Shown: piece after piece, positions 1 through 52,871 of the stretch
How positions within the stretch are numbered: the stretch's first letter is position 1
Layout: every line of letters starts with the position of its first letter
NCBI GenBank assembly: GCA_964578155.1
Contig: CAZOBQ010000002.1
Location: 1 to 52,871, forward strand
Length of the DNA: 52,871 nucleotides
Source of the DNA: an uncultured Lentisphaeria bacterium
GTDB taxonomy: Bacteria > Fidelibacterota > UBA8477 > JABMPR01
Reading direction: 5' to 3'
Notes under the pieces: generated by a model
What the model saw: the letters and a program-made list of their open reading frames with translations, nothing else
Told to the model about the DNA's origin: nothing
The model's database searches: none
Program-made: the position numbers and the translations under genes

Positions 1-1
1 C

Positions 2-604
2 AATGAAATAGGCCTACAGAAACGCTTAACGTCAAGATTCTTAGCCGGACTTCTGGTTGATATACACTCTCCGGATTTTGAAACCCGGATTGCCATATTA
101 AGGCAAAAGTCAGAGGAGAGTGGAATTGAGATCCCATACGATGTGATTGAGTATCTTGCCACCAATATTGAAAGTAATATTCGAGAGCTTCAGGGTGCCT
201 TGATACGTCTCCTGGCATATTCTTCATTAGCAAAGAGCGATATCAATCTTCAACTTGCCCACAGGGTTTTGATGGATTTGACAGGTAAAGTTGCCAAACC
301 AACCGTTAGCATGGAAGATATAATTGGCCAAACAAGCGACTCTTTCGGGGTGAAAAAAAACGATATTTACGGAAAAGGTCGAAAGCAAGAGGTCGCCTTG
401 GCCCGACAGACAGCTATGTTTCTTTCAAAAGAATTGACACACAGCTCTCTAAAGTCTATCGGCTTGTTCTTTGGCGGTAGAGATCACTCAACAGTGATAC
501 ACGCCTGCAAAACAGTTGTCGCCAAGATGAACGATGACGATATTTTTAATGCTGAAGTTAAAGCATTACTGCGTCGCTTATCTGGACCCGTATTAAAGTC
601 ATAA
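2..604 (+). CDS. dnaA: Chromosomal replication initiator DnaA, C-terminal part (5' end outside window)
   Basis: Frame 2 is open from nt 2 (NEIGLQKRLTSRFLAGLLVDIHSPDFETRIAILRQK...), the end of AAA+ domain III. Domain IV follows (KGRKQEVALARQTAMFLSKELT..SLKSIGLFFGGRDHSTVIHA). The ORF-track ATG at 143 is internal. Confidence 0.9.
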   Translation, partial: NEIGLQKRLTSRFLAGLLVDIHSPDFETRIAILRQKSEESGIEIPYDVIEYLATNIESNIRELQGALIRLLAYSSLAKSDINLQLAHRVLMDLTGKVAKPTVSMEDIIGQTSDSFGVKKNDIYGKGRKQEVALARQTAMFLSKELTHSSLKSIGLFFGGRDHSTVIHACKTVVAKMNDDDIFNAEVKALLRRLSGPVLKS

Positions 605-619
605 TTAAAGGAAATAAAG

Positions 620-1078
620 ATGCTAAAAGCAGGAGATAAGGCACCCGCCTTCACATTAAATGATCAAGATGGAAAGCAACATCAACTAGCTGACTATTCA
701 GGTAAAAAACTAGTGATCTATTTTTATCCTAAAGATCAAACACCGGGGTGCATTAAAGAGGCTTGTAGTTTTCGCGATAATATTTCAGAATACAAAAATA
801 ATGATATTGTGATTTTGGGTGTGAGTATTGACAACGAAAAGTCTCACCAGAATTTTATCACAAAACAAAACCTGAACTTTCCCCTACTGGCAGACGTTGA
901 AAAAGAGATGGTCAGCGCTTACGGTGTTTGGGGTGAAAAATCTATGTACGGTAGAAAATACATGGGTACGTTTAGAAAGACTTTCTTGATCAATGAGTCA
1001 GGTATAATAGATAAAATATATGATAAAGTAAAAGTAGCCACTCACGCTGAAGATGTATTAAGCGATTGGGGTGGTTAA
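620..1078 (+). CDS. bcp: Thiol peroxidase, Bcp/PrxQ-type peroxiredoxin
   Basis: KAPAFTLNDQDGK...KKLVIYFYPKDQTPGC motif, ~150 aa, AAGGAAA upstream of the ATG. Confidence 0.9.
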   Translation: MLKAGDKAPAFTLNDQDGKQHQLADYSGKKLVIYFYPKDQTPGCIKEACSFRDNISEYKNNDIVILGVSIDNEKSHQNFITKQNLNFPLLADVEKEMVSAYGVWGEKSMYGRKYMGTFRKTFLINESGIIDKIYDKVKVATHAEDVLSDWGG

Positions 1079-1087
1079 CAAGTCTCT

Positions 1088-2056
1088 ATGTCAATAGAAA
1101 TACATTTATATAAGGAAGACGATGCTGTTCTTTGGGATCAGTTTGTTTCTGAGGCTAATAACGGAACCATCTTTCACGAACGAAAATTTCTCGGTTATCA
1201 CCCAAGAGACCGGTTTGTAGACCACAGCCTTTTACTAAAGAACAAGGGTCGAGTTAAGGCACTTTTCCCTGCCGTTGAAAATCGAGCGGACAATATTAGA
1301 TCACTTGTTAGTCACCAGGGCTCTTCCTATGGAGGTCTTGTTGTCGAGAGAGAAATGGGGATAAAAGATAGTTATGATTACGTTGCTGCTCTAATAGCCC
1401 ACGCACAAGAGAGAGGCTTTGATAGAATTCAAATGACCTTACCTCCAGCAATTTATCAAACCAGAGTGAGTAACTATTTAGATTTTACCCTGATAAAGCA
1501 CGGGTTTGTTTACAAAAAAAGAGACGTTTCATCAATCTTGACCATAGAGAAAACACCAGAAGAAAACCTGTCTTTCTTTAAGCCATCACACAGGACGGCT
1601 GTACGTAAAGCAATCAAACAAGGCGTAACCGTTAATGAAAGTAACGACTGGAATAGCTTTTATCATATCCTTGATGAAAACCTATCCATTCGACACAATG
1701 TTAAACCGACCCATACGCTAGAAGAGATATTAAAACTAAAAGAGCTTTATCCAGATAAAATAAAACTGTTTGGCGCTTTTTGGCAGGATCAAATGGTTGC
1801 GGGTGTCGTGAATATTGCAGTTAACCAAGATGTTGTCCTGGCTTTCTATATTAGTCATAAAGAGGCATTTCAACACCTGCGAGCGGTAAACCTACTGTTT
1901 TATAATATCATTGAATGGTGTCAAGCTAATCAATTTAAATATCTAGACTTTGGAATCTTTACTGTAAATATGGAGCCGAATTTTGGGCTTGGTCGTTTCA
2001 AAGAAAACTTCGGGTCAAGCGGTGTCTTTAGGGATACGTTTGAGTTGATGTTTTAG
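1088..2056 (+). CDS. FemAB-like / GNAT-fold acetyltransferase family protein (Acetyltransf_6-like)
   Basis: 322 aa. C-terminal half (LFGAFWQDQMVAGVVNIAVNQDVVLAFYISH...YLDFG) looks like the FemAB/CelD-type acyltransferase fold. It sits at the head of the polysaccharide cluster. Family assignment is from memory only. Confidence 0.5.
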   Translation: MSIEIHLYKEDDAVLWDQFVSEANNGTIFHERKFLGYHPRDRFVDHSLLLKNKGRVKALFPAVENRADNIRSLVSHQGSSYGGLVVEREMGIKDSYDYVAALIAHAQERGFDRIQMTLPPAIYQTRVSNYLDFTLIKHGFVYKKRDVSSILTIEKTPEENLSFFKPSHRTAVRKAIKQGVTVNESNDWNSFYHILDENLSIRHNVKPTHTLEEILKLKELYPDKIKLFGAFWQDQMVAGVVNIAVNQDVVLAFYISHKEAFQHLRAVNLLFYNIIEWCQANQFKYLDFGIFTVNMEPNFGLGRFKENFGSSGVFRDTFELMF

Positions 2057-2112
2057 TTAGCCCGGAGGTAAAGCTGACTGTAAGGACATTCTCCCGCAAG
2101 CAGCACTATCTG

Positions 2113-3675
2113 GTGTTGTTCGCTTTGTTTTTAATTACGCTGATCCCGAGACTTCCGTTTCAGGGTCCATATCTCTATAACGGAGATCCTGTTGCCTACT
2201 TTAGTGGAGCCGAAAGCTTAATTGAAAACGGAAAATATCTCATTGAGGGGAATGCTCCCATATGGCCGATAGGAACAAGCTTAACACTCGTTCCGTTCAT
2301 CTTGATCGTTGAACTATTTGGGGCCCATCCAGAGTCCGCAGCCTTTTGGCACGGAGCTTTTTTTATCTTTATTGCAGTTGCCTTCACATATTTGCTTGGT
2401 AAGCGTGTATTTAACCCAGCAACCGGCATTATCGGTGCCGTCTTATTATCTTTAGCCGAAAGTCCTTTTATACACAGCATTAACTCTGCTTCAGATCCAG
2501 GCGCACTCGCTATGCTCCTTGGCGCAGTGTATTTAATGCTTTTATTTCTTGACACGCAAAGCCCAAGAGATTTATTTTTATCATTCTTCCTACTTGGAAT
2601 TGCCTTTCTGTTTCGCTGGAATTATGTTTTCTTTTTACCCTTGTTTTTGATCTACCTGGTTGGCGATCGTCGAATATGGGCCTTTCATCTTTATCCGTCA
2701 TTTTGGCTACTTGGTTTTTTTGGTTTCTTGCTGGGTATATCTGCACAATTATATATTAATTATCTTCATTTTGAAAACCCGTTAAAAATTGGTTACAGCC
2801 AGCTAGATTACAGCCAGCAGTTTATCTTCAACATAAATACTTACATAAAGAACATAATCCGGGTCGGGTATAGAATGTTATTTACCTGGGACTTCTTCTC
2901 GCCGTTATTGGCCATGTTTGGAGTCCTTGCGATTCATGGTTTATGGAAAGAGCGAAGAAGAGATGTTTTTTGGTTGTTCTTTCCGTGGGTAGTTCTTGGG
3001 ACCCTTTCTGTTATTTATTTTGGAGTGAAACCAAGACTCTTAATGCCAATTATGCCAGCGACTTTTCTCATTGGGGCAAACGGCATTGTTAGAACATTTC
3101 AGGCCTTTCAAGCAAAAGACAATGTTGATGGCGCTCCAAGGCGAACCCCCATTGTTTCGTTTGCAATTATCGCAACAATCCTCTTTTTTCCGATGTTTGT
3201 TAGAACGCTTTTGCACGCACACGGACACTTTCAGGACAAGGTCACAATGCAAAAATCTTTTCGTTGGGCTGGTGAACACATGAAAAAGGACACCGGCAGG
3301 ATTATTACACAGCCGTATTATGCCGGCCAAAATACGGACTGGCTGAGGGTTGGTTGGGATGTTTGGGCATCTAAACGTTATTCTGGAAAACAAATTAAAT
3401 CGTTGGCTTTTCCTGACACATGGTCTGATGACCTCCAAGACTGGCTTGTGGTAAATAAGTTTTGGTTAGAAGGCAGAAGCTTAAGGGTTGAGAACCTGGA
3501 ATTAATAGTAAGCCGGTTCGATTCTCTGTGTATCGCGAGAGACCTTGAATTGAAGGCTGAATTTATAGGAAAATCAGAACCGCTATTATTAAAGAAGTTA
3601 AACATATTGTCTTATTACCCAGTTGACTTCCAGGAGTATACATCGACGTTTGAGGTTTGGGGTCCAAAAAAATGA
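2113..3675 (+). CDS. Polytopic membrane protein, GT-C (ArnT/PMT-like) glycosyltransferase candidate
   Basis: GTG start. About 10 or more hydrophobic segments in the first ~370 aa, then a soluble C-terminal domain. Polysaccharide-cluster context. Confidence 0.5.
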   Translation: MLFALFLITLIPRLPFQGPYLYNGDPVAYFSGAESLIENGKYLIEGNAPIWPIGTSLTLVPFILIVELFGAHPESAAFWHGAFFIFIAVAFTYLLGKRVFNPATGIIGAVLLSLAESPFIHSINSASDPGALAMLLGAVYLMLLFLDTQSPRDLFLSFFLLGIAFLFRWNYVFFLPLFLIYLVGDRRIWAFHLYPSFWLLGFFGFLLGISAQLYINYLHFENPLKIGYSQLDYSQQFIFNINTYIKNIIRVGYRMLFTWDFFSPLLAMFGVLAIHGLWKERRRDVFWLFFPWVVLGTLSVIYFGVKPRLLMPIMPATFLIGANGIVRTFQAFQAKDNVDGAPRRTPIVSFAIIATILFFPMFVRTLLHAHGHFQDKVTMQKSFRWAGEHMKKDTGRIITQPYYAGQNTDWLRVGWDVWASKRYSGKQIKSLAFPDTWSDDLQDWLVVNKFWLEGRSLRVENLELIVSRFDSLCIARDLELKAEFIGKSEPLLLKKLNILSYYPVDFQEYTSTFEVWGPKK

Positions 3676-5129
3676 GCAAAACGAGCTCAAGCATAAAACA
3701 ACTTTCCAAACACACTCTTGTTTATGGAATTGGAAACATCCTTAATCGAGGGATGACGTTTTTATTACTTCCATTTTATACAAACCTGATTAGCACTGAA
3801 GAATATGGTGTATATAGCCTTGTTTATTCGTTTATTGCCCTAACAAATGTTTTCTTTATACACGGAATGGATACAGCGTTTATGCGTTTTTTTATTCCCG
3901 AAAAGGATGAAACAAAAAAACGGCAAATACTAAACACAGTTTATACAAGCCTGCTGAGCTCTACAGTTTTATTTGTTCTGGGAATATACTTAGTTCTACC
4001 GCTGTTTTCACTGCCAGTTCTCAGTATTCCTCCAAACTCAACAATGCTATTATATTTAGCCATAATAATTCTTTTTGACGCCCTTTCCTTTTTGCCAATT
4101 GCTTATTACCGGGCTGTAAACAAACCCTTTAATTTTGTAATTATTGTTTTTGCTGAGGTGGTGGTGAACCTATCTCTTAATATTTATTTTGTCGCATTTA
4201 AAAATATGGGTTTATCAGGTATTTTACTTTCTAACGCTATTAGCTCATCAATAAAATTCCTGTTTAGTTCTCCGGTTTTATTGCGCCAGTTTCGGTTTAA
4301 CTGGGACATAAAAATCTGGAAAGACATTCTTAAGTACGGCCTGCCCACTGTCCCCGCAGTCTTCTTTTTAATTCTTATTAGTGTTAGCGATCGATTCTTG
4401 TTGAAGCATTTTCTTGGAGCTGGGGAGGTTGGATTATATGCATCAGGCTATAAGATAGGGGTGGTGATGGCTTTATTGATCACTGCGTTTCGTTTTGCCT
4501 GGCAACCCTTTTATCTTTCAAAGAGCGAGGATCCAGAAGCACCAAAGATCTTCGCACAAATATTCACACTTTTTGTTGCGGTAACCGGCTTTATTTTTCT
4601 TGGGGTTTCACTGGTTCTTATTGAACTGCTCAAGCTACCGTTTGGTGATTATTATATAATTGCTGCTGAATTTCAATCCGGCCTCCAGGTTGTTCCATTA
4701 ATCCTTTTGGGAAACATGCTTTTTGGGTTATCACAAAACTTTATCGTTGGCGCCTACATCAAAAAGAAAACCAAATATATACCACTGTTTACCGGTATCG
4801 GATTTCTTGTAAATATTAGTACGAACATTTTACTATTGTCGGTTTTTGAGTTTGGGTTTATGGCTGCAGGCTATGCTCTGGTTCTCACGTATTTTATACA
4901 GGGGCTAGTTATCTATTTTGCTGTCCGTCGTTTCTATCCTGTTCCATACAACTTCAATAAAATGTTCAAGACCTTTTCACTTGTAGCGATTCTCTATTTT
5001 ATCCCAGGGTTTCTGGAGAATAACTCGTTGATGCTGAATATGGTCTTGGTTTTAATTTACTTTCCACTATTAAACGCGGTGGGTGTGTTGTCGTTAAAGA
5101 AAATTGGTCGAGAATTGTTCAAGCGATAG
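3672..5129 (+). CDS. Wzx-type oligosaccharide/polysaccharide flippase (MOP superfamily)
   Basis: ~485 aa, ~12-14 TM segments, N-terminus LSKHTLVYGIGNILNRGMTFLLLPFYTN typical of polysaccharide biosynthesis flippases. The ATG at 3672 forms an ATGA overlap with the upstream stop, so it is preferred over the TTG at 3657. Confidence 0.75.
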   Translation: MSKTSSSIKQLSKHTLVYGIGNILNRGMTFLLLPFYTNLISTEEYGVYSLVYSFIALTNVFFIHGMDTAFMRFFIPEKDETKKRQILNTVYTSLLSSTVLFVLGIYLVLPLFSLPVLSIPPNSTMLLYLAIIILFDALSFLPIAYYRAVNKPFNFVIIVFAEVVVNLSLNIYFVAFKNMGLSGILLSNAISSSIKFLFSSPVLLRQFRFNWDIKIWKDILKYGLPTVPAVFFLILISVSDRFLLKHFLGAGEVGLYASGYKIGVVMALLITAFRFAWQPFYLSKSEDPEAPKIFAQIFTLFVAVTGFIFLGVSLVLIELLKLPFGDYYIIAAEFQSGLQVVPLILLGNMLFGLSQNFIVGAYIKKKTKYIPLFTGIGFLVNISTNILLLSVFEFGFMAAGYALVLTYFIQGLVIYFAVRRFYPVPYNFNKMFKTFSLVAILYFIPGFLENNSLMLNMVLVLIYFPLLNAVGVLSLKKIGRELFKR

Positions 5130-5201
5130 ACAGTCACGCCAATAAACTAAAAGTTATGCCACAGATCATTATTTTAAACAAATAGAGTAAAGAGAGAAGC
5201 G

Positions 5202-5774
5202 TTATTTTGTTTGTTTTACTATACCAGCGGGATTACCAGCGACAATAACATTTGCGGGAATATCTTTTGTGACAACAGAGCCTGCGCCAACAGTGGTGTC
5301 TTTTCCAATTGATACGCCAGGTAGAATAATACAGTGGGCTCCCACGCGGACATTTTTATCAATAAACACATCTCCTGCTTTACCAGAATGAGCATCCTTT
5401 GTGTTGCTCATTGATTTTGAAAAATGGTCTGAGGTCACGAACACATCAGGGCCAATCATAACCCCGTCTGAAAGTATAATTTTCGAAGCAGGACCCGCAT
5501 AGAGACGAACATTATGGTTTACAAGGCACCCTTTTCCAACATGGATATTCTCAGGAAAAGCGAGTGATGCAGTTGGTGATATGGTAGAACCATCGCCAAG
5601 AGCAGCAAGCTTCGGGATAGCAAGCACATTATTGTGAATAAAAAAACGAAAATGCTTAATGGTTTGACGCCAAAAAACAGGAGAAAAAAGGACTCGAATA
5701 ATTAAACCTAAAACTCTAAACAAGAAGAACTCCTTTGTAGGCAAGAAAGATAGCCCGGGGAGAAAAAGACTCAA
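5202..5774 (-). CDS. Hexapeptide-repeat (left-handed beta-helix) O-acetyltransferase
   Basis: IHVGKGCLVNHNVRLYAG...VFIDKNVRVGAHCIILPGVSIGKDTTVGAGSVVTKDIPANVIVAGNPA is a classic LbH acetyltransferase C-terminus (WcaF/Maa-like). Confidence 0.8.
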   Translation of the reverse strand: MSLFLPGLSFLPTKEFFLFRVLGLIIRVLFSPVFWRQTIKHFRFFIHNNVLAIPKLAALGDGSTISPTASLAFPENIHVGKGCLVNHNVRLYAGPASKIILSDGVMIGPDVFVTSDHFSKSMSNTKDAHSGKAGDVFIDKNVRVGAHCIILPGVSIGKDTTVGAGSVVTKDIPANVIVAGNPAGIVKQTK

Positions 5775-5783
5775 GCAAATAGA

Positions 5784-7007
5784 TCAAAGCGGGTACTCAA
5801 GAGGCACCCAGGGAACACTCACGGAGACACGTCCATTTATGTCTGGGGGGTTTATATGCAAAGAGAGGGGTTTGTTGTCAATATACAGGGATATCTTGTT
5901 TGGGTGGTCACAGTAAAGACACAAGCCCTGCAAGTCCTCGGGTAGAAGACGATAGTCATCGCTTCGATATAAATGAAGAGACGTTAAGCCAGCGTGAAAT
6001 TCGGTTGTCCAGGCGAGGTTTTGGGTCATGTCTGCATAGGTAAGCAATCGAGAGCTGGTTGTAACCAAAAGCCGCTTATCCAGCGAAGACTTTTTTAATA
6101 ACTGCAAACCCTTTTCTGCCGCTAAGGGAAGGGGTTTAGCTTTAGGAAGATTCTCATTCATGTGGGTATATAAGACCATATAACCCTCGCGTCTTATTAG
6201 CGCGGATAGATTTGACTTGGTGAGTTGCCTGCCAAGATCAAGAAAATCAGTGTTTTTAACCTCGCCAAAGCGTGAAATAAATCGCTGAAACTCTATAAAA
6301 TGATTATTGTCCTCAAGCCGTGTACGCATGAGCAATTTGTTCGCGTTGTCTGGCATGGGTCGGTCAACGTTTCGATATTTAGTTCTTACAAAGAGGTTCT
6401 GGATTCCCCTTTCCAGGTTTCCACCAAACTGGGGGGTAGTGGATTGTCCGCGAACATGGCTAGTACGACCAGCCCAAAAAAAGCGTGTTCCGTGTTTCTT
6501 GAGCAGATCGAAATGGTAAGCCGTTTGATTTGGCTTTGCCCCATGGAATGCTTGGTAATTACCAATTTTCTGATGGTTTTGATCATTTCCGTGATTTATC
6601 CAAACAGGGATCGTCACTCCATGTTTTTCAAGCTCTTCAAGAGCTCTTTCTGCGAAGGCCCGTTGAAATCCACCAGCATTGAAGTTTCCATAACTATGTA
6701 AGGTATCAATATGTCCAGAAGCCCACAGGTGTCGACAGGCGTGAGAAAATTGACTTTTTTGGTTAGAGGTTCCGCTAAAATAGCTTAACTGTTTATCCTC
6801 TTCAGCGTTAAAAAACCAAAAACTATTTGATATCTCCAGATCAAGACCGCGACCATAAACGGTGTTCTTAGTAGTGTTTAGATACTGCATAAACTCAAGA
6901 TATGCTGTCAGGGATACTGAGTGGTCAACATCACTTCCGATTGCGAACATCGCTCGATATGGGTATGGAAACTTTCTTCTTGAAACTGATTGGTGTTGGT
7001 TCGTCAT
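5784..7007 (-). CDS. Hypothetical protein (407 aa), function unknown
   Basis: Long intact ORF, 9 nt upstream of the acetyltransferase on the same strand. No motif I can name with confidence; His/Asp-rich N-terminal half (GSDVDHS, HIDTLHSYGN, WINHGND). Confidence 0.6.
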   Translation of the reverse strand: MTNQHQSVSRRKFPYPYRAMFAIGSDVDHSVSLTAYLEFMQYLNTTKNTVYGRGLDLEISNSFWFFNAEEDKQLSYFSGTSNQKSQFSHACRHLWASGHIDTLHSYGNFNAGGFQRAFAERALEELEKHGVTIPVWINHGNDQNHQKIGNYQAFHGAKPNQTAYHFDLLKKHGTRFFWAGRTSHVRGQSTTPQFGGNLERGIQNLFVRTKYRNVDRPMPDNANKLLMRTRLEDNNHFIEFQRFISRFGEVKNTDFLDLGRQLTKSNLSALIRREGYMVLYTHMNENLPKAKPLPLAAEKGLQLLKKSSLDKRLLVTTSSRLLTYADMTQNLAWTTEFHAGLTSLHLYRSDDYRLLPEDLQGLCLYCDHPNKISLYIDNKPLSLHINPPDINGRVSVSVPWVPLEYPL

Positions 7008-7190
7008 ATTGACAGCTAATCTAGATGGAATAAATTAACTGTAAAGACGGATTTTTGCTAAAACCCAAAAGGATTCGGGGCACATTATGCTTCATCCAGT
7101 AAGGATTAGCATTATTTTCCCACAAAGATTTCTCGAGGCTAACTAAAGAAAGACAAGATTAAGGGTAATAAATAGTACGTTATAGCATTG

Positions 7191-8078
7191 ATGAAGACGA
7201 AGCCAAAAATATCAATAATACTTCCCGCATTTAACAGCCAGCAGAACCTGGACAGAATTTTGTGTGAGCTTTTAGAAAACCAGGTAGATGACACCTGGGA
7301 ATTGATCGTTGTTGATGATGGGTCGAATGTACCGCTTTCTTTCGGAAAGCACAAGAATCCAGACTGGAAGATTATTAGGGAAGAGAAAAATGTTGGAGCT
7401 GCAAGAGCCAGAAATATTGGAGCTAATGAAGCAGCGGGAGAGCACCTTGTTTTTATCTCTCTCTTTTTAGTTATTCCAGAACACTATATTCTTGATATGA
7501 TAAGTTTTATTTCGAGTAAAGACTTTGACTTTGCACAACACCTCTTATTTGCCGATGCCAATGCGAGCTTGACCAACTTTCAGAGATTTGTTACGGACCA
7601 AAAAGGAAGAGTAAAGATATCTACAGAAAACCTGGATATTAAAAATTGTCAGTTTGCTGCAGCGATGATAAAAAAAGATGTATTTAATCAGCTAGGTGGG
7701 TTTGATGAGGTAATGCAGCATTATGGTGGACACGAATTAGATTTGATCTACCGCATGGATCAACGGGGACTTAAGCGACGGATTATAATCGAGGACATTC
7801 CCTTGAAACGTATAAAAAATGAAGACCATAACTCTATAAAAAGACGCCTGTCAGAGTATGGAAAAATTGGTCTTCCAAGGCTTTTAAAGAAACACCCGGA
7901 ACTTGGCGGGCTTATCCTTGGCTGGCGTAAGACCTGGTGGCTGTTATCGTTTATCGGGGTAACACGACTAATAGAACATCGGATACAAAAACAAATCGAA
8001 AAAGATGTTGTGCTCAAGAAACAAACATACAGACTTTATTTACACCTTATTGTTAGGAATGCATGGGACGCCCGTTAA
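7191..8078 (+). CDS. Family 2 glycosyltransferase
   Basis: ISIILPAFNSQQNLDRIL...WELIVVDDGSN and a later DE motif, the canonical GT2 N-terminal signature. Confidence 0.85.
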   Translation: MKTKPKISIILPAFNSQQNLDRILCELLENQVDDTWELIVVDDGSNVPLSFGKHKNPDWKIIREEKNVGAARARNIGANEAAGEHLVFISLFLVIPEHYILDMISFISSKDFDFAQHLLFADANASLTNFQRFVTDQKGRVKISTENLDIKNCQFAAAMIKKDVFNQLGGFDEVMQHYGGHELDLIYRMDQRGLKRRIIIEDIPLKRIKNEDHNSIKRRLSEYGKIGLPRLLKKHPELGGLILGWRKTWWLLSFIGVTRLIEHRIQKQIEKDVVLKKQTYRLYLHLIVRNAWDAR

Positions 8079-9172
8079 AGATATTATACCTTAGAACAGA
8101 GAACTCGTCTGGGACGCTCTCTTTGTTTACGGAGGCGCACCGGAAGCTTGGGAATGAAGCTCACTTTGTCACGTTATTTCCTACTGCCGAAGGCTTTCCA
8201 GAGGATATTTGTCTTGATCTTCCCCTATTACCCAAGAACAAAATGTTTATAAATACAAAGGAAAAGATCCTGAACCAAAGCAATCTGTATACCGAAGCAA
8301 AAGGTTTCCCCCCTCAGTGGGAGCCTCCATTCGGCCGTCTGATGTTTTTCAAATTAAGGGATCAGCTTTGGAAGCCATATTTAAAACGGGCATTTAAAAA
8401 ACACAAGCTTTTAGACTATGACATCTATCATTTAGAGGGTGGCCATGGGTTTTTAAGAACGTCCGCCTGGCCCATAATGGAACTGAAAAGCCAGGGGAAA
8501 CATATCGTAGCAAACTATCATGGTGTTGACATGAGAACACGCGGTGTCTTCCCGTGGATTGACAAGCTTGTCGACATAAACACTACCAGCGAGCTAGACC
8601 TACTAGAGAAACATAAAAACATTAAATATATTTTTCTGCCATACCAGGTTGAAAGTCATAAACCAAATTTCGAGATCAATCCTACATTGAAAATATGTCA
8701 CGCAACCCGAGACAGGTACTGGAAGGGATCAGACATAATTATCAACGCTTGTCAACAACTAGTAAAGTCGCACGGAATAGAGTTTGTTTTAATTGAAAAC
8801 CAGCCTCACGATAAAACATTAAAGCTTAAATCTGAATGTGACATATACATAGATCAAGTTGCCAACCTAGGAGGGTGGGGCTATGGAATGAATTCTGTAG
8901 AAGCCTTATCTATGGGCTTGTGTTGTGCTACAAATCTATTGCCGCAATACGAATCATTTTTGGGACAACACCCATTTGTGAACATTAACAAAGAGACCAT
9001 CTATGATGACCTGGTAAAACTAGTTGAGGATAAAAACGCAATCAAAGAAAAACGAGTCGCCGGTAGGGAGTGGGTCCAGAAAACCCATGGTGTTGATGCT
9101 GTGATTAAGTCGACGTATGAGCTTTATCTTAAACAAGGTTGGATTCAGGAATTACCCAATGAACTTACCTAG
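8063..9172 (+). CDS. GT-B fold glycosyltransferase (GT4/GT1-like)
   Basis: C-terminal GWGYGMNSVEALSMGLCCATN resembles the EX7E region of retaining GT4 enzymes. 16-nt overlap with the upstream GT2 gene. Confidence 0.55.
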   Translation: MGRPLKILYLRTENSSGTLSLFTEAHRKLGNEAHFVTLFPTAEGFPEDICLDLPLLPKNKMFINTKEKILNQSNLYTEAKGFPPQWEPPFGRLMFFKLRDQLWKPYLKRAFKKHKLLDYDIYHLEGGHGFLRTSAWPIMELKSQGKHIVANYHGVDMRTRGVFPWIDKLVDINTTSELDLLEKHKNIKYIFLPYQVESHKPNFEINPTLKICHATRDRYWKGSDIIINACQQLVKSHGIEFVLIENQPHDKTLKLKSECDIYIDQVANLGGWGYGMNSVEALSMGLCCATNLLPQYESFLGQHPFVNINKETIYDDLVKLVEDKNAIKEKRVAGREWVQKTHGVDAVIKSTYELYLKQGWIQELPNELT

Positions 9173-10139
9173 CATAAGCATTATCATTTATGGCAATGCC
9201 GACCCTGGTGGTTGCGTTCGGTTGCTGACGAGTTGTGAACACTTAAAGTCAAAAGAAATTGATTTTGAAGTGACTCTCGTTCTACAAGGATTGAACCAGA
9301 AGGTCGAAGAGCTATTGAAAAGCTACCGATTTTCCTTTGAATTAAAACTTCTCTCTGCGACAGAGCGGATGACTCGAGCTGACAGTAGAAAGCTGGCGGT
9401 TAACAAAGCGAAGCACGATATTGTTCTCTTCTTAGATAATGACATGGAGGTGTCGCCAGACCTGCTTGTTTATCACCTAGGGCAATACAGTATGACAAAC
9501 ACAGTTGGGGTTATGGGTGAAACCTTTTTGCCAGAGTTTGTTAAAAAGAGTCGTTGGTATCGTTTTCTCGACAGTGATTATCGCAATACTCGGCGGTGGG
9601 CAGGCAGCGAAAACAAAACGAAGTCACCACCGCTACGATATGTAAGAACGGGCAATTTTTCAATTCGTAAAGAGGTTTATTTGACGTGTTCTTCTGGGTT
9701 TGGCTTTATTAACAACCATGAAGCTGAAGATATTGATTTAGCCTATCGCATTGGTGCGCTTGATGACGGGGTGATACGGTACCAGCCAGAAGCCATTGCT
9801 TATTGCCAACACCCAGACCTAAGAACTTCCCTGAGAGCTAAATACGAATTTGGAAAAGAAGGCATCCCAAAACTTTTGGAGAGATACCCGCAGCTGTATA
9901 CCCGCCTACCAAGCCGTTTTGTACGAATTGAAGGCTTTCCGGTGATCGCACCCCTTATGAAATTATTTATGAACATTCTTTTCACGCCCCCAATATTTTT
10001 TATTGCTCGCGGGGTGAGATTGTTGGGTCCTGAATATGTTTCCTTCAGGATGATGCGATATATGCTGCAATACGAAAGTATTCGGGGGTTAAAACAAGCC
10101 CTCAAAACGAAGACGATACTAAACAAGAACAAACAGTAG
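9159..10139 (+). CDS. Family 2 glycosyltransferase
   Basis: MNLPSISIIIYGN...DIVLFLDNDMEV is a GT2 signature. The ATG at 9159 is preferred over the track start at 9117. Confidence 0.8.
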   Translation: MNLPSISIIIYGNADPGGCVRLLTSCEHLKSKEIDFEVTLVLQGLNQKVEELLKSYRFSFELKLLSATERMTRADSRKLAVNKAKHDIVLFLDNDMEVSPDLLVYHLGQYSMTNTVGVMGETFLPEFVKKSRWYRFLDSDYRNTRRWAGSENKTKSPPLRYVRTGNFSIRKEVYLTCSSGFGFINNHEAEDIDLAYRIGALDDGVIRYQPEAIAYCQHPDLRTSLRAKYEFGKEGIPKLLERYPQLYTRLPSRFVRIEGFPVIAPLMKLFMNILFTPPIFFIARGVRLLGPEYVSFRMMRYMLQYESIRGLKQALKTKTILNKNKQ

Positions 10140-10151
10140 TGTGAGGTGGTT

Positions 10152-10424
10152 ATGACACGACAAGGAATAGACCAGAAAGAACTATTTACTTTGCTGGTAA
10201 CACAGTTACACACTAGCGCGGCGATGCAATTAGGTTTAAGTCCAAACCCTGTAACTAGAAGAACAGAGAAGAACCTGGAAGCAGCGACCATGACCATTGG
10301 GATTCTTGAGGCATTATTGTTTAAGACCGCAGGAAATTTGAACAGGAAGGAAGATGAAGTACTTTCAAGAGCTGTTCGTGAGCTAAGGACACAACTTCAA
10401 AAAGAAACGAGAAAACCCTTATAG
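10152..10424 (+). CDS. DUF1844-family small protein
   Basis: FTLLVTQLHTSAAMQLG...NLEAATMTIGILEALLFKTAGNL..EDEVLSRAVRELR matches my recollection of the DUF1844 pattern. GAGG lies 5 nt before the ATG at 10152. Confidence 0.55.
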   Translation: MTRQGIDQKELFTLLVTQLHTSAAMQLGLSPNPVTRRTEKNLEAATMTIGILEALLFKTAGNLNRKEDEVLSRAVRELRTQLQKETRKPL

Positions 10425-10463
10425 CGTTAGGTGCTAAAGAGTTAAAGACAGAGGGACATAAGC

Positions 10464-11306
10464 ATGACAAGAAGAGTAGTGTTGATAATATTATCTTTAG
10501 CTTTAATGAACGTATTGATCGCTGCAGAGAACGGGTCGGAGACGTGGAAAAAGTCTGTGGTTGGTGGTATTAATATGACCCAGGTTGGTTTTGATAACTG
10601 GAGTGCAGGCGGAGAAAGTTCTTTTGCATGGCAGTTAAACATGAATTATAGCTTTGTGAAGGATACAGAAAAAACCTCCTGGTCCAACACGGGAAAAGTT
10701 GCCTACGGTGCTACCCAAACGGGTGACATCGACATGCGGAAATCAGCTGATGAAATTAAGCATGAAAGTGTAATGACTTATAAACTTGGCACAAAGATTA
10801 ACCCTTTTGTTGCCGTTACGGGAGAAAGCCAAATGACTGCAGGCTATGATTATTCAAGCGGCACGGCAGATCAGATATCAGCTTTCTTAGACCCTGGCTA
10901 TTTTCGAGAAAGTTTTGGAGCAGGAATGATTCTGTCGGAAGGAATCAGTACCCGGGCAGGTGTAGCGCTAAAACAAACAGTTACGACCGACTATCCAAAG
11001 CCCTATGCAGACGATGCTGAAACATCCACCATAGAGACGTTGAGGTCAGAGTTTGGAGCAGAGTCTGTAACAGATATTGCACTGACAATAAACGATAACA
11101 CGAATTTCAATTCAAAGCTTGAATTGTTTGCTGGTTTTGATGGCATTGAGGAAACTGATGTTAAATTTGACAACACGCTCATGGTGAAGATCTCAAAATA
11201 TTTGAACATGAACATTAACGTCTTATTGGTCTATGACAAAGATATCTCGGCAAAGCGACAAATTAAACAATCAATGGCTCTGGGCTTAAATTATACATTT
11301 ATATAA
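10464..11306 (+). CDS. DUF3078-like outer-membrane beta-barrel protein
   Basis: Signal peptide, then GGINMTQVGFDNWSAGGESSFAW (DUF3078 hallmark) and a C-terminal aromatic residue (LNYTFI). Confidence 0.6.
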   Translation: MTRRVVLIILSLALMNVLIAAENGSETWKKSVVGGINMTQVGFDNWSAGGESSFAWQLNMNYSFVKDTEKTSWSNTGKVAYGATQTGDIDMRKSADEIKHESVMTYKLGTKINPFVAVTGESQMTAGYDYSSGTADQISAFLDPGYFRESFGAGMILSEGISTRAGVALKQTVTTDYPKPYADDAETSTIETLRSEFGAESVTDIALTINDNTNFNSKLELFAGFDGIEETDVKFDNTLMVKISKYLNMNINVLLVYDKDISAKRQIKQSMALGLNYTFI

Positions 11307-11331
11307 GAATTGGCTTTCAAAACATATCCCG

Positions 11332-11366
11332 AAAAGAGCCTGAGTTTAATACCGGGCTCTTTTTGT
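11332..11366 (+). terminator. Rho-independent terminator after the DUF3078 gene
   Basis: AAAAGAGCC (11332-11340) pairs with GGCTCTTTT (11355-11363) and runs into a T-tract. Confidence 0.7.
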
Positions 11367-11616
11367 TTGCATTATGTATTTCTGCATGTTATAATTACTC
11401 AGTCGAAAGACAAACCCTTCACACAAACTAAAGAAGAAAATCGATTTAGACAGCTGCAACTTCAGTGTTGTTGGCATAGCATTCTTTAAACTGAATTGCC
11501 TGATTGTCTTTCGGTCCAAGTGCTTCAACATAAAACTGAAGCAAGTAAATCAAAAAGCGAACAGGGTGATGTTTTATCACAAGGATAGATATTACCCACA
11601 AAGGAAAGGAAACAAT

Positions 11617-11832
11617 ATGTTTCAATTAAAGAGAATCCTTTTAAGTGGGCTGGTGGCGCTTTTGATGGTTGGAATGGTAACAGCAGGAGAGGTCGCTGTG
11701 ATGGATGCTGGTGGAGAGGAAGTAGAACGCAGCTACATTGGATCCGGCGGTAACATTATATGTGAGGATACGAACGCGTGGGAGTGTGTCCATTTTGAGT
11801 TTTGGATTAACTTCAGAATCCCCTGGGCATAG
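11617..11832 (+). CDS. Small secreted Cys-containing peptide (71 aa precursor)
   Basis: The ATG at 11617 is preceded by AAAGGAAAGGAAA. Signal-like N-terminus MFQLKRILLSGLVALLMVGMVTAG, then an acidic GG-containing segment and CEDTNAWEC plus an aromatic tail HFEFWINFRIPWA. No family recognised. Confidence 0.5.
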   Translation: MFQLKRILLSGLVALLMVGMVTAGEVAVMDAGGEEVERSYIGSGGNIICEDTNAWECVHFEFWINFRIPWA

Positions 11833-11838
11833 AATAAG

Positions 11839-11864
11839 AAAGGGGCTCCGAAAGGAGTCCCTTT
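11839..11864 (+). terminator. Stem-loop (11-bp stem, GAAA loop) between the peptide gene and downstream genes; terminator or attenuator
   Basis: AAAGGGGCTCC-GAAA-GGAGTCCCTTT with one G-U pair. Only a short T run follows, so it may be a partial terminator. Confidence 0.5.
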
Positions 11865-11887
11865 AACACGGACAAGGAAAAAGAAAA

Positions 11888-13072
11888 ATGATAATACTTA
11901 AAAGCATAATGGTTAACATGGTTTGTATCGTGTTGGCTGTCGCTGCAACAAGAACAGTAAGGTTGGACAGTATTGTTTCAACTTCAGAAGCTAAGGGCTT
12001 GTGGCCATCATCATCAAACACGGGAAAATTGTTTTATAGCAAGATTGGCGTACTGCTCTTAAATAAACGGGTTGTATATTTTGACAAAGTAAACAATGAT
12101 GTTGTTACTGAATTTAGAGTCCTTCCCAATAAAAGGTATAGCATGATTCCAGTTTCGCTGGTTGCTAATTCTAGCACCTACGCCTGTGTATATAACAACC
12201 CTGCAAACGGAAGATATCGGATAGGTGTATTTGACAATAATGGAGGTAAACTTATAGTAAAGAGACCCCATCACACCGGACATGCGAGTTATAAAGTGTT
12301 TAGCCAACAAGAAGGAGAAACAATCTACCTGATTTCACCACACTTAAGTGGTTATGAAAAAGCTCTAGATCTTTATGATGAGAACTCAATGACGCCCTCC
12401 CAATATTCAAGGGATAAGTTTGATGCCTTTTTTAGGGAAAATAAGGCCTTCACAATTTGGAAGCATGATGAGAAGCTTGAACCCGTGGACTCGGCGGATG
12501 TAATTAACCGGGTAGGGGTAGACTTAGAGGAATACCTCAAACTATATGACAACCAGGCGGTTGATCAGGATAAAGACTCAAACATTCATTTGATCCATTC
12601 ATCAAAAAACTATCTGATCCGATCTTACTCACCATCCTTGCAGCTAGAAAAGGAATTTCGTTGCGAGAACAATGATTTTAAGCCCATTCCAAAAATGCTT
12701 GTTAAGGGGGACGCCAAAAAACTTAAGTCAAAACAAGGTAGTTACTCGATTTTTTATGCTTTATACTCAATCAATGACTGGCTGGTCACATCTTTTTACC
12801 AAAATCCAGAAGGCTGGGAAAGACCTGAAGGCCCCTACTATTATGATATCCATGCAAAGGATGGGCAGAAAAAGACATCAGGTCAATTACCCTACCCCTT
12901 CTTTGGCAGGGATGATGAAGGGAATATGTATCTCTATGTTATGAAAGAGAGTGATTCATGGCTGGGTGACGATGAATACTATCTTGTAGAGATAAGCATT
13001 GCTGAGTTGATCGCAGGAAAGGTAAACCAGTCCTTTGTTCTGAATAGGATCAAGCAAGATTCAAATGATTAA
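11888..13072 (+). CDS. Hypothetical exported protein (394 aa), beta-rich, possibly propeller-like
   Basis: N-terminal hydrophobic anchor or signal. Repeated short beta-strand-like hydrophobic/aromatic segments. No catalytic motif recognised. Confidence 0.55.
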   Translation: MIILKSIMVNMVCIVLAVAATRTVRLDSIVSTSEAKGLWPSSSNTGKLFYSKIGVLLLNKRVVYFDKVNNDVVTEFRVLPNKRYSMIPVSLVANSSTYACVYNNPANGRYRIGVFDNNGGKLIVKRPHHTGHASYKVFSQQEGETIYLISPHLSGYEKALDLYDENSMTPSQYSRDKFDAFFRENKAFTIWKHDEKLEPVDSADVINRVGVDLEEYLKLYDNQAVDQDKDSNIHLIHSSKNYLIRSYSPSLQLEKEFRCENNDFKPIPKMLVKGDAKKLKSKQGSYSIFYALYSINDWLVTSFYQNPEGWERPEGPYYYDIHAKDGQKKTSGQLPYPFFGRDDEGNMYLYVMKESDSWLGDDEYYLVEISIAELIAGKVNQSFVLNRIKQDSND

Positions 13073-13511
13073 TGAAAGGATACAGGTTTCAAAAACGGAT
13101 GCTATCCCGGCGCTGCGCTGGTTGGTCTCCATAGTATTCTTCTTTTTGGCCATGATCAAATCCCAGAGCATTATTAACGCTGGACTGGTTCCTTACCGGG
13201 AGTTCCTGCTGGTAATCGGTTGGCCTTTGGTATTACAGTATTATGGGGTAGTCGCCATGTTGGTAGAGTTTTATGCAGCGATATCGCTGTGGAGTGAACG
13301 GCTGTTTCTGAGTGGAATTGTCTTTATGTCTCTTTTGACAACCCTAGGGGTTACATTAAGTATTTACTCTTTAATCTTCAAACTCAATTCAGAATGCGGA
13401 TGTGGTCTATTGGGTCAAAATGAATACGGGCTTCTTATTCAAAAGTTTTTGATCCTTATTATACTATCTGTGCTTTACAGGAACAAATACCGGCTATTTC
13501 CTGAACAATAA
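13065..13511 (+). CDS. MauE/DoxX-like redox-associated membrane protein
   Basis: 148 aa, 4 predicted TM helices, SECGCGLLG motif resembling the CxC(F)G motif of MauE/DoxX-type proteins. 8-nt overlap with the upstream gene. Confidence 0.5.
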   Translation: MINERIQVSKTDAIPALRWLVSIVFFFLAMIKSQSIINAGLVPYREFLLVIGWPLVLQYYGVVAMLVEFYAAISLWSERLFLSGIVFMSLLTTLGVTLSIYSLIFKLNSECGCGLLGQNEYGLLIQKFLILIILSVLYRNKYRLFPEQ

Positions 13512-13877
13512 TTAAAAGCTAAGTTCTTGTCGCTTTTTTAAACTTAAAGTGCTGATTACTAAGCGATACGAATCCTCAATAAGTTTTTGTGTTAATCCCT
13601 TGTCAAGACTTTCGTCTAACAAAACTGTATTCCAGTGTTCCTTGTTCATGTGATACCCAGGAGTAATCGCTTCAAATTGAGAGCGCAATACTTGAGCATC
13701 ATCAGGGTCGCACTTTAGGTTCACCGCTAAGGGTTTTTTATCGGTACCCGAAAGGGCGAACATTTTTCCGCCGACCTTGAAAACGGCGGTTTTCTCATCA
13801 AAGGGAAACGTAAGAGATGACCCCTTAAAGGACAAAAGAAATTCTTTTAATTCAGCGTAATTAACAAGCCACCTCAA
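13512..13877 (-). CDS. MmcQ/YjbR-family protein
   Basis: FPFDEKTAVFKVGGKMFAL...LKCDPDDAQVLRSQFEAITPGYHMNKEHWNTV is typical of the YjbR family. Confidence 0.8.
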   Translation of the reverse strand: MRWLVNYAELKEFLLSFKGSSLTFPFDEKTAVFKVGGKMFALSGTDKKPLAVNLKCDPDDAQVLRSQFEAITPGYHMNKEHWNTVLLDESLDKGLTQKLIEDSYRLVISTLSLKKRQELSF

Positions 13878-14520
13878 GGACCTTAAAAAAATCTATGATC
13901 TTATCTTTTTGCAGCCCGTCATCAGTTCGTAAACCACTACACAAATCCACACCATCTGGACGAGTGGCAGCAAGTGCTGCTAAAATATTACCGGTATTTA
14001 AACCGCCAGCCAGAAAAACAGGTATGCTGCTTTTGTCACAGATCTCTCGACTTATTTCCCAGTCATGAACCTCACCGGTTCCACCCAATGTTTTGAGTGT
14101 TGAATTAGGGTTTCCTGAATCTAAGAGCAAAAAATCCACATACTGAGAATACTTCAAAGCAAGCTGAATGGAAGACGCGTCTTGAACATGAATCACCTGA
14201 AGAAGCTGAACATCAGGAAGTATTGCCCGAAGGTTTACTAGCTCACTAATATTTACATAGTCAACGATCTGAATACCCCAAGAATTAACTTGTGAATGTT
14301 GTGAATAGATTGACTGAGCGGTTTGAGCGCTGGTTAGCAAGACACTCTTGGTTTTAGGTGGGAGCTGTTTAATGATAGAAGCAATATCGTCTAATGGAAT
14401 GACCCCTGGACCGCTGGGCATTTCAGAAACAAACCCTAACATATCAGCCCCCGTTTCAAGGGCCAAAAGAGCCTCGGGCAGGCTCTTAATACAGCAGACT
14501 TTTATGGCGGGTTTAAACAT
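13861..14520 (-). CDS. trpF: Phosphoribosylanthranilate isomerase
   Basis: IKVCCIKS..ALETGADMLGFV, LLDSG....LGGTGEVHDW and PVFLAGGLN motifs. No other trp genes in the window. Confidence 0.8.
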   Translation of the reverse strand: MFKPAIKVCCIKSLPEALLALETGADMLGFVSEMPSGPGVIPLDDIASIIKQLPPKTKSVLLTSAQTAQSIYSQHSQVNSWGIQIVDYVNISELVNLRAILPDVQLLQVIHVQDASSIQLALKYSQYVDFLLLDSGNPNSTLKTLGGTGEVHDWEISREICDKSSIPVFLAGGLNTGNILAALAATRPDGVDLCSGLRTDDGLQKDKIIDFFKVLEVAC

Positions 14521-14654
14521 AAGGACAGATTAATCTAATATTAGGTAAAATCATCTTTGTAGGGTCAAATAACACGATTACACCTCGTGTCCAAGCACAA
14601 ACTCGAGGCAAACAGCAAAATATGGGTGGGTAACATGAAATATCTTGGCCCTAG

Positions 14655-15650
14655 CTATAACTTAAAGTATTGCTTTAACAGGAGTTCAAGTGCTCCCGGG
14701 GCTTTAGCCATAACAGGCAGGTAGTAAATGTTATTCTCTTCGCAGAAACCAGGGTTAAGCTTAACAAAATCCTTTTGAGTCGTAATCCAAATATCGCAAT
14801 CAGACTCAAGGATTTTATTGCGCTGGTTTACAGAATAGGATGTGTGATCAGGAAAAGAGTGTTTGTTCTTTGGTATACCCAGGACAGACTCCACTGCACT
14901 AAAAAAAGACGGGTTATTACCAAGCCCAGCAAACAAACCATAAGAACCTGAAACATCAGAAAATGAGAGCATCTCTCCATCATATCCAACAAGCTTATCG
15001 GCAATTTCCACAACAAAGTCATGGCTGACATTTCCCTGAAGTCCGCTCTTGCTGTTTAGAATGAGATCAGCCCGACGAGTGTTTTTTTCAGACTCTCGCA
15101 GGTTACCCCACGGAAGTATATGAGAGGGAATATCTTTTTGTCTGTCATAAAGAAGAATATCGAGATCTCGATATAATCGTCGATGTTGAAAGCCATCATC
15201 AAGAATGATCACATCAGGGTGAGATTCCTCGAGTAAATATTTGGCACCAAGTGCTCGATCCTCTGAAACAAGGACAGGAATTCCAGGGCAATTTCGAGCA
15301 ATTAAATAGGGTTCATCTCCGGAGCTACGAACATCATTATTAAGACCATTTTTATCAGCGACTAGAAGTAAGCCTTTAGTCTCTCGGCCGTATCCTCTTG
15401 AGAGGACAGCAGGAGACATGTGGTTGTCTTGAAAAAACCTGATTAGTGTCTGAACCATGATGGTCTTTCCGCTTCCTCCAGCCGAGATGTTTCCAACTGA
15501 AACGATGGGCGTGTCAATTCTATGAATAGGGAGAACGCCCCAATCATAAAACCTATTTCTCATTTCGGTAAGAAAAAAGTAGACGATTGAAAGCAGTATA
15601 CGTACAGGTAAAAACCAGGCAGCAGAATGTAAATAGTTAAGCGTGCGCAT
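14655..15650 (-). CDS. lpxK: Tetraacyldisaccharide 4'-kinase
   Basis: VSVGNISAGGSGKT P-loop, LSRGYGR and GDEP motifs. Confidence 0.9.
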   Translation of the reverse strand: MRTLNYLHSAAWFLPVRILLSIVYFFLTEMRNRFYDWGVLPIHRIDTPIVSVGNISAGGSGKTIMVQTLIRFFQDNHMSPAVLSRGYGRETKGLLLVADKNGLNNDVRSSGDEPYLIARNCPGIPVLVSEDRALGAKYLLEESHPDVIILDDGFQHRRLYRDLDILLYDRQKDIPSHILPWGNLRESEKNTRRADLILNSKSGLQGNVSHDFVVEIADKLVGYDGEMLSFSDVSGSYGLFAGLGNNPSFFSAVESVLGIPKNKHSFPDHTSYSVNQRNKILESDCDIWITTQKDFVKLNPGFCEENNIYYLPVMAKAPGALELLLKQYFKL

Positions 15651-15655
15651 AAAAC

Positions 15656-16324
15656 TTATCTATAATGGCGATCTATTGTTTGCTGATGAGATTTACAAAT
15701 TTCACCAACACTAGCTATTACAGTATTTAAAACTTCTCCTCGTATAGTTTTATCGGCCTTTATAGGTTCTCCAAAACTTACTATCGCTTTTGAAAAAGGA
15801 ATGGGAATCATAAATTTATCCCAACCCCTGGCACGAAGGGCCCACTTCGAACTGGATGCTGTTGGAATGATGTATCCGTCAAGATTTTGAGCTGCAACAT
15901 AAGTGCCTGCTTTCATAACATATCTGGGGCCCTTAGGTCCATCGGAAGCGAAAGCTGAAACCTTAATGTTTTGTTTTCGCAAATAGCGAATCATGCTAGA
16001 ATATGCTTTCCGACCACCCCGTGTACTGGAGCCACGGAAAGTCACAAAATTAATACCCTCTAGAACAGCCGAGGCAATATCTCCATCCCCAGCCTGACTT
16101 ACAATCGCAGCCGGGTGAAGGGGAGCAGTCAAATACCAGGCAATAAACATATCGCCATGCCAAAATTGAAAGACAATAGGCTTCCCGGATCGAAGTAGAA
16201 ACAAAACTCGATTCCAGCCTCGAATTTCAAGGCGCAGACTTTTGCTTATTAGGGTAACAATGAGCCCGCCAAAGCGTTTAGCTATTCGGGCAATTCTTTG
16301 TTGAGTCTTCCGGCTTAGTCCCAT
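15656..16324 (-). CDS. DUF374-family lysophospholipid-acyltransferase-like protein
   Basis: FWHGDMF...SQAGDGDIAS...RGSSTRGG...DGPKGPRY. It lies between lpxB and lpxK, a position I recall as usual for DUF374 genes (from memory). Confidence 0.8.
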   Translation of the reverse strand: MGLSRKTQQRIARIAKRFGGLIVTLISKSLRLEIRGWNRVLFLLRSGKPIVFQFWHGDMFIAWYLTAPLHPAAIVSQAGDGDIASAVLEGINFVTFRGSSTRGGRKAYSSMIRYLRKQNIKVSAFASDGPKGPRYVMKAGTYVAAQNLDGYIIPTASSSKWALRARGWDKFMIPIPFSKAIVSFGEPIKADKTIRGEVLNTVIASVGEICKSHQQTIDRHYR

Positions 16325-16326
16325 TT

Positions 16327-17463
16327 TTAACCAAGCTCTGTAAGGATTTGTGTGGCAATTTTGTTGGCACAGCCAGATTTACCAAGCGATGTCTTAAGTT
16401 TCTTTAATTTTTCAAGCATTTGTCTACGATCGTTACTATCTGAGAGTAATCGTGTGGTTTGGCCTGCGATTGTCCTTGGATTTGCGTCTCTCTGGATGAG
16501 TTCTGGAATAGCTCGTTCTCCCAAAATCAGGTTTGGCATAGCAAGGTGATCAATTTTGATCAACAACTTTCCAATGAGATAGGACAATGGAGAAACGCGA
16601 TATATTACCAGAAGAGGCGTTCCTAAATAGGCTGTTTCAAGACTGGCGGTGCCAGAGGCCACAATTGCCACATTGGCAAACGAAATTAGCGGGTAGGGAT
16701 CATCATGAATAAGTACAAGCCCGGCGATCTCTTTAAAAGACTCGTAATAACTATTTTCCAGCGTGGAAACCCCGGCGAGTACAACTTGAAGGTCAGAGTG
16801 CTTATCTCTCAGTAATTTAACCGCGTCAATGAGGGGCCTTGAATGACGGCTTAGCTCGTTACGACGACTTCCTGGCAATAACGCAAGCAAAGGCTTTTCT
16901 GCATCCAAGCCATATTGTCTGAAAAAGGCTGACTTCTCAGGCAGGTTAAACATTTTATCAACTAGAGGGTGCCCGGCAAAACTAACGGGAATATTCTGTT
17001 CACTATAGAAATCCAACTCAAATGGAAAAATAACAAAGATACGCTTTATGAATTGACGCATAACCTTGATTCGATTTTTCTTCCACGCCCAAACCTGGGG
17101 CGAAATATAGTAATAAACGGGGACACCAAGTGCTTTCAGCTTCAAACCTAAGCGCAAATTAAAGCCGGGGTAGTCTATTAAGATGGCTGCATTCGGTTTA
17201 TTAGCTATAACCTCATTCACAACACGGGACATTACGGTTCTAAAGAAGGACAGGTGTTTGATCACCTCAACAAACCCGGTAACCCCCAGATCTCTTACAT
17301 GAAAGAGAGGATTTAAGCCCTCCTTGATCATGTGGTCACCACCAAGTCCCCAAAATGTATGTTCAGGGTTAAGCCTGGAAATGGCCGCCATTACTGGGGC
17401 TGCGTGATGATCGCCTGAAACCTCTCCGGCGACGATCAGGAATTTTTTTGGTGTGGTGTCTAT
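16327..17463 (-). CDS. lpxB: Lipid-A-disaccharide synthase; 5' end uncertain, no canonical start codon
   Basis: Full-length similarity to LpxB. The conserved N-terminal motif KKFLIVAGEVSGD is encoded upstream of the first ATG (17391). The frame is open up to the in-frame stop at 17512-17514. The end at 17463 assumes an ATA start; see finding. Confidence 0.85.
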   Translation of the reverse strand: MDTTPKKFLIVAGEVSGDHHAAPVMAAISRLNPEHTFWGLGGDHMIKEGLNPLFHVRDLGVTGFVEVIKHLSFFRTVMSRVVNEVIANKPNAAILIDYPGFNLRLGLKLKALGVPVYYYISPQVWAWKKNRIKVMRQFIKRIFVIFPFELDFYSEQNIPVSFAGHPLVDKMFNLPEKSAFFRQYGLDAEKPLLALLPGSRRNELSRHSRPLIDAVKLLRDKHSDLQVVLAGVSTLENSYYESFKEIAGLVLIHDDPYPLISFANVAIVASGTASLETAYLGTPLLVIYRVSPLSYLIGKLLIKIDHLAMPNLILGERAIPELIQRDANPRTIAGQTTRLLSDSNDRRQMLEKLKKLKTSLGKSGCANKIATQILTELG

Positions 17464-18440
17464 TTTTGATCCATCAATTGTTGATTGATTTGTTCGGCAA
17501 TTCTCAAGGCTTCAAGACCATCGCGACCACTGACCAGAGGCGTTTGATCTGAATTAATAGCTAATGCGAAAGCAGCCTGCTCTGCAAACATTGCATCCAA
17601 TTGTGGAAGCTCCTTATTATGGTATAAGATAACTTTGTCAGTGCCTTCCATTGGAATGACCTGGTCAGCTTCAAATTCATCTTGCTCCCTGGCCAGCTGG
17701 TACATTTCGGTTGATCCTTTTTGGAAATCAATAGTGATATAATGTTCATGCTGAAAAACACGCATTTTACGCATAGGGTTCAGGGAGATACGACTTGCCG
17801 TGACATTTGCCACACAACCGTTTTCAAAAGTTAGACGTGCATTCGCAATATCAGGAAGCTCAGAGATGACGGCTAGACCATTCGCCTGGATTTGCTTTAC
17901 CGGGCTTTTAACGAGAGACAGGATAATATCAATATCATGGATCATGTTTTCATGAACTACAGGGTTGTCAATTCCCCTGGGAACAAAGCTCACAAGGCGA
18001 TGAGCTTCAATGAACCGCGGGTCAAGGTCAATATCATCCAATGCCAGCAATGCAGGATTGAAACGCTCAACATGACCAACCTGGATTTTCACATTGTGCT
18101 GTTTGGCAAACGAAAGCAGTTCTTCACCCTCACTCAAGGTTTGAGTAATAGGTTTTTCAATAAAGACATGCTTGCCGGCCAGGATTGCTTCTTTCGCATA
18201 GAGATGATGGAATTTTGTAGGACAGGTGATGAAGACAGCATCGCAAGCGAGAAGTAATTCATGAAAGCCTGAAAATGCATAAACATCGAATTCGCTTGAA
18301 ATTAAAGCAGACCGTTCCTTGTCTGGCTCAAAGAGTCCAACAAAATCCCAATCAGTATGCTTACTTAGATGTCTCGTATGGAAGCGACCGATATGACCGG
18401 CGCCCACCAATCCAGCTTTGAGTTTGTTTAAGTTTACCAT
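17460..18440 (-). CDS. Gfo/Idh/MocA-family NAD(P)-dependent oxidoreductase
   Basis: N-terminal Rossmann LKAGLVGAGHIGRFH and the EKP motif (VFIEKP). First gene of the lpxB-lpxK operon. Confidence 0.85.
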   Translation of the reverse strand: MVNLNKLKAGLVGAGHIGRFHTRHLSKHTDWDFVGLFEPDKERSALISSEFDVYAFSGFHELLLACDAVFITCPTKFHHLYAKEAILAGKHVFIEKPITQTLSEGEELLSFAKQHNVKIQVGHVERFNPALLALDDIDLDPRFIEAHRLVSFVPRGIDNPVVHENMIHDIDIILSLVKSPVKQIQANGLAVISELPDIANARLTFENGCVANVTASRISLNPMRKMRVFQHEHYITIDFQKGSTEMYQLAREQDEFEADQVIPMEGTDKVILYHNKELPQLDAMFAEQAAFALAINSDQTPLVSGRDGLEALRIAEQINQQLMDQK

Positions 18441-18563
18441 AGCATGAAAATTAAATCAAAATGATACAGGTGAAAGAGCAATCACATGATTTTGAAATCA
18501 GCTAAAATCATCCATAGAGCAATATTGATTCCGGATTAGCTTAAAGGAAAGGAGTCAAGACTC

Positions 18564-19028
18564 ATGAATATCAATTCAAAAAACATTCATAAAAGTATCT
18601 CAATTAGGACTTCAAAGGATCAATTGTGGCGAAAATGGACCACAAGTGATGGCTTAAAGTCGTTTATTGGAGTCGACAACAGGATTGAATTAAAACCAGG
18701 AGGCGCTTTTGAAATATATTTCTCAATGGACGCCCCAGAGGGAGAAAGAGGAAGCGAAGGTTGTCAGGTTCTAAGTTTCCTGCCGGAAGAGATGTTGACC
18801 TTTTCCTGGAACGCACCCCCATCCATTCCTGAAGTTAGAAATCAAAACCACAGAACATGGGTAGTTGTCCAGTTCAATAAAATTGACCAGAACTACACTG
18901 AAATTACGCTGGATCACCTTGGATGGCTGAATGGTGAAAAATGGAATGAGACATACGTATATTTTGAGAAGGCCTGGGATATTGTTCTAAAGGCGTTGTC
19001 AGAATCATGTGTCGACCATCCCAATTGA
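18564..19028 (+). CDS. SRPBCC-superfamily protein (AHSA1/Aha1-domain-like)
   Basis: ISIRTSKDQLWRKWTT.DGLKSF...IELKPGGAFEIYF...LTFSWN pattern. Confidence 0.65.
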   Translation: MNINSKNIHKSISIRTSKDQLWRKWTTSDGLKSFIGVDNRIELKPGGAFEIYFSMDAPEGERGSEGCQVLSFLPEEMLTFSWNAPPSIPEVRNQNHRTWVVVQFNKIDQNYTEITLDHLGWLNGEKWNETYVYFEKAWDIVLKALSESCVDHPN

Positions 19029-19119
19029 TAAATTCATTTAAGTCTATGGTTCCAAAACTCTTGGTAAAACCTAAATTCCACGTAATGAAAATGAGACTTT
19101 ATACGAAAGATTTATATAT

Positions 19120-20676
19120 ATGAAACCAGTTGTACTAATTGTACTTGATGGTGTGGGCTACACCGAAAGAGCTGAGGGTAATGCCGTTTTGGCTGCTAGA
19201 ACGCCAAACCTGGACCATTATCGTAAAACATACCCGAAGAGTATTTTAGGCGCCTCAGGAGAAGCAGTTGGTTTGCCGGCGGGTTTTCAGGGCTCCAGTG
19301 AGGTTGGCCATTTAAGCATGGGTGCCGGAAGGGTTGTGATTCAAGAGCTTAAGCGTATTAACGACCAGCTTGAAAACGGAACAATCTATCAGGGTGCGCT
19401 TTGGCAGTCCATGATGGACACGTGGATAACTAATAACTCCAACCTACATCTTTTAGGCCTGCTTCAGGATGAGGGCGTGCACGCACACTATGACCATCTC
19501 TTCAAATTTATTCGCCAAGCTGTGAAAGAAAACCCCGAGGGAAACGTGGTCATCCATCCCTTTCTTGATGGTCGAGATACGCCCCCAAAGAGTGCTTTGG
19601 AACACCTGAACAAGCTTCAGTCCGTCATAGATGAATTCCAAAATGTATCCATCGGAACATTTATGGGTCGCTATTATGGGATGGATAGGGCTAAGAAGTG
19701 GGAGCTGACAGATCAGGCCTATGACTGTATTGTTTCAGCAAAAGGTCGCATAGCCAACTCTATAGCGGAGACAATAAAGCTATCATGGAAGGAAGACAAA
19801 ACCCCGAACAATGAGAATATGTTTGATGAATATATACCTCCATTTGTGATGCGTGGGTATGCAGGAGTTCTCGACGGGGATGTCATTTTGCACACGAACT
19901 ACAGACAAGACAGAGCGACCCAGCTAACAAAATCATTTATTGAGCCTGATTATCCAGGGGCAAAGAAAGCGGATCTTGACATCATGTATGTTGGAATGAC
20001 ATCATATTATGATGGTTTTGATAACTTTCTGCTCGGCGAGGATGCAGATGACGATCACGAGCTTCCTCCCACGGTAGGAAAACTCATTGCGGACGCCGGG
20101 ATGCACCAATTGAGGCTTGCGGAAACCCAAAAATTTCCACACGTGACCAGTTTTTTTAATGGCAAACTAACGACACCCTGTAAAAATGAAGAACGGATAG
20201 AGCTAGAAGGTCGATTTGACCCGGCGAGTTTTGCAGATCATCCGGAAATGGAAGCATATAGAGTGGCCGAGACCTTTATTGCCCAGCTGGATAGAGGGAA
20301 ACATGACTTCATCATGGTGAATTTTGCTAATGGAGACATGGTGGGTCATACAGGAAGCTTTGACGCCGGAGTTCAAGCCGTTGAGATCATTGATGAGTGC
20401 CTGGGAATGGTTGTTCCTGCAGTTTTAGAAAAAGGCGGTCGTTTGCTGATCACTGCTGATCACGGAAATGTGGATCAAATGCTTGACTATGAAACCGGCC
20501 TGGTTAGAACCAGCCACAGCCTTAATCCGGTCGAGTTATTTTACATCACCAAGGAGTTGGACGCTGATGTCACGCTGGCTGATGGCGTCCTTTCAGATAT
20601 TGGCATCACTATTTTGGAGTTGCTGGAAATTGATATTCCGAGCCAGATGGACGCTAAGACTCTAATTAAACTATAA
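19120..20676 (+). CDS. gpmI: 2,3-bisphosphoglycerate-independent phosphoglycerate mutase
   Basis: VVLIVLDGVGY, SEVGHLSMGAGRV, NFANGDMVGHTG and ITADHGN motifs. Confidence 0.92.
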   Translation: MKPVVLIVLDGVGYTERAEGNAVLAARTPNLDHYRKTYPKSILGASGEAVGLPAGFQGSSEVGHLSMGAGRVVIQELKRINDQLENGTIYQGALWQSMMDTWITNNSNLHLLGLLQDEGVHAHYDHLFKFIRQAVKENPEGNVVIHPFLDGRDTPPKSALEHLNKLQSVIDEFQNVSIGTFMGRYYGMDRAKKWELTDQAYDCIVSAKGRIANSIAETIKLSWKEDKTPNNENMFDEYIPPFVMRGYAGVLDGDVILHTNYRQDRATQLTKSFIEPDYPGAKKADLDIMYVGMTSYYDGFDNFLLGEDADDDHELPPTVGKLIADAGMHQLRLAETQKFPHVTSFFNGKLTTPCKNEERIELEGRFDPASFADHPEMEAYRVAETFIAQLDRGKHDFIMVNFANGDMVGHTGSFDAGVQAVEIIDECLGMVVPAVLEKGGRLLITADHGNVDQMLDYETGLVRTSHSLNPVELFYITKELDADVTLADGVLSDIGITILELLEIDIPSQMDAKTLIKL

Positions 20677-20688
20677 GAAAGAAGAAAT

Positions 20689-23232
20689 ATGAAGAAATCA
20701 ATTGTATTAATCACGTTGTTGGCCGTTTCAAGTCTTATAGCTTCCCGCCAGGGAGTATCAATTCACAAGCTAAACAATGGAATGGAAGTCTTGTTGGTTG
20801 AGAATAAGGCCCTGCCAATGGTCGGTGTAAATGTTGTCGTAAAAACTGGATCCGCATATGAAACTTATGAGACGAGCGGAATGAGTCACATGTTAGAACA
20901 CCTGCTATTTAATGGAACAACCTCTAGAACCCAACGAGAGCTATATGACGATACGGACTTGATTGGGGGCTATAACAATGCAAATACAGGTGACTATTAT
21001 ACAAACTACATGATGGTCATGCCGGCCGAGCATCAGATCAAAGGCATGGAGATACAGGCTGACATGCTTTTTAATTCCATTCTTCCTGAAGACAAATTTG
21101 AAAAAGAGAAGGGTATTGTGCTTGAAGAGATTGCACAGAGCCTGTCAAAACCAGCTACAGAGATGGAATACAACCTGTCTGCTGAATTCTATAAGGGACA
21201 CGCCCTATCTTTGCCAACACTTGGAACCTATGCCACGATTGAACACATGTCTCGTGATGGTGTGAACCACTATTATCAGTCAACCTACTTACCTAACAAT
21301 ATGATCTTAAGCGCCATCGGTAATTTTGACAGCGAAACCATGTTAAAAGAGATCAACAGAATTTATGGGGCAGCCGCTCCCGGGTCAGTATTTCGACCAA
21401 CAGACAGTATTTTGAAAACAGGAATGACTAGGGTTTCCGGGAATAATCTCACACCTGGAGCATGGCTTGATCGATATTATGGTGGTGAGTTAAACACCCT
21501 ACATCAGATCTATCAGTTGCCAACGGATAAAACTGAAGGTTTTTTCTCGTTGTTAGAGCTGGGACTGAAAGAACAATTAAATGAGATTGAATCAGGCCTC
21601 AAACAGAAGTTCCCCAACGTGGTTGAGAGTGTTGAGCTTGAGCTACACACAAGCCCAATTGCAGCATACATTGCTTTTAAGGTGGGCATGAACGATTACG
21701 ATAATCCGTCCACTATTAACGATCAGTTGCATGACTTATTAAAAGGTGTGAAGATTCGAATACCAACAGCTACCCTCGCCTCTTTAGCAACCAAAGAAAA
21801 GACAGACTTCTTAAGAAACTCAGAAAAACCCCATATGTTTGGAATCTATAACTCGTATGCCTTTGCTGTGGATGGAATTGATGGTGTCTTGGATCTTCCA
21901 ACAGAGATGACATTGTCGTCGGCCGCCAAAACATTAAAGAAGTTTCGCTTCAAAAGTGAACCTGCTGTCATTTTTCACCATGCTAGTGGCGAAGAAGATG
22001 CCGCTTCCAGCGGTGAAGTTGTGACACAACTGATTCAAGGACCAGAACAAGGGATGGGTTTGGTTGTAAGACAAAACACAGCCTCCGAGTTATTGGCCAT
22101 TCACTACCTCTTTAAATATAAAGCGGCCTATGAGTCTGAATTTGGGCAGGATGCCGCAAAGATCCTGCATGACTGTTTTGGTCAACGCATGAAATCCCCT
22201 GAGAAAGAAGAACTGGGTAAAAAGTTTGGTTTGAAGTTTACGGTAAATGACAACCCTTGGATTCCAATGGACAATATTTATCTACATCCTGATTTTGGCT
22301 ATATCAGGGTCGAGGGCTTGGCAGCGAATCTTGATGAAGCAATCGCCTTTCTTAATGCAGAAATGAATGGATTTGTACCAACGCAAGCCGAATTTGAAAT
22401 AGCACAGGGCAAGTTTTCGCGCGGAATGACCCACGGTGGAAAAGATAAAGCTAAAGATCAGTTTGAAGCACTGAAAGATTCAGTTCTGTATGGTGCGCAA
22501 GTTGAAGAAGCCGCAAAGGAATTGACTTATAGCAGTCTGCTAAGTTTTACGAAGGTCTATTTTGAGCCAAACAATCGCGTGGTGAGTGCTGTTTCTCCAC
22601 AACCAACAACGCTGGTTGCAAAACAGTTGTTGTCCGGTGTAAGCACTTCCCCGAGTAAAGAATACGCCCTGACAGAGAAGGCGTATCAAACTCCTTCAAG
22701 CTCCTTTGCCATAGATACTCCCGGTGGTGGTGAGAGGTCTTATTTGTTCTGGGGATTTGTTAAAGATATTGACCCTGCAGATAAAGCAGCAATCAAAGCC
22801 CTCTCACTGTTGCTCTCTGATAAGATAATATTTGATGTACGCGAGAAACAAGGGATGGCATACCGAATGTCCGCCACCTCAAACGTAAGAGACAATAAAG
22901 TATTATTCTATATTACACTGGGCACCAGACCTCAAAACACAGACGTCCTGGTTCCTCAATTCCCAAAACTGATGAGTAAGGAATATTTGGGTGATATAAG
23001 TGAGACGGATGTCCAGAAAGCGATCAATATGTACCTTGGGCGGATGATGTTCCGTAGACTTTCCAGTGTGAATCAAGCCTACTACCTGGGGACATCTTTG
23101 TTTTTTCATGACGACATGAACGAAGACCAATCTCAGCTGAACGCCTTAAAAAAGGTAACCCTTGAAGACGTCAATAGAGTTGCTGCAAAATATTTATCGG
23201 CAGAGAATCCTATTTCTATAGTGGTTAGATGA
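20689..23232 (+). CDS. Secreted M16 (pitrilysin/insulinase) family zinc peptidase, two-module form
   Basis: Signal peptide. Inverted zinc motif HMLEHLLFNGT (HxxEH). 847 aa is consistent with fused active and inactive M16 halves. Confidence 0.85.
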   Translation: MKKSIVLITLLAVSSLIASRQGVSIHKLNNGMEVLLVENKALPMVGVNVVVKTGSAYETYETSGMSHMLEHLLFNGTTSRTQRELYDDTDLIGGYNNANTGDYYTNYMMVMPAEHQIKGMEIQADMLFNSILPEDKFEKEKGIVLEEIAQSLSKPATEMEYNLSAEFYKGHALSLPTLGTYATIEHMSRDGVNHYYQSTYLPNNMILSAIGNFDSETMLKEINRIYGAAAPGSVFRPTDSILKTGMTRVSGNNLTPGAWLDRYYGGELNTLHQIYQLPTDKTEGFFSLLELGLKEQLNEIESGLKQKFPNVVESVELELHTSPIAAYIAFKVGMNDYDNPSTINDQLHDLLKGVKIRIPTATLASLATKEKTDFLRNSEKPHMFGIYNSYAFAVDGIDGVLDLPTEMTLSSAAKTLKKFRFKSEPAVIFHHASGEEDAASSGEVVTQLIQGPEQGMGLVVRQNTASELLAIHYLFKYKAAYESEFGQDAAKILHDCFGQRMKSPEKEELGKKFGLKFTVNDNPWIPMDNIYLHPDFGYIRVEGLAANLDEAIAFLNAEMNGFVPTQAEFEIAQGKFSRGMTHGGKDKAKDQFEALKDSVLYGAQVEEAAKELTYSSLLSFTKVYFEPNNRVVSAVSPQPTTLVAKQLLSGVSTSPSKEYALTEKAYQTPSSSFAIDTPGGGERSYLFWGFVKDIDPADKAAIKALSLLLSDKIIFDVREKQGMAYRMSATSNVRDNKVLFYITLGTRPQNTDVLVPQFPKLMSKEYLGDISETDVQKAINMYLGRMMFRRLSSVNQAYYLGTSLFFHDDMNEDQSQLNALKKVTLEDVNRVAAKYLSAENPISIVVR

Positions 23233-23271
23233 AAAGAGCTGTAAATCGAGCCAGGGGAGCTGATTTGGAGA

Positions 23272-23291
23272 GACGCAGCATGCTGCGTCTG
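23272..23291. repeat. Perfect 20-bp palindrome AGACGCAGCATGCTGCGTCT in the M16-M1 intergenic gap
   Basis: Read directly; 9-bp arms around AT. No T-tract follows. Confidence 0.8.
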
Positions 23292-23329
23292 TACTGTGCA
23301 GGACGACAAACAGAAATAAGAGGTATAAA

Positions 23330-25444
23330 ATGAGACTGGTTAAAGCTGTCTTAATAACGCTTGTAAGTGTGCTAATTATGGTGTCATGTAAGCCGACTGA
23401 GGTAAGCGAGGTTATCTTTACCGACCACAATCTCAAGTTTGACTTAAATATTGAAAAAAGCAGTGTAATGTTTGAAGACAAGGGGTTAATGCAGGTTAAG
23501 TCGGGGGTAAACGTGTTTTATTTAACCCCTAATGCAAGGGTAGACCATGTGATGCTTGATGGTAAAGCATTAGAGTTTAAGACGCTTGATTCAAACAGTA
23601 TATCTACCCTTGATAGTAAGTTAGCCTCTAAAATTGTGTCATTAGATCCCCCGAATAACGCATTATGGGTCATTTTTAAGCAAAAAACGACCAAAGAGGT
23701 CAATTTTAGTGTAAAATACTCATCCGTCTTTCAGGCTGATGTCTCAGAGGTTCGTTTTTCGAATCAAAACGTGGGTCGTGAAGTCACAGCCACCATTATT
23801 GACAGGGGTGCCTATTTCAGCCCCTCGTCTTATTACTATCCACGCGGGAATGATGGTTTGATGAATTTTGAGGTGACTGCCAAGATACCCGAGGGTTGGG
23901 AATCTATTGCAGATGGAAATAGCATCTCTAGTGAGGTAAGTTATGGTCAAAAAATTCAAAGCTGGAAAAACCCTTACCAATCCGACGGCTTGATGTTTAT
24001 GGCAGCCCCATTCGTTGTTGGGCATGTCAAAGCAAATGAAATTGATGTGTATTGCTATTTCTTTGAAGAGGATACCAGTCTTTTTGAAACCTACTTACCG
24101 GCCACTGCAGAATATGTTAAAATGTATTCTGATATGATTGGTCCCTATCCCTATGAAAGATTCACTGTGGCGGAGAACTTTTTCCCAACGGGTTATGGGA
24201 TGCCAGCCTGGACTTTACTGGGCCAGCAGGTTATTCGACTACCTTTTATTGTTATGACCTCTTTAGGACATGAAGTGCTTCATAACTGGTGGGGAAACAG
24301 TATTTATGTCGACTACGATAAAGGAAACTGGTGTGAGGGCCTCACGGTCTATGGAGCAGATTATCACTATAAGCTCAATCGCAGTCCAGCCAGTGCACGT
24401 GATTACCGCAAGGACATATTAAAACAATACAAAAGCTATGTGACCGCTGACAATGAATTTCCTGTTCGTGAGTTTGTGGCTCGTCATAATGCGGAAAGCC
24501 GTACGATCGGTTACAATAAGACCATGATGATCTTTCACATGATTGAGAATCATGTTGGTACCGAGAACTTCTTTCAAGCGTGGCGAGATATTTATGCTGA
24601 TTACCGGGGCCAGAAAGTGACTTGGGAGGTTTGGATCCAGGCCTTTGAAAAAAGCTCTGGAGAGAACCTGACGCATATAATTCCGCAATGGGTGGATACA
24701 GTTGGCGCTGCAAACCTGAGTGTTGAGTTGCTGGAGTCTTCAAAGAACGAAGGGAAAACGAACATCAAGCTCGTAGTCAATCAGCCCGAGAATGGCGCCT
24801 ACTCTTTGAATCTTCCAATAAAATTCATGGGGTCCGCAGATCAATATCAAACAGTTCAAGTTGAAGGAGCACAAACAGTGCTAGAGTTTACACTTGATGG
24901 CGATATTAGCGCCTTCGAGCTAGACCCTGACTATAACGTGTTCAGGCATCTTTATCCTCAAGAGATCGAACCGATTGTAGCGGCTGTTATGGGTGCCCCA
25001 GAAAAGCATTTTGTCTATTACTCAGGAAATGAGAAAGAATCCCTAAAAGCTTTTGGAGACAACCTTACTGAAGGTGATGTTTCACCAGTATCCGGAGGTG
25101 AAATTCTGACTTTGGGTCCAGAAGGGACTTACGCCATAATTACCTTAAACCCAACTCAATTGCCTGCTGGTCTGGATCAGAAAATTCAAATGAATGACAA
25201 GACTATTACGATCAATGGAACCGAATACCAACGGGAAGGCCATACCTTTGTTTTAAGTGCCGAAGAAGCGGAGATCTCAGCAAAGCTGCTGGTGGTGATC
25301 TCTAATGACAAAGCATCCTTAGCGCGGGTGGGTCAACTGATTCCCCATTATGGGAAATATTCCTATCTTGTTTTTAAGGGCTCTCGGAATATTGGCAAGG
25401 GACAATGGCCAGCACTGACAAGTCCACTCAGGAAAAACCTATAG
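23330..25444 (+). CDS. Secreted M1-family (gluzincin) metallopeptidase
   Basis: Signal peptide with a Cys lipobox-like VSC. HEVLHNWWG followed by E exactly 18 residues after the second His (HEXXH-X18-E). Confidence 0.85.
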   Translation: MRLVKAVLITLVSVLIMVSCKPTEVSEVIFTDHNLKFDLNIEKSSVMFEDKGLMQVKSGVNVFYLTPNARVDHVMLDGKALEFKTLDSNSISTLDSKLASKIVSLDPPNNALWVIFKQKTTKEVNFSVKYSSVFQADVSEVRFSNQNVGREVTATIIDRGAYFSPSSYYYPRGNDGLMNFEVTAKIPEGWESIADGNSISSEVSYGQKIQSWKNPYQSDGLMFMAAPFVVGHVKANEIDVYCYFFEEDTSLFETYLPATAEYVKMYSDMIGPYPYERFTVAENFFPTGYGMPAWTLLGQQVIRLPFIVMTSLGHEVLHNWWGNSIYVDYDKGNWCEGLTVYGADYHYKLNRSPASARDYRKDILKQYKSYVTADNEFPVREFVARHNAESRTIGYNKTMMIFHMIENHVGTENFFQAWRDIYADYRGQKVTWEVWIQAFEKSSGENLTHIIPQWVDTVGAANLSVELLESSKNEGKTNIKLVVNQPENGAYSLNLPIKFMGSADQYQTVQVEGAQTVLEFTLDGDISAFELDPDYNVFRHLYPQEIEPIVAAVMGAPEKHFVYYSGNEKESLKAFGDNLTEGDVSPVSGGEILTLGPEGTYAIITLNPTQLPAGLDQKIQMNDKTITINGTEYQREGHTFVLSAEEAEISAKLLVVISNDKASLARVGQLIPHYGKYSYLVFKGSRNIGKGQWPALTSPLRKNL

Positions 25445-25508
25445 TTTTCAAGGCTTAGGCCAGCATCTAAAAATCGAAACGGCGAAATGAGAAGAAACTG
25501 TTTGTTCT

Positions 25509-25524
25509 TGGCACTTAATTTGCA
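25509..25524 (+). promoter_or_regulatory. Candidate sigma-54 (-24/-12) promoter
   Basis: TGGCAC-TTAAT-TTGCA matches TGGCAC-N5-TTGC with exact GG/GC spacing. Intergenic, correctly oriented, ~57 nt upstream of the TetR ATG. Confidence 0.4.
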
Positions 25525-25581
25525 CATGTTCGACCGAGCGTTCGAAAAGCAGAACGAAGAGTTTATAAGAGGACGATTTAC

Positions 25582-26172
25582 ATGACGGTAGATAGAAAAG
25601 CCATTGAAAGAGAAGCCAGAAAAGAACTTATTCTTAAAGGGGCGCTCACTGTCTTTAAGGAAAAGGGGTTAGCGGGAGCAAAGATTGATGAAATTGCACG
25701 CGCTTCAGGTTTTGGTAAGGCTACTCTCTACTACTACTTCAGCTCAAAAGAAGAAATCTTCAACGCACTTCTCCTCCAAGGGTGGTTGATGCTTTGGGGT
25801 GACCTGGAAGAGGTTGCTGTGGGTGGTGACAACCCGCGACGTACCTTTATAGCCATTCTAAAGCGAATTGCTGAGCTGGTTAATGGGAATCGTCCTCTCT
25901 ATGAATTCTTGTTCTTTGCTCCCAGGGCTAATCGTCCTGAGGAGAATGAAAAAGCAGACTGGAAAGTTTATCAAACAAGGTTATACAATGTCCTTCTAGA
26001 GCTCATTGAAGAAGGAAGCAAGGCAGGACAGTTTCCCCAAATGGAATCACGGCTGGTACTAAAAGCGCTTGGTGGGCTTTTTCACGGACTCGTGTTTTGG
26101 GGAGAAGATCGAACTTCAATCTCAGAAGATGAAATTGAAAAAATGTTAGATATGATTTTGCAGGGTAATTAA
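25582..26172 (+). CDS. TetR/AcrR-family transcriptional regulator
   Basis: N-terminal HTH: FKEKGLAGAKIDEIARASGFGKATLYYYFSSKEEIF. Confidence 0.85.
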   Translation: MTVDRKAIEREARKELILKGALTVFKEKGLAGAKIDEIARASGFGKATLYYYFSSKEEIFNALLLQGWLMLWGDLEEVAVGGDNPRRTFIAILKRIAELVNGNRPLYEFLFFAPRANRPEENEKADWKVYQTRLYNVLLELIEEGSKAGQFPQMESRLVLKALGGLFHGLVFWGEDRTSISEDEIEKMLDMILQGN

Positions 26173-26263
26173 TAATGGCAGTAGTAAATAAGGTGTTGTA
26201 GTGCTTGTTATACCAAAGCAAAGATTTTATCTTTAGCTCTTCAATACCGTTAAGGAGGTTCTT

Positions 26264-27280
26264 ATGAAAAGAAAGATTACACTTTTAACACTAATCCTGT
26301 TTGGATTGACCCTTGGGTTCTCTTTTGGGCAATCATACACTGAAGATTTTGAAGATGGCGTAGTCAGTGATTGGCAACAGTATCGTGCCGGAGAAGAGAT
26401 GATCCAGGCGATTGATATGGCTTCAGCTCCGGCTGTTCTCGCAGAAGGAGGTAGTAAGGTTGGCTATATCCAGGATACTAACGGTAGCTATACAGGTGCA
26501 GCTATTCTGCTCATGGGCGACACCTTAGATGCCAACTATACGGTTGAGGCAGATGTTTATGTTTATGAAAATCCATCACCTTCAGGCTATACTGGTATTG
26601 TCGCTTATGGTGATTCCTCAAAAAGCTACTATGTCAAACTGGTAGCTGATTTTGACTCCAGTAATCGGTTCCGTCTCTATAATAACCGATTAAACACATC
26701 GACTTTTGTGTATACTTTTCACCACGCCCTTTCAACCACAGGTATAGATAAATCCGAGGGCTGGCATCATATGAAAGTTAAAGTGAGTACGAATGCGGTC
26801 GACAATACGGTCTCCTACCAGTGTTGGTATGATAATGTGGATCTGGGAACTTATGTTGATGACGCAGCTGGCCATACGACCAGTGGTTTGGCGGGAGTAT
26901 ATGCATTCCAGCAGGACACCGATGGTATAGCTGGATACTTTGATAATTTCGTAGTTGAACCTAATGGGTCTGTTGCTATAGATAAGCCCAAAAATCTACC
27001 TGTTGTCATGACCTTGGAGCAGAATTTCCCCAACCCCTTTAACCCTTCAACCACCATCTCGTTTGATATAAACGAAGAAGGACAGGCTGCCCTGCATGTA
27101 TATAATGTAAAAGGTGAGCTAGTTACCACGCTTGTTAATGGTCACATTAACTCGGGTAGTTATCAGGTAAGCTGGGACGGAACAAACGTTAACGGGCAGG
27201 CCTTACCATCCGGATCCTATTTAGTTGTTCTAAGCAAGGGAAATGAGCAGCTCAGTCGCAGCATGCTCATGATCAAATAA
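26264..27280 (+). CDS. Secreted LamG/jelly-roll-like protein with T9SS C-terminal sorting domain
   Basis: Signal peptide. C-terminus LEQNFPNPFNPSTTISFDI...VYNVKGELV...GSYLVVL is a Por_Secre_tail-type CTD. Confidence 0.75.
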   Translation: MKRKITLLTLILFGLTLGFSFGQSYTEDFEDGVVSDWQQYRAGEEMIQAIDMASAPAVLAEGGSKVGYIQDTNGSYTGAAILLMGDTLDANYTVEADVYVYENPSPSGYTGIVAYGDSSKSYYVKLVADFDSSNRFRLYNNRLNTSTFVYTFHHALSTTGIDKSEGWHHMKVKVSTNAVDNTVSYQCWYDNVDLGTYVDDAAGHTTSGLAGVYAFQQDTDGIAGYFDNFVVEPNGSVAIDKPKNLPVVMTLEQNFPNPFNPSTTISFDINEEGQAALHVYNVKGELVTTLVNGHINSGSYQVSWDGTNVNGQALPSGSYLVVLSKGNEQLSRSMLMIK

Positions 27281-27334
27281 TTATAAAACTCAATGGCTGT
27301 CTCAATCGTTATGGGGCAGCCATTACCTACCACA

Positions 27335-29980
27335 ATGAATAAAAAGATAATCACCGCACTAATATTAGTGCTTCTCACAAGCGTATCCTTTGCCGGGGTT
27401 GGCGGGAAGATAGCTGGTAAAATCAGTTCACTAGATGGAACCATTATGGCTGGTGTCAATGTGGTCATTAATGAAACATCTTTAGGGACAGCTTCTGACC
27501 TGGATGGAGACTACTTTATTCTCAACGTACCTCCGGGGACCTACACCATAAGATTCATGATGATCGGATACAAGACAGCTGTTTATCAAGAGGTTCAGGT
27601 TATTTCTGATTTTACCACCCGTTTAAATACTGTCCTTGAACCAGTTGCCCTCGATGCTTTAGAAGAAGTAATTGTAACCGCAAGCCGACCCTTGATTCAG
27701 AAAGACGCAACATCAACCATTCATGTGGTGGGGGCTGACGATATTGTGGCTATGCCAGTATCAACATTCAAGGATGTTCTGGTTACCCAGGCAGGCTTTA
27801 CCGAGGATGCAAGCGGAGGAATACATGTCCGCGGGGGGCGTACAAAAGAAATTTTATACATGATCGATGGTATTGTTGTAAGGGACCCCCTGGAGGGGGA
27901 TTTCAGCGGTAGTGTAAATCAAGATGCTATTCAGGAAATGACGGTTATAAGCGGTACTTTTAATGCGGAATATGGTCAAGCTATGTCTAGCGTGGTAAAC
28001 ATTGTTACAAAAGAAGGTGGTTCTGATTTTAGCGGAAAGATGGAATTTACCAGTGACCAGTTAAACGAATCACCCTATCATGAGTCGGGAGCTTTTGAGT
28101 ATATAGACCCAAGCTATGCAAACGTAGACTCAGCCTATATTTATCCTGATCAACAGGACTCTGTCTTGTTCTCATATATTGATAATGCCCCTGATGACTA
28201 TTACGTACCGGGAATAATTCCCATGGTGAACCTTCCTGTTAAAGGTAAAGTTAGTCTCAGTTTTGGGGGCCCACTTCCGATTGGAAATACCCATTATTTT
28301 GCGTCCATGTTTTATAGCGAGCTTGACAATCCATTACCTTATGGCATAAACATTAACCAGGATGTTCAGTTAAAATTAAGTAACAAGATCACTCGCAAAC
28401 TCAAGCTTGTGGCCCACTTGCATAGCACGAGTCGTTTATCTCAGAGTTATTCACATACCTGGAAGTATTTACCTGAAAATCATGCCCATACTTATCAGTC
28501 TAATGATCGACTGGCTCTTAAGCTGACCCATTCACCAAGTAGAAGCGTATTTTACAATATTCATGTCACCCAGCAGTCAGTGAGTACCAGAGTTGGGGTA
28601 AAGGCCTTGTTGCCAGAAGATTACGAACGCCCCGCAACGGACAAGTCTGTTTATTTTTATGAAAGTGGACATGAGGGAATTATTAATAACAACCAGAGTA
28701 TTACCGCTTCTACAGGCTTTAACCTTACCTGGCAGGCTAATCAACAACACCAGATAAAAACCGGCTTCTTGTTGGACAAACACCGTCTTGAGATCAATAC
28801 CGAAGAAGAACCCTGGGAGGGTGGCGTCAATTTTAAAGACGACACCTCGTTCTCACCATCAGAAGGTTCCTTTTACGTGCAGGACAAGATCGAATATGAT
28901 TTTATGATCTTCAACCTGGGTATCCGATTTGATCAGATCAATCCACAGATAAATATGTGGGAAGACCTGACCCGCTTTACCATGTTTGATTCAACAACTC
29001 AAACTTGGGGACCAGCACCAACGGTAGAAACCGAGTCTCAAACTAAATGGAGTCCGCGAATCGGTCTGGCTTATCCCGTCACCGACAATACGGTTTTTCA
29101 TTTTTCTTATGGCCACTTTTTCCAAAGTCCAAACTTTAGATCTATGACTTATAATGCCAGCAAGGACATTACCTCATCTTTACCGTTGGTTGGAAATCCA
29201 AAAGTTAAACCACAGAAAACGGTGGCTTTTGAAGTGGGTCTAAAACAAGCCTTATCGGCAGATACCCGATTAGAATTAACCGTTTGGTCTAAGGATATTC
29301 GTGATCTTTTATCAACTGAAATGCTACGCTTTCAATCCAATACAGTTATTGTGTATAGCAATTCAGATTACGCCAGCGTCAAGGGAATTGACCTGAGTAT
29401 TGACCGACAGTTTAGTGGACATTTTGGTGCCGATCTTAGCTACACTCTTTCTGTTGCTCGCGGAAATAACTCCTCACCCATAGCCGGGTATTTTTCTGCT
29501 TATACCAATGAAGAGATTCCCCATAAAGAATATTTCCTCAGTTTTGATCAACGCCACGACCTGTCTTTTAATCTTTCACTACGCAGCTTTGCTAAAGAAG
29601 GCTTTCAACTTGGTAGTTTATATCCCCTATCAAATATCAACGCTAACCTGCTGATTAGTGCCGGTAGTGGTTTGCCATACACACCGTATGTTGATCCTTC
29701 GATTCGAGTTGAAGAAAATTCCGCTAGAAAACCCTGGACGTTTACCCTTGATTTGCGGGTCAAGAAAAGCATAAATCTTGGGTCCTTGAGATCTTCAGTA
29801 TTTTTTGAGGCTATCAACTTAACGGACTATGAAAACATTCTTGTCGTGAGCAGTAGAACAGGGGAACCATTCAATTCGGGTGCAAGTGGACTCGTGGGTG
29901 CAAATGATGATGGTAACTTAAATCCGGCTAAACTTGGACCAGGTAGAGCCGCCAAGCTAGGATTGAGTGTGAGTTGGTAA
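27335..29980 (+). CDS. TonB-dependent receptor with N-terminal carboxypeptidase-regulatory-like domain
   Basis: GKISSLDGTIMAGVNVVINETSLGTASDLDGDYFILNVPPGTYTIRF (CarboxypepD_reg). Plug region (IHVRGGR). Long barrel ending in the aromatic LSVSW. The ATG at 27335 gives a signal peptide. Confidence 0.85.
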   Translation: MNKKIITALILVLLTSVSFAGVGGKIAGKISSLDGTIMAGVNVVINETSLGTASDLDGDYFILNVPPGTYTIRFMMIGYKTAVYQEVQVISDFTTRLNTVLEPVALDALEEVIVTASRPLIQKDATSTIHVVGADDIVAMPVSTFKDVLVTQAGFTEDASGGIHVRGGRTKEILYMIDGIVVRDPLEGDFSGSVNQDAIQEMTVISGTFNAEYGQAMSSVVNIVTKEGGSDFSGKMEFTSDQLNESPYHESGAFEYIDPSYANVDSAYIYPDQQDSVLFSYIDNAPDDYYVPGIIPMVNLPVKGKVSLSFGGPLPIGNTHYFASMFYSELDNPLPYGININQDVQLKLSNKITRKLKLVAHLHSTSRLSQSYSHTWKYLPENHAHTYQSNDRLALKLTHSPSRSVFYNIHVTQQSVSTRVGVKALLPEDYERPATDKSVYFYESGHEGIINNNQSITASTGFNLTWQANQQHQIKTGFLLDKHRLEINTEEEPWEGGVNFKDDTSFSPSEGSFYVQDKIEYDFMIFNLGIRFDQINPQINMWEDLTRFTMFDSTTQTWGPAPTVETESQTKWSPRIGLAYPVTDNTVFHFSYGHFFQSPNFRSMTYNASKDITSSLPLVGNPKVKPQKTVAFEVGLKQALSADTRLELTVWSKDIRDLLSTEMLRFQSNTVIVYSNSDYASVKGIDLSIDRQFSGHFGADLSYTLSVARGNNSSPIAGYFSAYTNEEIPHKEYFLSFDQRHDLSFNLSLRSFAKEGFQLGSLYPLSNINANLLISAGSGLPYTPYVDPSIRVEENSARKPWTFTLDLRVKKSINLGSLRSSVFFEAINLTDYENILVVSSRTGEPFNSGASGLVGANDDGNLNPAKLGPGRAAKLGLSVSW

Positions 29981-29982
29981 CT

Positions 29983-32900
29983 ATGAATAAAGCGAACTTC
30001 TTTACAGTGCTTTTGATCTCTGTCCTTGCGACATCAACACAGGCAGGTGACTGTAGTTCCTGCCATACGGACAGATCATATTCGTCTCTATCAAAATCAG
30101 CTGGGATTTTTCAAAAAGCGGTTGGGGTTATGGATAAAGGACAAATCCAAAACAACACAGGTAATTTCGGAACTCTCTCCAGCTTCCATGTCTATTTCAC
30201 CAATGCCTTGCATTGGCCCAGAAATGCCGATGACAATCGCCAATATAGTTTTGGTCTTGGATTAATGGTGGGCATCAATCAAAATGATGTTTTGGAGACA
30301 GAGACCCAATCCAGCTCGAAGATACTTGACTGGCTGCCTCCAGACAATGCTCTCAACACAGAGTATTCAGGTGAGATCAAAGCCATTTCTGATGACACGC
30401 CCTTTATGGCCTCCAGTGACTTGCTTAATAGTTGGCCCGACCTGGGTTGGCCAGGATATTTTCGGGTTGATATTAACAATCTTGATTCTGCCACCCTGGC
30501 TGATCATCCTGATGCTCTTACCCTTCCCGAAGCAGCCAATCAATTCAGTTCTGATCGTGATCTATTTTGCACATACAACGACCTTCAGAATCCACAGGGG
30601 AGTCATGGGCTTACTGTAGAACAAACGGCCCACACTTATGGCCGACCTTATGCTGAGGACATTATTTTTTGGGATTTTAAGATCTACAATGATGGACTTA
30701 AAGACTTGGACAGTATCTATGTCGGCTTCTATGCCAAATTTCGACCAGACTTTGATAACCACGACTATATCAATTTTGTGGACACCGACAAGGATGGACA
30801 GAAAGATTTTGTCTACGTCTATGATCTTAACAATACGACTGATGGTGTCTGGGCTGACACTGACGACCCACTGGGAATGGTTGGCTTGAGAGTTTTTGAC
30901 ACACCAGGGCAAATCGGCATTACTGATTTTCATCATTTTGCCAGAGCAGCTTCACCAAAGACCGACGAAGAATGGTGGGCTTTGATGACCAGCGACACCG
31001 CGGACACCAACCTTACGGATCCAGCCTTCTTTTTTCATGGAGATGATATTCACATAGACTATACAGGACTGGACTCTCTTGCGGAGGAATCCTTTTATCC
31101 AGCCTGGTCTGAAACAGAGAATGAAGAGGAGCGGGTTGGTAACGCCATCAATTATGTGGTCTCATGCGGCCCCTTTAATTTAAAACAAGACTCCATGGTC
31201 ACCCTTTCAATGGGTGTTATCATGGGTGACGCCGGAGATGTACCGGACAGTCCTGACTTCAGTGACCTTATGGAAAACGTCCAGACAGCCAACGAGATGT
31301 ACCGCTTGTACTTTCAGGGTTCAGGCCCACCTGATGCTCCAAGCGTTCATGCTGTTCCAGGTGATGAAAGGGTAACTCTTTATTGGGACTCAAGTCCTGA
31401 ACAATCTATTGACGCATGGACAGGTGAAGCAGATTTCGAAGGCTATAAAATTTTCCGCAGCTCTGATATGGGAATTAGCTGGGGAAAAGTTGTTACAGAT
31501 GTCTACGGGAACGGAGTTGGTTACAATCCCATTGCCCAATTTGACTGGTCTGAAGAAGAGGACCGGGACAAATACGGTGTAAATGTTTCCGGAAATGATC
31601 CTGCTTTTCCACAAAGCCTGGGTGAGAACTCAGGTCTGGTTCACTCATTCACTGATTCAAACCTGGTCAATGGTGTGGAATACTGGTATTCCGTTTGCGC
31701 TTATGATCGAGGAAGTCAAAATCCGGACAGCTTGGTTCAATCATATATGAATGCTATTGGAGCCTCTCCTTTTGAGAAGCATACCGTGACCGTAACGCCA
31801 GGCAGACTGGCTTCCAATTTGACATTTGGGCAACTTGAACCTATTGAAGGGGATTGTGAAGGAACTGTCAGGCTTGAAGTCGAAAACTCTGATTTATTAA
31901 AAGATCACGACTATAAAATCACATTTAGCTGGGACATTCCCTACGTTGATGCAGCAGGGGACACCGCCGTTGGTACCGGATTAACGCTGGTTGATATCAC
32001 AGAACTGGACACTCTGGTTCACAATCTAATTATTGGTGCTGACACGGACACTAACGTGGTTGCGGTAGATGGGTATTTACTGTATTTGGAAGATGCTCCC
32101 CCTGGAGTAAAATCGATGGGCTGGACAAAAGCTGCCAATGATACATGCACTTTTGATTGGCGTACCGTTAGTGTTGAACCAGGATCGAACATGTTTTACC
32201 AGGAAGAAATAGTGACCTTTGATGATTGGCGAATCACCGTTGATTCTACTCAGGCCGACTCCCTACTCTGGATTGATCTCTTCTCCGGGACGCTTCAGCC
32301 CGAAAAACAGCCCGTACCAATCAAAATTGAAATTGTGACTGACCCTTATAATATTAAAAAGGCTACGAGCACGAGTTATCTAGGTGAATTTGCGATTTTG
32401 GGTCCCTGGGAAGAATATAGAAAAGAGTTTTACAGTCAACTGGGATGGGATCTTGTGCCAGGAGGGACCGGATATAATGCCGCCAGCCCTGGTTGGTATG
32501 AAAAGCATGTAGACATATTAATTTTAGAAACGCCTGATACCTCAAGAGCAACAGGCGAGGCAGTTCCCAACTATATGTATCTGTTTACGAATAATAAACC
32601 AGATACCTCAGGAACAGCCATCGGTGATACACTGATAATTGAGGCAAAAGCACCTTCTGAGGGAGATGAGTTTACCATTATAACGAATAAGCGTTTTGGT
32701 CCTTTAGTTAGCTATACTTTTAACCCTCTAGGAAAAACCAACACTGGCGAAACTGCAGCTAACCCATTAGAAAAGCTAAGCGTCGTTCCCGATCCTTATA
32801 TTGTCAGCAATATCTGGGAGACTAGCGAGTTTGGTAAACGCCTCATGTTCAACCACCTACCCTCACGATGTACTATAAGCATATATACGATTGTAGGAGA

Positions 32901-33075
32901 ATTGGTGGATACTGTTGAACATGAAGAAGGTGAAAATGGCGATAGTGCCAATGGTTATGTTTTTTGGGATATGCGCACAAAGAATGATCAATTCATAGCA
33001 CCTGGAGTTTATCTGTACCATGCTGAAACACCGGACGGGAATGAAACCGTAGGAAGGTTTCTGGTGATCAAATGA
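29983..33075 (+). CDS. Large secreted protein of unknown function (1030 aa) with CxxCH after the signal peptide and an Ig-like, T9SS-CTD-like C-terminus
   Basis: Signal peptide MNKANFFTVLLISVLATSTQA, then GDCSSCH. FN3-like stretch (FEGYKIFRSSD...VEYWYSVCAYD). C-terminus VVPDPY...CTISIYTIVGELV...GVYLYH...GRFLVIK. Confidence 0.7.
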   Translation: MNKANFFTVLLISVLATSTQAGDCSSCHTDRSYSSLSKSAGIFQKAVGVMDKGQIQNNTGNFGTLSSFHVYFTNALHWPRNADDNRQYSFGLGLMVGINQNDVLETETQSSSKILDWLPPDNALNTEYSGEIKAISDDTPFMASSDLLNSWPDLGWPGYFRVDINNLDSATLADHPDALTLPEAANQFSSDRDLFCTYNDLQNPQGSHGLTVEQTAHTYGRPYAEDIIFWDFKIYNDGLKDLDSIYVGFYAKFRPDFDNHDYINFVDTDKDGQKDFVYVYDLNNTTDGVWADTDDPLGMVGLRVFDTPGQIGITDFHHFARAASPKTDEEWWALMTSDTADTNLTDPAFFFHGDDIHIDYTGLDSLAEESFYPAWSETENEEERVGNAINYVVSCGPFNLKQDSMVTLSMGVIMGDAGDVPDSPDFSDLMENVQTANEMYRLYFQGSGPPDAPSVHAVPGDERVTLYWDSSPEQSIDAWTGEADFEGYKIFRSSDMGISWGKVVTDVYGNGVGYNPIAQFDWSEEEDRDKYGVNVSGNDPAFPQSLGENSGLVHSFTDSNLVNGVEYWYSVCAYDRGSQNPDSLVQSYMNAIGASPFEKHTVTVTPGRLASNLTFGQLEPIEGDCEGTVRLEVENSDLLKDHDYKITFSWDIPYVDAAGDTAVGTGLTLVDITELDTLVHNLIIGADTDTNVVAVDGYLLYLEDAPPGVKSMGWTKAANDTCTFDWRTVSVEPGSNMFYQEEIVTFDDWRITVDSTQADSLLWIDLFSGTLQPEKQPVPIKIEIVTDPYNIKKATSTSYLGEFAILGPWEEYRKEFYSQLGWDLVPGGTGYNAASPGWYEKHVDILILETPDTSRATGEAVPNYMYLFTNNKPDTSGTAIGDTLIIEAKAPSEGDEFTIITNKRFGPLVSYTFNPLGKTNTGETAANPLEKLSVVPDPYIVSNIWETSEFGKRLMFNHLPSRCTISIYTIVGELVDTVEHEEGENGDSANGYVFWDMRTKNDQFIAPGVYLYHAETPDGNETVGRFLVIK

Positions 33076-34088
33076 GAAAACTACTACTCCTTTTGTGCTG
33101 GTCCAGTTTGATCTTTGCGGATTTTGACAAGGTTGCGACAACCAATGCACAGTTTCTAAAATTCGGTGTGGGACCCAGGGCCATGGGAATGGGCGGCGGA
33201 TTTGTTGCCCTGGCAAATGACGGTACAGCAACCTATTGGAACCCTGCTGGATTAACATCCCTGAAGACGATGACATCGACACTCAGTCACAATACATGGG
33301 TGCTTGATATTAAGCATGATTTTTTATCCCTGGTCTTACCAACCAGAGAAAATGAGTGGATTGGCCTCTCTGCTTCATCGCTTACCATGGGTGAGCAACT
33401 GGTTCGGACTGAGCTAGATCCAGACCCTGAACCTGACGGATTAACATATGGTGTCTCTGACATGGCAATTGGGGTTAGTTATGCGAGATTAATTACAGAT
33501 CGACTCTCGTTTGGTATCACCGGAAAATTTATCCACCTTACTGCATACAACGAAAAGGCCAGTGCAATGGCCATAGATATCGGATCAATCCTGAGAACTG
33601 ATTTTTATGGTCTTAAAATTGGAATGGCCTTATCCAATTTTGGTAATGACCTGAAGTATGAAGGTCGTGATTTGATCGTCAAGGCAGATATTGATGATGA
33701 CCTTGAAGGCAATTATTTAAATGATGCAGACCTGCAAACCGAACCCTGGCCATTGCCTCTCATGTTTCGAATTGGTGTTGCCATGGATCTCATTGGAGTA
33801 GGTGATGCTGTCTTACAAAGTGACGTTAGTCGTATGACCTTCACTTTAGATGCTGATCATCCAAATGATGGACCGGAGCATTTAAATTTTGGTGTAGAGT
33901 ATGGTTTTCGAGAACTGATTTTTTTGCGGGGCGGATATCGCCACAATTATGATCTGGAGACATTTTCCATGGGGGTTGGTATCAAGATTCCGCTCTCTGG
34001 ATCAAACCGGATCAAGCTTGACTATGCTGTAAAACCGATGGATGTTTTTGGGAATACCTCAATTCTCAGTATTGAGTATAGTCGGTAG
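33072..34088 (+). CDS. PorV/PorQ-family outer-membrane beta-barrel protein
   Basis: TTNAQFLKFGVGPRAMGMGGGFVALANDGTATYWNPAGL is the family N-terminal signature. ATGA overlap with the upstream stop. Confidence 0.75.
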   Translation: MRKLLLLLCWSSLIFADFDKVATTNAQFLKFGVGPRAMGMGGGFVALANDGTATYWNPAGLTSLKTMTSTLSHNTWVLDIKHDFLSLVLPTRENEWIGLSASSLTMGEQLVRTELDPDPEPDGLTYGVSDMAIGVSYARLITDRLSFGITGKFIHLTAYNEKASAMAIDIGSILRTDFYGLKIGMALSNFGNDLKYEGRDLIVKADIDDDLEGNYLNDADLQTEPWPLPLMFRIGVAMDLIGVGDAVLQSDVSRMTFTLDADHPNDGPEHLNFGVEYGFRELIFLRGGYRHNYDLETFSMGVGIKIPLSGSNRIKLDYAVKPMDVFGNTSILSIEYSR

Positions 34089-34109
34089 TTTTGAAGAATA
34101 AATAGTTAA

Positions 34110-34146
34110 GCCCTCGCATTGTTTAGTCAGTGCGAGGGCTTTTAGT
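34110..34146. terminator. Bidirectional rho-independent terminator between convergent genes
   Basis: GCCCTCGCA (34110-34118) pairs with TGCGAGGGC (34131-34139), followed by TTTTAGTTTT. Confidence 0.75.
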
Positions 34147-34147
34147 T

Positions 34148-34867
34148 TTATTTTACTGCGCTGTAAATGGTAGTAACCCCAAAGGTCAGATCACGATGGC
34201 TCACCTGAGAAAAGCCCTCACTACCAAGCAAAGCCTTAAAATCAGTACGGTCTGGAAAATGACGGACTGATTCAGGCAGGTAGCTATATGCTGATTTACT
34301 GGACATCAATCCGGCGAGTTTGGGTAGAATATGGTCAAAATAGAAACGGTAAAGACGTCCAAAAAACCAACCCTCAGGTTCGGCGAACTCCAATATTGAT
34401 AAACGCCCACCTGGTTTTAAGACACGGTAAAACTCCGCCAGAGCAGCTGAAATAGTACCGACATTCCGAATACCATAGGAAATACTCAAAGCATCAAACT
34501 GACTATCCTCAAAAGGGAGCTTCTCTGCGTCGCCCTGGATCACATCATATTTATTGCCCAACTGACGAGCATCGATCTTTTTCTGTGCCAGTTCTAACAT
34601 GTTGGCAGAAAAATCTAGTCCAGTGACGTGAATGTCGGCTGCTTTGAGTGCTGAAAAGCCCTGGTCTCCAGTACCGCAGGCAACATCCAATAAACGATTC
34701 CCATCTTTTAGGTCAAGAGCATTGACAGATTGTCGTCTCCAGTAGTGATCAATTCCGAGACTGAGAAAGTGATTCAAAAAATCATAACGCTTAGCAATAC
34801 CGTCAAACATTTGTTGGACTTGCTCTTTTTTTTCATCACCACTATGTATAAACTCAGATTGAGACAT
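34148..34867 (-). CDS. ubiE: Demethylmenaquinone/ubiquinone C-methyltransferase
   Basis: VQQMFDGIAKRYDFLNHFLSLGIDHYWRR plus the SAM motif LLDVACGTGD. Confidence 0.9.
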   Translation of the reverse strand: MSQSEFIHSGDEKKEQVQQMFDGIAKRYDFLNHFLSLGIDHYWRRQSVNALDLKDGNRLLDVACGTGDQGFSALKAADIHVTGLDFSANMLELAQKKIDARQLGNKYDVIQGDAEKLPFEDSQFDALSISYGIRNVGTISAALAEFYRVLKPGGRLSILEFAEPEGWFFGRLYRFYFDHILPKLAGLMSSKSAYSYLPESVRHFPDRTDFKALLGSEGFSQVSHRDLTFGVTTIYSAVK

Positions 34868-35090
34868 GCTTCTTTTTCCTTATGACTGCCTTTAATCTTT
34901 ACACACAAGCATGTGATTCCAAGCAAATAGATATCCCTATTTTATTATATACTGATAAGTTTTTGAAGATTTAAGGTTAGCCGGAGAGGGTAATAAAAAT
35001 AGTTAGATAGCTCTTTGTCATTTCTATATTGAAGAAGTGGTGGAGTGAGGGTTATCGACGAAAGAAAAAATTGACAAGGATTTACGCGGG

Positions 35091-36476
35091 GTGAACAATA
35101 ATAGATTGACAAGAATAGCGATGCTGGCGATGCTATTTGTCTTTGGTGCTGAAGCACAAACTTTAGATGACAAATGGGGCGTTGGGTTAAGCCTTGGGTC
35201 ACAGCATTACAATGGAGAATACGGGAACGGTTTATTTAATCCGCTTCAGGGCGAGGGTTTGTATGAGTTTACCGTTGCCAGAAACATTAATGAGAAATTT
35301 GATGTTGTCTGGACCTTTGGTGCTGGAGAAATTGCCTACGATACTGGTTCAGCTATCAGCTTTCACCGCAACGTGAATCAGATGAACCTCAGTTTGAAAT
35401 ATTATATCCCAAAAACGCTTTATCCAAAATATAGTCATCCAAAGCTAGACCCCTTTGTCTTTGGCGGGTTGGGTGTTATGCGCTTTTCTGCTAAACCGAC
35501 CGTGAACGTGCCCTCCCTGTATAGTATGCAATTACCTGATTTTGGATTGGGTGTTACGTTTAAGCTTTCACCAGGCGCCAATCTTGTCATGAAAGAAACA
35601 TTTATTTTCTCCAACAGTGATGAAGCAGACCTGAGAATTAGCGACGGCAATGACTTTTACGCTCAATATACAGTAGGAATTGTTTTCAGTTTTGGTGGCC
35701 GTGAGGATACCGATGGTGATGGGGTTGCTGACAAAAGAGATGAATGTCCGGATCACTTTGGTCCAGCTTCGCTACTTGGATGTCCTGACTCAGATGGCGA
35801 TGGGGTATCGGATAAAAATGATTTTTGTCCTGATGAAGTTGGCACGTGGGAAATGAACGGTTGTCCAGATTCAGATGGTGATGGAATTTCTGACCTACAG
35901 GACTCCTGCCCGGATCAGGTTGGACCAGTATCGTTTGGCGGTTGTCCGGATACAGATGGTGATGGCATCGCTGATAATTATGACCCATGTCCTGACGAAA
36001 TCGGATCTGATGCAATGAATGGCTGTCCTGATATTGATGGAGATGGCATAGCTGACAAAGATGATGCCTGTCCTGGTATTCCCGGCTCATTAGAGAACAA
36101 AGGTTGTCCGGAAATTGAAGAAGAAACCACAGATTTATTAGAACAAGCCCTGCACGATGTGAAATTCCAAGCTGGAAATGATGTTCTAACCCAGTCTTCA
36201 TACGATATTTTGGATAATCTGGCTGAAATTCTCAACAATCATCCAGAGTACAAACTGGCTATCAAAGGCCACACTGATTCACGAGGCAACGACAATGGGA
36301 ATCTAAGATTATCTCAAGAGCGAGTTGATGCTGTGCTGCAATTCCTTGCCGAGAGAGGTATTGCAGGAGAGAGAATGAAAGCCACTGGCTATGGTGAAAC
36401 TCAACCTATTGCAGACAATAGAACAGCTGCGGGTAGAGCCACCAACCAACGAGTAGAATTGACCATTGAGTTTTAA
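35091..36476 (+). CDS. OmpA-family outer-membrane protein with thrombospondin type-3 repeats
   Basis: Signal peptide, N-terminal barrel, 5-6 DxDGDG(V/I)xD/CPD repeats, C-terminal OmpA-like domain (IKGHTDSRGNDNGNLRLSQERVDAV...NQRVEL). Confidence 0.9.
   Translation: MNNNRLTRIAMLAMLFVFGAEAQTLDDKWGVGLSLGSQHYNGEYGNGLFNPLQGEGLYEFTVARNINEKFDVVWTFGAGEIAYDTGSAISFHRNVNQMNLSLKYYIPKTLYPKYSHPKLDPFVFGGLGVMRFSAKPTVNVPSLYSMQLPDFGLGVTFKLSPGANLVMKETFIFSNSDEADLRISDGNDFYAQYTVGIVFSFGGREDTDGDGVADKRDECPDHFGPASLLGCPDSDGDGVSDKNDFCPDEVGTWEMNGCPDSDGDGISDLQDSCPDQVGPVSFGGCPDTDGDGIADNYDPCPDEIGSDAMNGCPDIDGDGIADKDDACPGIPGSLENKGCPEIEEETTDLLEQALHDVKFQAGNDVLTQSSYDILDNLAEILNNHPEYKLAIKGHTDSRGNDNGNLRLSQERVDAVLQFLAERGIAGERMKATGYGETQPIADNRTAAGRATNQRVELTIEF
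35703..36113 (+). repeat. In-frame tandem TSP3-type calcium-binding repeats inside ompA-family gene
   Basis: Repeated GCPDxDGDG(I/V)(A/S)D...CPD units visible in both the protein and the DNA. Confidence 0.85.
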
Positions 36477-36769
36477 TGGTTGACGATTTCCCCAGAGGCT
36501 GGAACTCTGAGCTCCAGCCTCTGGGTTTTACTTTCAAAATGATTCACGATGTACTGGTTTTTCACGGCTCGGCGGACGCCAGTGTGAGTATGGAAGACTT
36601 TGCTAAACTCGCTGTTGATCTTGAGTCTCCACAGATTTCTCACGAAATGATAGCCTATAGTGGTGCGCCACATGCATTTACAGTATTTCGTTCAGAGCGC
36701 TACAGGAAAGATGCTGATAAAAAATCATGGAGCCGATTCACCCAATTCTTAAAAGAAGTTCTGGATTAG
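36476..36769 (+). pseudogene. Dienelactone-hydrolase-family fragment (C-terminal third only)
   Basis: VLVFHGSADASV...YSGAPHAFT carries the Asp and His regions of the alpha/beta-hydrolase triad. The ORF is only 97 aa and lacks the nucleophile segment. Its ATG overlaps the ompA stop (TAATG). Confidence 0.55.
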
Positions 36770-36779
36770 AGAGCCTTCT

Positions 36780-37502
36780 GTGGGTAATCTAAATTTAAAA
36801 CAGGACCAGTTTATCTCTGCCATGGAGCGATATTATTCCATGAAGATATACGGTTATATCGGAAAGCTAGTCTCGATCACCAATGTATCACTGCAGATGA
36901 TTCTGGCTTATCTAATACTGCGAATTCCAATTGATCCCCTTTCTCAGGCATTGACTTTTCTTGCTGCATACTTTTTGACAGACTTTATTAATGGTCTGGT
37001 GCACATGATTATGGATCACAACGAAGATTACGAGTCCGTATATGGTCCTCTGGTCGCCAGCTTTCATCTTCACCACCAAACCCCCAAATACACAAAAAAG
37101 TCTCTACCGGTAGTTTATTTTAATGAAACAGGAGCTAAAATATGGTTGGCCCCCTTTCTGTTTCTGGTTCTCTTCCTTGTTGTACAGACAGGTCTGGATC
37201 CACTAGTATTGCATCTTTTGCTCTATATTGGTCTACTATCATCGTTTGCAGAGGTCTCTCATTATTTGTGCCACACATCTGATTCCAAAACAGTTAACTA
37301 TTTAGGTCGAGTTGGAATTCTACTTTCAAGGGAGCATCACGCCCTGCATCATGAACTGGATAATAAAAATTATGCCTTTTTGAATGGCTTAAGTGACCCC
37401 CTGATAAACAGAATAGCGACAGCATTTCTCGAGGGCTATAAAAACACAACTGACCAACACTATGCTTACTACGTGGCAGGCGCCGCCAATAAACAACGAT
37501 AG
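36780..37502 (+). CDS. TMEM189/CarF/FAD4-like membrane lipid desaturase family protein
   Basis: Multi-TM with histidine boxes HMIMDH, HLHHQ, SHYLCH and EHHALHH. Start uncertain (GTG 36780 or ATG 36822). Confidence 0.55.
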   Translation: MGNLNLKQDQFISAMERYYSMKIYGYIGKLVSITNVSLQMILAYLILRIPIDPLSQALTFLAAYFLTDFINGLVHMIMDHNEDYESVYGPLVASFHLHHQTPKYTKKSLPVVYFNETGAKIWLAPFLFLVLFLVVQTGLDPLVLHLLLYIGLLSSFAEVSHYLCHTSDSKTVNYLGRVGILLSREHHALHHELDNKNYAFLNGLSDPLINRIATAFLEGYKNTTDQHYAYYVAGAANKQR

Positions 37503-37809
37503 ACGAGAAGACTTCAGGAGAGAACCGAAATGAAACTGATACAAAAGTTGTTATTGACCCTATTGAGTCTGTCTCTTCTTCAAAGATGTGCAAACTTATA
37601 TACGCCCCCGAATCACTTTTTTTCGAGATCATCCTGCAGGTGGACAGGAAGCTTTTTTGCCTGGGGACACCCGGTTTTTATGGATGGTAGAGTGGTGTCA
37701 AACGAATTGCAGCTTTGATAAACCACAGTCACGTTTAATATTTGATGTATTAAAGCAGGAATAAAAAACTGGATAATCCACTAATCTTGAAAGATAGAGA
37801 TTTAGAGAT

Positions 37810-40800
37810 ATGAAAAACATAAACCGCATCATTTTTCTTGCAGCTCTGGTTGTTTTGCTGGCCTGCACCCCGGGATCACAAAAAAAAGATCACTATGATT
37901 ACTCCAACATGGATAGAGCGACAAAGGTTGCCCACAAACGAGTTGAGCAGTTTCTTGAGTTAGGCGCTACAGGGAAACTTCCGGTTAAGATTCTAAAATA
38001 CAGTAGAATTGATACGGTCATTATTAACAAGAAAACCAGAGAGCTTAATGTTTATCTCAATGACTGGTTCGCCTCCATGCCGTTTCGCATTAGCAACACA
38101 GCAGCCATCTATAGAGAGATGCGACAGGTCCTTGGCCGCAAGTTTAAGCGATATTCCCTGAAGATCTACGGTGGCGATGTGGTCATTGAACAGCTTATCC
38201 CTAATTACTATCGTGGGAATAAAAAAGCATATGATCGATCACGCATGCCCAAGCCTGATGAAGTGGTTGTTCCCTTAGTTAGGAATGCCAGCAAAGGGTG
38301 GAAACCCAGCAAAGGGCTTTACAATCGCAACATTGCGTTGTGGTCCAGTCATGGGTGGTATTATGAGCAGAAATTCGACCGCTGGGAATGGCAACGGGTT
38401 CGAGCCTTCCAGTCTGTTGAAGATCTCTTACCTCACGCCTTTGTGACTCAATATCTAATGCCAATGTTAGAGAATTCAGGCGCCCAGGTTTTCATGCCAC
38501 GGGAGCGAGATATTCAATGGAATGAGTCAGTTGTGGACAATGACACCCCTGAGAACGCAGACGAGTATCGGGAAAGTGGGTTCTGGCAAACCTCCAGCGA
38601 TACAGGCTTTGCCATTGGAACACCTCCTTATGGCGAAGGCATCAATCCATTTAAGCTGGGTACCTATCGCTATTCAGAATCGAACACAGAGGCAACGAGT
38701 TCAATTAAGTGGATTCCAAAAATTGAAGAAGCAGGTAAGTATGCTATCTATATCTCATATTCTGCTTCTGAAGAGAATGTAAGTGATGCCCATTATTCAG
38801 TTTATCACCTGGGTGGAAAAACCGACTTTCTGGTGAACCAACAGATAGGTGGAAGCACCTGGATCTATCTCGGGACGTTCATGCTTAACGCTGGATTCAA
38901 CCAAGACAATGGCAGGGTAGAACTCACCAACCAGAGTGCTGAATCAGGAAAAACCGTGACTGCCGATGGCGTTCGTTTTGGTGGTGGTATGGGAAATATT
39001 GCCCGCAATGGCCAGGCAAGCGGTCGCCCTCGATTTACTGAAGCAGCACGCTATAATTTACAATATGCAGGTATGCCGGATACTCTGGTTTACATGCTCA
39101 ACGAGGATAGTGATTATAAGGACGACTATCTAAGTCGTGGAGAATGGGTTAATTATCTAAAGGGAGCTCCTTTCGGACCCAATAAAGACCGAAGTGTTGA
39201 GGGTTTAAGGATTCCTATCGACCTGTCCATGGCCTTCCATACTGATGCTGGGACCACTCGAAATGATACGGTTATCGGAACATTAATGATCTATCGTGAC
39301 GAAGACCAGGGTGGTTCAACGGTGTTTCCTGACGAAATGTCGCGTCTGGCCAGTCGCGATCTGGCGGATATCATGCAAACCCAAATCATTGAAGACATTC
39401 GCGCAAAATACGATCCGGCCTGGACTCGACGCTGGATTTGGAACCGTGACTATAGTGAAATCTCTCGTCCGAATGTGCCGGCCGTCTTGTTAGAATTATT
39501 ATCTCACCAAAACTTTTTGGACATGAAGTTTGCCCTAGATCCTGATTTCCGTTTCCACACCAGTCGATCCATCTACAAAGCCATGTTGAAATTTATCAGT
39601 GTTCAGTATCAGGTCGACTATGTGGTTCAACCGCTCCCAGTTTCTCATTTTCAGGCCACTTTTGACAATGCCGGGGATGTGGTGTTGAAATGGAAGCCCG
39701 TTATCGATCCCCTGGAAGCTACAGCCACACCGGACAAGTATAGGGTCTATACCCGGATTGGCGATAAAGATTTTGGAAATGGGACCCTGGTCTCTCACAC
39801 AGAATTTACAATCAAGGACCTACTACCCGGAGAAATATACAGCTTTAAAGTGACTGCCGTAAACGAGGGTGGCGAGAGTTTCCCCTCTGAGATATTGGCT
39901 GTGTCTTATCAGGGGAACAATAAAAAGCCGGTTTTGATCGTGAATGGATTTGATCGTATTGCAATAGCAGGTACAATTGAGACTGATGAATATTTAGGCT
40001 TTATGAATCTTTGGGACCAGGGTGTTCCGGATAAATATGACCTGGATTTTACAGGCCAACAGTATGATCTTTTGGCGTCATCTCCCTGGTTGGATGATGA
40101 CGAGCCTGGACATGGTGCCAGCTTTGCTGACTATGAAACCACCATTATCCCCGGAAACACCTTTGACTTTCCATATGTACACGGGATGTCCATCCGAGCC
40201 AGCGGTCATTCATTTGTTTCAAGTAGTGATGAAGCCATCATGGACAATCAGTTAGACATGACAGACTATGAGTATGTAGATTTGATCCTGGGAGAAGAAA
40301 AGACCACCGATGGTCCTAAACCTCGAGTCGAGATGCGTTTTAGGGCATTCCCTAAACCCTTTCAAGCTGCACTTGAGCACTATGTCAGTATGGGTGGAAA
40401 CATATTTATTAGCGGTGCTTATGTGGGCACGGATCTGTTTGAAAACCGGGTTGATTCCCTGGACATAGAGTTTGCTGAGCAGGTTTTGAAATATAGACAT
40501 AGAACAGATCACGCAGTAAATACAGGCAAGGTCATTTCCTCTGACAGCACGCTTTTTACTCTTCCTGAAGGCTTTGAGTTTAATACGCTGGTTCATCCAA
40601 AACTATATGCAGTAGAGTCACCTGACGCTATTGAACCGGTTGACACAACTGCCTCCACTGTCCTCAGATATGCCGAGAACAACACCAGCGCTGCAGTGGC
40701 TCATAGCGGAGATAGTAAAATTATGGTCTTTGGGTTTCCATTCGAGACTATCATCTCCCAGACACACCGGGATGAGGTCATGAAATCGATCTTGGAGTTC

Positions 40801-40818
40801 TTTTTGCGTAAAGATTAG
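37810..40818 (+). CDS. Large lipoprotein with Amidase_3 (MurNAc-LAA)-like, carbohydrate-binding-like and FN3 domains
   Basis: Lipobox LLAC. MAFHTDAG and PAVLLELLSHQN resemble Amidase_3 zinc-ligand regions. FN3: KYRVYTRIGDKDFGNGT...GEIYSFKVTAVNEGGES. Confidence 0.6.
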   Translation: MKNINRIIFLAALVVLLACTPGSQKKDHYDYSNMDRATKVAHKRVEQFLELGATGKLPVKILKYSRIDTVIINKKTRELNVYLNDWFASMPFRISNTAAIYREMRQVLGRKFKRYSLKIYGGDVVIEQLIPNYYRGNKKAYDRSRMPKPDEVVVPLVRNASKGWKPSKGLYNRNIALWSSHGWYYEQKFDRWEWQRVRAFQSVEDLLPHAFVTQYLMPMLENSGAQVFMPRERDIQWNESVVDNDTPENADEYRESGFWQTSSDTGFAIGTPPYGEGINPFKLGTYRYSESNTEATSSIKWIPKIEEAGKYAIYISYSASEENVSDAHYSVYHLGGKTDFLVNQQIGGSTWIYLGTFMLNAGFNQDNGRVELTNQSAESGKTVTADGVRFGGGMGNIARNGQASGRPRFTEAARYNLQYAGMPDTLVYMLNEDSDYKDDYLSRGEWVNYLKGAPFGPNKDRSVEGLRIPIDLSMAFHTDAGTTRNDTVIGTLMIYRDEDQGGSTVFPDEMSRLASRDLADIMQTQIIEDIRAKYDPAWTRRWIWNRDYSEISRPNVPAVLLELLSHQNFLDMKFALDPDFRFHTSRSIYKAMLKFISVQYQVDYVVQPLPVSHFQATFDNAGDVVLKWKPVIDPLEATATPDKYRVYTRIGDKDFGNGTLVSHTEFTIKDLLPGEIYSFKVTAVNEGGESFPSEILAVSYQGNNKKPVLIVNGFDRIAIAGTIETDEYLGFMNLWDQGVPDKYDLDFTGQQYDLLASSPWLDDDEPGHGASFADYETTIIPGNTFDFPYVHGMSIRASGHSFVSSSDEAIMDNQLDMTDYEYVDLILGEEKTTDGPKPRVEMRFRAFPKPFQAALEHYVSMGGNIFISGAYVGTDLFENRVDSLDIEFAEQVLKYRHRTDHAVNTGKVISSDSTLFTLPEGFEFNTLVHPKLYAVESPDAIEPVDTTASTVLRYAENNTSAAVAHSGDSKIMVFGFPFETIISQTHRDEVMKSILEFFLRKD

Positions 40819-40914
40819 TCTTAGTTTATCCGCGAGATAAGCGGGCTGAAGACAAGTTAGAAAAACAGTCAGACAAAAACAGGTGTATTGGTTGTCCTGT
40901 GAGTGTCGACCATA

Positions 40915-42069
40915 ATGAGTCAAAACTTAAACTACCAGATTATCTCTAAGCCGGCAGGTCCTTCCTGTAACATGGACTGCACCTACTGCTTTTATTTGGA
41001 AAAAGAACAGCTCTTTGCTCCGTTACCAACACAAGACGTGCCTCTTCGAATCATGTCTGAGCCTATTCTGGAAACCTATATTCAAAAAAAGCTAAACACG
41101 GAAAGTTCGTCTGAACAAAGCTTTATCTGGCAGGGTGGTGAACCCACCTTATTAGGTTTGGAATATTTTGAAAAAGTCGTAGCACTTCAGCAAAAGCACG
41201 CGCGAGGAAAAGGGATTCAGAATGCCGTTCAAACCAATGGCGTGCTGTTGAATGATGAATGGTGTGAATTCTTTGCCAAACATAACTTTCTAGTGGGGAT
41301 CTCAATTGATGGTCCCCGAGAACTCAATGATAAATATCGTGTGAATAAAGCGGGGGATTCCACTTTTGATAAAGTCGTTGAAGGTGTGGCCTTACTAAAG
41401 AAACACCAGGTTGAGTTCAATACCCTTACCACGGTTCATAAAGGCAATGCTGACCATGCATTGGAGATTTACAGGTTTCTAAAGGAACTGGGTAGTCGGT
41501 TCATGCAGTTCATCCCAATTGTTGAGAAGAATAACGATATGTCGGTAGACTCAAAGCAATACGGGGATTTTCTTGTCGCCATTTTTGATGAATGGGTGAG
41601 TCAAAACGTGGGACATATCTTTGTTCAGAATTTCGATGTAGCTTTAGAAGCATGGTCTGGCTTACCGTCTAGCTTGTGCGTCTTTGCTGAAACCTGTGGA
41701 ACCGCTCCCGTACTTGAACACAATGGTGACATGTATGCCTGTGATCACTATGTTGAGCCAAAGTATAAGATTGGAAACATCCTAGATGATGAGTTGCCTA
41801 CAATCATGCAATCTCCGCAACAAGTCGCCTTTGGCCAGGACAAACTGGATCAGCTTCATCCCAAATGTATCCGCTGCGATTATCGTTTTGCCTGTCATGG
41901 TGGCTGTCCCAAAGATCGAATCCTGACAACAACTGAAAGTGATAATAAGCTCAACTATTTATGTGATGGGTATACCAGGTTTTTCGAACATATAGATCCA
42001 CAGATGAAGTTTATGGCAAATGAAATACGGCACAGACGTGCCCCGGCAAACGTCATGATAACACAATGA
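40915..42069 (+). CDS. Anaerobic sulfatase-maturating enzyme (radical SAM/SPASM)
   Basis: CNMDCTYC (CX3CX2C) near the N-terminus. C-terminal SPASM cysteines CIRCDYRFACHGGCPKDR. Confidence 0.9.
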   Translation: MSQNLNYQIISKPAGPSCNMDCTYCFYLEKEQLFAPLPTQDVPLRIMSEPILETYIQKKLNTESSSEQSFIWQGGEPTLLGLEYFEKVVALQQKHARGKGIQNAVQTNGVLLNDEWCEFFAKHNFLVGISIDGPRELNDKYRVNKAGDSTFDKVVEGVALLKKHQVEFNTLTTVHKGNADHALEIYRFLKELGSRFMQFIPIVEKNNDMSVDSKQYGDFLVAIFDEWVSQNVGHIFVQNFDVALEAWSGLPSSLCVFAETCGTAPVLEHNGDMYACDHYVEPKYKIGNILDDELPTIMQSPQQVAFGQDKLDQLHPKCIRCDYRFACHGGCPKDRILTTTESDNKLNYLCDGYTRFFEHIDPQMKFMANEIRHRRAPANVMITQ

Positions 42070-42076
42070 GGTAAAG

Positions 42077-43675
42077 ATGAAAACGACTCGTAGAGAATTT
42101 ATCAAAAGGGTTGGCATGGGAACTACAGCACTTGCTGTTCCCGGTTTAATGACCGTGGGCTGTATGAAAAAGACCAGGCCAAATATCGTATTCATCATGA
42201 GTGACGACCATGCCGAACAAGCCATCAGTTGTTATGGGAGTCAACTTATAAAGACGCCGGGAATTGATCGTATCGCCAAAGAAGGTATTCGCTTTGAGAA
42301 TAGCTTTGTTACCAACTCCATCTGCGCCCCCAGTCGCGCTACCATGTTGACCGGAAAATACAGTCATCTAAATGGACTACACGATCATAGGGATACTTTT
42401 GATGGAAGCCAGGTCACATTTCCAAAGTTGCTACAGGAGGCGGGCTATCATACATCCATAGTGGGGAAGTGGCATCTCAAATCAGAGCCCACCGGCTTTG
42501 ATTCCTGGAACATTCTGAAAGGCCAGGGTCAGTATTATAACCCAAGTTTTAACGACAACGGAAGCAATCGCGAGTATGTTGGCTATACTACAGACCTGGT
42601 CACAGACAGAGCCCTTGAAACCCTGGACTCAATGGATAAGTCAAAACCTTTTTGCATGCTCATCCACCACAAGGCGCCCCATCGAAACTGGATGCCCAAC
42701 CTGAAACATCTTGATGCTTTTAATGATGAAGAATTTTCTGTTCCAGAGACCTTCTTCGATGACTACTCCGGACGCAAGGCAGCTGCCGGAGCAGATATGC
42801 GCATCGATGATATGTATTTGTCTTTCGACCTCAAACTGCAGGAAGAATTTTACGGAACCGAAACAGGCTCTGGCGGGAAAGAGTCTTACGCAAAAAATGT
42901 GGGTGAAACCTGGAAGAACACCTACAACCGACTTACCAAAGAACAAAAAACAGTTTGGGATGCGCATTACAACAAGATCAACCAGGAGTTTAAGGCTTTA
43001 AAACTCACGGGAGATGAGCTGTTGGTGTGGAAATACCAACATTATCTCAAAGATTATCTCCGCTGTATTCTTTCATTAGATGAAAACGTCGGTCGAGTGC
43101 TTGACTACTTAGACGAACAGGGATTGACTGAAAACACCATCGTTGTGTATACTTCTGATCAGGGTTTTTATCTGGGTGAGCATGGTTGGTATGACAAGCG
43201 CTTCATGTATGAAGAGTCCCTGGGCATGCCTCTGGTCATGCGTTATCCACAAGAGATCCAGACAGGTCAAGTTTCTCAAGATATGGTGATGAATCTGGAT
43301 TTTGCATCCACCTTCCTTGACTATGCCGGAGTGACTATTCCCGATGATATGCAGGGATCATCTCTGCGCGCACTAGTGAAAGGACAAACTCCCCAGGACT
43401 GGAGACAGGCTGTCTATTATCACTATTACAACAATCCCAAAGGATGGCATAGTGTGGGTGGTCACTATGGTGTAAGAACTGAACGCTACAAGCTGATCCA
43501 TTTCTATATGGAGGATGACTGGGAGTTGTTTGACCTAGCCGAGGACCCCAGCGAAGTTAATAATGTTTATGCTGATCCAGCATATTCTGGAGTGCTGATT
43601 GATATGAAACAGAAATTATCTGAACTCCAGCAGGCTTACGGTGACACAGAGATTCCCGTAGAAAATGAGTATTAA
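42077..43675 (+). CDS. Cys-type sulfatase with twin-arginine signal peptide
   Basis: TRREFIK Tat motif. NIVFIMSDDH and SICAPSRATMLTGKY (CxPxR formylglycine motif). Confidence 0.92.
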   Translation: MKTTRREFIKRVGMGTTALAVPGLMTVGCMKKTRPNIVFIMSDDHAEQAISCYGSQLIKTPGIDRIAKEGIRFENSFVTNSICAPSRATMLTGKYSHLNGLHDHRDTFDGSQVTFPKLLQEAGYHTSIVGKWHLKSEPTGFDSWNILKGQGQYYNPSFNDNGSNREYVGYTTDLVTDRALETLDSMDKSKPFCMLIHHKAPHRNWMPNLKHLDAFNDEEFSVPETFFDDYSGRKAAAGADMRIDDMYLSFDLKLQEEFYGTETGSGGKESYAKNVGETWKNTYNRLTKEQKTVWDAHYNKINQEFKALKLTGDELLVWKYQHYLKDYLRCILSLDENVGRVLDYLDEQGLTENTIVVYTSDQGFYLGEHGWYDKRFMYEESLGMPLVMRYPQEIQTGQVSQDMVMNLDFASTFLDYAGVTIPDDMQGSSLRALVKGQTPQDWRQAVYYHYYNNPKGWHSVGGHYGVRTERYKLIHFYMEDDWELFDLAEDPSEVNNVYADPAYSGVLIDMKQKLSELQQAYGDTEIPVENEY

Positions 43676-44761
43676 ATGATGATGACAAAAAGAACACTCC
43701 AATTATCTATTCTCCTGGCAAGCCTCTTGTTTTTTCAGTCTTGTGCCCAGAGAACCATATGGTATAAAGGTAACACACATGCCCACACTGTGATTTGTGG
43801 TCATGCTGACTCTCCACCGGAAGTGGTGACTCAATGGTACCATGATCACGGCTATAATTTTCTTATTCTCAGCGAGCACAACCATTTCATTGATCCTGAT
43901 TCTGTAATAATGCCGGAAAACCTCAGGGATAACTTCATTCTCATTCCAGGCGAAGAGGTTTCTGGACCCAAGATCGTACACACAACCGCCATGAATATCC
44001 AAGGCTTGGTTTCACAGCGAAAGGATCTTGAAGTAAAAGCTGAAATTATTCAGGATCATGTGGACAGCACCTTGAGTAAAGGTGGACACACCATTCTAAA
44101 TCATCCCAATTATATCTATACCGTTTCAGCGGCTGACATTATGCCGGTCAATAATTTATATATGTTTGAACTCTATAATGGCCATCCCTTGGTCAACAAT
44201 GCGGGGGACTCGGTCCATGTCTCTACTGAGGTACTCTGGGATGAGTTGCTTACCGCCGGAATGACAATTTTTGGCGTTTCATCCGATGATGCTCATTATT
44301 TTGCAACTATGGACAGTCTGCATTCTAATCCCGGTCGGGGTTGGGTTATGGTCAATGCTCCAAAGCTTAGCGGAGATGCCATTACCGCCGCCATGAATCG
44401 AGGTGACTTCTATGCTAGCAATGGAGTGATCCTCAAGCAGTGTAGCGTTAGCAGGGGCGTTTACCGTGTGGAGGTTGACGAACGGGCCACCGAGGACGAG
44501 CTGACATCACCAGAATTGCGTGGTGAGCACATTGAAAAAGGAGATCTAGGATATTTGATCGAATTCATTGGCCCCGACAGTAAGATTTTGGCGAGCTCAA
44601 GATCTTCAATCGCCAGCTTTCCCCTTTCCAGTGCTTCACAATATGTACGGGCAAAGGTTAGTTTTCGCCGCAAGACTGAGGGCGTTGAATTGGAAGCATT
44701 TTATGCCTGGGGACAACCGACCTTCATGGATGAAAGAAGCTTGAGTGATAAATCTCAATAA
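43676..44761 (+). CDS. PHP-domain (CehA/McbA-like) metallohydrolase, exported or lipoprotein
   Basis: Signal peptide ending FFQSC. WYKGNTHAHTVICGHADS and LNHPNY metal-ligand-like motifs. Confidence 0.65.
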   Translation: MMMTKRTLQLSILLASLLFFQSCAQRTIWYKGNTHAHTVICGHADSPPEVVTQWYHDHGYNFLILSEHNHFIDPDSVIMPENLRDNFILIPGEEVSGPKIVHTTAMNIQGLVSQRKDLEVKAEIIQDHVDSTLSKGGHTILNHPNYIYTVSAADIMPVNNLYMFELYNGHPLVNNAGDSVHVSTEVLWDELLTAGMTIFGVSSDDAHYFATMDSLHSNPGRGWVMVNAPKLSGDAITAAMNRGDFYASNGVILKQCSVSRGVYRVEVDERATEDELTSPELRGEHIEKGDLGYLIEFIGPDSKILASSRSSIASFPLSSASQYVRAKVSFRRKTEGVELEAFYAWGQPTFMDERSLSDKSQ

Positions 44762-45398
44762 ACAGATTATTCTCTTCGGAATCACAGGCTTTCTGTCCAG
44801 CCTGCTCTCATTCACTCCTGGTGAGGGTCTTTCACTGACAGCAGAAGAGATGACGCAAGTTCAGCGGGGAGAAATAATACTTCGGGACCTCAGTACAGAA
44901 GACTCACCGGGACAGACTTTTGAGGCTATTGGTTTGATCAATACACCACGAGTTGAAGTAGTGCAGGTATTGATTGATTATGAGAAATACCCCGAGTTTA
45001 TGCCTAATGTGACTCATGTGGAGATCGTTGAGCAAACAGGTGACGAAGCAGTCTTGAATTATATTTTGAAGCTCCCCATGGGGATTGTCAAAAAGTATCG
45101 GATTCAAATAGCTCTGATGGAGAGAGACAGTTTAACCTCAATTATTGAATGGCAGTATCGTGATTGGCCTGGGTTAAAACAGAAAGAGACCATCAGGGAT
45201 ACCAAGGGCTTCTGGCAGATAGAGGAAGTATCACCTGAAACCTGTCTCGTATGGTATCAAGTCTATTCTGATCCAGGACCAGTTCCTTTTGGTTTTGGCT
45301 GGATCGTTAATTTTTTAACCCAAACCAGCTTTCCCGACGCATTTCAGCAGACCAAGCTTCGGGCAGAAGCCTTTGATTCCATAATAGACCCTAACTAA
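44745..45398 (+). CDS. SRPBCC (START/cyclase-dehydrase-like) protein with N-terminal signal or anchor
   Basis: VLIDYEKYPEFMPNV is typical of the polyketide_cyc2/SRPBCC fold. GTG start overlapping the upstream gene by 17 nt. Confidence 0.6.
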   Translation: MINLNKQIILFGITGFLSSLLSFTPGEGLSLTAEEMTQVQRGEIILRDLSTEDSPGQTFEAIGLINTPRVEVVQVLIDYEKYPEFMPNVTHVEIVEQTGDEAVLNYILKLPMGIVKKYRIQIALMERDSLTSIIEWQYRDWPGLKQKETIRDTKGFWQIEEVSPETCLVWYQVYSDPGPVPFGFGWIVNFLTQTSFPDAFQQTKLRAEAFDSIIDPN

Positions 45399-45431
45399 CT
45401 GCAGAGAAATCAAACTCGTCACACCAAGCTC

Positions 45432-45460
45432 GTCATCCTGAGCCCGTCGAAGGACGACGG
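45432..45460. repeat. GC-rich hairpin CGTCATCC-N13-GGACGACG downstream of the SRPBCC gene
   Basis: Read directly, one wobble position. The motif style (gtcatcctgag...cgaaggacg) resembles the core of the repeats at 51352 and 52161. Confidence 0.5.
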
Positions 45461-45558
45461 TTATAGCGACAAGCTTACTCCTTTACCCTAAACACCCCTT
45501 TTAAATGAAACCAATTGCTCCTAAGTTTGTCCCACAAAAAAACAGAAGCGTGGTATTG

Positions 45559-46791
45559 ATGATGAATTCAACAAATAAATTATCCCAAAAGCTAATTTAC
45601 CTTTTCCTGGCAGTGTTAATTGTCTCCACGCCGCTCCCAAGCAAAGCCTACACCACCGATCGCGTTGTCCTGGTCATTATTGACGGACTTCGCTACAGCG
45701 AAGGTCTTGGCGATCCAAACCACACCTATACACCACGTATGGCAGCACTTGCAAATCAAGGTGCTTTGGTCGACAACTTCCGTAATGATGGCGTGACCAA
45801 AACCTGGAGAGCAATTCCGGCTATCTGGTGTGGAGCCTGGACAGAAATTAACACCTTCTCAGATCCTTACTGTGGTGGATCAAACAACAATACCACAGAG
45901 CTGCCTACGGTGTTTGAATATTATAGGAAACAATTAAACAGACCGGCTGACGATTGCATTTACACGATAAAAAATCTGTGCTCCTGGAAAGCCAGTCATG
46001 ATGTGGACTATGGACCGGATTACTGGCCACTGTATCACGAAGCGGGCACTACAGATACTGATGTGTGGCAGGAGACGGAGCAGGTTATAGCCACTCAGTC
46101 ACCTCGCTTATTGTTGATGTATCTGGCTGATGTGGATCATGCGGGGCATGTCGGTGATTGGAACGATTATCTCAAGTCTATTGTCACTGCTGACAGTCTA
46201 GTCGGTAGACTTTGGGAGGTGCTCCAGGCTGATACGGCCTATGCCGGAAAAACGACTCTATTGGTTACCAATGATCATGGTCGTCATGATTGGGATTTTA
46301 CCGGTCACGGGGATGGTTGTGAAGGCTGCCGCCATATCCAACTGCTGGCAGTTGGGCCAGATGTGCGGACTGGGCTTAGATCTGATGTAACTCGCACCAT
46401 ACCGGATATTGCTCCCACCATTGGTGAGTTGCTGGGCTTCACCACAGAGAAAGCCACCGGGACAGCCATGACAGAGCTATTTACCGATGTGGTTCATATT
46501 GACAGGTCTCAGCGTCCTGAAATCCAAGCTCTTAAGGTTTTTCCAAATCCCAGCAATCAGGGTACAACCATAGAAATATCCTTGCCAATTGAATCAGAAA
46601 TTGAGCTACAGGTTTACGACCTAAAAGGACGGCTGGTCACCACCATAAATAGATATCTTGGAGCTGGCCTTAATCAGATCAGTTGGAATGGAACAGATAA
46701 TCATGGCAGGGAAATATCATCGGGGACCTACCTGATACGATTGCAGGCTGATAATGATGTGTCTCTTGGAAAAATTGTTCTTATAAAATAA
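45559..46791 (+). CDS. Alkaline-phosphatase-superfamily (phosphodiesterase/phosphatase-like) protein with T9SS C-terminal sorting domain
   Basis: VVLVIIDGLRY, DVDHAGH and VTNDHGRHD metal-site motifs. C-terminal KVFPNPSNQGTTIEISL...VYDLKGRLV...GTYLIRL. Start at 45505 or 45559. Confidence 0.75.
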   Translation: MMNSTNKLSQKLIYLFLAVLIVSTPLPSKAYTTDRVVLVIIDGLRYSEGLGDPNHTYTPRMAALANQGALVDNFRNDGVTKTWRAIPAIWCGAWTEINTFSDPYCGGSNNNTTELPTVFEYYRKQLNRPADDCIYTIKNLCSWKASHDVDYGPDYWPLYHEAGTTDTDVWQETEQVIATQSPRLLLMYLADVDHAGHVGDWNDYLKSIVTADSLVGRLWEVLQADTAYAGKTTLLVTNDHGRHDWDFTGHGDGCEGCRHIQLLAVGPDVRTGLRSDVTRTIPDIAPTIGELLGFTTEKATGTAMTELFTDVVHIDRSQRPEIQALKVFPNPSNQGTTIEISLPIESEIELQVYDLKGRLVTTINRYLGAGLNQISWNGTDNHGREISSGTYLIRLQADNDVSLGKIVLIK

Positions 46792-46816
46792 GTATAGGTA
46801 GAACTCTCATCAGCAT

Positions 46817-46850
46817 AGCTGAAAATCGAAGCCGGGTGATTTCAGCTTTT
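46817..46850 (+). terminator. Rho-independent terminator after the T9SS phosphatase gene
   Basis: AGCTGAAA (46817-46824) pairs with TTTCAGCT (46840-46847), followed by TTT. Confidence 0.65.
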
Positions 46851-46950
46851 AAAAAACCATGATATAACTACATTTAGATGATTAATTAAAAAAATATAGG
46901 TTTTAAGACTAAGAGAAAGTTAATGACTATTTGTCGCAAGGGGCTTGGGA

Positions 46951-48837
46951 ATGAAAATTAAAAGTGTTCGAATCCAAAACTACAAAAGCATTAAAGACGT
47001 TACCATCCCTTTTTCAGCGTACGGCCAACGGACAAACAAGAGTAGTGCGGCTTTTTTGGTGGGTATCAACGAGGGTGGAAAAACAGCTCTGCTTGAGGCC
47101 TTGAGCTTTCTAAAGAAAGGGTTGTCAGGTGTAGATTACGAGGAAGCCTGTAATAAGGAAGCGCTAGAGAACGAGGAGTACATAGACATTTATGTCACCT
47201 TAGCGATAGGGAGTCAATCTTTTTGGACGGAGAGGCTTACAAAAGACTGTGGAATTCCGGTAGAATTAAGCAAAAAGATTAAATTCAAAAAGCTGGAAAA
47301 GAATTTGTATCTAGACACTGAGGGCTCCAGTTTTCACTATACAATAGAAATTGAAAACATTCCCTTATATGAATATGTTGTTGAAAGTTCCCTCAGCGGT
47401 GTTGGTCTCGTTGGTCAAATAAAGTCACTAAAAGAACAAAACAGTGTAAGTGAGAAAATAACTCAGAGCAACGCAGCTGGGTTCCTCACAGGCAATCAAA
47501 AAACACTGGAAATGAGCGATATTGAAGAGATGATCCCCTTGGTGTTACAGCCTATTTTTGAGAGGAGCTTCCCAAGCATTCAAATTTGGCGTCCAGAAAA
47601 AAAATATTTAATCAGCACAACAATTGATCTTGCAAAATTTAAAGAAGACCCGAACATCTCATTGCCATTAAAAAATATCTTTCACATATATGGAAAGACA
47701 GACAATAAAAACATAAAGGCTACAATTGAGCGCGCGCTTAAGAAGCAGGAATATTGTGACGAGCTAAAGGACAAGCTATCAATTTCGGTGACAAAACATT
47801 TAAACGAGATTTGGAAAGAGCATAAAATTAAAATAGTGGTCTCTATCAACGGAAACAATTGCCACGTTTTTGTCGAGGATAACGATAAAAAGCATAGTTA
47901 TTATAAAATGAGCCAAAGGAGTGATGGGTTTAAGCAGTTTGTTTCATTAATTTTGTCATTATCCGCATTAAATGTAAGTGAAAAATTAAAAAACAATATT
48001 ATTCTTATCGATGAGCCCGAGGTCCATTTGCATCCAAGTGGAGTCCGATACATGAGAGACGAGATATTGAAAATTGGAAAAAACAATCAAGTCTTTGCTT
48101 CAACACACAGTCATTACTTGGTAGACACAACCTCTCCAGAACGACATTGGATAGTAAAAAAAGAAAAATCTGAAACAACAATAAGTCAGATCGGCGAGGA
48201 CACACCAATTGAGGACGACAAGGTGTTAATGTCTGCTTTTGGTCTAAATGTATTTATTGAGCTATTGCCCAAAAATATAGTTGTAGTTGAGGGGGGTGAT
48301 GACAAGTTGACATTACTTCATTCAATTGATAAGATAAGGTCACGATTCTTTTATTCTATAAAATCAGCAGGAGGGGCTTCTAAGGTTCCAGGAATAGCAT
48401 CCATACTGGGTGATGAAAGCGTTCCGGCATATGTTCTGTTTGATGATGATAAAGAGGGTCGCGACAACAAGAAAAAAATTCTAGAGAATCTAAAGAACTC
48501 ATTCTCAAAGGAAAACGTATTCACAATAAGAGATATAGAATCTTCACTACCTATTTATTCTACTCTAGAAGACCTCATGCCCGTTGATTTTGTTAAAGAG
48601 CATTTTGACAGTAAACTGAATGGCAATTTCAACATTGACCCAACCAAGGCAATCGTTTTGCAACTTAAGCGCCAAAATATAGAGCTTAAAGACAAACAGA
48701 AGATGGCATCAATCAAGCTAAGTCTGGCAAAAAAATTCATTGCCCAGTTTAACACTAAGCAAAAAATAGAGTCGCAATCACCAAGAATGGCGGCCCTTGT
48801 AAGCGCCCTGGTTTCAAAAATTGAGAGTAAAGAATAA
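46951..48837 (+). CDS. OLD-family ATP-dependent nuclease (ABC-type ATPase fused to a TOPRIM domain), stand-alone
   Basis: MKIKSVRIQNYKSI start. Walker A GINEGGKT, signature-like QRSDGFKQ, Walker B IILIDEPEVHLHPS, H-loop ASTHS. C-terminal VVVEGGDDK...VLFDDDKEGRD (TOPRIM Glu and DxD). Confidence 0.8.
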   Translation: MKIKSVRIQNYKSIKDVTIPFSAYGQRTNKSSAAFLVGINEGGKTALLEALSFLKKGLSGVDYEEACNKEALENEEYIDIYVTLAIGSQSFWTERLTKDCGIPVELSKKIKFKKLEKNLYLDTEGSSFHYTIEIENIPLYEYVVESSLSGVGLVGQIKSLKEQNSVSEKITQSNAAGFLTGNQKTLEMSDIEEMIPLVLQPIFERSFPSIQIWRPEKKYLISTTIDLAKFKEDPNISLPLKNIFHIYGKTDNKNIKATIERALKKQEYCDELKDKLSISVTKHLNEIWKEHKIKIVVSINGNNCHVFVEDNDKKHSYYKMSQRSDGFKQFVSLILSLSALNVSEKLKNNIILIDEPEVHLHPSGVRYMRDEILKIGKNNQVFASTHSHYLVDTTSPERHWIVKKEKSETTISQIGEDTPIEDDKVLMSAFGLNVFIELLPKNIVVVEGGDDKLTLLHSIDKIRSRFFYSIKSAGGASKVPGIASILGDESVPAYVLFDDDKEGRDNKKKILENLKNSFSKENVFTIRDIESSLPIYSTLEDLMPVDFVKEHFDSKLNGNFNIDPTKAIVLQLKRQNIELKDKQKMASIKLSLAKKFIAQFNTKQKIESQSPRMAALVSALVSKIESKE

Positions 48838-48887
48838 CAGGATCAGGGCTAAACTTCTTCTGTTGATGCCAAAAGCCATGATTTTAC

Positions 48888-48916
48888 TTGACAGAAGGTT
48901 TCTAGCACTCTAACTT
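48888..48916 (+). promoter_or_regulatory. Candidate sigma-70 promoter for the SorC regulator / BMC operon
   Basis: TTGACA (48888-48893), 17 nt, TAACTT (48911-48916). Confidence 0.35.
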
Positions 48917-48950
48917 GAACACATGTTAAGATACAATGAACACATGTTCA
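48916..48950 (+). promoter_or_regulatory. Two direct copies of a palindromic operator-like site
   Basis: TGAACAcaTGTTAA (48916-48929) and TGAACAcaTGTTCA (48937-48950), starts 21 bp apart. They overlap or follow the putative -10, 17 nt before the sorC-family ATG. Confidence 0.5.
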
Positions 48951-48966
48951 GTAGAATTCAGGCAAT

Positions 48967-49920
48967 ATGATCTCAGAGCATCAAGATCGTGGCTTGTTGG
49001 TATTAGAGGCAGCCCGCTTCTACTATGAACACCACCTTACCCAATCCCAGATTGCATCTAAGTTGGAGGTCTCACGACCCACTGTCTCACGACTTCTGCA
49101 AGAAGCTCGAGATCAGGGTGTGGTTCGGATCCAGATCATCGACCCCAGTGCCAGCGGAACCCGGCTGGAAAAGAGGCTCAGAGACCAATTTGGTCTCAAG
49201 CATGTGGTTGTGGTACCTTATGATGGTGAACCTGGCCAAGTGTTAAAATCCCGCATGGGCTATGCCTTAATCGACTTATTAGACACATTGATAGATGACA
49301 ATTCAACCCTGGGCGTTTCCTGGGGAACCACTATGCAAGCCGCGACAAAACATTTAAGATCACGGCCGGTCAAGAACATGACCGTGGTTCAACTTAATGG
49401 TGGTGTATCAAAAGCAGAACTGGATACCCACGCCAGTGAGATCGCCGGAAAAATGGGCGAGAATTATCACGCCACACCATACTTACTACCACTACCGGCC
49501 ATCGTAGATAACCCAGAATTAAAAACAGCCATCATTTCAGATCGACATATTGCAAAAACATTAAAGCTGGCCAGAGAAGCGGATATCGCAGCCTTTACCG
49601 TAGGCGCCTTCGGGTCAAACTGTGTTCTGGTCAAAGCTGATTATTTTGAAAGCGATGAAGTCCAAGACCTTATCGACCAAGGCGCTGTGGCAGATATCTG
49701 CTCACGCCTCATCAAGGCAGATGGATCCATCTGCTCACTAGCCCTGGACCAAAGAACCATTGGTATCGAGCTGGAAGAACTCAAAGCCAAGCCCTATTCA
49801 ATCGCTGTAGCTGGTGGTCCTGACAAAGAACAGGCCGTCAAAGCCGGACTCACAGGAAAATGGTTTAACAGTCTGATCACAGATGAACAAACCGCCCGTA
49901 AATTACTGGGGGAAGCATAA
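48967..49920 (+). CDS. SorC/DeoR(Bsu)-family sugar-binding transcriptional regulator
   Basis: [51 protein letters not shown] plus a C-terminal sugar-phosphate-binding domain. Confidence 0.88.
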
Positions 49921-49921
49921 G

Positions 49922-51343
49922 ATGAGTACAAAACCAATTATCGCCCTGGGCGCAGACCACGGCGGTTATCCTCTCAAAGAAGAGATCAAAACCTTTCTGA
50001 AAAAAGAGGGTTATGAAACCATCGATTGTGGTACCCACTCAACAGACGCAGTCGACTACCCCGTCTTTGCTGCAAAAGTCGCCCATAAAGTGGCCGATGG
50101 CAAAGCTCGCTTTGGTGTTATTGTTGATGGAGCCGGTATCGGATCCTCCATGGCAGCCAATAAGATTCCCGGTGTAAGAGCCGCTCTCTGTTATGATCTC
50201 TCCAGTGCCAACAACGCCCGTGAACACAATGATGCCAACGTTCTGACTCTTGGGTCAGGCTTAATTGGCAAGGCTTTGGCCACTCAGATCGTGAAAAAAT
50301 TTATTACAACAGACTGTACTGAAGACAGACATTTAAAACGCGTTGGCATGATCGATGATCTGCAAACCGAAAAAGGAAATACGGAAACAATGGAAACGAC
50401 AACAAAAACAGATGACCAGAGCCTGGCATCATTATCTGACCAGGATATTCTGAAAATTGCAGAACGTGTAGGTCAGTTGGTTCAGGCTGGATCTGGAACA
50501 GCAGGTGAAGAGCCATGTAATGAGAAGAACCATGATCATCAGGATAGCGATATGGTTTGTCATTGTGGGGTCTGCGCTGAACGGCAACCTGACACCTACC
50601 GCAAATTTATGGATTTTGGTGTGGATCGTATTGGTGTCCATGATGGTACCAGTGCCGCATCTGTCCCCGAAGATATCGCCAGATGTATCGATCACACAGT
50701 TTTAAAACCGGATGCTACAGTTGACGATATTAAAACTCTTTGTGCAGAAGCTGATGAGTTTCAATTTGCCACAGTTTGTATCAGTCCCAGTTATGTTCCA
50801 TTGGCAGCCAAAGAACTGGAGAACTCAAAAGTTAAAGTTTGTACCGTAGTAGGTTTTCCATCAGGAGCTCACCATCCAACCATCAAAGCCATGGAGACTC
50901 GTAGAGCCATTCGCGATGGTGCCAAGGAAATTGATATGGTTATCAATGTTGGAGCCTTAAAGAGTGGCGACGATGAGTTGGTTTATCGTGACATCCGTAT
51001 GGTTTGTGAGGCTTGCGAAGATGGTGGAGCCATCTCTAAGGTCATCATTGAAGCAGCACTCTTAACGGATGATGAGAAAGTCCGCGCCTGTACATTAGCT
51101 AAAAAGGCTCGAGCAGATTTTGTTAAAACGTCTACAGGATTTGGACCTCATGGAGCAACTGCTGCTGACGTAGCTTTAATGTCAAAGACAGTTGCTAATA
51201 CAGGAATTGGTGTGAAGGCAGCCGGTGGTATTAAATCACTGGAAGATGCTCAGAGTATGATCAAAGCTGGAGCCACCAGAATTGGTGCCAGCGCCGGAAT
51301 TGCAATATTGAAAAAAGCCAGATCGATCACGGTCTCAAGCTAA
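49922..51343 (+). CDS. Fusion protein: RpiB/LacAB-family sugar-phosphate isomerase + ~100-aa linker + deoxyribose-phosphate aldolase (DeoC)
   Basis: N-terminal: [16 protein letters not shown]...[18 protein letters not shown]...EHNDANVL (RpiB). C-terminal: [12 protein letters not shown]...VCISPSYV...[11 protein letters not shown]...EIDMVIN...FVKTSTGF (DeoC with the Schiff-base Lys). Confidence 0.88.
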
Positions 51344-51351
51344 AAGCAATT

Positions 51352-51509
51352 GAGCCACGGATTAACACAGATGAAAAGAGTTTTAATATACAGAACCACC
51401 ATTGCGTCTTTGCGAGAAGCGAAGAGACGAAGCAATCTCAGACACGAGATCGCCGCGCTCATTTCTTTCGCTCGCGAAGACGAGACAATGATAGACTGTG
51501 GATAAAAGA
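51352..51509. repeat. Structured intergenic repeat element, copy 1 (~158 bp)
   Basis: Shares its left end (GCCACGGATtAAcACA), core (CGTCTTTGCGAGaAGCGAAGaGACGAAGCAATCTCAGAcaCGAGATCGCCGcGCTC ... CTCGCGAAGACG) and right end (cTGTGGaTAAAAgA) with copy 2. Internal 12-bp inverted repeat 51405-51416 / 51471-51482. Confidence 0.8.
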
Positions 51510-51520
51510 GGAAATAACCA

Positions 51521-52153
51521 ATGAGTGTAGATTTAAGATCATATGTGTTTTTAGATAATTTGCAGCCACAGCATGCGGCTTTCTTTTGTACGATTGCCAG
51601 GGGTTTTCTACCTCTCGCTGGAATGGCTTCTTTGTATGTTGAGATATCTCCTGGAATCGAGATCAACCGCATAACGGATATCGCATTGAAATCAACCAAT
51701 GTCACACCGGGTTTACAGATCGTTGAACGTCTCTACGGACTTTTGGAGATCCATTCCTTTTCCCAGGCTGATGTTCGTCAGGCCGGTGCAGCTATTCTGG
51801 AGGCCCTTGACTTAAAAGAGGAAGATCGTCAGAAACCCAAGGTGGTTTCCAGTCAGGTCATCCGAAATATTGACGATCATCAGACCCAGTTGATCAATCG
51901 TATGCGTCATGGCAACATGATCATTCCCGGTGAGTCCATGTATGTCATGGAATGTGTACCGGCAGCCTATGCGGCCCTGGCAGCTAATGAAGCCGAGAAA
52001 GCTGCAAATATTAATATCCTGGAGGTTCGTGCTACCGGAAGTTTCGGTCGCGTATACCTCGGTGGTGATGAAAAGGATATTGATGTGGCCTGGAAAGCAG
52101 CGACGACAGCCATTGAAAATGTTGAAGGCCGTGTACAGCCGGATAAGAAATAA
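51521..52153 (+). CDS. Tandem BMC-domain shell protein (BMC-T-like, probably permuted EutL/PduB-type)
   Basis: Two ~105-aa halves, each with a BMC-like core ([25 protein letters not shown]...; [48 protein letters not shown]). AGAGGA RBS. Confidence 0.72.
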
Positions 52154-52160
52154 GTGTAAT

Positions 52161-52360
52161 TAGCCACGGATGAAACACATAGTTGACATAAAGAATCACC
52201 ATGTCACGTCTTTGCGAGGAGCGAAGGGACGAAGCAATCTCAGATTCGAGATCGCCGTGCTCTTTAGCCTGCACTGAGCGCAGTCGAAGTGCTCGCGAAG
52301 ACGCTTCAGTGAACATCCGTGTTTCATTTCGACGTTGCTCAATACAGGCATCCGTGGCTA
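52161..52360. repeat. Structured intergenic repeat element, copy 2 (~200 bp) with perfect 12-bp terminal inverted repeats
   Basis: TAGCCACGGATG (52161-52172) and CATCCGTGGCTA (52349-52360). Same core as copy 1 (52207-52218 / 52292-52303), plus extra internal segments. Confidence 0.8.
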
Positions 52361-52423
52361 AAACAAGAAAATGAATAATGAATAAAAATAAACCCAAAGC
52401 AATAACAAACAGGAGGCAATAAA

Positions 52424-52735
52424 ATGTCTGAAGCTCTAGGAATGTTAGAAACCAGAGGATATCCAGCAGCAGTAGAAGCAGCGGATGCAATGGTAAAAGC
52501 TGCCAAGGTAGAATTGGTAGAGTATGAAAAAACAGGTGGTGGCTATGTAACAGTCGTTATCCGTGGTGATGTAGCAGCTGTTAAAGCCGCTTGTGACGCC
52601 GGTCGTGCCGGTGCGTCAAAAGTTGGTGAGATCGTAGCTGTTCATATCATTGCTCGTCCCCATCCAAATGTGGATTCTGTTTTACCCTTAGGTCGTGGTA
52701 AAGAAGGTAAAGCCGAACTTGCCAAAAGAGCCTAA
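52424..52735 (+). CDS. BMC-H hexameric shell protein (PduA/EutM-like)
   Basis: [53 protein letters not shown]...VHIIARPH. Strong AGGAGG RBS. Confidence 0.93.
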
Positions 52736-52750
52736 GCGAGAGGTGACCCT

Positions 52751-52871
52751 ATGATCCTGGCAAAAGTTGTTGGGACTCTTGTTGCCAGCCAGAAAGAGTC
52801 CAGTATGGACGGTCTCAAATTTCTGACTTTGCAGCAGGTCGATCTGGAAGGAAAAGCCAAAGGTGGGTTTG
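52751..52871 (+). CDS. BMC-P pentameric vertex protein (EutN/CcmL/PduN family), 3' end outside window
   Basis: MILAKVVGTLVASQKESSMDGLKFLTLQQVD is a typical EutN-family N-terminus. Confidence 0.85.
   Translation, partial: MILAKVVGTLVASQKESSMDGLKFLTLQQVDLEGKAKGGF

Follow-up and report, generated by a model that had tools for sequence, protein, structure and literature searches.

What kind of compartment is encoded where the window (the whole 52,871-nt stretch of marine Marinimicrobia, or Neomarinimicrobiota, DNA that we analyzed) breaks off within a run of microcompartment genes, and on which substrate might it act? We consider it likely that positions 48888–52871 hold the 5′ part of a nine-gene sugar-phosphate-utilization (SPU) metabolosome operon of the SPU3 kind, and we propose that the operon encodes a compartment that degrades deoxyribose-5-phosphate (dR5P). 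To judge from the sequences, the substrate would most likely be deoxyribose phosphate from DNA. The find is correct but ordinary; this type of locus, including its fused enzyme, was already described in the same phylum in 2014.

Behind a putative promoter/operator region, this end of the window encodes a DeoR-like regulator of the SorC family, a fusion of RpiB with DeoC (RPI-DERA), a double-stacking BMC-T of the CcmP type, a BMC-H, and the 40 initial codons of a BMC-P. The five genes, all named in the initial annotation, proved real: each lies on the + strand in its expected place and scored above threshold in a Pfam profile search. Their description as co-directional with short gaps was right for the strand and for two of the gaps, which measure, in gene order, 1, 177, 270, and 15 nt; the 177- and 270-nt gaps are not short and hold a repeated hairpin element. 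A 506-kb public contig, L001, has the same sequence as the window across an 11,351-nt overlap and carries the remainder of the operon; the window does end within the locus. On L001 the BMC-P is complete (99 aa, 11231–11530; PF03319 E = 1.4e-27) and is followed, downstream of the window, by an acylating aldehyde dehydrogenase (AldDH; 484 aa, 11666–13120), a PduT-like BMC-T (13120–13725), and a second and third BMC-P (13725–14003 and 14224–14499), after which unrelated genes begin. An aldehyde-processing core had been predicted downstream, and the AldDH bears this out, but the phosphotransacylase (PduL/PTAC) and alcohol dehydrogenase that were expected with it are absent from the operon and the next 6.1 kb of L001, as is PduS.

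Domain or family matches were obtained for all nine operon genes, with PF00936 in three and PF03319 in three others, all above gathering scores; the shell-like ORFs of the initial annotation pass these thresholds. The locus combines a DERA signature (pfam01791), an RpiB-type domain (pfam02502) with the DERA, a BMC-P triplet, and an AldDH, the last of which is required in the curated SPU set of Dwyer et al. The N-terminal extension, or encapsulation peptide (EP), of SPU DERAs has its counterpart in a conserved helix between the RpiB and DERA domains, whose role in encapsulation is putative. An RPI-DERA fusion is a trait of SPU3, and SPU traits include a CcmP-like Tdp, a BMC-P triplet, and no PTAC where the Tdp is present (PMC11585597). 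The SPU class had thus been called correctly, and the RPI-DERA chimera, CcmP-like BMC-Tdp, and missing PTAC place the locus in SPU3 by the criteria of that study, in an assignment based on gene content rather than on its authors' HMM clustering of shell proteins and loci (BMC Caller). Gene order is the same in relatives whose fusion proteins are 81% and 68% identical.

Upstream of the regulator gene, a −35-like hexamer, TTGACA, can be read at 48888–48893 (+ strand); it precedes operator site 1 in nine of nine Marinimicrobia loci, in flanking sequence that varies. The best −10 candidate, TAACTT (48911–48916), is weak, which is why a sigma-70 scan listed no full promoter, and we therefore treat the promoter as a prediction. 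Paired DeoR-type operator sites occupy 48915–48951 (+ strand), as TTGAACACATGTTAAG (48915–48930) and ATGAACACATGTTCAG (48936–48951), 21 nt apart from start to start. Only three matches to TTGAACANNTGTTCAA at two or fewer mismatches occur in the 52.9 kb, two of them being this pair, and both the pair and its 21-nt spacing are kept upstream of the regulator in all nine Marinimicrobia loci. These sites share with the Bacillus subtilis DeoR operator, ATTGAACAAAATTTCAAT (PMC11229326), both the TTGAACA half-site and a TTGAA-N6-TTCAA layout. The predicted sites have the form of a DeoR-type operator, with TTGAACA-type palindromes as two half-operators overlapping the promoter.

The regulator itself (317 aa, 48967–49920, + strand) has an N-terminal HTH and a sugar-binding domain (PF04198 Sugar-bind, E = 4.6e-71), and among solved structures it matches B. 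subtilis DeoR best (PDB 8r7y, E = 6.6e-69). Its score against the NCBIfam DeoR model NF053881, 340.5 bits, falls short of the equivalog cut-off (420), and we therefore name it DeoR-like rather than DeoR. The DNA-contacting Arg34 and Arg39 of DeoR align with R37 and R42, and the position of DeoR Lys141 is taken by Asn144, with Asn also in relatives L002 and L004. Lys141 is reportedly, from work by Skerlova and colleagues in 2014, the effector lysine that binds dR5P as a Schiff base. Covalent binding of dR5P by DeoR is documented (PMC11229326). With Asn at this position, the effector of the DeoR-like regulator may therefore differ from dR5P.

The fusion protein (473 aa, 49922–51343, + strand; PF02502 E = 7.1e-52, PF01791 E = 1.7e-22) has its true start at 49922, 1 nt past the regulator stop, and consists of an RpiB-like domain (about residues 7–148), an EP-like helix (173–189), and a DERA domain (about 250–465). 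Both domains are confident in an AlphaFold2 model, in which the helix has a pLDDT of about 60. The protein exceeds the cut-offs of both TIGR00126 deoC (278.7 bits against 117.3) and TIGR01120 rpiB (157.6 against 138.65). Residues were compared with what we take to be the Escherichia coli DERA and RpiB sequences, of which the DERA numbering agreed with published residues. The DERA triad D102/K167/K201 is intact as D338/K402/K432 and invariant in 12 homologues. In the RpiB half, D9, H10, H99, N100, R133, H134, and R137 are kept, T68 is replaced by A71, and the catalytic base, Cys66, is replaced by Asp69, for which reason we call the domain RpiB-like. The same substitutions recur in DERA-adjacent RpiB homologues: of 67 such proteins, from many phyla, 65 have Asp at the Cys66 position (63 of these with Ala at T68). 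The other active-site and phosphate-binding residues are mostly kept in them, and three positions vary slightly. No part for the domain in cleaving dR5P is evident, and little or no ribose-5-phosphate isomerase activity was seen in its SPU6 homologue (PMC11585597). It is probably not a standard ribose-5-phosphate isomerase; it may support DERA as a partner or scaffold, or it may be a sugar-phosphate enzyme of altered function.

The BMC-Tdp (210 aa, 51521–52153, + strand; PF00936 30.7 bits, cut-off 24.5) matches the beta-carboxysome CcmP structures 5lsr and 4ht5 over its full length (E ~5e-84, residues 1–208), passes the NCBIfam CcmP model (345 bits, cut-off 340), and carries the precomputed Pfam architecture CsoS1D_N + BMC. 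It has the same length as CcmP and keeps, as E69-R70, the Glu69-Arg70 that we take to be the pore-gating residues. The proteins scanned across 62 kb include no RuBisCO, CcmK/L/M/N, or carbonic anhydrase, and given the catabolic metabolosome context we regard the protein as CcmP-like rather than as a carboxysome component. The BMC-H hexamer protein (103 aa, 52424–52735, + strand; PF00936 E = 2e-29) is followed by the partial BMC-P, a pentameric vertex protein (52751–52871, + strand; PF03319 35.7 bits, cut-off 25, E = 1.3e-8). The three BMC-P proteins of the operon (99, 92, and 91 aa) are 32–36% identical in the two pairs aligned by BLAST. By its NF011927 score (629.5 bits, cut-off 403), the AldDH is a member of the EutE/PduP-like subfamily of acylating enzymes. 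Its N-terminus and the conserved linker helix of the fusion, LSDxDIxxIAERVGxL, have in common the EP-like motif L(S/T)DxxhxxIAxRV, which is conserved across phyla.

We propose that the DeoR-like repressor would bind the two palindromes over its own promoter and be released when a sugar phosphate, most likely dR5P, builds up. The shell proteins, recognized by homology, would assemble from one BMC-H, the gated CcmP-like BMC-Tdp, the PduT-like BMC-Ts, and three BMC-P, and the similar amphipathic helices would recruit the fusion and the AldDH to the interior. The enzyme chemistry is predicted from catalytic residues, with support from an SPU6 DERA that is active in vitro, and the RpiB-like domain would take one of the two roles named above. 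Since PTAC, alcohol dehydrogenase, and PduS are not encoded, acetyl-CoA/CoA and NADH/NAD+ must pass through the shell, for which the wide pore of the BMC-Tdp is the probable route, as suggested after Dwyer et al. Nucleoside phosphorylase, phosphopentomutase, and deoxyribokinase genes were not found in the 62 kb available for the genome. Relative L004 encodes three more enzymes beside the operon, namely a pyrimidine-nucleoside phosphorylase (TIGR02644, 572 bits), a mutase of the PGM/PMM family, and a class II aldolase. This arrangement recalls B. subtilis, in which DeoR controls the dra-nupC-pdp operon (PMC11229326).

That the compartment really acts on a sugar phosphate other than dR5P, with the Asp-for-Cys site of the RpiB-like domain performing a new first step (isomerization or ring opening) whose product passes to the aldolase domain, we regard as unlikely. 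Such a step would explain both the fusion and a regulator with Asn in place of the lysine said to bind dR5P, and the recurrence of Asp and Ala in an otherwise mostly conserved RpiB site suggests that the site is not decaying but has been selected to bind a ligand. RPI and DERA are fused or adjacent in these loci and can form a stable complex, and Dwyer et al. left the processing of rare sugar phosphates open (PMC11585597). The DERA domain, however, clears the deoC equivalog cut-off by a wide margin and keeps its full triad. For dR5P itself, aldose-ketose isomerization is impossible, because it has no 2-hydroxyl. Moreover, the SPU6 DERA is active, its complex with RPI added neither substrate specificity nor efficiency, and SPU5 loci lack RPI (PMC11585597). 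Reversed operation appears quite improbable: the compartment would be a redox or aldehyde sink in which the AldDH reduces acetyl-CoA to acetaldehyde, using NADH, and DERA with the RpiB-like domain condenses this with glyceraldehyde-3-phosphate into stored sugar phosphates. The DERA and acylating AldDH reactions are both reversible, and a locus with neither PTAC nor alcohol dehydrogenase does not encode the cofactor cycle usual in catabolism. The isolate names of the closest named relatives begin with 'SI', presumably for Saanich Inlet, a low-oxygen basin in which a fermentative redox sink could help. Nobu et al. 2016 proposed this direction for the compartment of Atribacteria (summarized in PMC6281690). 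Against it stand a regulator and operator of the DeoR type, known from the control of genes for deoxynucleoside catabolism, and the pyrimidine-nucleoside phosphorylase clustered with the operon in one relative. No storage role is known for dR5P. The catalytic activity of the SPU6 DERA in vitro also speaks against reversal (PMC11585597).

The intergenic gaps raise the further prospect that repeat insertions have uncoupled shell and enzyme genes and left the operon decaying or inactive, which we judge extremely improbable. REP-like hairpins occupy three gaps, and a second small repeat brings the occupied gaps to four. Copy A (51406–51484, + strand; repeat family D1, nhmmer E = 2e-26; fold −36.5 kcal/mol, z = −3.6) lies between the fusion and BMC-T genes and appears to be absent from relatives L002–L003, whose corresponding gap is 67 nt, too short for the element; L004 has an inserted gene there instead. 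Copy B (52208–52303, + strand), with TTAGCCACGGATG-type inverted ends, lies in the 270-nt gap (52154–52423) and folds at −39.9 kcal/mol with a z of only −1.1, and copy C spans about 14083–14161 of L001. All nine ORFs are nevertheless intact with catalytic residues retained, and an identical copy of an operon protein occurs on at least 22 contigs from many samples. The regulator, fusion, Tdp, H, and P genes, on both sides of the elements, are covered by contigs from four seawater metatranscriptomes, which may include contaminating DNA; almost all of these contigs are ≥99% identical. One contig (52005–52410) runs through copy B, so that this element appears to be co-transcribed. Contig depth, a poor measure of expression, was highest at BMC-H in the four metatranscriptomes.

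As a putative dR5P-degrading compartment, the locus can be compared with the closest known systems. Its regulator resembles B. subtilis DeoR (8r7y, 4oqp; PMC11229326) in full-length identity (39%), in the recognition-helix arginines R34/R39, in the TTGAACA half-sites of two units about 21 bp apart that overlap the promoter, and in having DERA as a regulated enzyme; it differs in the Asn at the Lys141 position, a score below the equivalog cut-off, co-transcription with its targets, and the inclusion of a microcompartment shell among them. The view in the initial annotation that no SPU member had been characterized experimentally is out of date, as SPU6 DERA and RPI have been expressed and assayed and their complex demonstrated (Dwyer et al. 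2024, PMC11585597). This was the only SPU system with biochemical data that we found; the phrase 'in vivo' does not occur in that paper, and we found no report of an SPU compartment of any type studied in cells. Like the SPU6 locus of Chloroflexi bacterium GWB2_54_36, ours has a DERA N-terminal extension, the D/K/K triad, an RPI without the catalytic Cys, and physical association of DERA and RPI, here through fusion. In SPU6 the two proteins are separate, with an N-terminal EP on RPI itself, the AldDH carries its EP at the C-terminus, and a GntR-like regulator is present, whereas here the proteins are fused around an internal EP-like helix, the EP of the AldDH lies at the N-terminus, and the regulator belongs to the DeoR/SorC type. 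Compared with SPU3 (Sutter et al. 2021, PMC8217296; PMC11585597) and the Marinimicrobia locus of Axen et al. 2014 (PMC4207490), which has a fused aldolase-isomerase and no PduL, the present locus stands apart in having no PduS homologue, a protein frequent in all SPU subtypes except SPU6 (PMC11585597), and in the REP-like hairpins in three intergenic gaps of this strain. It is like them in its fusion, its acylating AldDH with an N-terminal EP, its CcmP-like BMC-Tdp together with a BMC-Ts, its BMC-P triplet, its lack of PduL/PTAC, and its phylum, Marinimicrobia.

The five genes named in the initial annotation are all present on the forward strand and co-directional, as established by ORF listing and Pfam scans. 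They encode a SorC-family regulator (48967–49920; PF04198, E = 4.6e-71), a 473-aa RpiB–DeoC fusion (start 49922; PF02502, 7.1e-52; PF01791, 1.7e-22), a 210-aa shell protein (51521–52153), a BMC-H protein (52424–52735; PF00936, 2e-29), and the first 40 codons of a BMC-P protein of the EutN/CcmL type (from 52751; PF03319, 35.7 bits; cut-off 25). The fusion start, taken from gene calls on public contigs, is one base past the regulator stop codon. The gaps had been described as short, which holds for those of 1 and 15 nt but not for those of 177 and 270 nt. The 210-aa protein matched the CcmP structures 5lsr and 4ht5 end to end (E ~5e-84) and is therefore a tandem-domain, double-stacking BMC-T (BMC-Tdp).

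Exactly this BMC-T protein is encoded on many public contigs, including a 506-kb ENA contig (L001) that is identical to the window at 11,351 of 11,351 overlapping bases and can therefore stand in for the missing downstream sequence. Downstream of BMC-P, L001 carries a 484-aa aldehyde dehydrogenase (AldDH) of the acylating EutE/PduP-like subfamily (NF011927, 629 bits; cut-off 403), followed by a 201-aa PduT-like BMC-T (BMC-Ts) and two further BMC-P genes; past the operon end lie a GIY-YIG gene on the opposite strand, a tRNA/rRNA methyltransferase gene, and other unrelated genes. The expectation of a downstream AldDH, phosphotransacylase (PTAC), and alcohol dehydrogenase was thus borne out for AldDH but not for the other two enzymes, as neither PduL/PTAC nor alcohol dehydrogenase, nor PduS, was found in the operon or the following 6.1 kb of L001. 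Searches with the shell proteins (tblastn) revealed no additional shell genes in the remaining 49 kb of the window, where Pfam scans of the larger ORFs gave housekeeping and cell-envelope genes only.

BMC-Tdp passes the NCBI equivalog cut-off for 'beta-carboxysome protein CcmP' (345.1 versus 340 bits), and automatic annotation is likely to mislabel it as that carboxysome protein; the 62 kb of sequence from this strain yielded no carboxysome genes. We do not claim a PduT-type Fe-S ligand in BMC-Ts, where the position of PduT Cys38 is His in a by-eye reading. In an alignment with CcmP, BMC-Tdp has the Glu-Arg pair of positions 69–70, the pore-gating residues of CcmP. With PTAC, alcohol dehydrogenase, and PduS all missing from the neighbourhood, exchange of CoA and NAD+ must take place across the shell, and it would do so through the wide BMC-Tdp pore, the route suggested by Dwyer et al. 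(PMC11585597).

The closest solved relative of the regulator is the Bacillus subtilis deoxyribonucleoside regulator DeoR (8r7y; E = 6.6e-69, 39% identity). At 340.5 bits, the NCBIfam DeoR match of the regulator falls short of the equivalog cut-off of 420. DeoR contacts DNA through R34 and R39, which are kept here as R37 and R42. Upstream of the regulator gene, TTGACA (48888–48893) is followed by two palindromes, TTGAACACATGTTAAG (48915–48930) and ATGAACACATGTTCAG (48936–48951), which are two of the three matches to TTGAACANNTGTTCAA at no more than two mismatches in the window. The palindrome pair is found upstream of the regulator at a constant 21-nt spacing, between diverged flanks, in 9/9 Marinimicrobia loci, and TTGACA is visible upstream of the first palindrome in all nine; a scan for sigma-70 promoters and terminators returned no more sites than in shuffled sequence. 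The B. subtilis DeoR operator, ATTGAACAAAATTTCAAT with a second unit ~21 bp off and base-specific contacts to TTGAACA (PMC11229326), shares the TTGAA-N6-TTCAA layout of the window sites. We infer that a DeoR-like repressor controls its own operon through predicted sites overlapping the promoter, a candidate promoter/operator and repressor pair that is concrete and can be tested in vitro. At the position of DeoR Lys141, reportedly the attachment point of deoxyribose-5-phosphate (dR5P), the regulator has Asn144, and two relatives also have Asn (alignment, with numbering checked by R34/R39). DeoR binds dR5P covalently (PMC11229326); given the Asn, the effector of the regulator may be bound differently or may be a different molecule.

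In the DERA domain of the fusion, the E. coli DeoC residues D102, K167, and K201 correspond to D338, K402, and K432, which are unchanged in all of 12 aligned homologues. Alignment of the RpiB-like domain with E. coli RpiB showed that the catalytic Cys66 is replaced by Asp69 and Thr68 by Ala71, and that D9, H10, H99, N100, R133, H134, and R137 are kept. We surveyed this site in 84 loci, comprising 80 from a fusion-alignment search of GTDB species genomes together with L001 and three loci of relatives carrying the same operon type (L002–L004). Asp occupied the Cys66 position in 65 of the 67 RpiB homologues adjoining or fused to DERA, 63 of these 65 had Ala at the Thr68 position, and the Asp-for-Cys pattern was the same with or without shell genes visible in the fetched stretch. 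Elsewhere the site was mostly kept, with minor variation at the N100, R133, and H134 positions, and the ring-opening and phosphate-binding residues were mostly retained across phyla.

The Asp-for-Cys replacement agrees with the loss of the active-site cysteine that Dwyer et al. noted in the RPI of SPU6, a subtype of the sugar-phosphate-utilising (SPU) microcompartments. The initial annotation held that no member of this class had been characterized, which is outdated: SPU6 DERA and RPI have been purified and assayed, the DERA being active and the RPI isomerizing R5P little or not at all, and a complex of the two was demonstrated (Dwyer et al. 2024, PMC11585597). The uniformity of the replacement looks more like changed function than decay, and the RpiB-like module could open the furanose ring or present it to DERA, or its substrate could be a pentose phosphate different from ribose-5-phosphate. 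We nonetheless regard as improbable the reading that the SPU module is a re-tooled sugar-phosphate enzyme and not a dead scaffold; if it were, the Marinimicrobia compartment, whose DeoR-like regulator lacks the lysine reported to bind dR5P, would have a physiological substrate and inducer that are not simply dR5P. Seventeen DERA-adjacent RpiB-like genes with Asp for Cys have no shell genes in the fetched stretch; they belong mostly to Acidobacteriota and Chloroflexota (including loci L025, L031, L037, L039, L047, L048, L055, and L056), and in L047 the two domains are fused. These pairs may serve microcompartments encoded at other genomic sites, or a shell may not be needed for the pair to work.

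Between its two domains, the fusion has a helix motif, LSDxDIxxIAERVGxL, that is conserved in the 12-homologue alignment. AlphaFold2, run with the 12-sequence alignment, modeled a helix at residues 173–189 (pLDDT about 60) between confident RpiB-like and DERA domains, with a mean pLDDT of 65 for the whole fusion. At its N-terminus AldDH has a similar motif, LTDSQVDLIANRVAALI, and then a variable linker, which by sequence is the usual architecture of an encapsulation peptide, and the pattern is repeated at the AldDH N-termini of related loci from several phyla. The motif agrees with the encapsulation-peptide role that Dwyer et al. (PMC11585597) suggested for the chimera's internal helix. The N-terminal extension of the DERA domain also includes a Cys-rich stretch, DMVCHCGVC (window 50540–50690; fusion residues about 207–256), to which many homologues add a GCxC at a later position. 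We considered CHCGVC as a metal site, but only C213 is invariant and C215 nearly so, whereas C218 and the GCxC of other homologues vary; a metal or redox site here is possible but not supported.

Three imperfect hairpins of ~80 nt, all in + orientation, lie in the operon gaps: copy A between the fusion gene and BMC-Tdp (window 51406–51484), copy B between BMC-Tdp and BMC-H (window 52208–52303), and copy C between the second and third BMC-P genes (L001 14083–14161). They share the REP-like layout GTCTTTGCGAGRAGCG...GACGAAGCAATCTC-loop-GAGATCGCCG...CTCGCGAAGAC and have folding energies of −32 to −40 kcal/mol, although relative to shuffled sequence only copies A (z −3.6) and C (z −2.3) are clearly more stable, copy B having z −1.1. 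There is no fourth copy in the 62 kb, and an Rfam scan of the operon assigned no family to the intergenic elements, giving only a chance mir-486 match (E 0.56). A conserved regulatory RNA of SPU operons was rejected as an explanation because L002–L004 appear, from gap sizes and gene calls, to be without the hairpin: the gaps of L002 and L003 are too short for it, and the first gap of L004 holds an inserted gene instead. The same reading is also countered by a pattern scan that located the hairpin core in other intergenic places of JGI marine metagenome contigs, sometimes in tandem clusters, on contigs with no other similarity to the operon region. In our reading, the hairpin is a dispersed REP- or MITE-like element specific to the lineage, which settled in the operon and does not belong to the SPU system. 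A single metatranscriptome contig (52005–52410) runs across copy B, so this hairpin appears to be transcribed with the operon, and an effect on the relative stability of mRNA segments is speculation.

Hairpin copies B and C, in the gaps at window 52154–52423 and L001 14004–14223, carry an extra 48-nt module, CATCCGTGTTTCATTTCGACGTTGCTCAATACAGGCATCCGTGGCTAA, in opposite orientations, with ends of the TTAGCCACGGATG type that resemble terminal inverted repeats such as bound small, non-autonomous mobile elements. A second short repeat occurs just past the window as CTTCGACGGGCTCAGCAAGACG and its near reverse complement CGTCATCCTGAGCCCGTCGAAG (L001 11560–11581 and 14531–14552), one in the BMC-P/AldDH gap and the other after the last BMC-P, beside the opposite-strand gene for the 97-aa GIY-YIG nuclease. 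In L004, the gene between the fusion gene and BMC-Tdp (9492–9866) encodes a four-helix-bundle 23S_rRNA_IVP protein where the window has copy A, which suggests that this gap tolerates insertions. Immediately upstream of the operon is a lone gene for a 630-aa OLD-family ABC-ATPase/Toprim nuclease (46945–48837) with AAA_15, AAA_21, and OLD-like Toprim matches in Pfam and AriA, GajA, and Old matches in PADLOC; it is missing at the same position in L002–L004 and may be a single-gene defence element. Between a Golvesin_C-domain gene and the operon, a block at 40903–46791 encodes a radical-SAM/SPASM maturase, a sulfatase, a CehA/McbA-type metallohydrolase with a signal peptide, an SRPBCC protein, and an NPP-type phosphodiesterase with a T9SS sorting tail; L002 is without this block. 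Neither the GIY-YIG protein nor the CehA-like hydrolase had a PADLOC match.

Homologues of the fusion at 64–87% identity are numerous and, where the source is named, come from Candidatus Marinimicrobia or Neomarinimicrobiota. The order of the nine genes is identical in relatives with 81% and 68% identical fusion proteins, and many seawater metagenome runs contain the window stretch. The 62 kb of this strain contain no nucleoside-catabolic gene. The operon of L004, the 68%-identity relative, is flanked by genes for a PGM/PMM-family mutase, a class II aldolase, and a pyrimidine-nucleoside phosphorylase (TIGR02644, 572 bits). The mutase matches the archaeal-type GlmM model, and the PGM/PMM family includes an archaeal phosphopentomutase. 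In other phyla, four further loci with DERA also have a nucleoside phosphorylase gene nearby, and shell genes are present in three of the four. These neighbours support catabolism of deoxynucleosides and dR5P as the function, in line with the published proposal and with the (deoxy)pentose-phosphate or nucleoside catabolism suggested by the initial annotation. The compartment could also work in reverse as a sink for NADH and aldehyde, a mode proposed for Atribacteria by Nobu et al., as relayed in PMC6281690, and our analyses are compatible with that direction; both the DeoR-type control and the phosphorylase neighbours favour the catabolic one.

The fusion gene was present in ten metatranscriptome runs, and Logan contigs from four of these were mapped onto window 46900–52871, which holds the window part of the operon only. 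The contigs cover the regulator, fusion, BMC-Tdp, BMC-H, and BMC-P genes, nearly all at an identity of at least 99%, with depth peaking over BMC-H, although contig depth is a poor measure of expression and metatranscriptome contigs may include contaminating DNA. We take this as an indication, not proof, that the operon is transcribed in situ in seawater. SPU loci probably allow bacteria to use deoxyribose from environmental DNA without leakage of acetaldehyde. Because the operon appears to be transcribed in seawater, in abundant uncultured marine Marinimicrobia, it bears on how dissolved DNA is turned over in the ocean.

The SPU class was named by Axen et al. 2014 (PMC4207490), partly on Marinimicrobia single-cell genomes, whose locus they described with a fused aldolase-isomerase and without PduL. 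It was enlarged by Sutter et al. 2021 (PMC8217296) to seven subtypes with >280 loci in 26 phyla, which makes SPU one of the most widely distributed types of microcompartment locus. Dwyer, Sutter and Kerfeld 2024 (PMC11585597) reported the RPI-DERA chimera in 20 SPU3 loci, BMC-Tdp proteins resembling CcmP in SPU2 and SPU3, and a BMC-P triplet in all SPU loci; they also reported that loci lacking PTAC typically have a BMC-Tdp. The window locus fits SPU3 by every sequence feature that could be tested, and the earlier assignment to the SPU class was therefore right. The find correctly identifies a system that was already known, in the phylum from which it was first reported, and, because this locus type was described for Marinimicrobia in 2014, adds little as discovery. 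Useful by-products are the operator/repressor pair, the near-universal Asp-for-Cys signature, and the warning about CcmP misannotation of BMC-Tdp. Modestly new relative to the known systems are the DeoR-type operator pair, conserved alongside a regulator that lacks the reported effector lysine, the near-universal Asp-for-Cys replacement in the RpiB-like partner, the common encapsulation-peptide-like motif, and the REP insertions.
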